A stretch of DNA of 64,000 nt from Alphaproteobacteria bacterium (GCA_963555825.3 CAUVXB020000001.1:1632001-1696000), one strand, 5' to 3'. Positions 1-64,000 are shown, numbered from the stretch's first letter. Notes: generated from the sequence alone by a model not told the origin. Numbers and translations are program-made.

Positions 1-750
1 GGTTTGACGCCTGCGGCTCTGGTTGAGCCTGTAGCTCTCGCCATTCATCTCGAGGATGTTGACGTGGTGGGTGAGGCGGTCGAGGAGAGCGCCGGTAAGC
101 CGCTCGGAGCCGAACACCTCGGTCCATTCGTCGAACGGCAGATTGGTGGTGACCAGGGTCGAGCCCCGCTCGTAGCGCTGGCTGAACACCTCGAACAGGA
201 GCTCGGCACCGGTCTTGGACAGCGGCACGAAGCCGAGTTCGTCGACGATCAGAAGCTTGTAGGTGGCGAGCTTCTTCTGGAACCTCAGCAGCTGCTTGTC
301 ATCGCGGGCCTCGATGAGCTCGTGGACCAGTGCGGCGGCGGTGATGAAGCCGACCGAGAGGCCCTTCTGGCAGGCCGCCAAGCCGAGACCGAGGGCGATG
401 TGGGTCTTGCCGGTACCGCTGTTGCCGAGCGCGATGAGGTTCTCGCGGCGCTCGATGTACTCGCAGCGGGCCAGCTCCAGGACCAACGTCTTGTTGAGCG
501 AGGGGATGACCTTGAAGTCGAAGCTATCGAGGCTCTTGATCACGGGGAAGCGCGCCGCCTTGATGCGCCGCTCGACCATGCGGCGCTCGCGGTCGATCAG
601 CTCGAGCTCGGCAAGACGCAGAAGATAGCGAACGTGGTCGACGCCTTCCGAGGCACACTGCCGGGCGATCTTGTCGTACTCCCTCAGGAACGTCGGCAGC
701 TTCAGCCTCTTGAGGTGGTGGACGAGCAGCACCTGCCGTGTGTCGGTCAT
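1..750 (-). CDS. istB: IS21 helper AAA+ ATPase IstB (3' end cut by the window edge)
   Basis: ATG at 750 overlaps the istA stop; Walker A GNSGTGKTH and LLIVDELGF; near-identical to 45683-46447. Confidence 0.92.
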   Translation of the reverse strand, partial: MTDTRQVLLVHHLKRLKLPTFLREYDKIARQCASEGVDHVRYLLRLAELELIDRERRMVERRIKAARFPVIKSLDSFDFKVIPSLNKTLVLELARCEYIERRENLIALGNSGTGKTHIALGLGLAACQKGLSVGFITAAALVHELIEARDDKQLLRFQKKLATYKLLIVDELGFVPLSKTGAELLFEVFSQRYERGSTLVTTNLPFDEWTEVFGSERLTGALLDRLTHHVNILEMNGESYRLNQSRRRQT

Positions 751-2246
751 GCGCCGAGCCCCGACAGCAGGCTCATGTACGACTTGGCAGACGTCGTCGC
801 GACCCGGGCGCGCGGCAGGTACGGATAGACGTCGAGGTTGAGTCTGGGCGGCCGCCGCTCGATGCGGCACAGTACCAAGTGCTTCACCGCATCGAAGCCG
901 ATTGCGCCGAGCCTGAGCGCGTCGCCGACCGCACCCTCGACCTCCTCGAGCCGGAAGGTCTCCAGCAGACGGAGCACCTGGACGTACTCGCGCTTGCCCG
1001 CCTTGCCCATGCGGGCTTCGAGCAGGCGTCGCAGAGTGATGAAGGCCTCGGGCAGGTTCCAGCCCGCCAACGGCGCGGCCTGGTCGAGGGCGCCGATCTT
1101 CTGCTCGATCAAGGGTAGGTAATGCAGCGGGTCGAAGATCAGGTCCTCGCTGTCGTAGGACCGGCGGTGCCGGGCAATCACCTCCGCGCCGCAAGAGATA
1201 ACGACCTCGTCGACGTAGCACCGGATCAGCACCTCGCGGTGGCCATAGGCCACGGGCACCGAGTAGTCGTTGCCCCGGCAGCGCACCAGCGACAGCGAGC
1301 TCACCCGTCCAGGGCGCTTGTCGCAGGCATCGTATGGTGCCGGGGGTAGAGGCAAGAAGGCTTCCCGGTCCCGTGCGAGGCGCTCGCCGATGGTCTCCTT
1401 GTGACCCCGCAGCCGCGCCGCCTGGCGCCGGCGGCACTGTCCCGCGAGAGCATCGTTGAGGGCCTCGAAGCTCTCGGCCCGCGGGACGGGGACCAGGAAG
1501 TTCCGCCGGATGAAGCCGACCAGTCCCTCGACCTTGCCTTTGTCGTTGCCCTTGCCCGGCCGGCCGAACCTGTCCTCGAACAGATAGTGGGATTGAAGTT
1601 CCGTGAAGACGCGCGTTCGCTGCCGCTTCCCATCGCCCAGGATGCGGGCGACTGCCAGCTTGGTGTTGTCGTACAGGATGGAGCGGGGGACGCCGCCGAA
1701 GAACGCAACCGCCGCGTTGTGGCCATCGCAGAATGCTTCGGTCGTCTCCGCCGGATAGGCCGCAACAAAGCAACCATCACTGTGGGGAAGGTCGAAGGCA
1801 AGGAAGTGGATCTTCCGTAACGCGCCGCCGATCACCGCCATCGCTTCGCCGAAGTCCGCCTGGGCGTGACCGGGGGAATGGGAGAGTGGCACGAACACCT
1901 CACGCGACCGAAGCCCCTGCTCACGAACGTAGTCCTTCACGATGGTGTAGCCGCCCGTGAAACCGTACTCGTCCCGGAGGCGGTCGAAGATGCGCTTCGC
2001 AGTGTGCCGTTGCTTGTGGTGGCTGGTCCGATCGTCTTCCAGAATCCGATCGATGATCCCCGTGAACGGACCCAGCTTCGGCCGCCGTGGCGGCTTGCCG
2101 CGGCGATACCCCGGCGGCACCGAGAACGACAGCATCTTGCGTACCGTCTTGCGGTCCAGCCCGAACACCCGCGAGGCCTCGCGGGTGCTCATTCCCTCGA
2201 CACGACACGCCCGCCGGACCCGCGCGTACATCTCCACCCGATACAT
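747..2246 (-). CDS. istA: IS21 DDE transposase IstA
   Basis: 499-aa ORF with N-terminal HTH and AQADFG, ILYDN and KGKVEG motifs. Confidence 0.95.
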   Translation of the reverse strand: MYRVEMYARVRRACRVEGMSTREASRVFGLDRKTVRKMLSFSVPPGYRRGKPPRRPKLGPFTGIIDRILEDDRTSHHKQRHTAKRIFDRLRDEYGFTGGYTIVKDYVREQGLRSREVFVPLSHSPGHAQADFGEAMAVIGGALRKIHFLAFDLPHSDGCFVAAYPAETTEAFCDGHNAAVAFFGGVPRSILYDNTKLAVARILGDGKRQRTRVFTELQSHYLFEDRFGRPGKGNDKGKVEGLVGFIRRNFLVPVPRAESFEALNDALAGQCRRRQAARLRGHKETIGERLARDREAFLPLPPAPYDACDKRPGRVSSLSLVRCRGNDYSVPVAYGHREVLIRCYVDEVVISCGAEVIARHRRSYDSEDLIFDPLHYLPLIEQKIGALDQAAPLAGWNLPEAFITLRRLLEARMGKAGKREYVQVLRLLETFRLEEVEGAVGDALRLGAIGFDAVKHLVLCRIERRPPRLNLDVYPYLPRARVATTSAKSYMSLLSGLGA

Positions 2247-2589
2247 CCCCCCGCCTTCCAGTCAGAGCAACCCTGACAGAAGGCTATACGCGGTCCCATT
2301 TTGGTCCGCCACAGCCGGATCAACCGGCCGCTTCAGTGGGGGATTATTGCGCCGCCGTTCTCAGCCTTGCGTTCCGCCTCCTTCCGCCGCCCTTCTTCGG
2401 CCACCTTGCGCTCGGCTTCCTTGCGCTTCCGTTCGGCCTCAGCCGCTGCCTTGCGCTCGACCTCGGTCAATCGAATCTGCGCAAGTGTCGCGAAGAGACC
2501 ATTCGGGTACTGCGCCAGATAGGCCCTGTAGTCGGCCGCCCCCGCGTTGGTCTCGGCGGCATCCCACAGCGCGCGCTCGGCGGCCATGC

Positions 2590-2960
2590 GCTCGGCTTTC
2601 GCAGCCGCTTCGGCGGCGAGGCGCTCGGCCACCCTGCGCTGCGCTTCCTCGGCCGCCTTGCGCGCCGCCTCCTCGGCTGCGATGCGTTCCGCCTCCTTGC
2701 GCTGCGCTTCCTCGGCCGCCTTGCGCTCGGCCTCCCTGCGCTTCGCTTCTTCGGCCGCCTCGCGCGCCGCCTCCTCGGCTGCGATGCGTTCCGCCTCCTT
2801 GCGCTGCGCTTCCTCGGCCACCTTGCGCTCGGCTTCCTTGCGGGCCGCTTGCTCGGCGGCACGGCGCTCGCGTTCGGCGGCCTCGGCGGCGCGGCGCTCG
2901 CGTTCGGCCGCCTCGGCGGCGCGGCGCTCGCGTTCGGCCTCCTCGGCGGCGACGCGCTCG
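2590..2960 (-). repeat. Coding tandem repeats (AAEAAERERR x3; KAAEEAQRKEAERIAAEEAAR-like x2-3)
   Basis: Repeated 30-nt and longer units inside the caspase-like gene; boundaries approximate. Confidence 0.8.
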
Positions 2961-3265
2961 GCGGCGGCCAGCCGCGCGCGCGCCAGCGGGACGAATTCGC
3001 CGTCGGGGAACTTCTCGAGGTAGGCGGCGTAGTCGGCAGCGTTGGCGCTGTCCGTGATCGCCGCCCAGAACGCCAGTTCGAACGGTTTCATTCGCTCGTC
3101 CGCGCGCGTCACGGCTTCGGTGTTCAGCGCCCTGATGCGAGCCCGGGCGAGCGGGGCGAAGACGCCGGTCGGGTAGGCGTCGAGATAGGCTTGGTAGTCG
3201 TTGGCGTTCGAGCTGTCCTTGACAGCCTGCCAAAGCGTGGTCTCGGCCTGCGCGAACGTCGCTGC

Positions 3266-4919
3266 GGGTGCGAGTCTCGCATGGCAGTGATGTCTGCGGC
3301 TTGGTTCGTTGAGTTCAGGCAGCGATTGCCATGGCTGCTGCACGTGGACTGATGTTGTCGTTGGCCGGTGTGTCGGTTGCGCTGATCAGGGCCTTCCATG
3401 CCCGCTCGAAGCGGCCGGATTTGATCAGGGCGCGGAAGGTCAGAACAGCCTGTCCGCCGACGATCCGCCAGCGCATGCCGGAGCGCTTCATGCGCTGTGT
3501 CACCAGGGTCTTGTTGGCAGCTTCGACCACGCCTGAGCCGATGGCGATGCCCTCTTCCTTCAGGGCGTGGTAGCGCATGCGATGGCGATGCTTGCGGAAG
3601 AAGGCGAGTTCCCGCTCGGTCTCGGCCCGGTCCGGCGCAGCGGCGGCATCGCGAAGGTGGCGCAGCGCCCGGATCACCTTGGCGACGCCACGGGGATCGT
3701 GACGGAGGATCTCGCGGTACTTCTCGAACCAGCCGGGCGCCACGGCATGGTCGGACGCGGTTTGCAGATGTTCGCAAGCATGCCAGAAGTCGATCACCTC
3801 GGTTTCGGGCGACAGGGTCTCCAGGAAGGTCCAGTTGTCGGCGGCGCCATCGGCGATAGCGACGATCCCGATCTCGGGGCGTGCTCGCCTGATGTGTGCG
3901 ACTTCGCTTGCAAGCTGCGCCTTCAGCGTGAGCTTGCCGCTCTCCGGCATGCGGCCGAGATAGAGGGTCTTCAGGCGCTTGCCCTCGGCGTCGTGGAAGG
4001 AGACCGTGCCGCAGGCAGCCTCGCGCCAGGAGGCCTTGGCGCGACCGTCCTCGCCGGGTCTCAGCGGCACCATGACGCCGTCGAGGGAGACCGAGGCGGT
4101 GGTCGCGTCCTGCGGTATGCCCTCGGCCTCACGGATGCTGCCCAGCGTCTCCGGGCCGAGGCTCTCCCAGCATTCGTGCATGCTCAGGGTCAGGCGCTGC
4201 AGGGTGCTCACCGACGGCGTCATGGCGCCGGTCTTCGCAAAGAACGCCGCCGCTTCCCGGGCCGTGCAGTGACCCATCATCAGCAGACCGAGCTCGGCCG
4301 CCGGCCGCGTCAGGTAATCGTCGACGAGGCCCAGGCTCTCGTCGACCGGCACCGGCGATGCCCCGCTCGCGCCGCTGCGGTAACGCGCTCGCCGGTAGGT
4401 CACCGGACCGAGCGAGGTCATGATCGTCTTCGGCGTCACCGCGACCCGGAACCAGCTCTGCCCGTCCCGCTCGATCCGGGAAGCGCCATCGTCCCGGTTC
4501 TCGATGACGGCGCCCATGACATCGCGAGCGAACTCGTTCGTGGCCTCACGCACCCGCAACTCGACCTCCTCGGGCGCCTCGGGGCGCGGCTCGGAACGAA
4601 GCTCCTCGCGACACAGTGCGAGCACCCGGGCGGCCGCCTCGACGACCCGAGGAGGCAGGCCGGAAAGATCGATGGACGAAGGCGCCGGAGGCGGGGATAC
4701 TGCCATGGGAATGCTCCCGATGTTGGGTTTCGAGACACGGCATCGTACCGCTTCTGGCGGTGCGGAGCGTTCCCACCTTCCCCTGCTCGACCCTGCCGTC
4801 GTAACAAAATCCTGCCTTGGAGCGGCCCATTGTCACGAATAGCCGATTTCGGCCGTTCGTCTCGACACAAAAAACGCACTAAATCAATGACTTAGATTTT
4901 CCATACCAGACCCACACCC
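3266..4919 (-). mobile_element. ISKra4/ISLre2-like IS
   Basis: Imperfect IRs GGGTGCGAGTCT / GGGTGTGGGTCT; 8-bp duplication GTCGCTGC at 3258-3265 and 4920-4927. Confidence 0.88.
3315..4706 (-). CDS. ISKra4/ISLre2-like (UPF0236-type) transposase
   Basis: SLDG, IADGA, DFWHA and IGSGVVEAA motifs. Confidence 0.88.
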   Translation of the reverse strand: MAVSPPPAPSSIDLSGLPPRVVEAAARVLALCREELRSEPRPEAPEEVELRVREATNEFARDVMGAVIENRDDGASRIERDGQSWFRVAVTPKTIMTSLGPVTYRRARYRSGASGASPVPVDESLGLVDDYLTRPAAELGLLMMGHCTAREAAAFFAKTGAMTPSVSTLQRLTLSMHECWESLGPETLGSIREAEGIPQDATTASVSLDGVMVPLRPGEDGRAKASWREAACGTVSFHDAEGKRLKTLYLGRMPESGKLTLKAQLASEVAHIRRARPEIGIVAIADGAADNWTFLETLSPETEVIDFWHACEHLQTASDHAVAPGWFEKYREILRHDPRGVAKVIRALRHLRDAAAAPDRAETERELAFFRKHRHRMRYHALKEEGIAIGSGVVEAANKTLVTQRMKRSGMRWRIVGGQAVLTFRALIKSGRFERAWKALISATDTPANDNISPRAAAMAIAA

Positions 4920-6566
4920 GTCGCTGCCGGAGCGGTGGCGGGCGCCGGCGCCTCGGGTGCCACCGCGACCGGTGCCTGCGGCGTCACCGCGACCGGCACG
5001 AACAGGAAGTCACCGCCGTTGTGGCCCGCCATGCTGACGTCGGCGTATTCGGGCGTCTGATCGGCGTTGACGACGATCGGCCGCTTGATGGCGTCGAACA
5101 GCGCCTGGCCGTCGAGCACTTGGGTGTTGTTCTCGAGCGTGTCGAGGAAAGCCTTGGCGAACACCGAATGGCCGCCGCCGCCGGCATCGAGCACCGGCTC
5201 GAGGCCGCCCGAGGTGAGCGCCGTGCGCGAGCGCCGCGTGTTCATCCGCTCGAACCAAGCGGTGCGCTCGGCGCCCGTCTTGAGGCTCGCCGCGACGCTG
5301 CGCGTCAGCTTGCCCGAATAACACGAGTCGGCGACCACCATGACGTGCTTGGCGCGCATCGCCCTGAGCTGGGCGGAGATGGTCGCGTTCGACACCCAGT
5401 TGACCGGATTATCACTCTCGGCATCGGTCGGCAGCCAGTAACCCTCGTCCGAGCGCACATCGAGGCTGCCATGGCCAGCGTAATAGATCAGCAGATTGTC
5501 GCGCTCGGTAAGCTGCGCCCGCTTGCGCGCCAACGCCGAGATGATGTCGGCGCGCGTCGCGTCGATAAGTATCTCGACCTCGAAGCCATAGTGCCCCGAA
5601 AGCAATGCCGCCACCGCTTCGGCGTCGGCCGTTGCGGTTGCCAGGTCGTTAAGATGGTCGTAGTTGTTGTTGCCGATGACCAGCGCGTGGAAGGTGCCGA
5701 AGTCGAGCGTCGCGGCGACGGCTGCGGTGCGGCGCACGAACACCTTGTGCTCGGCCTTGTCGCCGTAGGAGCCTTCCAACATCAGGGTGAGACGGCTGCG
5801 TCCAACCGGCACCGTTCGGCGGATGCGGAACGAGCCGTCCGGCGCGACCATCACTGGCTCGCCGTTTACGGTGAGCGTAGCCTCGCCGGGAGCCATCGCC
5901 CTGCCCGAGAAATCAACCGTCTCCTGATCGGTATCGATCCGCATCGGCGCGTCGATGACAGCCAGGCTTGACTGGGCAAACCGCATGCCTTCCGGCGTAA
6001 TGACCTCGGCATTGCGAAGAATTTGGTCGCTGCTAGCGGTACCCAAACCTGCCAACGCAGGCCACGCAAAACAAAGGACCAGCGCGGCGGTTACGAAGTT
6101 CCACCTCATGTGTGTCCGCCCCTTGTCTGGATAGAATAATCCAGCGTCGCGGCAATTGGAACCCCGGACACCGGTCAGGCAATGTGCGCATGGCGCGCTC
6201 CGTTCACCGCATTGCGGCTACATCAAAACAATCCTTGCCAACAGGGAGCCGTCCACACATGGCCCAAAGCGGGCTTCGGCTGACGGACGTACATCATCGC
6301 CGCCAAGCGGATGATCTCGGGTGAAATCTCGCAAAATCCGGAACGGATTTGTCATCCACGGGGACCGCGGCGTGGGCCTCACCGGCTCAAGGTGGTTTTC
6401 CCCGACACCGTCCGAGAGGGCCTTGACCGCTTCTAATCAGCCGGCTCACGCCCAGTCAATCTGACACTGCCGTCAACCACGCTGGTATCGTACCGGCTCA
6501 ACCGATATATTTGCTGCCCGGCCTTGGATTTCGGGCCCGCTTTACCAAGGGACGAAGCGCCGCCCC

Positions 6567-7187
6567 ATGTCTGTTTATCAAGACATCAGATCGGTGAGCC
6601 CCGACCTTTCCACGCCGGATCTGCTGCGCTTCCTGATCGAGGAAAAGTTTGCCGGAGAAACGCTGGTGACCGCCTCGCTCAAGGCGCCGAGCGTGGTGGT
6701 ATTGAAATTGGTTGCCGACATCGATCCCGCAACTCCGGTGGTCTTTTGTGTCCGCGGGTTCGAGTTTCCGGAGAGCGGCGCGTACCGCAAGCGCATCGTC
6801 GAGCGACTGGGTCTCGTGAACGTGAGCCAATCCAAGGGCGGCGAGGTCGAGGTGCTGCCCGGCGACCACGACCACTGCGAGCGCATGTGGGCCGAGAGCC
6901 GGGACGGCCTGGGGCGGAGCTTCGAGATCGTCCACCTCAACCAGACCCTGGCGCCTTACAGCTGCTGGATTTCCGCGGTCTATCACATGTCCAACCCGCC
7001 CTACATCACCCATCGGGTCGACGTCGAGGGCCGGCTGATTCGCGTCGACCCGTTGATCCGCTGGACCAAGGACGACGTCCGGGCATTCATGCGCGAACAC
7101 AAGCTGCCGTTCCATCCGCGCGCTGTCCGGGACAAGCCCGCGGCGCCGCGGGAGAAACCGTCGCCTCTGCCATCTTACAACTACTGA
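6567..7187 (+). CDS. PAPS/APS reductase (CysH)-fold protein lacking the catalytic motifs
   Basis: CysH-like blocks (PVVF..G..FPE, WISAV, RVDPLIRWT.DDV..F...H.LP.HP) but no CC, CxxC or ECG motif. Confidence 0.7.
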   Translation: MSVYQDIRSVSPDLSTPDLLRFLIEEKFAGETLVTASLKAPSVVVLKLVADIDPATPVVFCVRGFEFPESGAYRKRIVERLGLVNVSQSKGGEVEVLPGDHDHCERMWAESRDGLGRSFEIVHLNQTLAPYSCWISAVYHMSNPPYITHRVDVEGRLIRVDPLIRWTKDDVRAFMREHKLPFHPRAVRDKPAAPREKPSPLPSYNY

Positions 7188-7260
7188 TATTCGGTCCCGA
7201 TCCGGTGTCCGCCTGACGCCCGTGCGCTCGACAACCATCGTCGGATCCCGGCAACTCGGT

Positions 7261-8019
7261 TCAATGGGCCACGATCCGCGCCTGACTGACCAAGCCGTTC
7301 TTTTCCGACATCACGTGCAGCTGATACATCGGCCGGTCCTTGACGCGCAGCTCGTCGATGCCCTTGCGTACATCGACCGCGACACTCGCCATGGTCGTCG
7401 CGACCGTGCCGGCCCATTGCCTTTGGGTTGGCCAGTGGACGTGCCCGCAGAGCAGCCGTTCGACCTGTGAGTGCCGGCCGACGACGGCGGCCAGTTGTTC
7501 GGCCTCCCGTGGCCGGCGGTAGCCGCCGACATAATGGTCGCCGATGTCGAACGGCGGATGATGGATGAGCAGGATTGTCGGCTTGTCCGCTGCGCCGTCG
7601 AGCACATCGCGCAGCCAAGCCTGCCGCCGCGCGCAATAGACGCCCTTTCGTTCCCCCGCGGCCGTCGAGTCGAGCGCGACCAGACGAACCGAATAATCCT
7701 CGACCGTGTATTGGAGAAAATCGCCATCCTTGGGCAGGTAGGAATGGTCGCCGAAGGCGGCGCGCAGGGCGCCACACTCATCGCGATTGCCGGGGATGAC
7801 GTAGATCGGCGCCTGCAATGGCGCCAGAATCTCGCGCACGTGTTGGTATTCCTCGGACAAGCCATGCTGCACGATGTCGCCGGTGTGGACCACCGCATCC
7901 GGCTGCTGGCGGTTGATGTCCGCGACACATCGCCGCAGGTCGTCTGCGCGACGCCGTCCCTCGTCCAGGTCCGAGGATCGCGCCAGGATGTGGGTGTCAC
8001 TGATCTGGGCAATAATCAT
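7261..8019 (-). CDS. Metallophosphoesterase, Icc/CpdA/GpdQ-like
   Basis: QISDTH, HTGD, PGNRD, HHPP and CGHVH motifs. Confidence 0.88.
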   Translation of the reverse strand: MIIAQISDTHILARSSDLDEGRRRADDLRRCVADINRQQPDAVVHTGDIVQHGLSEEYQHVREILAPLQAPIYVIPGNRDECGALRAAFGDHSYLPKDGDFLQYTVEDYSVRLVALDSTAAGERKGVYCARRQAWLRDVLDGAADKPTILLIHHPPFDIGDHYVGGYRRPREAEQLAAVVGRHSQVERLLCGHVHWPTQRQWAGTVATTMASVAVDVRKGIDELRVKDRPMYQLHVMSEKNGLVSQARIVAH

Positions 8020-8037
8020 TGGATCGAAAGAGTGCCG

Positions 8038-9210
8038 TTATCTAAGGCTGTCATAGTACGCCTGCAGGATTTCCAGTACCTCGGGCCGGCTGAACTCCGG
8101 CGGAATCGGCTCGTGGTCGGCGAACATGGCGCGCAGACGCGTACCGGAGATCGTCAGCCGGTGACGCTCGTCGTGCGGGCAGGTCCGATTGGTTGCGGTG
8201 GCGCGGCAAGTGTCGCAATAGAAGGTCACATCCAACTTCAACGGTTCGATCTCGAGGCATCCAGGATCGATGGCGTCGAAGATGTGGTGCGCGTCGAGCG
8301 GCCCGTAGTAGTCGCCAACCCCGGCATGATCGCGGCCAATCACCAAATGGGAACAGCCGAAATTCTGCCGAAACAGGGCATGCAACAGCGCTTCGCGCGG
8401 CCCCGCGTAGCGCATCTCGATCGGGTAACCGGCCTGAATGACGGTGTCCGCCACGAAATAGTTCTCGACCAGCGCATCGATTGCCCGGGCCCCGACGTCG
8501 GCCGGAATGTCGCCCGACTTGAGCTTGCCGAGAACCTGATGGATGAGCAGCCCGTCACAGACCTCGACCGCGATCTTGGCCAGATACTCGTGGCTGCGAT
8601 GCATCGGGTTGCGGGTCTGGAAGGCCGCCACCTTCGACCATCCCCGCGCCTCGAACCGGGCGCGGGTTTCGGCCGGACGGAGATAGAGGCCCGGGAACGC
8701 CTGTGGGTAAATGCCTTCGCCCAGCGCCCGCACCGGCCCCGCCAGGTTGACCTCGCCCTGGGCCATCACTTTGGCGACACCAGGGTGAGCCGGGTCCGTG
8801 GTTCGAAAGACGTTGGAGCACTCCAGCTGCCGGTCGATCACGTACTTCTCCGCGACCGTCATCACGCCCATGATCTGGCCCGATTCCTCGTCGATCAGCG
8901 CCACGTCCTCGTCGGCGCCGATACCGTCGGCCAGGTCCTGGAGACACGACAGGGTGATCGGCATCGGCCAGAACACGCCGTTCCCGAGCCTCATGTCCAG
9001 GCACACCCCGCGCCAGTCGTCGTGTCCCATGAAACCGTCGAGCGGCGTGTAGGCGCCCATCGCCATCATCACGAGATCGGAGCTCTCGCGGCTGGTCATC
9101 GGCACGGCCGTCAGCCCTGCCGCCCGATTCAGCTCCGCGACCCGTTCCGAGCCGGCGATCAACAATGGTTTGAGCGCTCCGCCGCCGTGGGGCGGAACCA
9201 GACTGGACAT
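8038..9210 (-). CDS. sat: Sulfate adenylyltransferase (ATP sulfurylase)
   Basis: [26 protein letters not shown] and GRDHAG motifs. Confidence 0.96.
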
Positions 9211-9371
9211 CGGAAGCGTTCCCTTCGCTCTTGGATGTTAACGGTCAGGGAGCTTTGCAAATCGGATGACGATTTCGCAAGCCCATTGTCCGTGCGGAAC
9301 CTCGGCGCGTCCGGCCACGGGCACCATCAGGGGCTTCTCATTACATCGAAGGGTTATTCGATGGTCTCCGT

Positions 9372-11216
9372 TTAGTCGATAATGTGGTGGACGGGGGCCT
9401 TCTCCATAGCCCATTCGCCGGATTCCGGATCGTAGCGAGATAAGGTGAAGCAATGCCAATCGGTGTCATCCAGCCTCGGATGATCGGCCCGATAGTAATA
9501 CCCCGGCCACCGCGTTTCCTCCCTGAACATCGTGTGCTGCGTCACACACTCCGAGGCCAAGACCCGGTGCTGAAGCTCCCACGCCCTCATGAGCTGGTGA
9601 AGGCTGTCGGCCCCGAGATGGGGCAGGTCTTCCTTCAGCATGCTCAGCAACTCCAGCCCGCGGGTGAGCATCGGTTCGTTGGTCAAGTAGTTGGTGCTGG
9701 TGCCGCCGACGTATTCGTCCATGATCTTCTCGAGACGCTGAAGACCCTGAATCGGCAGGAGATAGCTCGGCGATACGGTCCCGGCGACGATCTCGTTGCG
9801 GCCGATGGCGTAGTTCTCCATGGGCTGGTAGACCACCGTCTTGAGATCTTCGCACTCCGCCTCGTCGAGCCGGGGCTGGTCGTTACCCATGTCCTTGACG
9901 TAGCGGACCGCCGACTTCCCGGCGATCCGGCCTTCGGTGAAGGATCCAGACGAGAATTTGTGGGCGGTGCCGCCGATCGTGTCGCCGGCGCCGAAGAGGC
10001 CCTCGACGGTCATCATCCGGTTGTAGCCCCACTGGTAGTCTGCGGGCGCGTAGTCCTCCGGACCGCTCGCCCAGGCGCCTGAACAGGTGGCGTGGGAGCC
10101 CATGACGTAAGGCTCGGACATGATCAGCTCGGGGTTGGTTTCCTTGGGATCGATGTTCTGCGACGCCCAGACGACCGCCTGCCCGATCGTCATGCCCAGG
10201 AAGTTCTCCCAGCCAACCGTCTCCTTGTGCGGATCGGCGAAGGCCTCCTTCGTCACCATGCGGATGGGGCCTCTGCCGGCCTTGACCTCCTCTAGAAAGG
10301 CGTGGTTCCGCAGGCAGGTCGGCACCGGCTGGTGATCGACGTAATCGCCGACCAATTGCTTGATCGAGTCATACCAGGTGGCCTCGTAATTATCGCCATA
10401 CGCGTTTTCGGTGTACGTCTTGAGATGCAGGAAGTAGGCGCCGACCGGACCATAGCCGTCCTTGAATCTGGTGAGGACGATGCGGTTCTCCATCTGCGTC
10501 ATCTTGGCGCCGACTTGGATCGGCAGCGCGTAGGCGGAGGCGCTGCTCCACGGCGCATACCAGGTCCGCCCCATGCCCTCGCCGACCGAGTGGGGCTTGA
10601 AGATGTGCGATGCGCCACCGGCAGTTACGATGACTGCCTTGGACCGGAATACATAAAAATTTCCGTCACGGACGCTGAAGCCAACGGCCCCGGCGACCCT
10701 GTTGGGCCGCGTCTTGTCCATCAGCAGGTGGGTCACCATGATCCGGTTGTAGACCTCGGTGGCAGCCTTGCAAGCGGCCTCGGCGACGATCGGCTTGTAG
10801 CTCTCGCCGTGGATCATGATCTGCCATTTGCCCTCGCGCTTGTAGCGACCGGTTTCCTCGTCTTTCATGATCGGCAGGCCCCATTCCTCGAACATGTGCA
10901 CCGAGGAGTCGACATGCCGGGCGATATCGTAGCCCAGATCCTCCCGTACCAGACCCATGAGGTCGTTCCGCGCGTAGCGGACATGGTCTTCGGGCTGGTT
11001 CTCGTCCCACTGCATGCCCATGTAGCAGTTGATCGCATAGAGGCCTTGAGCGACGGCGCCGCTGCGCTCGATGTTCGCCTTCTCGACGACGACGACCCTT
11101 AGGTCGCGCCCCCAGTACCTGGATTCGTACGCCGCCCCGCAGCCGCCAAAGCCGCCGCCGATGACGAGGATATCCGAATCCACGAAGACCGTTTTTCTGG
11201 ATGTGAACAGACCCAT
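9372..11216 (-). CDS. aprA: Adenylylsulfate reductase alpha subunit
   Basis: True start ATG at 11216 (TAATG overlap with aprB); GGGFGGCG, ERSGAVAQG, WQIMIHGESYKP and FREETRWPGYY. Confidence 0.96.
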   Translation of the reverse strand: MGLFTSRKTVFVDSDILVIGGGFGGCGAAYESRYWGRDLRVVVVEKANIERSGAVAQGLYAINCYMGMQWDENQPEDHVRYARNDLMGLVREDLGYDIARHVDSSVHMFEEWGLPIMKDEETGRYKREGKWQIMIHGESYKPIVAEAACKAATEVYNRIMVTHLLMDKTRPNRVAGAVGFSVRDGNFYVFRSKAVIVTAGGASHIFKPHSVGEGMGRTWYAPWSSASAYALPIQVGAKMTQMENRIVLTRFKDGYGPVGAYFLHLKTYTENAYGDNYEATWYDSIKQLVGDYVDHQPVPTCLRNHAFLEEVKAGRGPIRMVTKEAFADPHKETVGWENFLGMTIGQAVVWASQNIDPKETNPELIMSEPYVMGSHATCSGAWASGPEDYAPADYQWGYNRMMTVEGLFGAGDTIGGTAHKFSSGSFTEGRIAGKSAVRYVKDMGNDQPRLDEAECEDLKTVVYQPMENYAIGRNEIVAGTVSPSYLLPIQGLQRLEKIMDEYVGGTSTNYLTNEPMLTRGLELLSMLKEDLPHLGADSLHQLMRAWELQHRVLASECVTQHTMFREETRWPGYYYRADHPRLDDTDWHCFTLSRYDPESGEWAMEKAPVHHIID

Positions 11217-11677
11217 TACTTCAATCTTTCCCGGCCTTTCCGCGGCGGCAGCGCGGGCAGCGCCTCGATGTGGAGCGCCTCGGGTTCGTGCGCGAGTTCC
11301 TGGCCCTTCAGGGCATCCGGGCTGGGCGCATCGTAATCGGACGGTGACTTGATCGATCCCCAGGGCGTCGTCCTGATCGGGGAAACGAAGTTCTTCTCGC
11401 GCCCGTCCCGGAACTTGATCTTCCAGGAGATGGTACCCTTCTCCTCCTCCCTGCGCACCCGGACGCTGTGGCCCAGGGGGGCGAAGTCGGCGTAGCCGCG
11501 CACGTCTATCGCATGCTGCGGACACGCCTTCACGCACGAGTAGCACTCCCAGCACATATTGGGCTCGATGTTGTAGGCACGCCGGTAGACCGGGTCGATG
11601 TGCATGATGTCGGACGGGCAGATATCGACGCACTGTCCGCAGCCGTCGCAACGCGTCATATAAACGAAAGTAGGCAT
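11216..11677 (-). CDS. aprB: Adenylylsulfate reductase beta subunit
   Basis: MPTFVYMTRCDGCGQCVDICP and CWECYSCVKACP: two 4Fe-4S motifs. Confidence 0.97.
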   Translation of the reverse strand: MPTFVYMTRCDGCGQCVDICPSDIMHIDPVYRRAYNIEPNMCWECYSCVKACPQHAIDVRGYADFAPLGHSVRVRREEEKGTISWKIKFRDGREKNFVSPIRTTPWGSIKSPSDYDAPSPDALKGQELAHEPEALHIEALPALPPRKGRERLK

Positions 11678-11681
11678 GCTA

Positions 11682-12440
11682 TTAGATTTCTCCTGTGCGG
11701 CTTTCGGCGGGGGCCGGCAGGTTGCTCGACCCGTTCGCCTCCTCGACCCTTTTCTGGAAGGCGGCTGCGGGCTTGTAGAACATATGTGAGAATTTGGACC
11801 ACGGAACCGACACGAAGAGCACCGTCGTGGAGAGGATGTACAGAGCCAGGAACAGGTTCGTCCACACGGCGTTGCCGGTCGTCTGCACGAACGCCCATAC
11901 CAGGCCCAACGTCACGCTCGCCAGAAGCGAGACGACAAACAGGTCGGCGCGCATCAGGCGGAACGGCGATTTGCCCTCGTAGGCGACGTCGACCCTGAGG
12001 AAGAACCAGAACCAGTAGCCGCCGACCAGGACCATCAGGGCCCCGATGTTCCACAGCGCCGGCAGGACGGCGGGCGCGGGCGTCTCGGGCGTTGGGTACG
12101 AGAACACCATGATGACGGTCGTGATGATGTACGCCAGGAAGCCGTAGAACGACAGGAGGTGCGCGATCCTGCGCCTCACCTTGCAGAACTCGCCGGACGT
12201 CAGGACCTCCACCACGGCGGTCCGGATCGCCAAGGACGTCATCTCCCCGCCGCCGAGCTGCCGCGTCGCTTTAGCCTTCGAATCCCGCCACGCGCGGAAG
12301 AAGTACGTGGCGCTCTTCTTGTGAAACATGTCGAACAGCGTGCCACCCACGACCATGAGCGTCATGACGACGATATACGTCTGCATGACGCTGGGTGGTA
12401 TGAGCGCCGAAAGCTCGGCGAAGGGATTGCTGGTGAACAT
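11682..12440 (-). CDS. aprM: APS reductase membrane anchor AprM
   Basis: Multi-TM protein directly upstream of aprB; HKKSA, GEFC and VPWSKFSHMFYKP motifs. Confidence 0.88.
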   Translation of the reverse strand: MFTSNPFAELSALIPPSVMQTYIVVMTLMVVGGTLFDMFHKKSATYFFRAWRDSKAKATRQLGGGEMTSLAIRTAVVEVLTSGEFCKVRRRIAHLLSFYGFLAYIITTVIMVFSYPTPETPAPAVLPALWNIGALMVLVGGYWFWFFLRVDVAYEGKSPFRLMRADLFVVSLLASVTLGLVWAFVQTTGNAVWTNLFLALYILSTTVLFVSVPWSKFSHMFYKPAAAFQKRVEEANGSSNLPAPAESRTGEI

Positions 12441-12593
12441 TAAATCACCCCAATGTCAGCCAGTTATCATCAACGCAGGGACCGATGGCATCACGCCCTC
12501 TCCTGCCCCGCGATGTACATATGGTCCGGGGTAGATAGACCAGCTCGGTTGGTTGATTTCCAAGGTGCCCATTTTGACCGGGCCAAGCAACGC

Positions 12594-13188
12594 TTAAAGT
12601 TGTCGCGGCCTTGTCTCGGACCGGGCCAGGGTGTTCCTCTCGGCCATTGCGCCGAGGGACGGATCGCCACGCATCGGCGCGTCGAGGCCGACCGTCGGCT
12701 CGTCGAGTATGAGCACCCGCGGTTCGTCCATCAATGCCCGGGCGATCTCGAGGCGACGGCGATACCCGCCGCTCAGCACGCGTACCTAGTCGCACTCGCG
12801 GCCGGCGAGGCCAAGCCGGTCGAGACAGATGCACGCCCGCTGGCGCGCCCGCCGGCCGGCGATGCCGTGGAGCGCGGCAAAATAGAGCAAATTCTGGCGC
12901 ACGCTGAGGTCGAGATCGAGCGTCGGCTGCTGGAACACGACGCCGATCCGGGACAAGACGGCGCGTGCATCCTCGGCGACGTCGACGCCGAGAACCGTGA
13001 TCCGGCCCGACCGGGCAACGAACAACCCGGTGAGCAGCGCGACGAGCGTCGATTTGCCGGCGCCGTTTGGCCCGATCAACGCCGTGAAGTGTCCGGGTGA
13101 CGCGGACAACGACACACCGTCGAGAGCGACAGTGCTGCCGTAGCTGTAGCCGACGCCGACGCCGGACGATACCCGGTGCGTTATTCAT
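12594..13188 (-). pseudogene. ABC transporter ATP-binding subunit remnant
   Basis: GPNGAGKST, LSGG and [11 protein letters not shown] present; frameshift near the start, in-frame TAG at 12786-12788, truncated after Walker B. Confidence 0.82.
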
Positions 13189-13346
13189 GGCTCCCTCGAT
13201 AGTGGATTCCGGCGCGCAGAAATGGCGCTTTCCGTTGCGCGCCGGCCGTTCGTCGAATTGTCAATTGACTCGACCGCCCGTCACGGGGCAAGAATAGGGG
13301 GTCGACGACACAATTGCGTTGGCCAAAAATCGTCGGGAGGTGAAAC

Positions 13347-13427
13347 ATGAAGAAGTGGAAGCGTCCCGTGATTCGGGAAATCCGGGTCGGCATGGAGATC
13401 AACCTTTACGTGTGCGCCGAGCTGTAG
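13347..13427 (+). CDS. pqqA: PQQ precursor peptide MKKWKRPVIREIRVGMEINLYVCAEL
   Basis: Not in the ORF track; RBS GGAGG; W..P and E-x-x-x-Y motifs; directly upstream of pqqB. Confidence 0.93.
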   Translation: MKKWKRPVIREIRVGMEINLYVCAEL

Positions 13428-13470
13428 AGGCTGAAATTCTCTGGCGGCCACGGGCTCGACTGCTTGTCCC

Positions 13471-14403
13471 GTGATCCGCGTTCTCGTTCTCGGTGCGGCC
13501 GCCGGCGGCGGCTTTCCCCAATGGAATAGCAACAGCGAGGCGTGCCGGCGTGCGCGATGCGGCGATAAGGCTGCGCGCCCGGCGACGCAAGCGTCGATTG
13601 CCGTCAGCGCCGATGACGAGCATTGGTTTGTCATCAACGCGGCGCCTGACCTGCGTGAGCAGATCAATAACCAGCCCACGCTCCATCCCAAGCATGGCTT
13701 GCGTTCCTCGCCGATCGCCGGCGTCGTGCTGACCAACGGCGATGTCGACGCGGTCGCCGGCCTGTTGCATCTTCGCGAACGCACATCCTTTGTCATCTAT
13801 GGCCACCCACGTATCCTCGCGGTGCTCGATCGCAACCCGATATTCGGCGTACTGGCGCCCGACGTGGTGACGCGTCAGGCGCTTGCGACCGGCGAGGCCT
13901 GCCGGCTTTCCGGTCCCGATAACGTCGACGCCGGGCTCGAGGTGACGCCGATCACGGTGCCGGGCAAGGTCGCGCTTTACATGGAAGACGCGGCCAAGGG
14001 CGAGGCGTTCGGAACCGAGGAAGGCGACACCATCGGCCTCGACATCGCCGATGCGGACGGCGCCCGGTTGGTTTACATCGCCAACTGCGCCGCGGTCGAC
14101 GATCGAGTGCGGTCGTTTGCCGCGGGCGCGTCGGTCTTGTTCTTCGACGGCACGCTGTGGCATGACGGCGAGATGGTCAGCAGTGGCGAAGGACATAAGA
14201 CGGGACAGCGTATGGGCCACATTTCGATGTCGGGCCCCGAGGGCACGATCGAGGCCTTTGCCGACGTCGACATCGGCCGACGCATCTTCATCCACATCAA
14301 CAACACCAACCCCGCCTTGCTCGCCGACAGCGAAGAGCGGCGGACACTCGAGGCGCGCGGCTGGGAGGTCGCCTACGACGGCATGGCGTTGACGCTGTCA
14401 TGA
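13471..14403 (+). CDS. pqqB: PQQ biosynthesis protein B
   Basis: LGAAAGGGFPQWN, MGH and IHINNTNP motifs. Confidence 0.96.
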   Translation: MIRVLVLGAAAGGGFPQWNSNSEACRRARCGDKAARPATQASIAVSADDEHWFVINAAPDLREQINNQPTLHPKHGLRSSPIAGVVLTNGDVDAVAGLLHLRERTSFVIYGHPRILAVLDRNPIFGVLAPDVVTRQALATGEACRLSGPDNVDAGLEVTPITVPGKVALYMEDAAKGEAFGTEEGDTIGLDIADADGARLVYIANCAAVDDRVRSFAAGASVLFFDGTLWHDGEMVSSGEGHKTGQRMGHISMSGPEGTIEAFADVDIGRRIFIHINNTNPALLADSEERRTLEARGWEVAYDGMALTLS

Positions 14404-15128
14404 CCGGAAACGGCGGTGAGGACCTCGAAACCCGGCTGCGCCAGATCGGCGCCGAACGTTACCACGACCGGCACCCGTTTCACGCGCTGATGCGCGACGG
14501 CAAGCTCACCAAGGGCCAAATTCAGGCCTGGGCGCTCAACCGCTACTATTATCAGAGCCGCATTCCGATCAAGGATTCGGCGCTCATGTCGCGCCTCCTC
14601 GATCCCGAGTTGCGCTGCATCTGGTCGCAGCGCGTGATCGACCACGACGGCACCCGCGAGGGGCGCGGCGGTCTCGAGAAATGGCTGCATCTCTGCGATC
14701 GGCTCGGTTTCGAGCGCGACTATGTCGTGTCCGAGGCGGGCATTCTTCCGGCGACCAAATTCGCCGTGAACGCCTATGTCGATTTCGTCCGCGAGCGTCC
14801 ACTGCTCGAGGCGATCGCGTCTTCACTGACCGAGATGTTCTCGCCGCGCATCATCGGCGAGCGCGTCGCGGCCATGCTGGAGAATTATGATTTCGTCGAC
14901 GACGACATGCTGGTCTATTTCAGCGCGCGACTCGATCAGGCGCCACGCGATGCCGATTTCGCTCTCGATTATGTCAAGCGGCACGCGCGCACCGAAGCCG
15001 AGCAGCAGGCGGTGTGCGATGCGCTGGTCTTCAAGACAGATGTGCTGTGGGCCCAGCTCGACGCGCTCTATTTCGCCTATGTCGAGCCCGGGCTCGCGCC
15101 GCCTGGCGCCTTCGTGCCGGATGCCTAG
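14400..15128 (+). CDS. pqqC: PQQ synthase
   Basis: YHDRHPFH, WALNRYYYQ.RIP.KD and LW.QLDAL motifs. Confidence 0.96.
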   Translation: MTGNGGEDLETRLRQIGAERYHDRHPFHALMRDGKLTKGQIQAWALNRYYYQSRIPIKDSALMSRLLDPELRCIWSQRVIDHDGTREGRGGLEKWLHLCDRLGFERDYVVSEAGILPATKFAVNAYVDFVRERPLLEAIASSLTEMFSPRIIGERVAAMLENYDFVDDDMLVYFSARLDQAPRDADFALDYVKRHARTEAEQQAVCDALVFKTDVLWAQLDALYFAYVEPGLAPPGAFVPDA

Positions 15129-15133
15129 CGGGG

Positions 15134-15451
15134 ATGCGCGTGACAGAGTCACCGAATATCGACCCGACCCATTGCCCACGGCTCGCATCCTTCGTGCGCC
15201 AGCAGTACGACGAGACACGCGAGAGCTGGGTGCTCCAGGCGCCAGAGCGCGTGCTGGTGCTCGACGAAACCAGCAAGGAGATTCTCGACCTGTGCGATGG
15301 GTCGACGGCCGTCGAGGCGATCGTTGCACGGCTCGCGGCGACCTACGACGCGCCGCATGACGTCATTGCGCATGACGTGCATGCTGTTTTGAACCTCCTG
15401 GCCGAGAAGAACCTGCTTGATCACGGAGACGACGTGGCGGGCGGCGATTAG
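15134..15451 (+). CDS. pqqD: PQQ peptide chaperone (RRE)
   Basis: WVLQAPER...IL.LCDG motif; lies between pqqC and pqqE; start inferred. Confidence 0.9.
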
Positions 15452-15504
15452 GACTACATTGGCACGGCCATGGCACATGCATACGCGAGGGACCGAAAGG
15501 ACGG

Positions 15505-16617
15505 ATGAGCGTCGCCGGAACAGAGCCAGCGCGTGACGTGGCGGCGCTCAAGCCGCCGCTCGGCATGCTCGCCGAGCTGACCCATCGATGCCCGCTGCAG
15601 TGCCCCTACTGCTCGAACCCGGTCGAGCTGGTGCGCCGGAGCGGTGAGCTCTCGACCGAAGAATGGGCCGACGTCTTCCGGCAGGCGGGCGCGATGGGCG
15701 TCCTGCAGGTCCATCTCTCGGGCGGCGAGCCGACGGCGCGCAAGGATATGCCCGAACTGATCGCCGTCGCGCGGGATGCCGGTCTCTACACCAACCTGAT
15801 CACGGCGGGCGTGCTGCTGACACGCGAATCGCTCGGCCGCCTCGTCGAGGCTGGACTCGACCACGTCCAGCTCAGCCTACAAGACAGTGTCGCCGACAAC
15901 GCCGAGCGCATCGGCAACTTCCGGGGCGGCCACGCCAAGAAGATCTAGGTCGCCGGCTGGGTCGTCGCGGCTGGGCTGCCGCTCACGGTCAACGTGGTCG
16001 TGCACCGCCAGAACCTCGACCACCTCGACGAGATCATCGACATGGCGCAGGACTTGCGCGCCCACCGGCTCGAGATCGCCCATACCCAGTACTATGGCTG
16101 GGCGCTGCGCAACCGCCACAACCTGATGCCGACCCGCGCCCAGGTCGAGCGCGCCAATGCCACGGCTGAGTCGGCCGAGGTACGCTGCCGCGGCCGCATG
16201 GTCATCGACTATGTCGTGCCCGATTATTTCGCGCGCCGTCCGAAGCGCTGCATGGACGGCTGGGGCAATCAGTTTTTCGCCGTTTCACCGCGTGGCAACA
16301 TGTTGCCTTGCCATGCCGCCGAGACGATCACGGGGCTCGAATTTTCCTCGGTGCGCGATCACGCGCTGCGCTGGATTTGGGAGAATGACGCGGCATTCCA
16401 GAAGTTCCGCGGCACGGCGTGGATGCCCGAGCCCTGCCGCAGCTGCGATCGCCGCGACCTCGATCTCGGCGGCTGTCGCTGCCAGGCCTTCGCATTGCTC
16501 GGCGATGCGAGTGCCACCGACCCGGTCTGCGAGCTGTCACCCCGACACGATGTCGTTGTCGCGCTCGCCGAACGGGGTGACCCCTCGAAACAGCCGGACT
16601 ACATCTATCGACGGTAG
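15505..16617 (+). pseudogene. pqqE: PqqE radical SAM enzyme with an in-frame TAG at 15946-15948
   Basis: [17 protein letters not shown] and SPASM cysteines; both halves are in the same frame. Confidence 0.92.
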
Positions 16618-16961
16618 CAGGCAGACGTTGTCCGGCAATCACGATGTACGGCGCGAGCCGATCCGATGGTTGAAAGTCTATGTGATTTGGGGGGTACCCC
16701 CGTCACCGATAAATAAACCGGCGCCGTCGATAAGCAGAGGCGCCCTAAGTTGAGCGCCCGGTTAGTCACGTAACTGTTTCCCGCAGCAAACCGCGCTGCA
16801 GCCTGCTCGGTTCGGATCCAACGGCCCAGAGAGCGGCGTGTTCCGCCAACGTCCGCTCAGAGTCCTGGCTGTGTGAACACGTCGGCGGTGCCACGAAGGC
16901 CAACGATATCGTGGAGCGCGGTGATATGGTTGGGCGCACGGTGTGGCTGCTTGATATCCAC

Positions 16962-17675
16962 TTAGCGTTCTTGGGAACGTCGTACGAGCCCCTCGAGTGA
17001 CGCAACATCCAAGATACAAATTGAGCCGTGCTCGTGAACGATGATGCCTTGTGCCTCGAGGGCGCGTAGACCCTTGTTGACGCTCTCACGCGTCACGCCC
17101 AACATTTGGCCAAGATTTTCCTGCGTTAATTTTATGTCGATCGTAATGCCTTCCCGGGTCGGCTTTCCATACCGACTCACGAGCGTGAGCAACCGCTTCG
17201 CCAACCTGTGAGGGAAATCCAGGAAAATCGTGTCCTCGATAATATCACTCGTCCATCGGATCCGCTCACAGAGAACCCTCATCAATCGGATGCTGAGCTT
17301 CGGGTTCCTTTCGAGAAAGGGTAGGAAGTCAGCCTGATCGACCCGCATTAACTCGGCCGGATCGAGTGCCATGGCGCCAGCCGTTCGTTCCTTTCCATCG
17401 AGGAGCGCTATCTCACCGAAGACCTCGCCCGGACCCAAGATGTTGAGAAATATCTCCTTGCCACCCTCCGACGTCGTCGTGATCCCGATGCGGCCACTCA
17501 CAATCGCGTAGAGACTGTCTCCAGGGTCGCCCTTCAGGAAAACGACATCCTTCGCCGCATAGCGCTGCACGCGCGACAGAGCGATCAGCTCATCCAACAT
17601 TTCCGGCTCGAGCTGCCCAAACAGGCGATTTTTCGAGAGCGCCGCCGTGACGCCCGCCGTTGATCGGCGATTCAC
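16962..17675 (-). CDS. Crp/Fnr-family regulator with cNMP-binding domain
   Basis: FGEIALLD...RTA cNMP pocket and C-terminal HTH TQENLGQMLGVTRESVNK. Confidence 0.92.
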   Translation of the reverse strand: MNRRSTAGVTAALSKNRLFGQLEPEMLDELIALSRVQRYAAKDVVFLKGDPGDSLYAIVSGRIGITTTSEGGKEIFLNILGPGEVFGEIALLDGKERTAGAMALDPAELMRVDQADFLPFLERNPKLSIRLMRVLCERIRWTSDIIEDTIFLDFPHRLAKRLLTLVSRYGKPTREGITIDIKLTQENLGQMLGVTRESVNKGLRALEAQGIIVHEHGSICILDVASLEGLVRRSQER

Positions 17676-17804
17676 ACCAGGTCACCTCTCGCAAGTCGTT
17701 CAGCGCATCACGGCCGACCGCACAGTGACCGTGGCGGAGTGTCTTTTTGGAGAGTGTCTCAGCGATCGAGGTTCGCACGAACCGAGTTTGTTAACAAGGT
17801 TCCG

Positions 17805-18560
17805 TCAAACGGGCCCGAGTGGGCTGTCCTGCGCCGCGGCAAGGCGGGCCGCCCGCTCCCAAAGGGTGGTGTGTTCGAAGTGGAACTGGGCCGGGTGGCG
17901 GCTGGCATCGGCGCGCACTTGAACCCGCATCGTGCGCAGCATCAAGAGCGCATCCTCTCGCTTCTGGTCGACCCGACCGTTAGGGAGCCACTGCCGGAAC
18001 GCGTGCAACTCCTCGCCCGGAAGGCGGCATCGCTTGCCTTCTTCCAACATGGCGGCGAACGTCCTCTCACGGTACGGGAGGCCTTTGGCGATCACTTCGA
18101 GTCGCTCGCGTGTCTCCTGGAAAACCACGCCCTCGAGAGCAGCGTCCGAAAGCGTCCGCCTGATGTTGACCATCGCCTCCGATAGAACCGGGTAACCAAA
18201 CTCAGCCGGCCCGTGGATGACCGCCACCTCGTCGTCATCTTCCAAGACCCCTTCACGGAAGGCTTCGAAGATGGCGCCTACCCCTTCCATGCCGAATGCC
18301 GCGAGCTCGGCTGCCCGCAGCGCCCCCATACTCGCCGCGCCAAACACGCGAATGCCTCGGTTCAAGGCGTATAGAATTTCCTTATGCCAAACGCTGGGGA
18401 CGCACTCGAAATAGCCGTCGATGATACCGATCGCAGTCGGATTCTCGCACGCCGCCCGGTAGACGTCGCCCTCCGAGACGGGCGGAAGATAAACCGCCTC
18501 GAGTGCGTTCCGCGCCTCAAACGGCGGCAGCGACGGTCCGGTCATGACGAAGACCGTCAT
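17805..18560 (-). CDS. tfuA: TfuA-like protein
   Basis: IIDGYFE..PSVWHKEI, GAASMGALRAAEL and DDDEVAV.H motifs; overlaps the ycaO stop. Confidence 0.93.
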   Translation of the reverse strand: MTVFVMTGPSLPPFEARNALEAVYLPPVSEGDVYRAACENPTAIGIIDGYFECVPSVWHKEILYALNRGIRVFGAASMGALRAAELAAFGMEGVGAIFEAFREGVLEDDDEVAVIHGPAEFGYPVLSEAMVNIRRTLSDAALEGVVFQETRERLEVIAKGLPYRERTFAAMLEEGKRCRLPGEELHAFRQWLPNGRVDQKREDALLMLRTMRVQVRADASRHPAQFHFEHTTLWERAARLAAAQDSPLGPV

Positions 18561-19834
18561 GCGTCGCCTCGCAGACGCGCCCGGGCACGCTCGCCGGGGG
18601 CGTAGTTGAACGAGCTATCGACGCCCTCGAGCCCGGGAATGACGACGCGTACCACGGGGATGCCGAACTCTTCCTTGGTCAGGTCGACCACGATGACCTC
18701 GCCGATGCCGACCGAGGCCAAGCGGGCGCACGCCCAATCCACGTCGTCCTCGAAGCGATCGCCGTTCCACGTGTCGACGTCTGCGAAGCTCCGGCATGGC
18801 TCGCCGCGTTCGATGCACGACAGCCACGAGGCATGCGTCTCGGCATCGAGGAATTCGTCATATTCGGCGCGCCACAGGTCGTCGCGCGCGCCGGAAATGA
18901 AGGTCAGGCGGCTCTGGGCGGCCTCGGTGAGCGCCCTGGCGAGCGCCACGTCGCGCGACGCGTGGCAGCCCATGCCGCTCGCCGGTCGACTGCCGTTCGC
19001 CGGCGGCGCGGCCCGTTGGACAATACGGCACAGGAACGCGGGAATGCCGACGTCGGATGTCACGTCCCAGACGCCGACCTCGACGTCGGCTGCCGCGTAT
19101 TTGTCCAGCAGGTCGCGGCAGCCGGGATCGTCGACCGTGCCGAGGTCGATTCGCGTCTGCCCTTGGCCGTCTTCATCGAGCAGGTGCCAGAGCGTGACCG
19201 CGTCCCGTTCGACGACCTCGCAGATCGCGTGGCTGATTGCCTCGAGCCGGTGATTGCCCGAAGCCAGCCCGTTCGAGCTCGCGACGAAGCAGCCGTGACC
19301 GGACGGCAGCGGCAGCGTGTAGTTCAGGTGGACCAACTCGTAGGGCACCCAGACCTCGCGGTCGCCGAGCAGGTCCCGACCGCCGACCCAAAGCAGCTGC
19401 TTGTATGGCGTGAAGCGGCTGTCGACGAGCCTGGAAAGCCGATCGACATCGACCAGGCTATGGCTGTAGCGGAGGTCCTCGACGCTGCCGAGCTTGAGCG
19501 GCAAGGCGATGCGCTCGGCGTGATAGGACTCGATCGATTCCATCAGGCCCGACGCCTTGGCCGCGTCGACGTCGAGCCCCTTGCCCTGGGAAACGGAAAT
19601 CGACCGCGAGTTGGGCCGGCTCACCATGACGACGGGAATGCCGACGGTGTCGAGCCCGGTCACGTTGGCGATGCGGGTGATGCCCATGACGGGCATGAAA
19701 TGGCGGACCCGCTCGACGGTCTCGCGCGGCGGCACGAGGCGATGGGTGCCCGCCGTGAAGCCCTTGCGCGCGCCGGCGGCAACGCCTTCGACCGGCTCGT
19801 GTCCGACACGCGCTATGCTCACCGAGAGCGCCAT
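18557..19834 (-). CDS. ycaO: YcaO-family ATP-dependent backbone-modifying enzyme (TfuA-associated, thioamide-forming type)
   Basis: SQGKG, MESIE, SNGLASGN, EVVERDA, TEAAQSR and VVIPGLE; start placed at ATG 19834 after a GGGGAG RBS. Confidence 0.93.
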   Translation of the reverse strand: MALSVSIARVGHEPVEGVAAGARKGFTAGTHRLVPPRETVERVRHFMPVMGITRIANVTGLDTVGIPVVMVSRPNSRSISVSQGKGLDVDAAKASGLMESIESYHAERIALPLKLGSVEDLRYSHSLVDVDRLSRLVDSRFTPYKQLLWVGGRDLLGDREVWVPYELVHLNYTLPLPSGHGCFVASSNGLASGNHRLEAISHAICEVVERDAVTLWHLLDEDGQGQTRIDLGTVDDPGCRDLLDKYAAADVEVGVWDVTSDVGIPAFLCRIVQRAAPPANGSRPASGMGCHASRDVALARALTEAAQSRLTFISGARDDLWRAEYDEFLDAETHASWLSCIERGEPCRSFADVDTWNGDRFEDDVDWACARLASVGIGEVIVVDLTKEEFGIPVVRVVIPGLEGVDSSFNYAPGERARARLRGDA

Positions 19835-20043
19835 CGACTCCCCTGTCCTTGGCCCTGGCCCGATAGGCGCGCCGGACCCTTGGATGAACGCACTCCCTCT
19901 ATGCGGCCGCGCGAGACGCGCCGCACGCACCAATCACTCGTACTGGCGATGCACTCCGAATCGGCGGCCCGACAAGCGGCCAGACCCGACTACGCCCGAC
20001 CGACCGCGTCGTTTTTGGCGCCGATCATCGAGCGGGCTCCGAG

Positions 20044-20493
20044 CTAATCCGCCGCGTCAACGCGGATGCGCGCCGCCGCGTGGTCGCCGGGGTCGATCAC
20101 GTAGCAAGCTGCACCATGGTCGCCGGGGTCGATCACGTAGCGAGACGCACCATGATCGTCCGGCTCGATGCGCATGTGCGCCGCCAGATTGTCGCCCGGC
20201 TCGATCACGTAGCGAGCAGCACCATGGTCGCCCGGCTCGATCACGTAGCGAGCAGCACCATGGTCGCCCGGCTCGATCACGTAGCGAGCAGCACCATGAT
20301 CGTCCGGCTCGGTCATAGTGCGAGCTGCCATATGATCTGAATGACTAGCCATAACGCGATCTGATGGCTCGGTACCGCCCGCAGAAACCTCATCTAGTAC
20401 CGTTGGAACCGGTTGGGACGCACGAGCCGAAACATCGTAGAGGACGCCGTCCGCTCCGCGGACCAACGTGCTCTGTCGATCGTCGTGTGGCAT
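20044..20493 (-). CDS. Putative multi-core RiPP precursor or repeat substrate of YcaO-TfuA
   Basis: RBS GGAGG; 52-aa unique N-terminus followed by eight 12-aa units; same strand and directly upstream of ycaO. Confidence 0.75.
   Translation of the reverse strand: MPHDDRQSTLVRGADGVLYDVSARASQPVPTVLDEVSAGGTEPSDRVMASHSDHMAARTMTEPDDHGAARYVIEPGDHGAARYVIEPGDHGAARYVIEPGDNLAAHMRIEPDDHGASRYVIDPGDHGAACYVIDPGDHAAARIRVDAAD
20047..20337 (-). repeat. 36-bp coding tandem repeat, 8 units (consensus DHGAARYVIEPG)
   Basis: Unit TCGATCACGTAGCGAGCAGCACCATGGTCGCCCGGC on the + strand; contiguous with no spacers. Confidence 0.93.
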
Positions 20494-20562
20494 TTTCGCC
20501 TCCGCTGAAGGTTGGCAATGTTCGCAACGTTTGGATATCTACCGAACCGACACGCCATTGTC

Positions 20563-20578
20563 TGTGAACTACTTCACA
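20563..20578. promoter_or_regulatory. CRP-type binding site TGTGA-ACTACT-TCACA
   Basis: Perfect TGTGA-N6-TCACA 70 bp upstream of the precursor ATG; a Crp gene is in the same cluster. Confidence 0.72.
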
Positions 20579-20599
20579 GCGCTCGACGGAACGGGTGAC

Positions 20600-20648
20600 T
20601 CGCCGGCGGCGCGGCCCGTTGGACAATACGGCACAGGAACGCGGGAAT
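20600..20648 (+). repeat. 49-bp exact direct copy of ycaO-internal segment 18997-19045
   Basis: TCGCCGGCGGCGCGGCCCGTTGGACAATACGGCACAGGAACGCGGGAAT occurs at both positions. Confidence 0.9.
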
Positions 20649-20850
20649 AGGGTGTCTGGTAATGGAACAAATCGTAGGGAGGGATGCGTGCCATGGCGAA
20701 GCGAACTAATGGTGTCCGTTCGGAGTCGCGACTTCCTATTCATGGGCTGAAGGCCTGTCTCGATCAACTCCACGACGAGGCGATCGCCCAGGGATATGGA
20801 CTCGTCGCCGCGGAACCTGTCAACGACTTTGAGACAGTGACGATTACGAT

Positions 20851-21852
20851 TTACTGAGCAGTTTCTCCTGTTGTGGGTGTCACAGGTGGGTTGATCCAGA
20901 CGGCTTGGGGAAGGGGATCCGGTTGTGGTATCCCTCGAACGAAGCGTTCGGGATGACGGGTCCAGGCGGCTTGAAGGGTCCGCCCGCGCTGCTCCAGCAC
21001 GCTCTGGGTTCGATTGTGATGCACGTCGTCCGGGGTGAGCATGGCGATCCCGCCATGGCGATGTTCGGTGTTGTACCAAGGGAAGAACGTTCGGCAGAAG
21101 GCGATCGCGGCGGTGATGTCGTGGAAGCGGCCAGGGAAGCCGGGGTGGTACTTCAGGGTCTTGAACTGCGCCTCGGAGAAGGGGTTGTCGTCGGACACCT
21201 GAGGGCGGCTCAGTGAACGGGTCACGCCGAGGTCGGCGAGCAGTTGTGCGGTGCACTTGCTCGTCATCGGCGCGCCGCGGTCGGAGTGCAGGGTGAGCAC
21301 CTGGGGCTGGACGCCCTGTTTATGGCAGGTCTCTTCGATGAGACGACCGGCCAGCGCCGAGTTCTCCCGGTCTGCGACCATCCAGCCGACCGCGTAGCGG
21401 CTGAAGATGTCGAGCACGACGTAGAGGTAGAAGTACGTCCACTTGGTCGGCCCCAACAGCTTGGTGATGTCCCAGGACCAGGTCTGGTTCGGCGCCGTGG
21501 CCACCAGCTCGGGCTTGGTGTACTGGGGATGCTCGCGCTGATTGCGCCGCTCTCGGACCGGCTGATCGGCGGCCAGGATCCGATACATCGTCCGCTCCGA
21601 GCACAGGTAATGGCCTTCGTCGAGCAGCGTCGCCACGACCTCCGCCGGCGCACGGTCGACGAAGCGCGGGCCGGCGAGCACATCGAGGATCTGCTCGCGC
21701 TCGGCTTCACACAGCGCCCGGGCGGGCGTTGGACGGGGCTGCTGGTGCCCGGGAGTTGACCTCTGACGACGGTAGAAGCTCGCCCGTGACACGCCCAGTG
21801 CTTGGCAGGCCGGCGCCACGCCGACCTGCGCCGCAAGCGGTTGGACCGCCAT
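20851..21852 (-). CDS. IS3-family transposase OrfB
   Basis: WSWDIT, LHSDRG and DNPFSEAQFKTLK; TGATG overlap with orfA. Confidence 0.88.
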   Translation of the reverse strand: MAVQPLAAQVGVAPACQALGVSRASFYRRQRSTPGHQQPRPTPARALCEAEREQILDVLAGPRFVDRAPAEVVATLLDEGHYLCSERTMYRILAADQPVRERRNQREHPQYTKPELVATAPNQTWSWDITKLLGPTKWTYFYLYVVLDIFSRYAVGWMVADRENSALAGRLIEETCHKQGVQPQVLTLHSDRGAPMTSKCTAQLLADLGVTRSLSRPQVSDDNPFSEAQFKTLKYHPGFPGRFHDITAAIAFCRTFFPWYNTEHRHGGIAMLTPDDVHHNRTQSVLEQRGRTLQAAWTRHPERFVRGIPQPDPLPQAVWINPPVTPTTGETAQ

Positions 21853-22334
21853 CAAGAGCGCGTTCCGTGTTCGAGGTTCAATCCCAGCAGCCCGGCAACT
21901 TTTCCCTGCACGTCCAGGATCGTGTGCGCGGTGTGCAACTCGTGCTCCAGGCGAGCCACTTGCGCCTCGAGCGCGCGCACCTTCGCATCCAGCGGGTTGC
22001 GTTCGGCCGGTTTCGCGCCGCGCTTCTTCGCGGCCAACTCCCGCAGCGAGCCCTTGCGCCGCGCCTTGCGCCAAGCCGTCAGATGCGAGCTGTACAACCC
22101 CTCGCGGCGAAGCAGGCGGCCCACCTCGCCGGGCTGTGTGCAGCGATCCGCCTCCTCCAGAATCCGCAGCCGATACTCTGCGGTGAACTGGCGCCGCTTC
22201 GGCTTGGCCACAACCTCCGGGTCCGGGGTCGGTCTGGCGCGGCCGGCCCTGGGGGCCTCGTCGCTACGCTCCTCGACCCCAAGGGCCGGAACGGAAACCT
22301 CATTCAATGTCATCGAGTCTCTCTCTGCGGTCAT
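21852..22334 (-). CDS. IS3-family OrfA
   Basis: RRQFTAEYRLRIL HTH and C-terminal coiled coil. Confidence 0.82.
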   Translation of the reverse strand: MTAERDSMTLNEVSVPALGVEERSDEAPRAGRARPTPDPEVVAKPKRRQFTAEYRLRILEEADRCTQPGEVGRLLRREGLYSSHLTAWRKARRKGSLRELAAKKRGAKPAERNPLDAKVRALEAQVARLEHELHTAHTILDVQGKVAGLLGLNLEHGTRS

Positions 22335-22568
22335 CGGTTTTCACCTCCACCGCCCTACAGAAATTCCGAAGGTTGCTGGTGTCTCAGTGATGTTGGCAGA
22401 GAGGGCCGTGCTGATCGGGGCCGCGTCCGAAGCGGTCATCGACGAAGAACTGGAAAGGGCGGCAAGAACGCCGGCACGCGCAGCGCACGGCGTGCATTAG
22501 CGTCACGGCTAAGCGGCTCGGACAATTAGAGACGACGAAGCGCTCACAGAGAGCTATTGTCAAAAGTT

Positions 22569-24369
22569 GACGGGGCGGTAAAAAGTCGATTCCTCATGAG
22601 AGTCGGCTGGATTATAATTGTGCATGTTTACTTTACGCGACCGACGGACTGGGGAATTGTTTGATCGCTGGTCCGATTTCGGGGACAAACGTCGGCGCCT
22701 GATGGAGCAATCCTGGGCCGGGGTTTTTCGGAACCATCTGCTTGTCGAACTTCCGGTTGACGATCTTTGCCGTCACCTTGATGAACGCATGGGCCGACCA
22801 TCGAAGGATCTACACGTTGTCATCGGGGTCTTGCTTTTGCAGCAGCTGCACGATCTGAGCGATGCAGAGACCGTCGAGGCCCTGGCCTTCAATATGGCGT
22901 GGCACTATGCCTTGGACGTGCGCAGCGAAGCGGACAGCTATTTCTGTGAGAAAACCCTGCGCAACTATCGCCGTCTGTTTATCGAACAAGGTCTCGATGA
23001 ATTGCTGTTCCGGTGTTTGACGGATCGGCTGGTGCAGGGGTTCTCTGTCGATACCAGCCACCAACGCATGGATTCGACGGCCCTTCGTTCGGCAATGCGG
23101 GCGCTGACACGACTTGGTATCGTTGTTGAGAGCATCTCGAAGTTTGCCCGTGAGCTTGAGCGATATCATCCCGGTCTGCACGAGCAGATCAGCAAGGAGG
23201 TGATCCGCCGCTATGTCGATCGCGAGGGTAATGGCGCGTTCGCGAATACGGCGCCGAGTGTTTCAAAACGGCGCCTCGGCGAAGCGGGTCAGTATCTCCT
23301 AGCCCTGGTGCTGCAATTCCGTGACACGGCGGCGGCAAAGCTTTCCAGTTTTGCGATCCTGGAGAGGGTTCTGCGCGATCAGTTCGAGATCGTTGATGAT
23401 GAGTATGGCGATCGTGACGCAACGCGCGCCGCGATTCGAGATCCAAAGGATGTGCCGTGCGATACCGTCGGCAATCCGGCCGACCCGGACGCGAGCTACA
23501 ACGCGCACAAGGGTCAAGGATACATGGCGCAGATCGTCGAAACCTATTGTGAAGATGTCAGTAACGAGGCGGTTGCCGCGACACCGGACCTCATCACCCA
23601 CGTGGAGGTCCACAAGATGACGGTGCATGACGGCCATCGCTTAGCCGATGCGCTGGATGATCTGAGCGAGCGCGCGCTGACGCCGGCGGTGATGCTGGGT
23701 GATTCACATTACGGTTCCAGTGACAACATGGCTCTGACGCGCGAACAGAACATCAATCTCGTGGCGCCCGCACGACCGCCGAAAGGCGCCGTCTCGGGAC
23801 GGTTGACGTTGGAGGATTTCACTCTCAACGAAGAAGGCTTGGTCTTGCGCTGTCCCAATAACGTCGAACCGGTTTCAGCCTCGCTCGCCAAAGCCAAGCT
23901 GCAGGCCCGTTTCGACCTCTCCATCTGCCAAAAATGTCCCGATATACTGCGATGTCCCGTGCAGGCGGCCAAGCGTGACGGCCAATTTTCCCGCTTTCAA
24001 TATACCCCGGCCAGGGCTGCCAACCAAAAGCGCCGGCTTTATGAACAAAGCGATGCCTTCCGCAACGTCTACAGATGGCGGGCCGGCATAGAAGCGACCA
24101 TGTCGCGATTAAAGTACCAGATGAACCTGGCTCACCTACGCATTCGCGGCATGCCGGCCATGCGCTACGTGGTCAATCTGCGTGCCCTCGGCCTCAATAT
24201 CCGACGCTGCGCGGCAATCGCACCATAAAAAACGAAGCCAAGGAGAAGCCAAGGGTAGGTAATATCAGGTTTTATCCACCAGCAACGCGGAGACAGGCAA
24301 ATATTCTTCACCGAACCGCAAAGACCTGTACAAGCACGCCATCGGCCAACAACTTTTTATCGCCCCGTC
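22569..24369 (+). mobile_element. IS1182-like element, copy 1 (1801 bp)
   Basis: IRs GACGGGGCGGTAAAAAGT; flanked by parts of IS256 terminal repeats. Confidence 0.88.
22618..24228 (+). CDS. IS1182/IS5-like DDE transposase, 536 aa
   Basis: GRPS...LSD.E N-terminal domain, DST, DSHY and Y..RAGIEATMS.LK; four near-identical copies. Confidence 0.88.
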   Translation: MCMFTLRDRRTGELFDRWSDFGDKRRRLMEQSWAGVFRNHLLVELPVDDLCRHLDERMGRPSKDLHVVIGVLLLQQLHDLSDAETVEALAFNMAWHYALDVRSEADSYFCEKTLRNYRRLFIEQGLDELLFRCLTDRLVQGFSVDTSHQRMDSTALRSAMRALTRLGIVVESISKFARELERYHPGLHEQISKEVIRRYVDREGNGAFANTAPSVSKRRLGEAGQYLLALVLQFRDTAAAKLSSFAILERVLRDQFEIVDDEYGDRDATRAAIRDPKDVPCDTVGNPADPDASYNAHKGQGYMAQIVETYCEDVSNEAVAATPDLITHVEVHKMTVHDGHRLADALDDLSERALTPAVMLGDSHYGSSDNMALTREQNINLVAPARPPKGAVSGRLTLEDFTLNEEGLVLRCPNNVEPVSASLAKAKLQARFDLSICQKCPDILRCPVQAAKRDGQFSRFQYTPARAANQKRRLYEQSDAFRNVYRWRAGIEATMSRLKYQMNLAHLRIRGMPAMRYVVNLRALGLNIRRCAAIAP

Positions 24370-24457
24370 GAATCTTGTGTACGGCGTTGAAATGAAGGCG
24401 GCGTATCCTGGTGATTGTTGATGTCACCACTTGAGCTAAGCCAAGGAAGGATACGCC

Positions 24458-25702
24458 ATGAAAGAGAATACCGTTGTTGCTTTTCAAAACCCATCTGATT
24501 TTCAGAAAGATCCGTTGACGGAAGTCCTACAAGCTGGAGCTCGCGAGTTGTTGGCCCAAGCCGTTGAGGCCGAGGTCTCCGTGTTTTTGGGTAGCCATGC
24601 GGCGCTTGTTGACGCCGCCGGCCGCCGCCGGGTTGTCCGCAATGGATATCTGCCGGAACGCTTCATCCAGACCGGGATCGGCCCGGTGAGCGTGCGCCAA
24701 CCCCGTGTGCGGGACCGGGGGGACGGCGCCATCCGCTTCACGTCGGCGATCCTGCCGCGCTATCTGCGCCGCGCCAAGAGCCTGGAAGACCTTTTGCCAT
24801 GGCTGTATCTGAAGGGCATTTCCACCGGCGACTTCGGGGAAGCCTTGGCGGCGCTCCTGGGGAGCTCCGCGCCGGGGCTTTCGGCCTCCACGATCACCCG
24901 GCTGAAAGAGGTCTGGGGGGTTGAGGCGGAGCGCTGGCAACGGCGCGACCTCACGGCCAAGCGCTACGTCTATTTCTGGGTGGACGGCATCTATTTCAGC
25001 GCCCGCATGGAGGAAGAGAAGCAGTGCATCCTGGTGATCGTCGGGGCCACGGACAAGGGACAGAAGGAACTGATCGCCATCGCCGACGGCTATCGCGAAA
25101 GTGAGCAGTCCTGGCTCGAAGTTCTGCTCGATCTCAAGCGGCGCGGCCTTGAAATGGGTCCGCAACTGGCGCTCGGCGACGGCGCGCTCGGCTTCTGGAA
25201 GGCGCTCCGCCAAGTCTACCCAGGCGCCCGCGAGCAACGCTGCTGGGTTCACAAGACGGGCAACGTCTTGAACAAGCTGCCCAAGGGTCTGCAAAAGAAA
25301 GCCAAGGGGCGCCTGCAAGACATCTGGATGGCCGAAACCAGGAAGGATGCCGAGAGCGCCTTCGACTTCTTCCTGGAAGCCTACGGGCCGAAGTACGACA
25401 AGGCCGCGGCCTGCCTGGCCAAGGACCGCGACGTCCTGCTGACGTTCTACGACTTCCCCGCCGAGCACTGGAAGCATGTACGCACGACCAACCCCATCGA
25501 GAGCACGTTCGCCACGGTTCGTCTGCGCACCTACCGGACCAAGGGCTGCCTGTCGCGCAAGACGGCGATGGCCATGGTCTTCAAACTATGCCAGTGCGCT
25601 CAGAGAAAATGGAGAAAACTCGATGGATCGAACCATCTCGCCGAGATCATTCGCGGCGTCAAATTCGTAGATGGAGAACGCCAGGATCGCGCCGCCGCAT
25701 GA
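24458..25702 (+). CDS. IS256-family transposase A
   Basis: RNGY, WVDGI, GDGALGF, QRCWVH and RTTNPIES motifs. Confidence 0.95.
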   Translation: MKENTVVAFQNPSDFQKDPLTEVLQAGARELLAQAVEAEVSVFLGSHAALVDAAGRRRVVRNGYLPERFIQTGIGPVSVRQPRVRDRGDGAIRFTSAILPRYLRRAKSLEDLLPWLYLKGISTGDFGEALAALLGSSAPGLSASTITRLKEVWGVEAERWQRRDLTAKRYVYFWVDGIYFSARMEEEKQCILVIVGATDKGQKELIAIADGYRESEQSWLEVLLDLKRRGLEMGPQLALGDGALGFWKALRQVYPGAREQRCWVHKTGNVLNKLPKGLQKKAKGRLQDIWMAETRKDAESAFDFFLEAYGPKYDKAAACLAKDRDVLLTFYDFPAEHWKHVRTTNPIESTFATVRLRTYRTKGCLSRKTAMAMVFKLCQCAQRKWRKLDGSNHLAEIIRGVKFVDGERQDRAAA

Positions 25703-25722
25703 TCAGCCCATACACAACTTTT

Positions 25723-27523
25723 GACGGGGCGGTAAAAAGTCGATTCCTCATGAGAGTCGGCTGGATTATAATTGTGCATGTTTACTTTACGCGACCGACG
25801 GACTGGGGAATTGTTTGATCGCTGGTCCGATTTCGGGGACAAACGTCGGCGCCTGATGGAGCAATCCTGGGCCGGGGTTTTTCGGAACCATCTGCTTGTC
25901 GAACTTCCGGTTGACGATCTTTGCCGTCACCTTGATGAACGCATGGGCCGACCATCGAAGGATCTACACGTTGTCATCGGGGTCTTGCTTTTGCAGCAGC
26001 TGCACGATCTGAGCGATGCAGAGACCGTCGAGGCCCTGGCCTTCAATATGGCGTGGCACTATGCCTTGGACGTGCGCAGCGAAGCGGACAGCTATTTCTG
26101 TGAGAAAACCCTGCGCAACTATCGCCGTCTGTTTATCGAACAAGGTCTCGATGAATTGCTGTTCCGGTGTTTGACGGATCGGCTGGTGCAGGGGTTCTCT
26201 GTCGATACCAGCCACCAACGCATGGATTCGACGGCCCTTCGTTCGGCAATGCGGGCGCTGACACGACTTGGTATCGTTGTTGAGAGCATCTCGAAGTTTG
26301 CCCGTGAGCTTGAGCGATATCATCCCGGTCTGCACGAGCAGATCAGCAAGGAGGTGATCCGCCGCTATGTCGATCGCGAGGGTAATGGCGCGTTCGCGAA
26401 TACGGCGCCGAGTGTTTCAAAACGGCGCCTCGGCGAAGCGGGTCAGTATCTCCTAGCCCTGGTGCTGCAATTCCGTGACACGGCGGCGGCAAAGCTTTTC
26501 AGTTTTGCGATCCTGGAGAGGGTTCTGCGCGATCAGTTCGAGATCGTTGATGATGAGTATGGCGATCGTGACGCAACGCGCGCCGCGATTCGAGATCCAA
26601 AGGATGTGCCGTGCGATACCGTCGGCAATCCGGCCGACCCGGACGCGAGCTACAACGCGCACAAGGGTCAAGGATACATGGCGCAGATCGTCGAAACCTA
26701 TTGTGAAGATGTCAGTAACGAGGCGGTTGCCGCGACACCGGACCTCATCACCCACGTGGAGGTCCACAAGATGACGGTGCATGACGGCCATCGCTTAGCC
26801 GATGCGCTGGATGATCTGAGCGAGCGCGCGCTGACGCCGGCGGTGATGCTGGGTGATTCACATTACGGTTCCAGTGACAACATGGCTCTGACGCGCGAAC
26901 AGAACATCAATCTCGTGGCGCCCGCACGACCGCCGAAAGGCGCCGTCTCGGGACGGTTGACGTTGGAGGATTTCACTCTCAACGAAGAAGGCTTGGTCTT
27001 GCGCTGTCCCAATAACGTCGAACCGGTTTCAGCCTCGCTCGCCAAAGCCAAGCTGCAGGCCCGTTTCGACCTCTCCATCTGCCAAAAATGTCCCGATATA
27101 CTGCGATGTCCCGTGCAGGCGGCCAAGCGTGACGGCCAATTTTCCCGCTTTCAATATACCCCGGCCAGGGCTGCCAACCAAAAGCGCCGGCTTTATGAAC
27201 AAAGCGATGCCTTCCGCAACGTCTACAGATGGCGGGCCGGCATAGAAGCGACCATGTCGCGATTAAAGTACCAGATGAACCTGGCTCACCTACGCATTCG
27301 CGGCATGCCGGCCATGCGCTACGTGGTCAATCTGCGTGCCCTCGGCCTCAATATCCGACGCTGCGCGGCAATCGCACCATAAAAAACGAAGCCAAGGAGA
27401 AGCCAAGGGTAGGTAATATCAGGTTTTATCCACCAGCAACGCGGAGACAGGCAAATATTCTTCACCGAACCGCAAAGACCTGTACAAGCACGCCATCGGC
27501 CAACAACTTTTTACCGCCCCGTC
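25723..27523 (+). mobile_element. IS1182-like element, copy 2
   Basis: 7-bp duplication AACTTTT inside the IS256-A right IR. Confidence 0.9.
25772..27382 (+). CDS. IS1182/IS5-like DDE transposase, 536 aa
   Basis: Near-identical to 22618-24228. Confidence 0.88.
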   Translation: MCMFTLRDRRTGELFDRWSDFGDKRRRLMEQSWAGVFRNHLLVELPVDDLCRHLDERMGRPSKDLHVVIGVLLLQQLHDLSDAETVEALAFNMAWHYALDVRSEADSYFCEKTLRNYRRLFIEQGLDELLFRCLTDRLVQGFSVDTSHQRMDSTALRSAMRALTRLGIVVESISKFARELERYHPGLHEQISKEVIRRYVDREGNGAFANTAPSVSKRRLGEAGQYLLALVLQFRDTAAAKLFSFAILERVLRDQFEIVDDEYGDRDATRAAIRDPKDVPCDTVGNPADPDASYNAHKGQGYMAQIVETYCEDVSNEAVAATPDLITHVEVHKMTVHDGHRLADALDDLSERALTPAVMLGDSHYGSSDNMALTREQNINLVAPARPPKGAVSGRLTLEDFTLNEEGLVLRCPNNVEPVSASLAKAKLQARFDLSICQKCPDILRCPVQAAKRDGQFSRFQYTPARAANQKRRLYEQSDAFRNVYRWRAGIEATMSRLKYQMNLAHLRIRGMPAMRYVVNLRALGLNIRRCAAIAP

Positions 27524-27628
27524 AACTTTTGACAATAGCTCCGCCATACCAAGGAGACGCGACTAAGAACCATAGAGATCCTGTACGCTTTTCGCCGGGT
27601 CGGAAGCGAGCCGCGGGCGATGGAATTA

Positions 27629-27908
27629 TACCAAGGGTCAGTGATAAAGGCCCCCAGAGATCGCGTCCGCATTTCGCCGGTGAGGCAAGACAGCCGCGGG
27701 CGATGCAGCGCATCGGCTAGGCGTCCTGACGACCTCCGGCGAAAAGCGGCCGCGACCCGAAGGGCGGCTTGCCGAGGCTCTCGGACGTCGTTGCACCGGT
27801 CTTGCGATGCGCCTCCTATTGCCATACGTGGGCATCGCCGCGACGGGCGCGCCTAGCCGAGAACCACGGCAAGCCGTCTCTAGGGGTCTTTATCACTGAT
27901 CCTTGGTA
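27629..27908. mobile_element. 280-bp MITE
   Basis: IRs TACCAAGG(G/A)TCAGTGATAAAG(G/A)CCC; TTA duplication; no ORF; internal stems. Confidence 0.82.
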
Positions 27909-28013
27909 TTAGGCAGAGCGTTCGAATTCCGTCGACGACGGGGAACCAAATAGGACAAGGGGTCGCGCCGCCCGGGCGCGATCTCCCTTGTTGCATTTGG
28001 GCGTCAGCCGGCC

Positions 28014-29674
28014 TCAGCCGCCGCGCAGGGCGATAGCGCGGCCGGCCTGGGGCAGCCGGGGTAGCGTGGCGTGCCTATCGGCAACCGCGCGGACCCGGGC
28101 CATGGCGTCGGCCGGAAAGGCGGCCGCGCGCCGGCGGGCGAGGTCGACGTTGAGGTAGAGGACCTGATTGGTCGCCGCCAGATAGCCCTCGGCGGCGTGG
28201 CGCATGAAATGCATGACATCGAGCGCCTTGTCGGTTGCGCCCAGAACCCGGCTCTCGAAGCGCAGCGGGTCATCCTCGCGCAATTCGCGCTCGAACACGA
28301 TGTGCGTCTCGTTGGCGAACAGGGCGTGGTTGGTGCGCTTGCGATAGGCCTCGCTGACGTCGAGCTGTGTGAACAAGTGGCGTGCGGCGTCCTCGAAGGC
28401 GAGCAGGTAGTAGCCGAGGTTCATGTGGCCTGATACCAGTGAGCGCCTGAATTGACTCTCGGGATATTCATTGATGGCGGATGATGGCGGATTGTGATTC
28501 TATGGTCTCCCACCAGATGTGGGGGATGTCATGGGATCAGCACTCAAGATACGGGATGATTTGACGCCTTTGGAGCTTCGGCGCTGGGCTCGCGTGGAAT
28601 CGTACGGTCGAGCGGCGGCGCGGGCCTATGGGATCGCGAATGCTTTGGAGGAGATGCCCCGGGCTGATGCCGCGCGGCTTGCGGGGATGGATCGCCAAAC
28701 GCTTCGCGACGCGGTTGTTCGTTACAATGCAAAGGGATTGGAGGGGCTTCACGACCGTCCAAAGGGCTACTCGCCGCGGCGGCTGACGGCAGACGAGGAA
28801 GCGGCGCTGGCGGCGGTCATCATCGCCGGGCCGGAGCCTGAGCGCGACGGGGTTTGCGCCTGGACCCGGGCCGATCTGTGCCGCTGGCTGGAGGAGCGCT
28901 TCGCCAAGACCTACCACCCCTCGAGCATGACCCGGGTTCTACGGCGGATGGGATTTTCCCGCCAGAAGGCGCGCCCGAGCCACCCGCGAAGGGACGCCGA
29001 AGCGCAGGAGCGCTTCAAAAAAGGGGGCTTCGCGACATCCTGAAGGCGACCGCCGCGGCGCATCCCGACAAGCGCCTACAGCTGTGGTTTCAGGATGAAG
29101 CGCGCGTCGGCAACAAGGGCCGGGTGTGTCACCGGTGGTGGCGCAGGGGCGAGCGTGCCCCCGGGACGCGTCAAATCGGCTACCAGTGGGCCTACATCTT
29201 CTCCGCCGTGCGCCCGGACACCGGCGACGACGTCACCCTGGTGATGCCGAGCGTCAACGCCAAGGTCATGGACCTGTTTCTCGCACACTTCGCCGATACC
29301 CTGGACCAGGATGCGCACGCCGTCATGATGTGCGACGGCGCCGGTTGGCACGACGAGCGCGCCCTCACCGTCCCCGACAACGTCACCTTGGCGCTGTTGC
29401 CGCCTTACAGTCCCGAACTCAACCCCGTCGAGCGGGTTTGGCTCTACCTACGCGAACGCTTCCTATCGCTCCGCGTCCTCGACGACACCGAGGCCATCAT
29501 CGACGCCTGTTGCCAAGCATGGATCGACCTCATCGCAGAACCGGATCGTATGCGAACCCTCTGCGCCTATCCATGGATCATGAAGGTGATTTCATAGGCT
29601 CACTGGTATGAGTAGTCGATCCACTCGGACTGGACGGTCGCCTCGTAGGGCGTGATGACTGACGGGTTCGACAT
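28014..29674 (-). pseudogene. Hot-dog-fold acyl-CoA thioesterase split by IS630
   Basis: Removing the IS restores MSNPSVITPYEATVQSEWIDYSGHMNLGYY (WIDYxGHMN motif). Confidence 0.88.
28434..29608 (+). mobile_element. IS630-family element A, copy 1; transposase 28519-29597 via probable -1 frameshift
   Basis: IRs TACCAGTGAGC; TGA duplication; slippery AAAAAAGGGGG near 29017; FQDEAR and YSPELNPVE motifs. Confidence 0.92.
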
Positions 29675-29675
29675 C

Positions 29676-30991
29676 GAGCTATAACCGAATCTTGTGTACG
29701 GCGTTGAAATGAAGGCGGCGTATCCTGGTGATTGTTGATGTCACCACTTGAGCTAAGCCAAGGAAGGATACGCCATGAAAGAGAATACCGTTGTTGCTTT
29801 TCAAAACCCATCTGATTTTCAGAAAGATCCGTTGACGGAAGTCCTACAAGCTGGAGCTCGCGAGTTGTTGGCCCAAGCCGTTGAGGCCGAGGTCTCCGTG
29901 TTTTTGGGTAGCCATGCGGCGCTTGTTGACGCCGCCGGCCGCCGCCGGGTTGTCCGCAATGGATATCTGCCGGAACGCTTCATCCAGACCGGGATCGGCC
30001 CGGTGAGCGTGCGCCAACCCCGTGTGCGGGACCGGGGGGACGGCGCCATCCGCTTCACGTCGGCGATCCTGCCGCGCTATCTGCGCCGCGCCAAGAGCCT
30101 GGAAGACCTTTTGCCATGGCTGTATCTGAAGGGCATTTCCACCGGCGACTTCGGGGAAGCCTTGGCGGCGCTCCTGGGGAGCTCCGCGCCGGGGCTTTCG
30201 GCCTCCACGATCACCCGGCTGAAAGAGGTCTGGGGGGTTGAGGCGGAGCGCTGGCAACGGCGCGACCTCACGGCCAAGCGCTACGTCTATTTCTGGGTGG
30301 ACGGCATCTATTTCAGCGCCCGCATGGAGGAAGAGAAGCAGTGCATCCTGGTGATCGTCGGGGCCACGGACAAGGGACAGAAGGAACTGATCGCCATCGC
30401 CGACGGCTATCGCGAAAGTGAGCAGTCCTGGCTCGAAGTTCTGCTCGATCTCAAGCGGCGCGGCCTTGAAATGGGTCCGCAACTGGCGCTCGGCGACGGC
30501 GCGCTCGGCTTCTGGAAGGCGCTCCGCCAAGTCTACCCAGGCGCCCGCGAGCAACGCTGCTGGGTTCACAAGACGGGCAACGTCTTGAACAAGCTGCCCA
30601 AGGGTCTGCAAAAGAAAGCCAAGGGGCGCCTGCAAGACATCTGGATGGCCGAAACCAGGAAGGATGCCGAGAGCGCCTTCGACTTCTTCCTGGAAGCCTA
30701 CGGGCCGAAGTACGACAAGGCCGCGGCCTGCCTGGCCAAGGACCGCGACGTCCTGCTGACGTTCTACGACTTCCCCGCCGAGCACTGGAAGCATGTACGC
30801 ACGACCAACCCCATCGAGAGCACGTTCGCCACGGTTCGTCTGCGCACCTACCGGACCAAGGGCTGCCTGTCGCGCAAGACGGCGATGGCCATGGTCTTCA
30901 AACTATGCCAGTGCGCTCAGAGAAAATGGAGAAAACTCGATGGATCGAACCATCTCGCCGAGATCATTCGCGGCGTCAAATTCGTAGATGG
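29676..30991 (+). mobile_element. IS256-family element A, copy 2, truncated at the 3' end by IS3 (tnp from 29775)
   Basis: Intact IRL GAGCTATAACCGAATCTTG; identical to copy 1 up to 30991. Confidence 0.9.
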
Positions 30992-31036
30992 TGAGTCGGA
31001 CCCGATTTCCTTGGACACAGAATTGGCTTAATCGAA

Positions 31037-31468
31037 GTGTCCAAGGAGGACCGGAACATGACCGACAATTTTGAGAACAAAGTTGCTGTTGATGGGCCTG
31101 TGGTAAACGAGGGCGAGCTTGGCTCGTCCACGTTTTCCCCGGGCCAGGTTTCGCCGGCAGGCCCGCTGGGACTTGGCCAGCGGTGGACGGTGACGCGCAA
31201 GCGTGAGGTTGCCCTGCGGCTTTTGCGTGGCGAGCCGGTGGAACTTTTGTCGCGGCAGTTGGGCGTGGAGATTTTCCGGCTCGAGCAGTGGCGTGAGAAG
31301 GCGATCGCCGGGATCGATGCCTCGCTCAAGGAACGCAAGGGCGATCCGGTGAAGGCGGAACTGGACATCGCCATGAAGCGGATCGGGGAGTTGATCATGC
31401 AGGTGGAACTGCTGGAGGCCAAGACGGAGACGTCCGGCCCTTTGGGGCGGCGGAGGTCGCGGCGATGA
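31037..31468 (+). CDS. IS3-X OrfA
   Basis: HTH; ATGA overlap with orfB. Confidence 0.8.
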   Translation: MSKEDRNMTDNFENKVAVDGPVVNEGELGSSTFSPGQVSPAGPLGLGQRWTVTRKREVALRLLRGEPVELLSRQLGVEIFRLEQWREKAIAGIDASLKERKGDPVKAELDIAMKRIGELIMQVELLEAKTETSGPLGRRRSRR

Positions 31469-32376
31469 GTGCCGCCACCTCTCCCGGCACGGGTTTGGCC
31501 TACGGCCTCCAGCGGGTCTGTGCGGCCTGGGGTTTTGCCCGTTCCTCGTTCTACGCCATGAAATCCCGGCAGCAGGCCACCGCTGAGCGCCCACCAGCAA
31601 AGCGCCGGGGACCGAAGCCCTCGATCTCGGACGAGGCTCTGCTGGTGGCCATCGAGGCCGACCTGGAGGCATCCCCCTGGGAGGGCGAGGGACACCGCAA
31701 GGTCTGGGCTCGGCTTCGGGTCTGTCGTGGCATCCGTGTTTCCCGCAAGCGGGGGCTCCGGGTGATGCGCGAGAACAACCTGCTCTCGCCCCATCGCTGC
31801 CGCCGCCGTGGCGGAAATCCCCATGTCGGTGAGATCATCACCCATGCCCCCAACCTCATGTGGGGCACGGACGGCGTTCGGGTGTTCACGGTGGACGACG
31901 GCTGGGGCTGGATATTCACCGCCATCGAGCATTGGAACGCCGAGTGCGTCGGCTGGCATGTGTGCAAGCGAGGCGACCGCTTCGCCGCCCTTCAGCCGAT
32001 CTCCATGGGGCTTGCGAGGCTGTATGCCTCGACCTCCGCCGGTGCGGCGCGGGGGCTGGCCTTGCGGATGGATCACGGCTCCCAGTATCTGTCGGACCAC
32101 TTCACCAACCAGATCAAGTTCTGGGGCATCCAGCCGTCCTACGCCTTCGTCGAACAGCCCCAGACCAACGGCGTCGCCGAGAGGTTCAATCGCACGCTCA
32201 AGGAACAGATCATCCATGGCCGCATCTACCGCAACATCGCGGAGCTGCGGAACGCCGTCCGCGGGTTCGTCGAACAGTACAATGCCCAGTGGATCGTGGA
32301 GAAGAACGGCTACCTGAGCCCCGCTCAAGCTCGTCAGGCGTGGCACACCGCGATGTCACTCAGGCCCGCCGCATGA
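31465..32376 (+). CDS. IS3-X OrfB integrase-core transposase
   Basis: WGTD, MDHGSQY and NGVAERFNRTLKE motifs. Confidence 0.9.
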   Translation: MSAATSPGTGLAYGLQRVCAAWGFARSSFYAMKSRQQATAERPPAKRRGPKPSISDEALLVAIEADLEASPWEGEGHRKVWARLRVCRGIRVSRKRGLRVMRENNLLSPHRCRRRGGNPHVGEIITHAPNLMWGTDGVRVFTVDDGWGWIFTAIEHWNAECVGWHVCKRGDRFAALQPISMGLARLYASTSAGAARGLALRMDHGSQYLSDHFTNQIKFWGIQPSYAFVEQPQTNGVAERFNRTLKEQIIHGRIYRNIAELRNAVRGFVEQYNAQWIVEKNGYLSPAQARQAWHTAMSLRPAA

Positions 32377-32419
32377 GACAAACTTGTGTCCAAGGAACCG
32401 GGTGCGATACAGCTCTGAT

Positions 32420-32673
32420 GAACTCGGCAATCGCAACCGGCTCCGAGATCACCGTGCCTTCAGAGACGATCTCGCCACTGCTATCGACCACGCAGATCGC
32501 GTTCAGGCGGCTTACGCGGCCTTCGGCCACGGTCCGCCCTCACCCTTGAGCGACACATCCATTCCAACATTCGGTTCCATAGCTGCTCTCCTGCTCTTTC
32601 GTTGCACTCGGACCGGCCCATGCCGGTCGTTGCTACATTAAGGAGAGCAGTGCCCGATCCCCGAGTTACGCCA
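32420..32673 (-). mobile_element. Degenerate inverted left end and transposase 5' fragment of a related IS110
   Basis: Reverse-complement similarity to 32826-33030; outer boundary approximate. Confidence 0.8.
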
Positions 32674-32917
32674 TGTGTAAGAACGCCGGCAAATCCCACT
32701 AACAGGAGAGTGTTCGGTCAATTCTTCGAAGGTGTCCTCTGATAAGATATTGATTTTGTTGAGTTTAGAAATTCGAGAATTCAGAGAAAATCGTGCCGAT
32801 AGCGCTCGGGGGCGGTTTTTACACATGGCGTAACTCGGGGATCGGGCACTGCTCTCCTTAATGTAGCAACGACCGGCATGGGCCGGGCGAGCACACTGAA
32901 AGAGCAGGAGAGCAGCT

Positions 32918-33949
32918 ATGGAACTGTATGTTGGAATGGATGTATCGCTCAAGGAGACCTCGATCTGCGTGGTCGATGACAACGGCGAGATCGTGTCCGA
33001 GGGCGTGGTGATCTCGGAGCCGGCGGCAATCGCGGCGTATATCAGGACAACGGCGCCGCACGCAAAGCGCATCGGTCTGGAGACCGGTCCGACGACGACC
33101 TGGCTGTGGCATGAGCTCAGGGCGCTCGGCTTGCCGGTGATCTGCATCGATGCGCGTCATGCCAAGGCGGCGCTGTCGATGCAGATCAACAAGAGCGACC
33201 GGAACGATGCCGCCGGGATCGCGCGGATCATGCAGTGCGGTTGGTACAAGGAGGTCCAAGTCAAGAGCGTGGCGTGCCACGAGATACGGGCCGTCCTGAA
33301 CAGCCGGGCCCAGTTGGTCAAGATCAAGCGTGATCTCGAGAACCAGATCCGTGGCTTGCTCAAGAACCTCGGCCTCGTCATCGGCAAGGCGGGCGGCAAT
33401 GTCTTCCGTCGCCGGGTCGAAGAGCTGCTTGGCGGGCAGGGTCTTTTGTCGGAGGCCGTTCGGCCCCTTCTGGAAGTCCGCGAGAAGGTCGGCCGAGAGA
33501 TCGCCGCGCTCTATCGCAAGCTGCTGGGCCTGGCGCGGAACGACGAGGACAGCAGACGTTCCATGACGGTTCCAGGCATCGGGCCGATCACCGCCTTGGC
33601 CTTCCACTCGGCGATCGACGAGCCGAGCCGCTTCCGACGTTCCCGGAGTGTCGGCGCGTACATCGGGCTGACGCCGCGCCGCCATGCTTCCGGCGAGGTC
33701 GATTGGACGGGGCGGATCTCCAAATGCGGCGATCGAATGCTCAGGACCTACCTCTTCGAGGCGGCCGGCGTGCTGCTCACCCGGGTGCCGCGATGGTGCG
33801 CGCTCAAGGCCTGGGGTCACAGGTTGTGGAAACGCATCGGCTTCAAGAAGGCCAAGATCGCCGTGGCACGGAAGCTGGCGGTCATCCTCCATCGCATGTG
33901 GCGTGATGGAACGGACTTCATCTGGTCAACCAAGGAGGCGGCCGCATAG
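32918..33949 (+). CDS. IS110-family DEDD recombinase
   Basis: YVGMDVS, IGLETG, KSDRNDA, VPGIG and SG.....GRISKCG motifs. Confidence 0.95.
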   Translation: MELYVGMDVSLKETSICVVDDNGEIVSEGVVISEPAAIAAYIRTTAPHAKRIGLETGPTTTWLWHELRALGLPVICIDARHAKAALSMQINKSDRNDAAGIARIMQCGWYKEVQVKSVACHEIRAVLNSRAQLVKIKRDLENQIRGLLKNLGLVIGKAGGNVFRRRVEELLGGQGLLSEAVRPLLEVREKVGREIAALYRKLLGLARNDEDSRRSMTVPGIGPITALAFHSAIDEPSRFRRSRSVGAYIGLTPRRHASGEVDWTGRISKCGDRMLRTYLFEAAGVLLTRVPRWCALKAWGHRLWKRIGFKKAKIAVARKLAVILHRMWRDGTDFIWSTKEAAA

Positions 33950-33954
33950 GGAAA

Positions 33955-34165
33955 CAACGTCCAAGCATTCCGCGAGAGCGGAACCGATGTCCCTGTCGGG
34001 ACGGCGGCGTCGGCGAGATCGATCCAGGCTTTGCGATGCCTCACCGAGGCAAGCGCGCTTCACACATTGATCCGCCAACGTCCTCCAACGCCATCATGCG
34101 GAGGGCCGAGCCCCTACCGCGGAGAGAACAGTGAACCCGGCAGGTACGTCACGGAGAGCTTGACA
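33955..34165 (+). ncRNA. Putative bridge/seek RNA of the IS1111 element
   Basis: Non-coding, hairpin-rich; carries segments matching the target (AGGCT, TTCACACA) and the donor junction (ACGCCAT, AGAGAACA); ends approximate. Confidence 0.65.
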
Positions 34166-34216
34166 ACCAACCCCCGAGTTAGAGAACAACCAACCCCCGA
34201 GTTAGAGAACAGCCTA

Positions 34217-35395
34217 GTGTCCTGATCGATAAATTGATATGATTATGTCTCTATTTGTTTTTAGGAGGCGCGATTGATGGCGAGAGTGGCGGTGACGATC
34301 TCTTTGAGCGATGACGAGCGCGCCGAATTGGAGGCGCTGTCTCGTCGTCGCAAGACGTCGCAGGGGCTTGCGCGGCGGGCTCGGATCGTCTTGGCGGCGG
34401 CGGAAGGGTTGGAGAACAAGGAGATCGCCGTTCGTCTCGAGGCGAGCGCGGACACCGTGGGCAAGTGGCGTCGCCGCTATGCGGCGGAGGGCCTCGACGG
34501 TCTGTACGACGAACCCCGCCCCGGCGCGCCGCGTCAAATCGGCGATGACGCCATCGCGGAAGCGGTCCGGCTGACGCTGGAAGAGACGCCGCCGGACGCG
34601 ACCCATTGGAGCCTTCGCTCGATGGCGCGGGCGAGCGGCCACGCGCCCTCGACCATTCATCGCATCTGGCGGGCCTTCGGCTTGCAGCCGCATCGCTCGG
34701 AGACCTTCAAGCTGTCGAGCGATCCCTTCTTCGTGGAGAAGGTCCGCGACATCGTCGGTCTGTATTTGGCGCCGCCGGATCGTGCCCTGGTTCTCTGTGT
34801 CGACGAAAAGAGCCAGATCCAGGCCCTGGACCGTTCCCAGCCCCTCTTGCCGATGCGCCCCGGGCAGGCGGAGCGGCGCAGCCACGACTACAAGCGCCAC
34901 GGCACGACCTCTCTCTTCGCGGCCCTCGACATCGCCACGGGAGAGATCATCGGCAAATGTTTCCCGCGCCATCGGGCCCGAGAGTTCCGCAAATTCCTCG
35001 ACCTCGTCGAGGCGAACGTCCCTGCTGATCTCGACATCCACATCGTCATGGACAACTACGGGACCCACAAGACCAAGGCGATCCGCGACTGGTTCGCCAA
35101 ACGGCCGCGCTGGCAGGCCCATTTCACACCCACCAGCGCCTCCTGGCTGAACCAGGTCGAGCGCTGGTTCGGGCTGCTGACCGACAAGCAGATCAGGCGC
35201 GGCGTCCATCGCTCCACCAAGGAGTTGGAGCGCACCATCCTCGACTACATCGACACGACAAACCAGAACCCCAAACCCTTCAAATGGACCAAATCCGCCG
35301 ATGACATCCTCGGCGCCATCCAGCGCTTCTGCCTCCGAACAATCGAAATCGCTGAACAGCAGGCGAAAATCATGCGAACTTCGGAATCGGGACAC
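34217..35395 (+). mobile_element. IS630-family element B, copy 1
   Basis: GTGTCC/GGACAC ends; TA duplication within CTAG. Confidence 0.92.
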
Positions 35396-35398
35396 TAG
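34277..35398 (+). CDS. IS630-family transposase
   Basis: [17 protein letters not shown] and [10 protein letters not shown] motifs. Confidence 0.93.
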
Positions 35399-35700
35399 AC
35401 CCAGAGCGGAGTAACGGTAGGGCGACATGATTAAAAATGGCGACAGCACAGAGACCCGCTCAAGTGCCGCGCGCGTGTCTATGGAATTCATCGCCCGCAT
35501 GGTCGAGCGTCATCGCCCGCCAAGGCTGCGGATGGGGATTCGGTTGATGAATGGCATGCCGATTGCGAGGGCAGGAGCACGATTCCGGATTGAATGCGCC
35601 AAGGCGGACAACCACCCCTCGCGCGGGGGTGGCGAGTAGGACGAGCCTTTTACCGCCTTCTACTACGTCGATTGTGCCGGCGGTGTGATCGGCGCAAAGA

Positions 35701-35735
35701 GAAGCCCGCGCCGAGGTAGGCTAGGCGCGGGCTTC
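35701..35735. terminator. GC-rich hairpin, possible terminator
   Basis: GAAGCCCGCGCC...GGCGCGGGCTTC 12-bp stem downstream of the XRE gene. Confidence 0.5.
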
Positions 35736-35858
35736 CCTGCCGCGCGGCCCATGGCTTCCAAACATGACCACGCGGCGGTGACAGGATAGCAGACGCCGAC
35801 GTCGATATTTGACTTTCTCGCTTGGCACAACGCCTCTATGGGCGTGTCCCGAATAGCG

Positions 35859-36443
35859 TCAGCGATCCGCCAACTTCTCAGCAGCGCCCGGATAGCCCAC
35901 GGCCGCCAGCGCCTCTAAATCAGCCTTGCTCTTTCGGCCTCTCTTTTTCAGCACGGCTAACGCCACCTTGCCGACCTTCGTGCGGCCATCAATCTTGGTC
36001 CTATCAAACTCTATTGCTTGAACCGGCGGTGCCCGCCGGCGGCCCGCAACCGATGACTGACCCAACTTGGCGGCAGCCTGGGTGAGCTTACGGATACTGT
36101 CCCTCACGGCGGGATCGGAAATAGCGTAGTAGGCCCGCACGAGTTCCAGCGTCTCGCGCTTGGTCAATTGTTCGTCACGCGGTGGTGCATTCTTGCCCGG
36201 TTCCATCCCTTCATAGAAATATGTCACGGGCACGCCGAATAGCTGAGCCAGCTCATATAGCCGACTCGCGCTAATGCGATTGTGGCCCCTCTCATATTTC
36301 TGCAATTGCTGGAATGTAAGGCCCAGCTTTTCGGCAACCGCCGTCTGACTCATACCTTCCAAGGTGCGGCGTTCTCGTGCTCTGCGTCCGACGAGCACGT
36401 CCACCGGATGCGGACCATCCTTCGCAACTGTACGTCGCGTCAT
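35859..36443 (-). CDS. XRE-family HTH regulator
   Basis: HPVDVLVG.R...G.SQ...GLTFQQLQKYERG.NRISASRL motif. Confidence 0.88.
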   Translation of the reverse strand: MTRRTVAKDGPHPVDVLVGRRARERRTLEGMSQTAVAEKLGLTFQQLQKYERGHNRISASRLYELAQLFGVPVTYFYEGMEPGKNAPPRDEQLTKRETLELVRAYYAISDPAVRDSIRKLTQAAAKLGQSSVAGRRRAPPVQAIEFDRTKIDGRTKVGKVALAVLKKRGRKSKADLEALAAVGYPGAAEKLADR

Positions 36444-36815
36444 GCTACTTCCCCCAAAAGAACAACCAGTCTATACCACGTAATACCGCCGGCTGTATCG
36501 AAAGGAAAGGCCTGTGTGCAAGAGATACTCGCCAGGCCCATGAATTCAGCGGGCCACGAGCAGATTGGTGATTTGGCTCAGCGCCCCCTCTATCTTCAGC
36601 TGTGCGCGTTCGTCGTCTGACGCGCGACGCTGGGTGAACGAGCCGTCCATGTTCCGGGTGATCGTCGCGAAATCGCCGGGCGGGCCGGCGAAGGTGCCGC
36701 CGGCGGTCTGGCTCAGGAACACCGTCAGCGGCTGGAACGCCGACGTCGAGCTGGTGCCGACCTCCGGATCGGGCGCGGTTACAGCAATTTGGTTTGTCAC
36801 GCGTATCACGCGGTC

Positions 36816-36831
36816 TGTGAAGTGCTTCACA
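36816..36831. promoter_or_regulatory. CRP-type binding site TGTGA-AGTGCT-TCACA
   Basis: Perfect consensus ~320 bp upstream of the adenylate cyclase gene. Confidence 0.6.
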
Positions 36832-39800
36832 TTTGTGGACATTTGATCGCGCGTGACTCACCCTGGGATAGAGCGCGCCGTGTATCGGGGTAAGAGATCT
36901 GCTCAACCAACAGCAGCGCCACCGATACGTTCGGACGATGCCATCGGATCGGCTTGGGCAGCGTTTGCCTGAAGGGTGAGTCTCTGGTTTAGGTTGCGCA
37001 TGCGCCGGCGAAGCCGAATACTGGGAGTTTCGGGGTCATCTTGTTTCGAAGTCGTGGCCCCGCCATCGAGCGATTGCTCCGTGTTTTTTCACGCTTTCGT
37101 GAGATGGGGGGCCGCAGGCGCGTATTACAATTGAGGCGCTGCCTATGCTGTGGGGGCTAGGGCGGAGAACAACTCAGTGTCGAGGAGGACACACGGTGCT
37201 GTTGGGGACGGGGTGGATGACCGGCGCCGGTCACCCGCGGCAGCGACCGTACGCGACCAGGGTCACGCGCCGTATTCGGTAGTAGACAATCCGTTCGAGC
37301 CGTTCGACGGTGAGCGGAAATTCGCCTCCGTGTTGTTCGCCGATATCGTCAAGTCGTCCGCCATGGTCTCGGGTCGCGATCCCGAACAGGCGAACGATTT
37401 GCTCATGCCTGTCCTGCAGTTGTTGATCAATTCGGCTCACCAGTTTGGCGGCACTGTCACCCTGGTCCTCGGCGACGGGATCATGGTCGTGTTCGGCGCG
37501 CCAATCGCGCAATAAGACCACGCGATCCGGGCGTGTCTCGCGGCCGACGGGATGCAGAATGCCATCCGCCTGGCCTTCGGTGCGGGGCCGCCGCCGGCGG
37601 GTCCGCCGATCGCGATTCGGGTCGGGCTCAATTCGGGCGAGGTCGTGATACAGACCGTCGAGAACGACCTGTCGGCCGAGTATCGGGTCGCCGGCGAGAC
37701 CATGTACATCGCCGCGCGCATGGAGAAGGCGGCCGGGCCCGGCGTAACGCTGCTATCCGAGGAAACCTTGAAGCTGGCCGCGCGTTGGGTCGAGGCCAGC
37801 CGGGCCGGGCGCTTCGCGTTGACCGCGGGCGCGCGCAGAGTGACCGCCTTCGAGCTCGAACGCGTCACGCGCGACAAGACCGTCTTGCGCCACGCGTTGC
37901 CGCCGCGGATGGACGTCTTCGTCGGCCGGGACGACGACATCGAGTTCATGCACGACGTCCTGCGAAGCGTCGAGAACGGAGACGGCAAGGCGTTGGTCGT
38001 CACGGGCGAGGCCGGCGTCGGCAAGTCTCGGCTGGTTCATGAGTTTCTCCGATCCGGCCGCGCCGACCAACACCACGTAATCGAATGTGCGCTGTTGCCG
38101 GCCGGCCTCGTGCAACCGCTGGAGCCGCTGACCCGCATCGTCGGCAGTCTGATGGCCATCGAGCCGGACGCGACGGCCGCAACGATCTCGGCCAAGGCGT
38201 CGAGGCTTCTGGATTCGCTGGACATCGCCGACGACATTGCCGTGCCGGCCGTCCTCGGTATTTTCGACGTTCCGCACGGTTCGCCGTCGTGGTTGGCTTT
38301 GGATCCACCCGAGCGGCTCGGCGCCATGATCGACACGGCGACCCGGATCATCCTCGCGGCGAGCCGCCTGAGGCCGGTCGTCATCGTATTCGATGACTTT
38401 CATTGGGCCGACTCGGAGACGCGGCTGCTCGCCGAGGAGCTGGCCAGCCGTCTGGCGTCGTCACGGGTCCTGCTGGCCATCACCTCGCGCAGGCCTCACG
38501 GCGAGGACCATATCGATTGGCCGGGCGCGATCGAACACCGGTTGGGCCGTTTGACGGCGCGGCAGAGCGCCGAGCTGTTACAATCCCTGCTCGGCGACGC
38601 CGCCGATCTGGACGATCTGAAGGAGCTGTTGGTCAAGACCACCCAAGGCATTCCCTTCTTCATCGAAGAGTGCGTCCGGACGCTGGTCGAGACCGGAGCG
38701 TTGCGCGGCGCCGAGGGCGCCTATCGCCCGCAGGTTCCGATCGAGAGCCTGCAGATGCCGCTGAGCGTCCACGCCGTGCTGGCGGCGCGCATCGACTCGC
38801 TGCCGCGGGTCGATCGGTCCGTGCTGCTGTCCGCCTCGGTCGTCGGCCAGAATTTCGACGTCGGCCTGCTCCGCGACATCACCGACTTATCGGCCGAGGA
38901 ACTGATCGTTCGGCTCGATCGCTTGCGGGCCGCGGGGTTCGTTCAAAACACCAGTATCCTACCCAACCTCGAGTACAGCTTTGGGCACGCGCTGATCCAC
39001 GACGTCGCGTACCGCACCCTACTGAAGCGCCAACGGCGCGCCCTGCACGGCCGGCTCGTCGGCGCGATCAGGAAGCGCCGCACCGAGCAGCTCTCGGGCA
39101 AGATCGAGCTGCTCGCTTACCACGCGTACCGCGCCGAAGCGTGGCCCCAGGCGGCCGTCTACGGCCGCATGGCCGGCCAGAAGGCACAGTCGAAATCACG
39201 CAATCGGGAAGCGGCCGATTTCTTCGACAAAGCACTTCAGGCGTTGGACCAGCTTCCCCGAACGCGGAAGAACACGGAACGTTCGATCGACACTCGGCTC
39301 GAGCTGGCCCAGTCGCGCTTCCCGCTTGGAAAGAAAGATCAGGTTCATTTCGACCTCGTTGAAGCGGAGAATTTGGCCAAGGGTCTAGGTGACCACACCG
39401 GCTCGCAGAGATCTCATCAAGCAGGACTCTCTATCACTGGATAAATTGCGACCTTCAAGAAGCGGTTCGTACGGCCGAAAGCGCTCTCGATATCGCAGGC
39501 AGGCTCGACGACGTCGAACTCCACGTCTCGACCGCCGTGCGGCTAGGTGCGCTACTGGTGGACGTCGGTGATTATGAGCGGGCCTGCCAATTACTTGAGA
39601 TCGCTATTAGAAAAATTCCTGACGATGCGATTGACAATCGCTTTGGATTGCTTGCTGCCGCATCGGTTGCCTGTCGAGCGACATTGGCGCGGAGTTTAGG
39701 GGAGCTTGGCCGATTCGACGAGGCCATTCAGGTTGGCGACGAAGCCATAAGGATCGCTGATGAAGTCGGACATGCATTCAGTCAATTATATGCTCTTATG

Positions 39801-40082
39801 CATGCTGCCGCCGTTCTTCTGATCAAAGGGGGCTTTGAACAGAGCCTACCCCTCTTGGAGCGGAGCCTCGAACTGTGTGAATCGACGCGATCGAAACTCC
39901 TCGTTCCACAAGTAGCCAGTTCCTTGGGCTATGCCTATGTGCGAACAGACCAAGTTTCGCGAGGGCTTGCGCTCATGGAGGAAGCGGCGACAAGAGCCGA
40001 CAGACAACGTGATTTCGGCACGCACTGCCGACAGTTTTTGCGGTTGGCTGAGGCATACCTTTCAGCTGGACAGACAGATAAA

Positions 40083-41724
40083 CCCGCATTTCCCAAGTAT
40101 CGTCGATATTCAGTGCGGCGAGAAGGCGATTCTGCTATAAGAATCATGAAGTTGTAGCATACATGGAGCGGCGGATATGGCACACCCGATGGGTGAATCG
40201 AAACCGGGGTGCCTTCGGGTCGTTTTTGACCGTCGATTGAAGCTTGAATTCCACGGTTCCAAGATCACCTCTGATGCCGGGTTGCTCGCCTACCGGGAGC
40301 TTGACGATGCCCTCGGCCTGACTGAGATGGCCGAGGGTGTTTTCCAGGATAGCCGTACCGGCAAGAACGGATGGCACGGCATGACGGGTCAGTTTCGCCA
40401 GTCCGTTTTCGGGCGCCTTGGCGGCTATGACGATGTGAACGACGCCGACCGTCTGGGACGCGATCCCGCCATGCGCTGGATTGTTGGCGGCAAGGCCATC
40501 GAAAGACAGGCCGCTTCCACCAGCCAGATGGGACGCTTCGAGACGGAGCTATTGGCCACCGACGAGAACGTTGAAGCCTTGGTCGACATGAACGGGGTGT
40601 GGATCGACAAGGTTCATGACCGCCATCCGCCGAAGATGATCATTCTCGACATGGACAGCAGCGTCAGCCCGACCCATGGCGAACAAGAGGGAACAGCGTA
40701 CAATGGTCACTTCGGCTGTACCTGCTAGCATCCGCTATTCCTGTTCAACCAGTTCGGCGACTTGGAGAGATGTTCCCTGCGCCCCGGTAATGTTCACAGT
40801 GCCGACGGATGGCGGAATGTTCTGGAGCCGGTGGTGATGCGCTATAAGGAAAGGAAGGTGCGGCTGTATTTTCGTGGCGATGCCGCCTTCGCCTCACCGG
40901 AGATATACGAATATCTCGAAGCCGAGGGATTACTCTACGTCATCCGCCTCAAAGCGAACGCGATTCTCCAGCGGAACATTGCCCATCTGCTTACGCGACC
41001 TGTCGGTCGCCCGCCCGACCATGTTCGCCGTTTCCACGCCAGCTTCAGCTATCAGGCCGGATCGTGGAACAAGAAGCGCCGTGTCGTGGCCAAAGTGGAG
41101 TGGCACCCCGGCGAGCTGGTTCCTCGCGTCGGTTTCATCGTCACTAATCTGTCGCGCCCTACCAAGCGGGTGGTGGCGTTCTATAATCACCGTGGCACGG
41201 CGGAGCAGCACATCAAGGAAGGCAAGAACGCCATCAACTGGACCCGTCTGTCATGTCGCAAGTTCCGCAACAATGCCGTTCGGCTCCAGCTTCACGCCCT
41301 GGCCTACAATCTGGGCAACTTCATGAGGACACTGGCTTTGCCGAAGGAGGTGGAGCACTGGTCGATGACGACGTTGCGCGACAAGCTGGTGAAGATCGGG
41401 GCCAAGGTTGTCCGACATGGCCGCTACGTTACGTTCCAATTGGCTGAGGTGGCGGTGCCGAGGGACCTGTTCCGGAAAATCCTGAGCTTGATTGATGATC
41501 TGCGACGAAGACCCGCTCCGGCGTAGGCCGAGGGAATCGACGGCGAGGAGAAAGCGACAGGAGAGGTGTGTCTGGATGGCGAGAAAAATGACCGAGTGGC
41601 CTTCCAAGCGCGGGCCGATTACCAAAATCATGCCATCGGATGGCTGCATAGGGGATACAGTTCCCTTGGCGGTGGGAAAGTGGTACGATTTCCACGAATT
41701 TGGATGGTATATGGGGAATGTCGG
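40083..41724 (+). mobile_element. IS1380-family element; transposase 40177-41526 has an in-frame TAG at 40726
   Basis: TSDAGLL, LDMDSS, RGDAAF and RG.AEQ.IKEGK motifs; ATAAA duplication. Confidence 0.92.
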
Positions 41725-42108
41725 ATAAAGCAATCGGCTGTGCGTCGAGCGCTTTGGAATCAGCCAAACAGAATGGTGAAAAGGGCCACGAGGCGTGGGC
41801 GCTGTGGACTCTGGGAGAAATCCATACCAACGCAATCGAAGCTCTCGACCCCCTAGCCGAAAGGTGCGTCCGGGAAGCACAAACAATCGCTGTCGCCCGT
41901 CATATGGTCCCGCTGGCCGCCCATTGCCAAATGAGTCTCGGCAAGATTTTCGGACGCCAAGGGGCGTCGAAATCTGCTCGAAGCGAGCTTGACGCCGCGA
42001 TTTCATGTTACCGCAAGCTCGGCATGGGTTACTGGCTCGAGCTTGCGGAAGCCGAGGCGAAGAGAAAAGAGCCGGCCGGGCTACTTAGAGAGCCTATAGC
42101 TGAATCTT

Positions 42109-43906
42109 GACGGGGCGGTAAAAAGTTCCTGCCGATGGCGTGCTTGTACAGGTCTTTGCGGTTCGGTGAAGAATATTTGCCTGTCTCCGCGTTGCTGGTG
42201 GATAAAACCTGATATTACCTATCCTTGGCTTCTCCTTGGCTTCGTTTTTTATGGTGCGATTGCCGCGCAGCGTCGGATATTGAGGCCGAGGGCACGCAGA
42301 TTGACCACGTAGCGCATGGCCGGCATGCCGCGAATGCGTAGGTGAGCCAGGTTCATCTGGTACTTTAATCGCGACATGGTCGCTTCTATGCCGGCCCGCC
42401 ATCTGTAGACGTCGCGGAAGGCATCGCTTTGTTCATAAAGCCGGCGCTTTTGGTTGGCAGCCCTGGCCGGGGTATATTGAAAGCGGGAAAATTGGCCGTC
42501 ACGCTTGGCCGCCTGCACGGGACATCGCAGTATATCGGGACATTTTTGGCAGATGGAGAGGTCGAAACGGGCCTGCAGCTTGGCTTTGGCGAGCGAGGCT
42601 GAAACCGGTTCGACGTTATTGGGACAGCGCAAGACCAAGCCTTCTTCGTTGAGAGTGAAATCCTCCAACGTCAACCGTCCCGAGACGGCGCCTTTCGGCG
42701 GTCGTGCGGGCGCCACGAGATTGATGTTCTGTTCGCGCGTCAGAGCCATGTTGTCACTGGAACCGTAATGTGAATCACCCAGCATCACCGCCGGCGTCAG
42801 CGCGCGCTCGCTCAGATCATCCAGCGCATCGGCCAAGCGATGGCCGTCATGCACCGTCATCTTGTGGACCTCCACGTGGGTGATGAGGTCCGGTGTCGCG
42901 GCAACCGCCTCGTTACTGACATCTTCACAATAGGTTTCGACGATCTGCGCCATGTATCCTTGACCCTTGTGCGCGTTGTAGCTCGCGTCCGGGTCGGCCG
43001 GATTGCCGACGGTATCGCACGGCACATCCTTTGGATCTCGAATCGCGGCGCGCGTTGCGTCACGATCGCCACACTCATCATCAACGATCTCGAACTGATC
43101 GCGCAGAACCCTCTCCAGGATCGCAAAACTGAAAAGCTTTGCCGCCGCCGTGTCACGGAATTGCAGCACCAGGGCTAGGAGATACTGACCCGCTTCGCCG
43201 AGGCGCCGTTTTGAAACACTCGGCGCCGTATTCGCGAACGCGCCATTACCCTCGCGATCGACATAGCGGCGGATCACCTCCTTGCTGATCTGCTCGTGCA
43301 GACCGGGATGATATCGCTCAAGCTCACGGGCAAACTTCGAGATGCTCTCAACAACGATACCAAGTCGTGTCAGCGCCCGCATTGCCGAACGAAGGGCCGT
43401 CGAATCCATGCGTTGGTGGCTGGTATCGACAGAGAACCCCTGCACCAGCCGATCCGTCAAACACCGGAACAGCAATTCATCGAGACCTTGTTCGATAAAC
43501 AGACGGCGATAGTTGCGCAGGGTTTTCTCACAGAAATAGCTGTCCGCTTCGCTGCGCACGTCCAAGGCATAGTGCCACGCCATATTGAAGGCCAGGGCCT
43601 CGACGGTCTCTGCATCGCTCAGATCGTGCAGCTGCTGCAAAAGCAAGACCCCGATGACAACGTGTAGATCCTTCGATGGTCGGCCCATGCGTTCATCAAG
43701 GTGACGGCAAAGATCGTCAACCGGAAGTTCGACAAGCAGATGGTTCCGAAAAACCCCGGCCCAGGATTGCTCCATCAGGCGCCGACGTTTGTCCCCGAAA
43801 TCGGACCAGCGATCAAACAATTCCCCGGTCCGTCGGTCGCGTAAAGTAAACATGCACAATTATAACCCAGCCGACTCTCATGAGGAATCGACTTTTTACC
43901 AGCGTC
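42109..43906 (-). mobile_element. IS1182-like element, copy 3
   Basis: 7-bp duplication GAATCTT. Confidence 0.88.
42249..43859 (-). CDS. IS1182/IS5-like DDE transposase, 536 aa
   Basis: Near-identical to the other copies. Confidence 0.88.
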   Translation of the reverse strand: MCMFTLRDRRTGELFDRWSDFGDKRRRLMEQSWAGVFRNHLLVELPVDDLCRHLDERMGRPSKDLHVVIGVLLLQQLHDLSDAETVEALAFNMAWHYALDVRSEADSYFCEKTLRNYRRLFIEQGLDELLFRCLTDRLVQGFSVDTSHQRMDSTALRSAMRALTRLGIVVESISKFARELERYHPGLHEQISKEVIRRYVDREGNGAFANTAPSVSKRRLGEAGQYLLALVLQFRDTAAAKLFSFAILERVLRDQFEIVDDECGDRDATRAAIRDPKDVPCDTVGNPADPDASYNAHKGQGYMAQIVETYCEDVSNEAVAATPDLITHVEVHKMTVHDGHRLADALDDLSERALTPAVMLGDSHYGSSDNMALTREQNINLVAPARPPKGAVSGRLTLEDFTLNEEGLVLRCPNNVEPVSASLAKAKLQARFDLSICQKCPDILRCPVQAAKRDGQFSRFQYTPARAANQKRRLYEQSDAFRDVYRWRAGIEATMSRLKYQMNLAHLRIRGMPAMRYVVNLRALGLNIRRCAAIAP

Positions 43907-43985
43907 GAATCTTGGTGATGGAGAATGAAGGCGGCGTATCCTGGCGTTGATGAAGACGCCAATTTTCCGAAGAAAGGGATACGCC

Positions 43986-45242
43986 ATGAAAGACGATACA
44001 GTTGTTGCGTTGCGCCAGCCAGAGTCATTTTCCGACGATCCGCTGACGGAGATATTGCGCGCCGGCGCCCGGCAGTTGCTTGGCCAGGCGATTGAAGCGG
44101 AAGTTGCCGCCCATATTGAAGCCCATGCCGATTTGACCGACGCTTCGGGCCGGCGCCGTATTGTCCGTCACGGGCACATGCCGGAACGCGAGGTTCAGAC
44201 CGGGATCGGAGCTGTGACGGTGAAGCGGCCAAGAGTGCGAGACCGAGATCCACAGGCCACGGGCGGGCGCATCCGTTTCACGTCATCGATCCTGCCGCCT
44301 TATCTCAGGCGCGCCAAGTCGGTCGAGGCGCTTCTGCCCTGGCTTTATCTGAAGGGCATCTCCAGCGGCGACTTTTCGGAGGCCCTGGCGGCGCTGCTGG
44401 GACCGGACGCGCCGGGCCTGACGGCCAGCACCATTGGCCGGCTGAAAGCGGTCTGGTGGGACGAATACGAAGCCTGGCAAAAGCGCGACCTTTCGGCTCG
44501 GCGCTACGTCTATTTTTGGGCCGACGGGGTCTACTTCTCGCCTCGCATGGACCATGACAAACAGTGTGTTCTGGTGATCATCGGCGCCGACGCCATGGGC
44601 AACAAGGACATCGTCGGCATGGTCGACGGTTATCGAGAGAGCGCGCAAAGCTGGAAGGAACTGCTGCTTGATCTCAAGCGCCGGGGCTTGGAGACCGGCC
44701 CCGAGTTGGCCGTCGGCGACGGCGCCTTGGGCTTCTGGAAGGCGCTACGCGAGGTTTACGGAGAGACCAGGGTGCAGCGTTGCTGGGTCCACAAGACCGC
44801 CAACGTGCTCAACCAGATGCCCAAATCCCTGCAGGCCAAAGCCAAGGGCCATCTGCACGACATCTGGATGGCCGAGACTAGGGCCGACGCCGAAGCCGCC
44901 TTCGACTTCTTCATCGCAGCCTACGGCGCAAAATACCACAAGGCCGCAGAGCGCCTGGTCAAGGACCGTGAACGCCTGCTGAGCTTCTACGACTTCCCGG
45001 CCGAGCACTGGAAGCACATCCGCACCACCAACCCCATCGAAAGCACCTTCGCCACGGTGCGCCTGAGGACCGTGAAGACCAAGGGGTGCCTGAGCCGCAA
45101 GACGGCGCTCGCCATGGCCTTCAAACTGATCTTGAGTGCCAGGCGGAAATGGCGGAAGCTGGACGGATCAAATCAACTCGCCGAACTCGTCGAAGGAGTG
45201 CCGTTCAAGGACGGAATCAAGATAACCAAACACGCCGCCTGA
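43986..45242 (+). CDS. IS256-family transposase B
   Basis: WADGV, GDGALGF, QRCWVH and RTTNPIES; start MKDDT by analogy with transposase A. Confidence 0.93.
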   Translation: MKDDTVVALRQPESFSDDPLTEILRAGARQLLGQAIEAEVAAHIEAHADLTDASGRRRIVRHGHMPEREVQTGIGAVTVKRPRVRDRDPQATGGRIRFTSSILPPYLRRAKSVEALLPWLYLKGISSGDFSEALAALLGPDAPGLTASTIGRLKAVWWDEYEAWQKRDLSARRYVYFWADGVYFSPRMDHDKQCVLVIIGADAMGNKDIVGMVDGYRESAQSWKELLLDLKRRGLETGPELAVGDGALGFWKALREVYGETRVQRCWVHKTANVLNQMPKSLQAKAKGHLHDIWMAETRADAEAAFDFFIAAYGAKYHKAAERLVKDRERLLSFYDFPAEHWKHIRTTNPIESTFATVRLRTVKTKGCLSRKTALAMAFKLILSARRKWRKLDGSNQLAELVEGVPFKDGIKITKHAA

Positions 45243-45389
45243 TAGCTCCGTCACCAACTTTCGGACATAGCTCCTACTTAGATTGCCGTAAGCAGTAGGC
45301 ACACCGAGCGACAACGCACCATTCTGGATAGTGCTCGCAGGTGGTTGGATTTTTTTGACGAACCTGTAGCGTTCGGCACGTCTGTGAGC

Positions 45390-45491
45390 GAGCTATAACC
45401 GAATCTTGTGTACGGCGTTGAAATGAAGGCGGCGTATCCTGGTGATTGTTGATGTCACCACTTGAGCTAAGCCAAGGAAGGATACGCCATG
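45390..45491 (+). mobile_element. Left-end stub of IS256-A, cut at its ATG by IS21
   Basis: Identical to 29676-29777. Confidence 0.88.
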
Positions 45492-45682
45492 TGTCAATGG
45501 CGGAGCAAAAAGGGACCACCTCGGCGGTGTAAGAAGGGACCGCTTGGCGGCTGCGGGCTTGTCCCCGTAGTCCACGGGAGGGCCCCGCGCGCGACGCGGC
45601 GTGCCCTCAACAGGCTGACGCGGCGGCGCGCGCGGGAGGGACCTGTGGGCCCACGGGGTCAAGCGTGGGCTGGGTGGTCGGT

Positions 45683-46447
45683 TCAGTTAGCAGTCGGGGT
45701 TTGACGCCTGCGGCTCTGGTTGAGCCTGTAGCTGTCACCGTTCATCTCGAGGATGTTGACGTGGTGGGTGAGGCGATCGAGGAGCGCGCCGGTGAGGCGC
45801 TCGGAGCCGAACACCTCGGTCCATTCGTCGAAGGGCAGATTGGTGGTGACCAGGGTCGAGCCCCGCTCGTAGCGTTGGCTGAACACCTCGAACAACAGCT
45901 CGGCGCCGGTCTTCGACAGCGGCACGAAGCCGAGTTCGTCGACGATCAGAAGCTTGTAGGTGGCGAGCTTCTTCTGGAACCTCAGCAGCTGCTTGTCATC
46001 GCGGGCCTCGATGAGTTCGTGGACCAGCGCGGCGGCGGTGATGAAGCCGACCGAGAGGCCCTTCTGGCAGGCCGCCAGGCCGAGACCGAGGGCGATGTGG
46101 GTCTTGCCGGTCCCACTGTTGCCGAGCGCGATGAGGTTCTCGCGGCGCTCGATGTACTCGCAGCGGGCCAGCTCCAGGACCAGCGCCTTGTTGAGCGAGG
46201 GGATGACCTTGAAGTCGAAGCTGTCGAGGCTCTTGACCACGGGGAAGCGCGCCGCCTTGATGCGCCGCTCGACCATGCGGCGCTCGCGGTCGATCAGCTC
46301 GAGCTCGGCGAGTCTCAACAGGTAGCGGACGTGATCGACGCCTTCCGAGGCGCACTGCCGGGCGATCTTGTCGTACTCGCGCAGGAAGGTCGGCAGCTTC
46401 AGCGTCTTGAGGTGGTGGGCGAGCAGCACTTGCGGTGTGTCGGTCAT
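45683..46447 (-). CDS. istB: IS21 ATPase IstB
   Basis: GNSGTGKTH, VDELGF and ALLDRLTHH motifs. Confidence 0.93.
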   Translation of the reverse strand: MTDTPQVLLAHHLKTLKLPTFLREYDKIARQCASEGVDHVRYLLRLAELELIDRERRMVERRIKAARFPVVKSLDSFDFKVIPSLNKALVLELARCEYIERRENLIALGNSGTGKTHIALGLGLAACQKGLSVGFITAAALVHELIEARDDKQLLRFQKKLATYKLLIVDELGFVPLSKTGAELLFEVFSQRYERGSTLVTTNLPFDEWTEVFGSERLTGALLDRLTHHVNILEMNGDSYRLNQSRRRQTPTAN

Positions 46448-47662
46448 GCGCCGAGCCCCGACAGCAGGCTCATGTACGACTTGGCGGACGTCATCGCGAC
46501 CCGGGCGCGCGGCAGATACGGATAGACGTCGAGGTTGAGCCTGGGCGGCCGCCGCTCGATGCGGCACAGTACCAGGTGCTTCACCGCATCAAAGCCGATT
46601 GCGCCGAGCCGCAGGGCGTCGCCGACCGCACCCTCGACCTCCTCGAGCCGGAAGGTCTCCAGTAGACGGAGCACCTGGACGTACTCGCGCTTGCCTGCCT
46701 TGCCCATACGAGCTTCGAGGAGCCGCCGCAGAGTGATGAAGGCCTCGGGCAGGTCCCAGCCCGCCAATGGCGCGGCCTGGTCGAGGGCGCCGATCTTCTG
46801 CTCGATCAAGGGCAGGTAATGCAGCGGGTCGAAGATCAGGTCCTCGCTGTCGTAGGACCGGCGGTGCCGGGCGATCACCTCGGCCCCGCAGCTGATCACC
46901 ACCTCATCGACGTAGCCCCGGATGAGCACCTCACGGTGGCCGTAGGCCACGGGCACGGAATAGTCGTTGCTGCGGTAACGCACCAGCGACAGCGAACTCG
47001 CCCGTCCAGGGCGCTTATCGCAGGCATCATAGGGAGCAGGCGGCAATGGCAAGAGAACTTGACGATCCCGCTCGAGACGCTCGCCGATGGTCTCCTTGTG
47101 GCCCCGCAGCCGCGCCGCCTGGCGCCGGCGGCACTGTTCGGCGAGAGCATCGTTGAGGGCCGCGAAGCTCTCGGCACGCGGGACGGGGACCAGGAAGTTC
47201 CGCCGGATGAAGCCGACCAGTCCCTCGACCTTGCCCTTGTCGTTGCCCTTGCCCGGCCGGCCGAACCTGTCCTCGAACAGATAGTGGGACTGAAGCTCCG
47301 TGAAGACGCGCGTTCGCTGCCGCTTCCCATCGCCCAGGATCCGGGCAACCGCCAGCTTGGTGTTGTCGTACAGGATGGATCGGGGGACGCCGCCGAAGAA
47401 GGCAAACGCCGCGTTGTGGCCATCGCAGAATGCTTCGGTCGTCTCCGCCGGATAGGCCGCAACAAAGCAACCATCACTGTGGGGAAGGTCGAAGGCAAGG
47501 AAGTGGATCTTCCGTAACGCGCCGCCGATCACCGCCATCGCTTCGCCGAAGTCCGCCTGGGCGTGACCGGGGGAATGGGAGAGTGGCACGAACACTGAGG
47601 TGGTCCCAGAAAATCGGACAGGGAGCTAAGGTGTATTCCACCGGATAACGGAGGAATACGAG

Positions 47663-47944
47663 ATGACGAATCGACGCCGGTTTACGGCGGAATTCAAGGC
47701 CCGGGTGGCGCTGGAAGCGCTGCGGGGCGACAAGACGATCCAGCAGATCGCGGCCAAGCACAAGGTGCATCCGAACCAGGTGAGCGCCTGGAAGCGCCAG
47801 GCGGTGGACGGTCTGGGCGAAGTGTTTTCGAACGGCGCCAACCGCGCTTGCCGGGATCATGAATCCGAGGTCCGCGACCTTCACGCCAAGATCGGCGAGC
47901 TGACGGTGGAACGGGATTTTTTAGCCAGAGGGCTCAAGCGATGA
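47663..47944 (+). CDS. IS3-Y OrfA
   Basis: RRRFTAEFKARVALEAL HTH. Confidence 0.88.
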   Translation: MTNRRRFTAEFKARVALEALRGDKTIQQIAAKHKVHPNQVSAWKRQAVDGLGEVFSNGANRACRDHESEVRDLHAKIGELTVERDFLARGLKR

Positions 47945-48870
47945 GCCGGGGGGAGCGCAAGGCGATGATCACACGCGACGCCCCCGAGCTGAGCTTGAGC
48001 CGTCAATGCCGCCTGCTTTCGATCGGCCGGTCCTCGTTCTATTATGCGCCCAGGGGGGAGAGCCCTTCGAGTCTGGCGCTGATGCGTCGGATCGACGAGT
48101 TGTTCATGAAGTACCCGTTCTACGGCAGCCGCCAGATGGTCCGCCAGTTGCGGCGGGACGGCGTTTGCGTCGGCCGTCACCGGGTTCGCAGGTTGATGCG
48201 ATTGATAGGCCTGGAGGCGATCTATCAGGCGCCGAGAACCAGCGTGCCGCATCCCATGCACCGGATTTATCCTTATCTTCTCAAAGGGATGGCTATCGAC
48301 CAGCCCAATCGGGTCTGGTGCGCCGACATCACCTATATCCCCGTCCAGCGTGGCTTTCTGTACCTGGTAGCGATCATGGACTGGGCGACGCGCCACGTTT
48401 TATCCTGGCGGCTGTCGAACACCATGGACGCTGGATTCTGCGCCGAGGCCTTGGGCGACGCGCTGGCCCGCTACGGCCAGCCGGAGATATTCAATACGGA
48501 TCAGGGCAGCCAGTTCACCAGCCTCGACTTCACCGGCGTGCTCAAGAACGCGAGCATCCGCATCTCCATGGACGGTCGGGGCCGCTGCATGGACAACATC
48601 TTCATCGAGCGCCTGTGGCGGTCTCTCAAGTATGAGGCGGTCTACCTACACGAGCTCACCGACGGCTTCCACGCCGAACGGGTCATCGGCGAGTGGATCG
48701 GCTTCTACAACACCGAGCGGCCCCATTCGTCCCTCGACGGTCAAACGCCGGCCGAGGCCTACGGGGCCGGTCAACCTGTGGATATGATGGACAAGGCTCG
48801 CGCCTTGCCCACATCCCCACAGGCTCAACAACAGCAACAGGATGTGATAAAAAGGATTTTGGCAGCATGA
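47941..48870 (+). CDS. IS3-Y OrfB
   Basis: WCADITY, NTDQGSQF and DNIFIERLWRSLKYE motifs. Confidence 0.92.
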   Translation: MSRGERKAMITRDAPELSLSRQCRLLSIGRSSFYYAPRGESPSSLALMRRIDELFMKYPFYGSRQMVRQLRRDGVCVGRHRVRRLMRLIGLEAIYQAPRTSVPHPMHRIYPYLLKGMAIDQPNRVWCADITYIPVQRGFLYLVAIMDWATRHVLSWRLSNTMDAGFCAEALGDALARYGQPEIFNTDQGSQFTSLDFTGVLKNASIRISMDGRGRCMDNIFIERLWRSLKYEAVYLHELTDGFHAERVIGEWIGFYNTERPHSSLDGQTPAEAYGAGQPVDMMDKARALPTSPQAQQQQQDVIKRILAA

Positions 48871-49653
48871 TCAAACAACGGAATACACCTTAACCGCGCT
48901 GCCAAACTGTCCAACAAAGTGGGACCACCTCACACCTCACGCGACCGAAGCCCCTGCTCACGAACGTAGTCCTTCACGATGGTGTAGCCGCCCGTGAAAC
49001 CGTACTCGTCCCGGAGGCGGTCGAAGATGCGCTTCGCAGTGTGCCGTTGCTTGCGGTGGCTGGTCCGATCGTCTTCCAAGATCCGATCGATGATTCCCGT
49101 GAACGGACCCAGCTTTGGCCGCCTCGGCGGCGCGCTTCGGCGATACCCTGGCGGCACCGAGAACGACAGCATCTTACGGACCGTCTTGCGGTCTACACCA
49201 AACACCCGCGAGGCCTCGCGGGTGCTCATCCCCTCGACATGACACGCCCGCCGAACCCGTGCGTACAACTCCACCCGATACATCCCCCCCGCCTTCCAGT
49301 CAGAGCAACCCTGACAGAAGGCTATACGCGGTCCCATTTTGGTCCGCCGCAGCCGGATCGACCGGCCGCTTCAGTGGGGGATTATTGCTCTGCCGTTCTC
49401 AGGTAACCGGACATCAAGGGTCGCCATTGGGAGATCCGCGCAGCCGTGGTCCGCTTTCGAGCGGAAAGCGGACGTTGCGGCGTGGCGCGCCTAATGTCTC
49501 CTCATAGCCAGCAGCGGGCATTGCGCGCAGACAAATTTGATGATTCAGAAAATCGCAAAGCGCGCTGTCGTCGTGCAGCACAAATCAGCGACGATCAGTT
49601 TCCCACAGCTACACCAATCATGAAGAGTGAGGTGGTCCCACTTTGTTGGACAG

Positions 49654-51073
49654 TGTATCGCACCCGGTTCCTTGGACACAAGTTTGTCTCATGCGGCGGG
49701 CCTGAGTGACATCGCGGTGTGCCACGCCTGACGAGCTTGAGCGGGGCTCAGGTAGCCGTTCTTCTCCACGATCCACTGGGCATTGTACTGTTCGACGAAC
49801 CCGCGGACGGCGTTCCGCAGCTCCGCGATGTTGCGGTAGATGCGGCCATGGATGATCTGTTCCTTGAGCGTGCGATTGAACCTCTCGGCGACGCCGTTGG
49901 TCTGGGGCTGTTCGACGAAGGCGTAGGACGGCTGGATGCCCCAGAACTTGATCTGGTTGGTGAAGTGGTCCGACAGATACTGGGAGCCGTGATCCATCCG
50001 CAAGGCCAGCCCCCGCGCCGCACCGGCGGAGGTCGAGGCATACAGCCTCGCAAGCCCCATGGAGATCGGCTGAAGGGCGGCGAAGCGGTCGCCTCGCTTG
50101 CACACATGCCAGCCGACGCACTCGGCGTTCCAATGCTCGATGGCGGTGAATATCCAGCCCCAGCCGTCGTCCACCGTGAACACCCGAACGCCGTCCGTGC
50201 CCCACATGAGGTTGGGGGCATGGGTGATGATCTCACCGACATGGGGATTTCCGCCACGGCGGCGGCAGCGATGGGGCGAGAGCAGGTTGTTCTCGCGCAT
50301 CACCCGGAGCCCCCGCTTGCGGGAAACACGGATGCCACGACAGACCCGAAGCCGAGCCCAGACCTTGCGGTGTCCCTCGCCCTCCCAGGGGGATGCCTCC
50401 AGGTCGGCCTCGATGGCCACCAGCAGAGCCTCGTCCGAGATCGAGGGCTTCGGTCCCCGGCGCTTTGCTGGTGGGCGCTCAGCGGTGGCCTGCTGCCGGG
50501 ATTTCATGGCGTAGAACGAGGAACGGGCAAAACCCCAGGCCGCACAGACCCGCTGGAGGCCGTAGGCCAAACCCGTGCCGGGAGAGGTGGCGGCACTCAT
50601 CGCCGCGACCTCCGCCGCCCCAAAGGGCCGGACGTCTCCGTCTTGGCCTCCAGCAGTTCCACCTGCATGATCAACTCCCCGATCCGCTTCATGGCGATGT
50701 CCAGTTCCGCCTTCACCGGATCGCCCTTGCGTTCCTTGAGCGAGGCATCGATCCCGGCGATCGCCTTCTCACGCCACTGCTCGAGCCGGAAAATCTCCAC
50801 GCCCAACTGCCGCGACAAAAGTTCCACCGGCTCGCCACGCAAAAGCCGCAGGGCAACCTCACGCTTGCGCGTCACCGTCCACCGCTGGCCAAGTCCCAGC
50901 GGGCCTGCCGGCGAAACCTGGCCCGGGGAAAACGTGGACGAGCCAAGCTCGCCCTCGTTTACCACAGGCCCATCAACAGCAACTTTGTTCTCAAAATTGT
51001 CGGTCATGTTCCGGTCCTCCTTGGACACTTCGATTAAGCCAATTCTGTGTCCAAGGAAATCGGGTCCGACTCA
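49654..51073 (-). mobile_element. IS3-X copy 2 (orfA 50597-51028, orfB 49689-50600)
   Basis: Same as 30992-32411; 15-bp duplication CACTTTGTTGGACAG. Confidence 0.92.
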
Positions 51074-51507
51074 CACTTTGTTGGACAGTTTGGCAGCGCG
51101 GTTAAGGTGTATTCCGTTGTTTGATCATGCTGCCAAAATCCTTTTTATACATCCTGTTGCTGTTGTTGAGCCTGTGGGGATGTGGGCAAGGCGCGAGCCT
51201 TGTCCATCATATCCACAGGTTGACCGGCCCCGTAGGCCTCGGCCGGCGTTTGACCGTCGAGGGACGAATGGGGCCGCTCGGTGTTGTAGAAGCCGATCCA
51301 CTCGCCGATGACCCGTTCGGCGTGGAAGCCGTCGGTGAGCTCGTGTAGGTAGACCGCCTCATACTTGAGAGACCGCCACAGGCGCTCGATGAAGATGTTG
51401 TCCATGCAGCGGCCCCGACCGTCCATGGAGATGCGGATGCTCGCGTTCTTGAGCACGCCGGTGAAGTCGAGGCTGGTGAACTGGCTGCCCTGATCCGTAT
51501 TGAATGT

Positions 51508-53408
51508 CGGGCTGTCCTAGCTAAGGGCGTTTCTGTCTCAAAATAATCCATGTCTTCAATTGGTTAAGCAGTTCTCGGTGGTCACCTCCGTTGAACCGCC
51601 ATTCGCACTCCTTGAGGAACAGGTGAAAGCTCTGTTTCGGGACGCCATTGAAGCGCCGTAAATGCCGCTTCGCCTGGTTCCAGAAGTTCTCGATCCCGTT
51701 GATATGGCTCCGCTCGTCGACGAACCGCTCCGAGTGATTGATCCGAACATGGTGGAAGTCCGAAACGTCCAGGGCATCATAGCTCGAAAAGCCGTCCGTA
51801 TAGACGATGCTGTCAGGCCGGATCATACGCTCCATAATCGGCATCAACGTGGCAGTCCGGGCATTGGGAATCATCGCCGTGTAGACCTTCCCACCTCGCT
51901 TCAAAAGCCCGAAAACCGGGACTTTTCCGCCAGCGCCTCGACCCCGCTTGCCTTTGCGGCGGCCGCCAAAATAACTCTCATCAACCTCGATCTCTCCGGC
52001 AAAAGGCGAGGCCTTCTCCATTTCCTCGGCAATCACCTTGCGAAGCCGAGTATAAAACGAGGCCGCCGTGTTCCGGTGGACGCCAACCAGTTCGGCTGCT
52101 GCCCGAGCCGTCGTACCCGCAACGAAGTGCTCAATCAGACGACCGCGCTCCAATCACTGAGCCGGCTTTTCCTCTCGTACATCCCGCCATCCTAGCCTAA
52201 GCATGCCGCTTAGCTAGTGTCCCGATTCCGAAGTTCGCATGATTTTCGCCTGCTGTTCAGCGATTTCGATTGTTCGGAGGCAGAAGCGCTGGATGGCGCC
52301 GAGGATGTCATCGGCGGATTTGGTCCATTTGAAGGGTTTGGGGTTCTGGTTTGTCGTGTCGATGTAGTCGAGGATGGTGCGCTCCAACTCCTTGGTGGAG
52401 CGATGGACGCCGCGCCTGATCTGCTTGTCGGTCAGCAGCCCGAACCAGCGCTCGACCTGGTTCAGCCAGGAGGCGCTGGTGGGTGTGAAATGGGCCTGCC
52501 AGCGCGGCCGTTTGGCGAACCAGTCGCGGATCGCCTTGGTCTTGTGGGTCCCGTAGTTGTCCATGACGATGTGGATGTCGAGATCAGCAGGGACGTTCGC
52601 CTCGACGAGGTCGAGGAATTTGCGGAACTCTCGGGCCCGATGGCGCGGCGAAACATTTGCCGATGATCTCTCCCGTGGCGATGTCGAGGGCCGCGAAGAG
52701 AGAGGTCGTGCCGTGGCGCTTGTAGTCGTGGCTGCGCCGCTCCGCCTGCCCGGGGCGCATCGGCAAGAGGGGCTGGGAACGGTCCAGGGCCTGGATCTGG
52801 CTCTTTTCGTCGACACAGAGAACCAGGGCACGATCCGGCGGCGCCAAATACAGACCGACGATGTCGCGGACCTTCTCCACGAAGAAGGGATCGCTCGACA
52901 GCTTGAAGGTCTCCGAGCGATGCGGCTGCAAGCCGAAGGCCCGCCAGATGCGATGAATGGTCGAGGGCGCGTGGCCGCTCGCCCGCGCCATCGAGCGAAG
53001 GCTCCAATGGGTCGCGTCCGGCGGCGTCTCTTCCAGCGTCAGCCGGACCGCTTCCGCGATGGCGTCATCGCCGATTTGACGCGGCGCGCCGGGGCGGGGT
53101 TCGTCGTACAGACCGTCGAGGCCCTCCGCCGCATAGCGGCGACGCCACTTGCCCACGGTGTCCGCGCTCGCCTCGAGACGAACGGCGATCTCCTTGTTCT
53201 CCAACCCTTCCGCCGCCGCCAAGACGATCCGAGCCCGCCGCGCAAGCCCCTGCGACGTCTTGCGACGACGAGACAGCGCCTCCAATTCGGCGCGCTCGTC
53301 ATCGCTCAAAGAGATCGTCACCGCCACTCTCGCCATCAATCGCGCCTCCTAAAAACAAATAGAGACATAATCATATCAATTTATCGATCAGGACACTAGG
53401 ACAGCCCC
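51508..53408 (-). mobile_element. IS1595-family element with IS630-B in one IR; transposase 51521-52182 frameshifted near the start
   Basis: EVDESYFGG, GKRGRG, YTDG and HINGIENFW motifs; IRs GGGCTGTCCTAG; TTGAAT(G/A)T duplication. Confidence 0.88.
52217..53396 (-). mobile_element. IS630-B copy 2; transposase has a +1 frameshift near 52650
   Basis: Matches 34217-35395 except for one extra base; TA duplication within CTAG. Confidence 0.9.
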
Positions 53409-54160
53409 TTGAATATCTCCGGCTGGCCGTAGCGGGCCAGCGCGTCGCCCAAGGCCTCGGCGCAGAATCCAGCGTCCATGGTGTTCGACAGCCGCCAGGA
53501 TAAAACGTGGCGCGTCGCCCAGTCCATGATCGCTACCAGGTACAGAAAGCCACGCTGGACGGGGATATAGGTGATGTCGGCGCACCAGACCCGATTGGGC
53601 TGGTCGATAGCCATCCCTTTGAGAAGATAAGGATAAATCCGGTGCATGGGATGCGGCACGCTGGTTCTCGGCGCCTGATAGATCGCCTCCAGGCCTATCA
53701 ATCGCATCAACCTGCGAACCCGGTGACGGCCGACGCAAACGCCGTCCCGCCGCAACTGGCGGACCATCTGGCGGCTGCCGTAGAACGGGTACTTCATGAA
53801 CAACTCGTCGATCCGACGCATCAGCGCCAGACTCGAAGGGCTCTCCCCCCTGGGCGCATAATAGAACGAGGACCGGCCGATCGAAAGCAGGCGGCATTGA
53901 CGGCTCAAGCTCAGCTCGGGGGCGTCGCGTGTGATCATCGCCTTGCGCTCCCCCCGGCTCATCGCTTGAGCCCTCTGGCTAAAAAATCCCGTTCCACCGT
54001 CAGCTCGCCGATCTTGGCGTGAAGGTCGCGGACCTCGGATTCATGATCCCGGCAAGCGCGGTTGGCGCCGTTCGAAAACACTTCGCCCAGACCGTCCACC
54101 GCCTGGCGCTTCCAGGCGCTCACCTGGTTCGGATGCACCTTGGAGCTATAGCTGAATCTT

Positions 54161-55961
54161 GACGGGGCGGTAAAAAGTTGTTGGCCGATGGCGTGCTTGT
54201 ACAGGTCTTTGCGGTTCGGTGAAGAATATTTGCCTGTCTCCGCGTTGCTGGTGGATAAAACCTGATATTACCTACCCTTGGCTTCTCCTTGGCTTCGTTT
54301 TTTATGGTGCGATTGCCGCGCAGCGTCGGATATTGAGGCCGAGGGCACGCAGATTGACCACGTAGCGCATGGCCGGCATGCCGCGAATGCGTAGGTGAGC
54401 CAGGTTCATCTGGTACTTTAATCGCGACATGGTCGCTTCTATGCCGGCCCGCCATCTGTAGACGTCGCGGAAGGCATCGCTTTGTTCATAAAGCCGGCGC
54501 TTTTGGTTGGCAGCCCTGGCCGGGGTATATTGAAAGCGGGAAAATTGGCCGTCACGCTTGGCCGCCTGCACGGGACATCGCAGTATATCGGGACATTTTT
54601 GGCAGATGGAGAGGTCGAAACGGGCCTGCAGCTTGGCTTTGGCGAGCGAGGCTGAAACCGGTTCGACGTTATTGGGACAGCGCAAGACCAAGCCTTCTTC
54701 GTTGAGAGTGAAATCCTCCAACGTCAACCGTCCCGAGACGGCGCCTTTCGGCGGTCGTGCGGGCGCCACGAGATTGATGTTCTGTTCGCGCGTCAGAGCC
54801 ATGTTGTCACTGGAACCGTAATGTGAATCACCCAGCATCACCGCCGGCGTCAGCGCGCGCTCGCTCAGATCATCCAGCGCATCGGCTAAGCGATGGCCGT
54901 CATGCACCGTCATCTTGTGGACCTCCACGTGGGTGATGAGGTCCGGTGTCGCGGCAACCGCCTCGTTACTGACATCTTCACAATAGGTTTCGACGATCTG
55001 CGCCATGTATCCTTGACCCTTGTGCGCGTTGTAGCTCGCGTCCGGGTCGGCCGGATTGCCGACGGTATCGCACGGCACATCCTTTGGATCTCGAATCGCG
55101 GCGCGCGTTGCGTCACGATCGCCATACTCATCATCAACGATCTCGAACTGATCGCGCAGAACCCTCTCCAGGATCGCAAAACTGAAAAGCTTTGCCGCCG
55201 CCGTGTCACGGAATTGCAGCACCAGGGCTAGGAGATACTGACCCGCTTCGCCGAGGCGCCGTTTTGAAACACTCGGCGCCGTATTCGCGAACGCGCCATT
55301 ACCCTCGCGATCGACATAGCGGCGGATCACCTCCTTGCTGATCTGCTCGTGCAGACCGGGATGATATCGCTCAAGCTCACGGGCAAACTTCGAGATGCTC
55401 TCAACAACGATACCAAGTCGTGTCAGCGCCCGCATTGCCGAACGAAGGGCCGTCGAATCCATGCGTTGGTGGCTGGTATCGACAGAGAACCCCTGCACCA
55501 GCCGATCCGTCAAACACCGGAACAGCAATTCATCGAGACCTTGTTCGATAAACAGACGGCGATAGTTGCGCAGGGTTTTCTCACAGAAATAGCTGTCCGC
55601 TTCGCTGCGCACGTCCAAGGCATAGTGCCACGCCATATTGAAGGCCAGGGCCTCGACGGTCTCTGCATCGCTCAGATCGTGCAGCTGCTGCAAAAGCAAG
55701 ACCCCGATGACAACGTGTAGATCCTTCGATGGTCGGCCCATGCGTTCATCAAGGTGACGGCAAAGATCGTCAACCGGAAGTTCGACAAGCAGATGGTTCC
55801 GAAAAACCCCGGCCCAGGATTGCTCCATCAGGCGCCGACGTTTGTCCCCGAAATCGGACCAGCGATCAAACAATTCCCCAGTCCGTCGGTCGCGTAAAGT
55901 AAACATGCACAATTATAATCCAGCCGACTCTCATGAGGAATCGACTTTTTACCGCCCCGTC
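54161..55961 (-). mobile_element. IS1182-like element, copy 4
   Basis: 7-bp duplication GAATCTT. Confidence 0.9.
54302..55912 (-). CDS. IS1182/IS5-like DDE transposase, 536 aa
   Basis: Near-identical to the other copies. Confidence 0.88.
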   Translation of the reverse strand: MCMFTLRDRRTGELFDRWSDFGDKRRRLMEQSWAGVFRNHLLVELPVDDLCRHLDERMGRPSKDLHVVIGVLLLQQLHDLSDAETVEALAFNMAWHYALDVRSEADSYFCEKTLRNYRRLFIEQGLDELLFRCLTDRLVQGFSVDTSHQRMDSTALRSAMRALTRLGIVVESISKFARELERYHPGLHEQISKEVIRRYVDREGNGAFANTAPSVSKRRLGEAGQYLLALVLQFRDTAAAKLFSFAILERVLRDQFEIVDDEYGDRDATRAAIRDPKDVPCDTVGNPADPDASYNAHKGQGYMAQIVETYCEDVSNEAVAATPDLITHVEVHKMTVHDGHRLADALDDLSERALTPAVMLGDSHYGSSDNMALTREQNINLVAPARPPKGAVSGRLTLEDFTLNEEGLVLRCPNNVEPVSASLAKAKLQARFDLSICQKCPDILRCPVQAAKRDGQFSRFQYTPARAANQKRRLYEQSDAFRDVYRWRAGIEATMSRLKYQMNLAHLRIRGMPAMRYVVNLRALGLNIRRCAAIAP

Positions 55962-56040
55962 GAATCTTGGTGATGGAGAATGAAGGCGGCGTATCCTGGC
56001 GTTGATGAAGACGCCAATTTTCCGAAGAAAGGGATACGCC

Positions 56041-57297
56041 ATGAAAGACGATACAGTTGTTGCGTTGCGCCAGCCAGAGTCATTTTCCGACGATCCGCTG
56101 ACGGAGATATTGCGCGCCGGCGCCCGGCAGTTGCTTGGCCAGGCGATTGAAGCGGAAGTTGCCGCCCATATTGAAGCCCATGCCGATTTGACCGACGCTT
56201 CGGGCCGGCGCCGTATTGTCCGTCACGGGCACATGCCGGAACGCGAGGTTCAGACCGGGATCGGAGCTGTGACGGTGAAGCGGCCAAGAGTGCGAGACCG
56301 AGATCCACAGGCCACGGGCGGGCGCATCCGTTTCACGTCATCGATCCTGCCGCCTTATCTCAGGCGCGCCAAGTCGGTCGAGGCGCTTCTGCCCTGGCTT
56401 TATCTGAAGGGCATCTCCAGCGGCGACTTTTCGGAGGCCCTGGCGGCGCTGCTGGGACCGGACGCGCCGGGCCTGACGGCCAGCACCATTGGCCGGCTGA
56501 AAGCGGTCTGGTGGGACGAATACGAAGCCTGGCAAAAGCGCGACCTTTCGGCTCGGCGCTACGTCTATTTTTGGGCCGACGGGGTCTACTTCTCGCCTCG
56601 CATGGACCATGACAAACAGTGTGTTCTGGTGATCATCGGCGCCGACGCCATGGGCAACAAGGACATCGTCGGCATGGTCGACGGTTATCGAGAGAGCGCG
56701 CAAAGCTGGAAGGAACTGCTGCTTGATCTCAAGCGCCGGGGCTTGGAGACCGGCCCCGAGTTGGCCGTCGGCGACGGCGCCTTGGGCTTCTGGAAGGCGC
56801 TACGCGAGGTTTACGGAGAGACCAGGGTGCAGCGTTGCTGGGTCCACAAGACCGCCAACGTGCTCAACCAGATGCCCAAATCCCTGCAGGCCAAAGCCAA
56901 GGGCCATCTGCACGACATCTGGATGGCCGAGACTAGGGCCGACGCCGAAGCCGCCTTCGACTTCTTCATCGCAGCCTACGGCGCAAAATACCACAAGGCC
57001 GCAGAGCGCCTGGTCAAGGACCGTGAACGCCTGCTGAGCTTCTACGACTTCCCGGCCGAGCACTGGAAGCACATCCGCACCACCAACCCCATCGAAAGCA
57101 CCTTCGCCACGGTGCGCCTGAGGACCGTGAAGACCAAGGGGTGCCTGAGCCGCAAGACGGCGCTCGCCATGGCCTTCAAACTGATCTTGAGTGCCAGGCG
57201 GAAATGGCGGAAGCTGGACGGATCAAATCAACTCGCCGAACTCGTCGAAGGAGTGCCGTTCAAGGACGGAATCAAGATAACCAAACACGCCGCCTGA
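56041..57297 (+). CDS. IS256-family transposase B
   Basis: Same protein as 43986-45242. Confidence 0.93.
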   Translation: MKDDTVVALRQPESFSDDPLTEILRAGARQLLGQAIEAEVAAHIEAHADLTDASGRRRIVRHGHMPEREVQTGIGAVTVKRPRVRDRDPQATGGRIRFTSSILPPYLRRAKSVEALLPWLYLKGISSGDFSEALAALLGPDAPGLTASTIGRLKAVWWDEYEAWQKRDLSARRYVYFWADGVYFSPRMDHDKQCVLVIIGADAMGNKDIVGMVDGYRESAQSWKELLLDLKRRGLETGPELAVGDGALGFWKALREVYGETRVQRCWVHKTANVLNQMPKSLQAKAKGHLHDIWMAETRADAEAAFDFFIAAYGAKYHKAAERLVKDRERLLSFYDFPAEHWKHIRTTNPIESTFATVRLRTVKTKGCLSRKTALAMAFKLILSARRKWRKLDGSNQLAELVEGVPFKDGIKITKHAA

Positions 57298-58237
57298 TAG
57301 CTCCGTCACCAACTTTCGGACATAGCTCTGCACCTTGTGCTTGGCCGCGATCTGCTGGATCGTCTTGTCGCCCCGCAGCGCTTCCAGCGCCACCCGGGCC
57401 TTGAATTCCGCCGTAAACCGGCGTCGATTCGTCATCTCGTATTCCTCCGTTATCCGGTGGAATACACCTTAGCTCCCTGTCCGATTTTCTGGGACCACCT
57501 CAGAGAACTGTATAGTCTTGCTTGTTGCAGCCTTCGACTGGGGGCATCGGGCCTCCTGGCGTAACTGGAAATGCAGTCATCTGCGCGTTGGCTGGCGAAC
57601 ACGAACCATCACTCGTCGTCGATGTATAGCGCGCGGAGCGGCATCGCAAATGCGTCACATCATAAAGCGTCGCGCCATCGTCAAGCTCCCAGTGCTGAGC
57701 ACCATCCTCGTCTGCGGGATGAATGGTCAGCACGCTCACCACCTCGCGGTTACCTGTGACGACGTATTTACCGGCGGGGACCGAGAAGTCTGGCGGCTCC
57801 ATGATCAAGCCGTTTTCCTCCAGCCACCAATCTGTGCTGTCGAATTTCCATTGTGCCGGGGCGACTCCACCTGCGGCCTTCAATTGCTCATAGTTGGCCA
57901 GCCGCACCCCCCGCGGACCCGGATCCAGACGCCACAGACCCCACAATTGTGCGCCACTCCCGGAGGTCGCACCCGGATCACCCAACGCCGCGATGAACTG
58001 CGTCGGAATGCGCCGGAACGCCGTCGGATCATCGTCTAGAGCGTGAGCCGATTGCTCCAAGGCTGCCATCACCATCAGAAACCCCATCGCCAAAAGTGCG
58101 CTGCTCTTCAGGCGCTGCGTTTTGCGCTTGGGTGCCAACACTGTACCGTCAATGCTTGGTCAAGGTGAACATTGCCGGAAGTTCCGTTAGTTGCGATCAT
58201 GTCCGCTTGCGAATGGAATGCAGACCTTGCGGCATTA

Positions 58238-59412
58238 TACCAGTGAGCGCCTGAATTGACTCTCGGGATATTCATTGATGGCGGATGATGGCGGATTGTG
58301 ATTCTATGGTCTCCCACCAGATGTGGGGGATGTCATGGGATCAGCACTCAAGATACGGGATGATTTGACGCCTTTGGAGCTTCGGCGCTGGGCTCGCGTG
58401 GAATCGTACGGTCGAGCGGCGGCGCGGGCCTATGGGATCGCGAATGCTTTGGAGGAGATGCCCCGGGCTGATGCCGCGCGGCTTGCGGGGATGGATCGCC
58501 AAACGCTTCGCGACGCGGTTGTTCGTTACAATGCAAAGGGATTGGAGGGGCTTCACGACCGTCCAAAGGGCTACTCGCCGCGGCGGCTGACGGCAGACGA
58601 GGAAGCGGCGCTGGCGGCGGTCATCATCGCCGGGCCGGAGCCTGAGCGCGACGGGGTTTGCGCCTGGACCCGGGCCGATCTGTGCCGCTGGCTGGAGGAG
58701 CGCTTCGCCAAGACCTACCACCCCTCGAGCATGACCCGGGTTCTACGGCGGATGGGATTTTCCCGCCAGAAGGCGCGCCCGAGCCACCCGCGAAGGGACG
58801 CCGAAGCGCAGGAGCGCTTCAAAAAAGGGGGCTTCGCGACATCCTGAAGGCGACCGCCGCGGCGCATCCCGACAAGCGCCTACAGCTGTGGTTTCAGGAT
58901 GAAGCGCGCGTCGGCAACAAGGGCCGGGTGTGTCACCGGTGGTGGCGCAGGGGCGAGCGTGCCCCCGGGACGCGTCAAATCGGCTACCAGTGGGCCTACA
59001 TCTTCTCCGCCGTGCGCCCGGACACCGGCGACGACGTCACCCTGGTGATGCCGAGCGTCAACGCCAAGGTCATGGACCTGTTTCTCGCACACTTCGCCGA
59101 TACCCTGGACCAGGATGCGCACGCCGTCATGATGTGCGACGGCGCCGGTTGGCACGACGAGCGCGCCCTCACCGTCCCCGACAACGTCACCTTGGCGCTG
59201 TTGCCGCCTTACAGTCCCGAACTCAACCCCGTCGAGCGGGTTTGGCTCTACCTACGCGAACGCTTCCTATCGCTCCGCGTCCTCGACGACACCGAGGCCA
59301 TCATCGACGCCTGTTGCCAAGCATGGATCGACCTCATCGCAGAACCGGATCGTATGCGAACCCTCTGCGCCTATCCATGGATCATGAAGGTGATTTCATA
59401 GGCTCACTGGTA
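58238..59412 (+). mobile_element. IS630-A copy 2 (transposase 58323-59401, frameshift type)
   Basis: Matches 28434-29608; TTA duplication. Confidence 0.92.
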
Positions 59413-59453
59413 TTAGACGCCTGACGTCAGGTGATAGCCATTATTCCAGTGCG

Positions 59454-62213
59454 TGAGTCGGACCCGATTTCCTTGGACACAGAATTGGCTTAATCGAAGT
59501 GTCCAAGGAGGACCGGAACATGACCGACAATTTTGAGAACAAAGTTGCTGTTGATGGGCCTGTGGTAAACGAGGGCGAGCTTGGCTCGTCCACGTTTTCC
59601 CCGGGCCAGGTTTCGCCGGCAGGCCCGCTGGGACTTGGCCAGCGGTGGACGGTGACGCGCAAGCGTGAGGTTGCCCTGCGGCTTTTGCGTGGCGAGCCGG
59701 TGGAACTTTTGTCGCGGCAGTTGGGCGTGGAGATTTTCCGGCTCGAGCAGTGGCGTGAGAAGGCGATCGCCGGGATCGATGCCTCGCTCAAGGAACGCAA
59801 GGGCGATCCGGTGAAGGCGGAACTGGACATCGCCATGAAGCGGATCGGGGAGTTGATCATGCAGGTGGAACTGCTGGAGGCCAAGACGGAGACGTCCGGC
59901 CCTTTGGGGCGGCGGAGGTCGCGGCGATGAGTGCCGCCACCTCTCCCGGCACGGGTTTGGCCTACGGCCTCCAGCGGGTCTGTGCGGCCTGGGGTTTTGC
60001 CCGTTCCTCGTTCTACGCCATGAAATCCCGGCAGCAGGCCACCGCTGAGCGCCCACCAGCAAAGCGCCGGGGACCGAAGCCCTCGATCTCGGACGAGGCT
60101 CTGCTGGTGGCCATCGAGGCCGACCTGGAGGCATCCCCCTGGGAGGGCGAGGGACACCGCAAGGTCTGGGCTCGGCTTCGGGTCTGTCGTGGCATCCGTG
60201 TTTCCCGCAAGCGGGGGCTCCGGGTGATGCGCGAGAACAACCTGCTCTCGCCCCATCGCTGCCGCCGCCGTGGCGGAAATCCCCATGTCGGTGAGATCAT
60301 CACCCATGCCCCCAACCTCATGTGGGGCACGGACGGCGTTCGGGTGTTCACGGTGGACGACGGCTGGGGCTGGATATTCACCGCCATCGAGCATTGGAAC
60401 GCCGAGTGCGTCGGCTGGCATGTGTGCAAGCGAGGCGACCGCTTCGCCGCCCTTCAGCCGATCTCCATGGGGCTTGCGAGGCTGTATGCCTCGACCTCCG
60501 CCGGTGCGGCGCGGGGGCTGGCCTTGCGGATGGATCACGGCTCCCAGTATCTGTCGGACCACTTCACCAACCAGATCAAGTTCTGGGGCATCCAGCCGTC
60601 CTACGCCTTCGTCGAACAGCCCCAGACCAACGGCGTCGCCGAGAGGTTTGAGGTGGTCCCAGAAAATCGGACAGGGAGCTAAGGTGTATTCCACCGGATA
60701 ACGGAGGAATACGAGATGACGAATCGACGCCGGTTTACGGCGGAATTCAAGGCCCGGGTGGCGCTGGAAGCGCTGCGGGGCGACAAGACGATCCAGCAGA
60801 TCGCGGCCAAGCACAAGGTGCATCCGAACCAGGTGAGCGCCTGGAAGCGCCAGGCGGTGGACGGTCTGGGCGAAGTGTTTTCGAACGGCGCCAACCGCGC
60901 TTGCCGGGATCATGAATCCGAGGTCCGCGACCTTCACGCCAAGATCGGCGAGCTGACGGTGGAACGGGATTTTTTAGCCAGAGGGCTCAAGCGATGAGCC
61001 GGGGGGAGCGCAAGGCGATGATCACACGCGACGCCCCCGAGCTGAGCTTGAGCCGTCAATGCCGCCTGCTTTCGATCGGCCGGTCCTCGTTCTATTATGC
61101 GCCCAGGGGGGAGAGCCCTTCGAGTCTGGCGCTGATGCGTCGGATCGACGAGTTGTTCATGAAGTACCCGTTCTACGGCAGCCGCCAGATGGTCCGCCAG
61201 TTGCGGCGGGACGGCGTTTGCGTCGGCCGTCACCGGGTTCGCAGGTTGATGCGATTGATAGGCCTGGAGGCGATCTATCAGGCGCCGAGAACCAGCGTGC
61301 CGCATCCCATGCACCGGATTTATCCTTATCTTCTCAAAGGGATGGCTATCGACCAGCCCAATCGGGTCTGGTGCGCCGACATCACCTATATCCCCGTCCA
61401 GCGTGGCTTTCTGTACCTGGTAGCGATCATGGACTGGGCGACGCGCCACGTTTTATCCTGGCGGCTGTCGAACACCATGGACGCTGGATTCTGCGCCGAG
61501 GCCTTGGGCGACGCGCTGGCCCGCTACGGCCAGCCGGAGATATTCAATACGGATCAGGGCAGCCAGTTCACCAGCCTCGACTTCACCGGCGTGCTCAAGA
61601 ACGCGAGCATCCGCATCTCCATGGACGGTCGGGGCCGCTGCATGGACAACATCTTCATCGAGCGCCTGTGGCGGTCTCTCAAGTATGAGGCGGTCTACCT
61701 ACACGAGCTCACCGACGGCTTCCACGCCGAACGGGTCATCGGCGAGTGGATCGGCTTCTACAACACCGAGCGGCCCCATTCGTCCCTCGACGGTCAAACG
61801 CCGGCCGAGGCCTACGGGGCCGGTCAACCTGTGGATATGATGGACAAGGCTCGCGCCTTGCCCACATCCCCACAGGCTCAACAACAGCAACAGGATGTGA
61901 TAAAAAGGATTTTGGCAGCATGATCAAACAACGGAATACACCTTAACCGCGCTGCCAAACTGTCCAACAAAGTGGGACCACCTCAGTTCAATCGCACGCT
62001 CAAGGAACAGATCATCCATGGCCGCATCTACCGCAACATCGCGGAGCTGCGGAACGCCGTCCGCGGGTTCGTCGAACAGTACAATGCCCAGTGGATCGTG
62101 GAGAAGAACGGCTACCTGAGCCCCGCTCAAGCTCGTCAGGCGTGGCACACCGCGATGTCACTCAGGCCCGCCGCATGAGACAAACTTGTGTCCAAGGAAC
62201 CGGGTGCGATACA
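59454..62213 (+). mobile_element. IS3-X copy 3, orfB split by IS3-Y
   Basis: 14-bp duplication ATTATTCCAGTGCG at 59440-59453 and 62214-62227. Confidence 0.92.
60649..61985 (+). mobile_element. IS3-Y copy 3 (orfA 60716-60997, orfB 60994-61923)
   Basis: GTT duplication; same as 47596-48932. Confidence 0.93.
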
Positions 62214-62214
62214 A

Positions 62215-62607
62215 TTATTCCAGTGCGGTGCAATCGATCTCGCATTTGAACCCGCCCACCAGAGGCGAGAGGATTGTGCGGCGTGCCGGGAAGTTGTCGG
62301 GAAAGAACTCGCGGTACACCTTGTTCAGGCCCTCGAAGTCTGCCTTATCCGCAAGGAAGATGTTGACGCGGACCACCTTTTCCAAGGATGAGCCGGCGAG
62401 TTCCAGTACTTGGCGCAGGTTGTCGAGCGTGCGGCGGACCTGATCCTCGATCGGACCGAGCACGGCCTCGCCGGTTTCCGGATCGAGCGGCACGTAGCCG
62501 CCCGTGAAGATGAACCCGTTGGCCCGCACCGCGGCCGACACCGGTGCCTTCATGAACTTGCCGAGGTCGAGTAGCTCGGGCGTCTCAATTATTTCCTTTG
62601 CTGCCAT
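62215..62607 (-). CDS. RidA/YjgF/UK114-family protein
   Basis: S.AV...GFIF.GG, VVRVNIFL, FPARR and EID motifs; GGAGGA RBS. Confidence 0.9.
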   Translation of the reverse strand: MAAKEIIETPELLDLGKFMKAPVSAAVRANGFIFTGGYVPLDPETGEAVLGPIEDQVRRTLDNLRQVLELAGSSLEKVVRVNIFLADKADFEGLNKVYREFFPDNFPARRTILSPLVGGFKCEIDCTALE

Positions 62608-62812
62608 TTGGTCCTCCTTGGCTCGATTGTTTCAAGAGCGGGACGCGGCCCCGAGGGAAGGCGCGCCACGCCCGTTTCTTATTGGTTATGGGTGGCATTT
62701 AGGGAAGGTGCCCTACCGTACCAGTCTACGCCCGCGCTCGCCCGGAGTCGCCAATAGTGCTACGGTCGCGGGCAACAGGGGGGAGCCACCTGGGGAATCC
62801 CGGATTAGCGTC

Positions 62813-63367
62813 ATGCGAGTCATCCATACCATTGTCGCTCTCGTGCTGTTCCTCCTGCCGGCCCTGCCGGCGGCGGCCGATCAGAACGATCCCCGCCTCG
62901 ACGGCCTGTTCGAGCAGCTGCGCGAGGCCCCGGACCCGGTGACGGCCCAAGGCATCGAGGCCCAGATCTGGGGCCTCTGGACCACGCATGAGGACGAGGC
63001 AATCAACGGCCTGATGGAGCGGGGGCTGTTCGCCATGGGGCGGCGCGATTACCTGGAGGCTCTGGAGGTCTTCGAGGTCATGGTCGTCCAGGCGCCAAGC
63101 TTTGCCGAGGGTTGGAACAAGCGGGCGACGGTCCATTGGCGGCTGGGCAACCACCAGGACTCGCTGGCGGACATCGCGCGCACGCTGGCGCTCGAGCCGC
63201 GCCATTTCGGCGCCCTGTCGGGGCGTGGCCTCGTCTACACCGAATTGGAGGAGTGGGACATGGCCCTCGATTCCTTCGAGGCGGCGCTGGCGGTCAATCC
63301 CACCATGCGGGGGGCGCGGGCCAACGCCGAGGCCATCCGTCACCTGTTGCAGAACCGCGAAATCTGA
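62813..63367 (+). CDS. Exported TPR-repeat protein
   Basis: Signal peptide; FAEGWNKRAT and LEPRHFGAL.G.G motifs; start set at ATG 62813. Confidence 0.85.
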   Translation: MRVIHTIVALVLFLLPALPAAADQNDPRLDGLFEQLREAPDPVTAQGIEAQIWGLWTTHEDEAINGLMERGLFAMGRRDYLEALEVFEVMVVQAPSFAEGWNKRATVHWRLGNHQDSLADIARTLALEPRHFGALSGRGLVYTELEEWDMALDSFEAALAVNPTMRGARANAEAIRHLLQNREI

Positions 63368-63472
63368 TCCCAAGCGCGATCCACACCATCGGTCATTTTC
63401 AATCTTAAATGATCTGACGACGGATAGTCTCGCCGCTGGCGAGCGCGACGGCCGAACAGGATCAGGATTAAA

Positions 63473-63933
63473 CCCGCATTCCCCAAGTGACCGATCCATC
63501 TGATGCGGTTTCCGTCTGATTCCTGTATAAGAATCAGTGGATTAGATCAGACGGAGGGTGGGTCGAATGCGGAACCTGGAGGGTGAGTCGGATCGGGGGC
63601 TTCTGCGGGCGTTTTTCGACCGAAGACTGAAGTTCGAGTTCCACGGTTCGCGGATCACGTCAGACGCTGGTCTGCTCGCCTATCGTGAACTGGACGAAGC
63701 CCTCGGCCTGACCACGCTGGCCGGTGACGTTATTGCTGACAGCCGGACCGGCAAGAACGGTTGGCACGGCATCATCGGTCTCCTTCGCCAATCCGTCTAT
63801 GGTCGTCTCGCCGGGTACGAGGACGTGAACGACGCCGACCGGCTGGGGCGCGATCCTGCGATGCGGTGGATCGTCGGCGGCAGGGCTGTCGAGCGCGGCG
63901 GCGCATCGACCAGCCAGATGGGCCGGTTCGAGA
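63473..63933 (+). mobile_element. IS1380-family element (5' part), interrupted by an ISKra4-like IS
   Basis: End CCCGCATTCCCC; ITSDAGLL and GYEDVNDA motifs. Confidence 0.88.
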
Positions 63934-64000
63934 GGGTGTGGGTCTGGTATGGAAAATCTAAGTCATTGATTTAGTGCGTTTTTTGTGTCGAGACGAACGG
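63934..64000 (+). mobile_element. Left end of a second copy of the ISKra4-like IS
   Basis: Reverse complement of 4853-4919. Confidence 0.9.

What the first reader, a model, noticed from the sequence alone, without database searches (positions are those of the whole stretch)
17805..20493. YcaO-TfuA locus with an eight-core tandem-repeat precursor: candidate new thioamidated RiPP family
Seen: a 149-aa ORF with a good RBS lies directly upstream of overlapping ycaO-tfuA on the same strand. Residues 53-149 are eight 12-aa units: DHMAARTMTEPD, DHGAARYVIEPG x3, DNLAAHMRIEPD, DHGASRYVIDPG, DHGAACYVIDPG, DHAAARIRVDAAD. The 52-aa leader contains LVRGADGVLY. Established: YcaO plus TfuA install backbone thioamides (thioviridamide-type RiPPs, MCR thioglycine), and azoline-forming YcaOs need Cys/Ser/Thr substrates and usually end in a Pro-rich tail. 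Here the cores are nearly Cys/Ser/Thr-free and the YcaO has no such tail. Inference: each unit is thioamidated (e.g. at G/A in DHGAA or at PG), giving either several short His-containing thiopeptides or an uncleaved poly-thioamide, possibly metal-binding, protein. I do not recognise this precursor type. No protease, exporter or ThiS/ThiF gene is visible nearby.
Basis: partly seen in the sequence, partly recalled or inferred. Interest (0 to 1): 0.92.

Follow-up and report, generated by a model that had tools for sequence, protein, structure and literature searches.

The report
Repeat-core YcaO-TfuA peptide with CRP switch
A small gene made of eight near-identical 12-residue units sits in front of a sulfur-inserting enzyme pair and belongs to a previously undescribed alphaproteobacterial peptide family that travels with its own cyclic-nucleotide sensor, regulator and operator site.

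Summary

The ORF is a real, conserved gene. 33 database proteins and loci from about 16 other genomes or metagenome contigs share the leader (V/T)RG(A/P)DGxLY. Their cores follow D-(H/Y/F)-x-A-(A/S/G)-R-x-x-(I/V)-(D/E)-(P/A)-G and occur in 1 to about 24 copies, always directly upstream of orthologous ycaO-tfuA.

The conserved module has five genes: adenylate-cyclase-STAND-TPR, precursor, YcaO, TfuA, Crp. A TGTGA-N6-TCACA box lies about 57-117 nt upstream of the precursor start in 12 of 12 distinct genomes. The extended form TGTGAA-N4-TTCACA occurs only twice in this 6-Mb genome, both times in this locus.

Here the cyclase gene is a displaced pseudogene, separated from the precursor by about 15 kb of insertion sequences.

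Best reading: a multi-core precursor thioamidated by YcaO-TfuA, analogous to the thiovarsolins but not a member of that family, under dedicated cNMP/Crp control. The chemistry, cleavage and function are untested. His is not conserved family-wide, which weakens the metal-binding idea.

I rate it a new variant of a known kind.

The parts
20044..20493 (-). Precursor gene (149 aa). The leader is residues 1-52, with LVRGADGVLY at residues 10-19. The core region is residues 53-149, made of eight 12-aa units with consensus D-H-A-A-A/S-R-I-x-I/V-D/E-P-G.
   Evidence: ORF and translation. Tandem repeat, period 36. 30 + 3 homologues with the same leader. Unit frequencies. AF2 models only a beta-hairpin at residues 10-20 (block pLDDT 85); the rest is below 50. 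No Pfam or NCBIfam match.
20499..20503 (-). Shine-Dalgarno GGAGG, 5 nt before the precursor ATG.
   Evidence: Sequence read.
20563..20578 (.). Perfect CRP-type palindrome TGTGAAGTAGTTCACA (read on the minus strand), centred 77.5 nt upstream of the precursor ATG. Inferred to be the operator of the module's Crp-like regulator.
   Evidence: 2 matches in the window against 0.01 expected. Only 2 sites of TGTGAA-N4-TTCACA in the 6.04-Mb genome. An equivalent box lies upstream of the precursor in all related loci where that region is present.
18557..19834 (-). YcaO (425 aa from the ATG at 19834; the longest ORF starts at TTG 19933). ATP-dependent backbone-amide activating enzyme. It is the only YcaO in the genome.
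   Evidence: PF02624 E 4.7e-86. Single genomic copy. Best NCBIfam hit is TIGR03266, McrA-Gly thioamidation YcaO, at 237 bits, below the 365 cut-off. Best PDB hit is 6pe3, MJ1094.
17805..18560 (-). TfuA (251 aa). Its start overlaps the ycaO stop by 4 nt. Partner of thioamide-forming YcaOs.
   Evidence: PF07812 E 1.2e-46. NF033432 at 211.6 bits, cut-off 235.2. The 120 listed homologues are at least 61% identical and include Azospirillum spp..
16962..17675 (-). Crp/Fnr-family regulator (237 aa) with a cNMP-binding domain (phosphate-binding cassette FGEIALLDGKERTA) and an HTH (recognition helix RESVNK). Conserved directly downstream of tfuA in related loci.
   Evidence: PF00027 2.8e-24 and PF13545 9.6e-18. 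Synteny by tblastn. The motif reading is from the translation, with the E. coli CRP residues recalled.
20600..20648 (.). 49-nt exact copy of an internal ycaO segment (18997-19045), lying 22 nt beyond the CRP box. Read as a rearrangement scar: similarity to a relative's contig stops at about 20600.
   Evidence: X19 contig piece 20384-20600 with a loose end beyond it.
20810..22409 (-). IS3-family element in the position where related loci carry the cyclase gene. It is the first of a run of insertion sequences reaching about 35.5 kb.
   Evidence: 100% identical 1600-bp copy elsewhere in the genome. rve/rve_3 domains.
36816..36831 (.). Second perfect CRP-type box, TGTGAAGTGCTTCACA, about 330 nt upstream of the cyclase pseudogene.
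   Evidence: One-mismatch boxes sit in the same position upstream of the cyclase in L005, L070 and L071.
37150..40157 (+). Pseudogene of the module's adenylate/guanylate-cyclase-AAA_16(STAND)-TPR protein. It has an in-frame TAA at 37513-37515 and a frame break near 39440, its C-terminus is cut by an IS at 40177, and it is inverted and about 17 kb away from the precursor.
   Evidence: Best genomic match to the Azospirillum module protein, E 4.8e-114, with 1 TAA inside. Translation. Pfam domains.

Best explanation
The 149-aa ORF is the multi-core precursor peptide of a previously undescribed alphaproteobacterial YcaO-TfuA RiPP family.

Inferred mechanism:
1. The N-terminal hairpin motif (V/T)RG(A/P)DGxLY serves as the recognition element.
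2. YcaO uses ATP to activate a backbone amide in each D-(H/Y/F)-x-A-(A/S/G)-R-x-x-(I/V)-(D/E)-(P/A)-G unit.
3. TfuA delivers sulfide from a ThiS-type thiocarboxylate encoded elsewhere. This gives one thioamide per unit.
4. The most likely site is within the invariant A-(A/S/G)-R segment, by analogy with the thiovarsolin A-P(CS)-R.
5. Release of short peptides, if it happens, relies on housekeeping peptidases, as proposed for thiovarsolins.

Transcription of the precursor (and probably ycaO-tfuA) starts at a promoter with a perfect TGTGA-N6-TCACA operator. That operator is bound by the Crp-like regulator encoded at the end of the module. The regulator's cyclic-nucleotide ligand is normally made by the cyclase-STAND-TPR protein encoded at the head of the module.

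In this genome an IS invasion has displaced and inactivated that cyclase. The precursor, YcaO, TfuA, Crp and both operators remain intact.

Shown: the gene family, the synteny, the operator, and the enzyme family assignments. Inferred: thioamidation, the site, the Crp-operator pairing, the cyclase-Crp coupling, cleavage, and biological role.
For: (1) The gene is real and conserved.
- 30 homologues of 81-261 aa and 3 of 80 aa or fewer share the leader and carry 2-5 cores. None has a Pfam domain.
- Invariant leader residues are R12, G13, A14, G16, L18, Y19 and V21.

(2) Adjacency to orthologous ycaO-tfuA.
- 7 loci from a pattern scan of 185,579 species genomes and 8 from metagenomes (four of these duplicate earlier MAG loci) have the precursor immediately upstream of ycaO wherever the contig continues.
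- Reciprocal test: in a sample of 401 Alphaproteobacteria, 25 have a YcaO homologue at E<=1e-40. Of the 16 with 45-67% identity that I examined with flanks, 8 have co-oriented YcaO-TfuA-Crp, and 6 of those 8 have a leader-type or repeat precursor upstream. The 8 without such a Crp show none.

(3) RiPP hallmarks.
- The leader is conserved while core sequence and copy number vary widely: a single core in Azospirillum ending ...DHEAARVMITPGA*, 8 here, 9 in L005, about 24 in L051.
- The cores are predicted disordered and the leader is predicted as a hairpin.

(4) Chemistry.
- TfuA overlaps YcaO.
- The best NCBIfam and PDB matches are thioamide-forming types.
- The cores lack Cys/Ser/Thr.
- TfuA is never encoded near uL16-modifying YcaOs, and it works with ThiS-type carriers (PMC13063428, passages read).
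- Five ThiS-family hits lie elsewhere in the genome.
- In thiovarsolins, precursor + YcaO + TfuA suffice (PMC6511847).

(5) Regulation.
- A perfect box occurs in 11, and a one-mismatch box in 1, of 12 distinct genomes. It is centred about 57-117 nt before a candidate ATG; four further metagenome loci agree.
- The window has 2 boxes against 0.01 expected.
- The genome has exactly 2 sites of the extended consensus, both in this locus.
- Crp keeps the cNMP phosphate-binding cassette (translation).
- The cyclase-STAND-TPR gene is adjacent in 12 of the loci mapped and in all 8.
Against: - No mass-spectrometric or expression evidence exists for any member.
- GC3 of the precursor frame (0.64) is lower than that of the antisense ORF 20080-20340 (0.77) and lower than neighbouring genes. 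However, the antisense ORF covers only the repeats and has no counterpart in the single-core loci.
- Two genomes of one genus (L052, L053) have YcaO-TfuA-Crp but no recognisable precursor.
- No protease, exporter or immunity gene is conserved in the module, so a released or secreted product is not supported.
- The cyclase domain keeps both metal-binding Asp. It replaces the adenine-specifying Lys by Gln/Leu and the transition-state Asn by His/Tyr, so cyclase activity is uncertain.
- In this genome the cyclase is a pseudogene, and pqqE nearby also carries an in-frame stop, so the locus may be decaying.
- YcaO and TfuA score below the curated cut-offs of the McrA-thioamidation equivalogs.
Confidence: 0.6

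Rival explanations
1. The repeat ORF is a genuine, co-regulated gene but not the YcaO-TfuA substrate. The enzyme pair would thioamidate a folded cellular protein, as E. coli YcaO does with uL16 and archaeal YcaO-TfuA with McrA. The repeat protein would have another role, for example as a ligand or decoy for the TPR sensor, or as a metal or stress buffer.
For: - YcaOs acting on folded proteins exist (PMC13063428, abstract and passages).
- L052/L053 keep YcaO-TfuA-Crp without a recognisable precursor, and L055 has the STAND-TPR gene abutting ycaO with no ORF between them.
- No protease or exporter is present in the module.
Against: - The leader-plus-variable-core architecture and the strict position directly upstream of ycaO are typical of substrates.
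- TfuA is reported never to be encoded near uL16-type YcaOs.
- The S12/uL16-type model scores 24.6 bits against a cut-off of 700.
- This YcaO (425 aa) lacks the roughly 150-residue TPR domain described for EcYcaO.
Confidence: 0.12
2. The precursor is the substrate, but YcaO installs a different modification (amidine or another nucleophile adduct on the activated amide), or thioamidation is only a first step towards a further-processed product.
For: - YcaOs also make azolines and amidines (general knowledge; listed in PMC13063428 discussion).
- Thiovarsolins were suspected to be shunt products of a longer pathway.
- The scores sit below the thioamidation equivalog cut-offs.
Against: - TfuA is so far linked only to thioamide formation.
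- There are no Cys/Ser/Thr for azolines.
- No further tailoring enzyme is conserved in the module.
Confidence: 0.1
3. In this particular genome the module is a decaying remnant. With its cyclase destroyed and its upstream region replaced by insertion sequences, the precursor operon is no longer induced, and the eight-unit array reflects neutral repeat slippage rather than function.
For: - The cyclase is a pseudogene, inverted and about 17 kb away.
- About 15 kb of IS elements abut the promoter, together with a 49-nt scar.
- pqqE has an in-frame TAG.
- Three units are identical at the DNA level, indicating recent expansion.
Against: - The precursor, ycaO, tfuA and crp reading frames, the RBS and both perfect operators are intact.
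- An intact paralogous cyclase-STAND gene and many other cyclase-domain genes exist in the genome and could supply the nucleotide.
- This rival concerns only this genome, not the family.
Confidence: 0.25
4. The ORF is a chance open frame in a GC-rich tandem DNA repeat and encodes nothing.
For: GC3 is lower than in the antisense frame. The protein alone has low AF2 confidence.
Against: The amino-acid leader is conserved across several alphaproteobacterial lineages (MAGs labelled Kiloniellales, Rhodospirillales and Alphaproteobacteria, plus Azospirillum), including single-core genes that contain no DNA repeat. They share an RBS and a conserved operator.
Confidence: 0.01

Closest known systems
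Thiovarsolins (Streptomyces varsoviensis var cluster; Santos-Aberturas et al. 2019, PMC6511847)
   Same: - The precursor has a conserved leader and imperfect tandem core repeats, and repeat number varies between species (0-5 there, 1 to about 24 here).
- YcaO + TfuA are the only dedicated enzymes needed.
- No dedicated protease.
- The modified motif there is small-residue-X-Arg (A-P-R, thioamide at Pro-Arg). Here A-(A/S/G)-R is the most conserved part of each unit.
   Different: - Actinobacteria versus Alphaproteobacteria.
- No Pro in the A-x-R motif.
- None of the heme-oxygenase-like VarO, ATP-grasp, amidinotransferase or MFS genes is present.
- A different leader: no motif comparison with VarA was possible because its sequence is in a figure.
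- The cyclase-STAND / Crp / operator module is not described for var clusters in the passages read.
Archaeal McrA-glycine thioamidation pair (YcaO TIGR03266 / TfuA NF033432; M. jannaschii YcaO structure 6pe3)
   Same: These are the best-scoring curated models and the best solved structure for this YcaO and TfuA. The chemistry is the same as predicted here.
   Different: The scores are below the equivalog cut-offs (237 vs 365 bits; 211.6 vs 235.2 bits). The substrate there is a folded enzyme, not an adjacent leader-core peptide.
TOMM system kinase/cyclase fusion protein (TIGR03903) next to NHLP-Burk YcaO clusters (Haft et al. 2010, PMC2887384, figure legend read)
   Same: A large signalling protein with a cyclase-homology domain and a STAND/TPR-like region is encoded beside a YcaO RiPP cluster. 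The module protein matches positions 626-1135 of that model at E 2.9e-67.
   Different: - 227.5 bits against a cut-off of 705.75.
- No Ser/Thr kinase domain here.
- Those clusters make azol(in)es from NHLP precursors with a cyclodehydratase-docking fusion.
- In the passages I read (the hits for 'cyclase' and 'kinase' in that paper) no Crp partner or operator is mentioned.
TfuA-related BGCs catalogued in Proteobacteria (Malit et al. 2021, PMC8120280)
   Same: That survey reports over a thousand uncharacterised TfuA-YcaO clusters in Proteobacteria (passages). This locus would fall into that set.
   Different: The terms 'repeat', 'cyclase', 'Crp', 'Rhodospirillales' and 'multiple core' do not occur in its main text. 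I did not open its supplementary tables.

Membership tests
YcaO-TfuA thioamidated RiPP (generic class) | YcaO-domain enzyme with an adjacent TfuA | tested here: met
   PF02624 E 4.7e-86 and PF07812 E 1.2e-46; the genes overlap by 4 nt.
YcaO-TfuA thioamidated RiPP (generic class) | Adjacent short precursor gene with a conserved leader and a variable core | tested here: met
YcaO-TfuA thioamidated RiPP (generic class) | Backbone thioamide in the product (+15.977 Da, about 270 nm absorbance) | not testable with these tools
   Needs expression and MS.
YcaO-TfuA thioamidated RiPP (generic class) | Sulfur donor (ThiS-type carrier or sulfide) | tested here: inconclusive
   Five ThiS-family matches lie elsewhere in the genome and none in the module. 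Which one, if any, serves TfuA is unknown.
Thiovarsolin family | Repeating core peptide with variable repeat number | tested here: met
   1 to about 24 units across loci. This is an analogy of architecture only.
Thiovarsolin family | A/G-P-R core motif | tested here: not met
   Position 5 of the unit is A 61, S 18, G 5, N 2, F 1 of 87; it is never Pro.
Thiovarsolin family | Conserved accessory genes (heme-oxygenase-like VarO, ATP-grasp, amidinotransferase, MFS) | tested here: not met
   No such Pfam domains in the window or in the L005/L006/L008/L010/L011 flanks.
Azoline-forming TOMM/LAP/cyanobactin YcaO | Cys/Ser/Thr in the core, plus an E1-like/Ocin-ThiF partner | tested here: not met
   C 0.3%, S 2.4%, T 0.9% in 106 units. 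TIGR03604 scores 144.7 bits, below the 219.25 cut-off. No partner domain in the module.
uL16/S12-associated standalone YcaO (E. coli type) | No TfuA nearby; extra TPR domain; matches the NF040716 model | tested here: not met
   TfuA overlaps the gene. NF040716 scores 24.6 bits against a cut-off of 700. Paper passages.
McrA-glycine thioamidation equivalogs | Score above the curated equivalog cut-offs | tested here: not met
   237.2 < 365 and 211.6 < 235.2 bits.
CRP-type cNMP-dependent regulator (for 16962-17675) | cNMP-binding domain with phosphate-binding cassette, a C-terminal HTH, and a TGTGA-N6-TCACA operator | tested here: met
   Pfam domains. FGE...RTA and RESVNK are read from the translation, with the E. 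coli reference residues recalled. Operators. Binding itself was not tested.
Class III adenylate/guanylate cyclase (for the module's STAND protein) | Two metal-binding Asp, a substrate-specifying Lys/Asp or Glu/Cys pair, and transition-state Asn and Arg | tested here: inconclusive
   Both Asp are conserved. Lys is replaced by Gln/Leu, Asn by His/Tyr, and Arg is kept or replaced by Lys. This comes from the alignment to CyaC 1wc0/1wc1 and nine orthologues. The residue roles are recalled.

The most novel reading that the evidence does not exclude
The five-gene module is a self-contained peptide/cyclic-nucleotide circuit. The STAND-TPR cyclase would sense the mature thioamidated repeat peptide (or a signal it reports, such as a metal or sulfur state) through its TPR domain and make cAMP or cGMP. 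The dedicated Crp paralogue would then switch on the precursor promoter. In the sub-lineage that includes this genome, it would also switch on the cyclase promoter, through the only two operator sites in the genome. That would be an autoinducing loop in which a thioamide RiPP is the signal rather than an antibiotic.
Probability: 0.15. Interest if true: 0.85.

Novelty: new variant of a known kind. Interest (0 to 1): 0.7.

Why it matters
All characterised TfuA-YcaO RiPPs come from Actinobacteria, while more than a thousand proteobacterial clusters remain uncharacterised (PMC8120280).

This family offers a minimal proteobacterial system: precursor, YcaO and TfuA, with natural variants from one to about two dozen cores. 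Database names place it in cultivable, genetically tractable Azospirillum species.

It comes with an unusually explicit regulatory hypothesis of one cyclase, one Crp paralogue and one operator. That makes both the chemistry and the biological trigger directly testable.

Multi-core substrates would also be useful for studying how YcaO-TfuA processes repeated sites.

Tried and rejected
- **Complex prediction.** The first job (YcaO + TfuA + precursor 1-88) failed and was not counted. The second (YcaO alignment A3 + precursor A1 residues 1-88) returned 'no answer', score 0.00, and controls were not run. This counts neither for nor against binding.
- **RNA evidence.** Two metatranscriptome runs from one study gave contigs covering only 16900-17749 (the crp gene). 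None covered tfuA, ycaO or the precursor. Two 'metatranscriptomic WGA' runs hold a 90-95% relative of tfuA-ycaO and of 20384-20600. These are contigs only, so they give no statement on expression of the precursor.
- **ESM Atlas.** Busy on the first try, then no usable hit.
- **Promoter, terminator and structure scans.** The sigma-70 scan found 0 promoters, and 4 terminator-like sites against 2.4 expected. The precursor-ycaO spacer folds no better than shuffles, z 0.86.
- **Antisense ORF 20080-20340.** Considered because of its higher GC3. Rejected because it spans only the repeats and the leader frame is conserved across lineages.
- **uL16/S12 target and azoline formation.** Considered and rejected (see membership tests).
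- **ORFs near the second box.** The 98-aa ORF 36546-36842(-) beside the second box has no Pfam match at E<=1.
- **TfuA mechanism paper.** PMC8084935 is not held. The role of TfuA is cited from a passage in PMC13063428.
- **IS3 ends.** An inverted-repeat search did not define the ends. A genome self-match did.


Full report
**1. Observation**

The minus strand of the window carries four genes in a row.
- A 149-aa ORF at 20044-20493.
- ycaO. The longest ORF is 18557-19933. The start that matches orthologues is the ATG at 19834, giving 425 aa.
- tfuA at 17805-18560, which overlaps the ycaO stop by 4 nt.

The small ORF has GGAGG 5 nt before its ATG. A 52-aa leader contains LVRGADGVLY, followed by eight 12-aa units. 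Three of the units are identical even at the DNA level. Tandem Repeats Finder gives period 36, 6.5 copies, score 300. The genome has a single YcaO gene and a single copy of the precursor.

**2. The ORF is a conserved gene**

A word-indexed search of 5.8 billion proteins found 30 homologues of 81-261 aa (E from 2e-37 to 3.5e-8) and three of 80 aa or fewer. None has a Pfam domain, and almost all come from short metagenome contigs.

All of them keep the N-terminal motif (L/I/P/F)(V/I)RGA(D/A)GxLY.V. It is followed by a variable spacer of about 30 residues and then 2-5 units. R12, G13, A14, G16, L18, Y19 and V21 are invariant in the alignment.

Over 87 distinct (protein, unit) pairs the unit reads as follows (positions 1 and 4 were fixed by the extraction pattern).
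- D
- H (76 of 87; otherwise Y, L, N, F or Q)
- x
- A
- A/S/G
- R (79 of 87)
- hydrophobic or Q
- x
- I/V (85 of 87)
- D/E (84 of 87)
- P (82 of 87)
- G (76 of 87)

Cys, Ser and Thr make up 0.3%, 2.4% and 0.9% of unit residues.

AlphaFold2 with this alignment models only a beta-hairpin at residues 10-20 (block pLDDT 85). Everything after about residue 34 is left below 50. That is the usual picture of a leader recognition element followed by a disordered core.

One weak point against the frame is its GC3 of 0.64. This is lower than the antisense ORF 20080-20340 (0.77) and lower than neighbouring genes. However, the antisense frame exists only across the repeats, and it cannot exist in the single-core relatives.

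**3. Related loci, searched in both directions**

*From precursor to enzymes.* A pattern scan of one genome for each of 185,579 species returned 7 loci.
- A Kiloniellales MAG
- A Rhodospirillales MAG
- An unclassified alphaproteobacterial MAG
- Four Azospirillum genomes

A metagenome scan returned 8 loci, four of which duplicate those MAGs. Wherever the contig continues, ycaO and tfuA follow directly.

The Azospirillum genes encode a single core that ends the protein, for example ...FDAADHEAGRYSITPGA*...GDHEAARVMITPGA* and ...DHEASRTYVNPGL*. The Kiloniellales type has 9 units of D(Y/H)xAGRMAIEA.

*From enzymes to precursor.* In an even sample of 401 genomes of the same class, 25 (including this one) have a YcaO homologue at E<=1e-40. 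I fetched flanks for the 16 best from other genomes, plus one same-order genome, and mapped them by tblastn.

Eight have co-oriented YcaO-TfuA-Crp, with YcaO 51-67% identical. Six of these eight have a precursor upstream of ycaO.
- Two Azospirillum-type single cores.
- L051, with leader IAVRGPDGVLY and about 24 units of DADAGRWAI(S/T)P.
- L054, with leader LTRGADGRLY and two ASADLY(F/T) units.
- L058, with leader LTRAPDGHLY and five units of DDSQRHAANFIGTTP.
- L064, with repeats of AAYIDPGALHADRAEARGGEDSASS, cut at the contig start.

The same-order relative (YcaO 70% identical) shows ...SRAVIEPGDHLASRAVIDPGDHVAV* at its contig edge.

The two exceptions (L052, L053) belong to one genus of small, low-GC genomes. 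The eight loci without such a Crp (45-52% identity; several have a 440-452-aa TfuA or a YcaO-TfuA fusion) show no leader-type ORF. Twelve weaker hits were checked only for the leader motif, and none had it.

So the precursor type defines a YcaO clade.

**4.

Pfam and tblastn maps give a common order in the Azospirillum, Kiloniellales-type and Rhodospirillales-type loci:

[Guanylate_cyc - AAA_16 - TPR protein of about 980-1070 aa] -> precursor -> YcaO -> TfuA -> [cNMP_binding + HTH_Crp_2 regulator]

The flanking genes outside these five differ between lineages. They include ilvD/edd, HlyD and MarR in Azospirillum, and SfsA, M24 peptidase and RadC in L005. No protease, exporter or immunity gene is conserved.

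The large protein matches the NCBIfam model 'TOMM system kinase/cyclase fusion protein' (TIGR03903) over its STAND/TPR part, at E 2.9e-67 but 227 bits against a cut-off of 705. Haft et al. 2010 noted a large kinase beside NHLP-Burk YcaO clusters (PMC2887384, figure legend). A large signalling protein next to a YcaO cluster therefore has a precedent. This architecture, with no kinase domain and with a Crp partner, does not.

**5. A dedicated operator**

The window contains two perfect TGTGA-N6-TCACA palindromes, against 0.01 expected from shuffles.
- One at 20563-20578, centred 77.5 nt before the precursor ATG.
- One at 36816-36831.

The extended form TGTGAA-N4-TTCACA occurs at exactly these two places in the 6.04-Mb genome. 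The reversed-pattern control gives none.

In the related loci, a perfect box (11 distinct genomes) or a one-mismatch box (1 genome) lies upstream of the precursor. It is centred about 57-117 nt before a candidate ATG, and it is the only perfect box in each 8-18 kb locus. The four new metagenome loci agree.

The Crp-like protein keeps the cyclic-nucleotide phosphate-binding cassette (FGEIALLDGKERTA) and an R-E-x-x-x-K recognition helix. These were read, and the comparison with E. coli CRP is recalled. Its nearest paralogue in the genome is only 26% identical.

My inference is that this regulator binds this box and controls the precursor promoter.

The second box lies about 330 nt upstream of the cyclase gene. 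One-mismatch boxes occupy the same position in L005, L070 and L071, but not in the Azospirillum loci. This suggests feedback on the cyclase in one sub-lineage.

**6. State of the locus in this genome**

The best genomic match to the module's cyclase-STAND protein lies at about 37150-40157 on the opposite strand.
- It has an in-frame TAA at 37513-37515.
- It has a frame break near 39440.
- Its C-terminus is cut by an IS.

Between it and the precursor lie an IS3 element (20810-22409; an identical copy lies elsewhere) and a chain of further IS copies up to about 35.5 kb. By Pfam these are DDE_Tnp_1-type, Mutator-type (x2), DDE_3-type (x2), a second rve/IS3-type and IS110-type transposases, plus a second copy of the 536-aa DDE transposase (25772-27382) that was not itself scanned.

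Similarity to a relative's contig ends at about 20600. A 49-nt exact copy of an internal ycaO segment sits at 20600-20648.

The native promoter is therefore preserved only up to about 22 nt beyond the operator. pqqE nearby also has an in-frame TAG.

The four downstream genes, the RBS and both operators are intact. An intact paralogue of the cyclase-STAND gene (32% identity) and many other cyclase-domain genes exist elsewhere in the genome.

**7. What the enzymes most likely do**

- The best NCBIfam hits for YcaO and TfuA are the McrA-glycine thioamidation equivalogs, both below cut-off.
- The best solved relative is the M. jannaschii YcaO, 6pe3.
- The azoline-type model scores lower, and the cores offer no Cys/Ser/Thr.
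- The uL16-modifying YcaOs of Pseudomonadota are reported never to have TfuA nearby. In non-sulfidic organisms, TfuA is described as working with a thiocarboxylated ThiS-type carrier (PMC13063428, passages).
- Five ThiS-family genes lie elsewhere in this genome.

In the thiovarsolin system, a repeat precursor plus YcaO plus TfuA is sufficient. The product is Ac-Ala-Pro(CS)-Arg, and release is attributed to host peptidases (PMC6511847, passages).

By analogy I place the thioamide within the conserved A-(A/S/G)-R segment, one per unit. This is inference only.

The cyclase domain keeps both metal-binding Asp. It has Gln/Leu in place of the adenine-specifying Lys and His/Tyr in place of the transition-state Asn (residue roles recalled). 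Its activity and its nucleotide are therefore open questions.

**8. What is known and what is new**

Full-text searches found no description of this precursor family or of a YcaO-TfuA cluster with a cyclase/Crp module. The searches were:
- TfuA + YcaO + thioamide + repeat + precursor
- TfuA + Azospirillum
- thioamidated + TfuA + Proteobacteria + genome mining
- YcaO + TfuA + adenylate cyclase
- YcaO + Azospirillum
- thioamide + RiPP + Alphaproteobacteria + TfuA

The global survey of TfuA clusters does not contain the words repeat, cyclase or Crp in its main text. I did not open its supplements.

The class (YcaO-TfuA RiPP) and the multi-core architecture are both known. The precursor family, its taxonomic range and its dedicated cNMP/Crp operator circuit are new. 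I therefore rate it a new variant of a known kind.

**9. Limits**

There is no chemical or expression evidence. The complex prediction gave no verdict. The RNA contigs cover only the crp gene and cannot speak to the precursor. Counts of loci include close relatives and are not independent samples.

Noticed in passing
window 15505-16617 (+), stop at 15946-15948: pqqE (radical SAM + SPASM), in a pqqB-C-D-E cluster, carries an in-frame TAG (…GHAKKI*VAGWV…). This is either a pseudogene or a sequencing error.
   Followed up: partly
window 20600-20648 and 18997-19045: A 49-nt exact direct duplicate of an internal ycaO coding segment sits 22 nt beyond the CRP box, exactly where similarity to a relative's contig ends. 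It is probably filler or scar from the rearrangement that removed the cyclase gene.
   Followed up: partly
window 36816-36831: The second of the genome's only two TGTGAA-N4-TTCACA sites lies between the cyclase pseudogene (+) on one side and a divergent 98-aa ORF and HTH_3 gene (35859-36443, -) on the other. Which gene it serves is not settled.
   Followed up: partly
window 20810-35500 and 40177-63500: IS density is extreme. A 536-aa DDE transposase is present four times (22618, 25772, 42249, 54302). There are also several Mutator-family (IS256-like), IS3, IS630-like, IS110 and IS1380-like copies, some of them broken. About 40 short matches to one IS end occur across the genome.
   Followed up: partly
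window 6567-11651: Sulfate-assimilation-type genes lie 6-10 kb from the module: a PAPS-reductase domain (6567-7187), ATP sulfurylase (8038-9210) and a 759-aa FAD protein (9372-11651). They are not conserved next to the module in other genomes, so a sulfur-supply link is only a thought.
   Followed up: no
L052 and L053 (two genomes of one genus, about 1.6 Mb, low GC): These have YcaO-TfuA-Crp but no leader-type precursor. In L053 a perfect CRP box (11250-11265) precedes a roughly 215-aa lysine-rich ORF instead.
   Followed up: no
L055 (G122), about 9864-13036: A cyclase-STAND-TPR gene ends within a few bases of the ycaO start, with no ORF between them and no Crp downstream. The substrate in this branch is unknown.
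   Followed up: no
L056, L057, L061, L062; L059: In the more distant YcaO clade (45-51% identity), TfuA is 439-452 aa with an extra C-terminal region, or it is fused to YcaO (847 aa in L059).
   Followed up: no
Azospirillum loci L008-L011, L049: RHH_4 (PF13467) genes flank the module on both sides: one between the cyclase and the precursor on the opposite strand, and one after crp. This is seen only in Azospirillum.
   Followed up: no
window 4892-6109 (-): A 405-aa caspase-family (Peptidase_C14) ORF lies 11 kb from the module and is not conserved in related loci.
   Followed up: no
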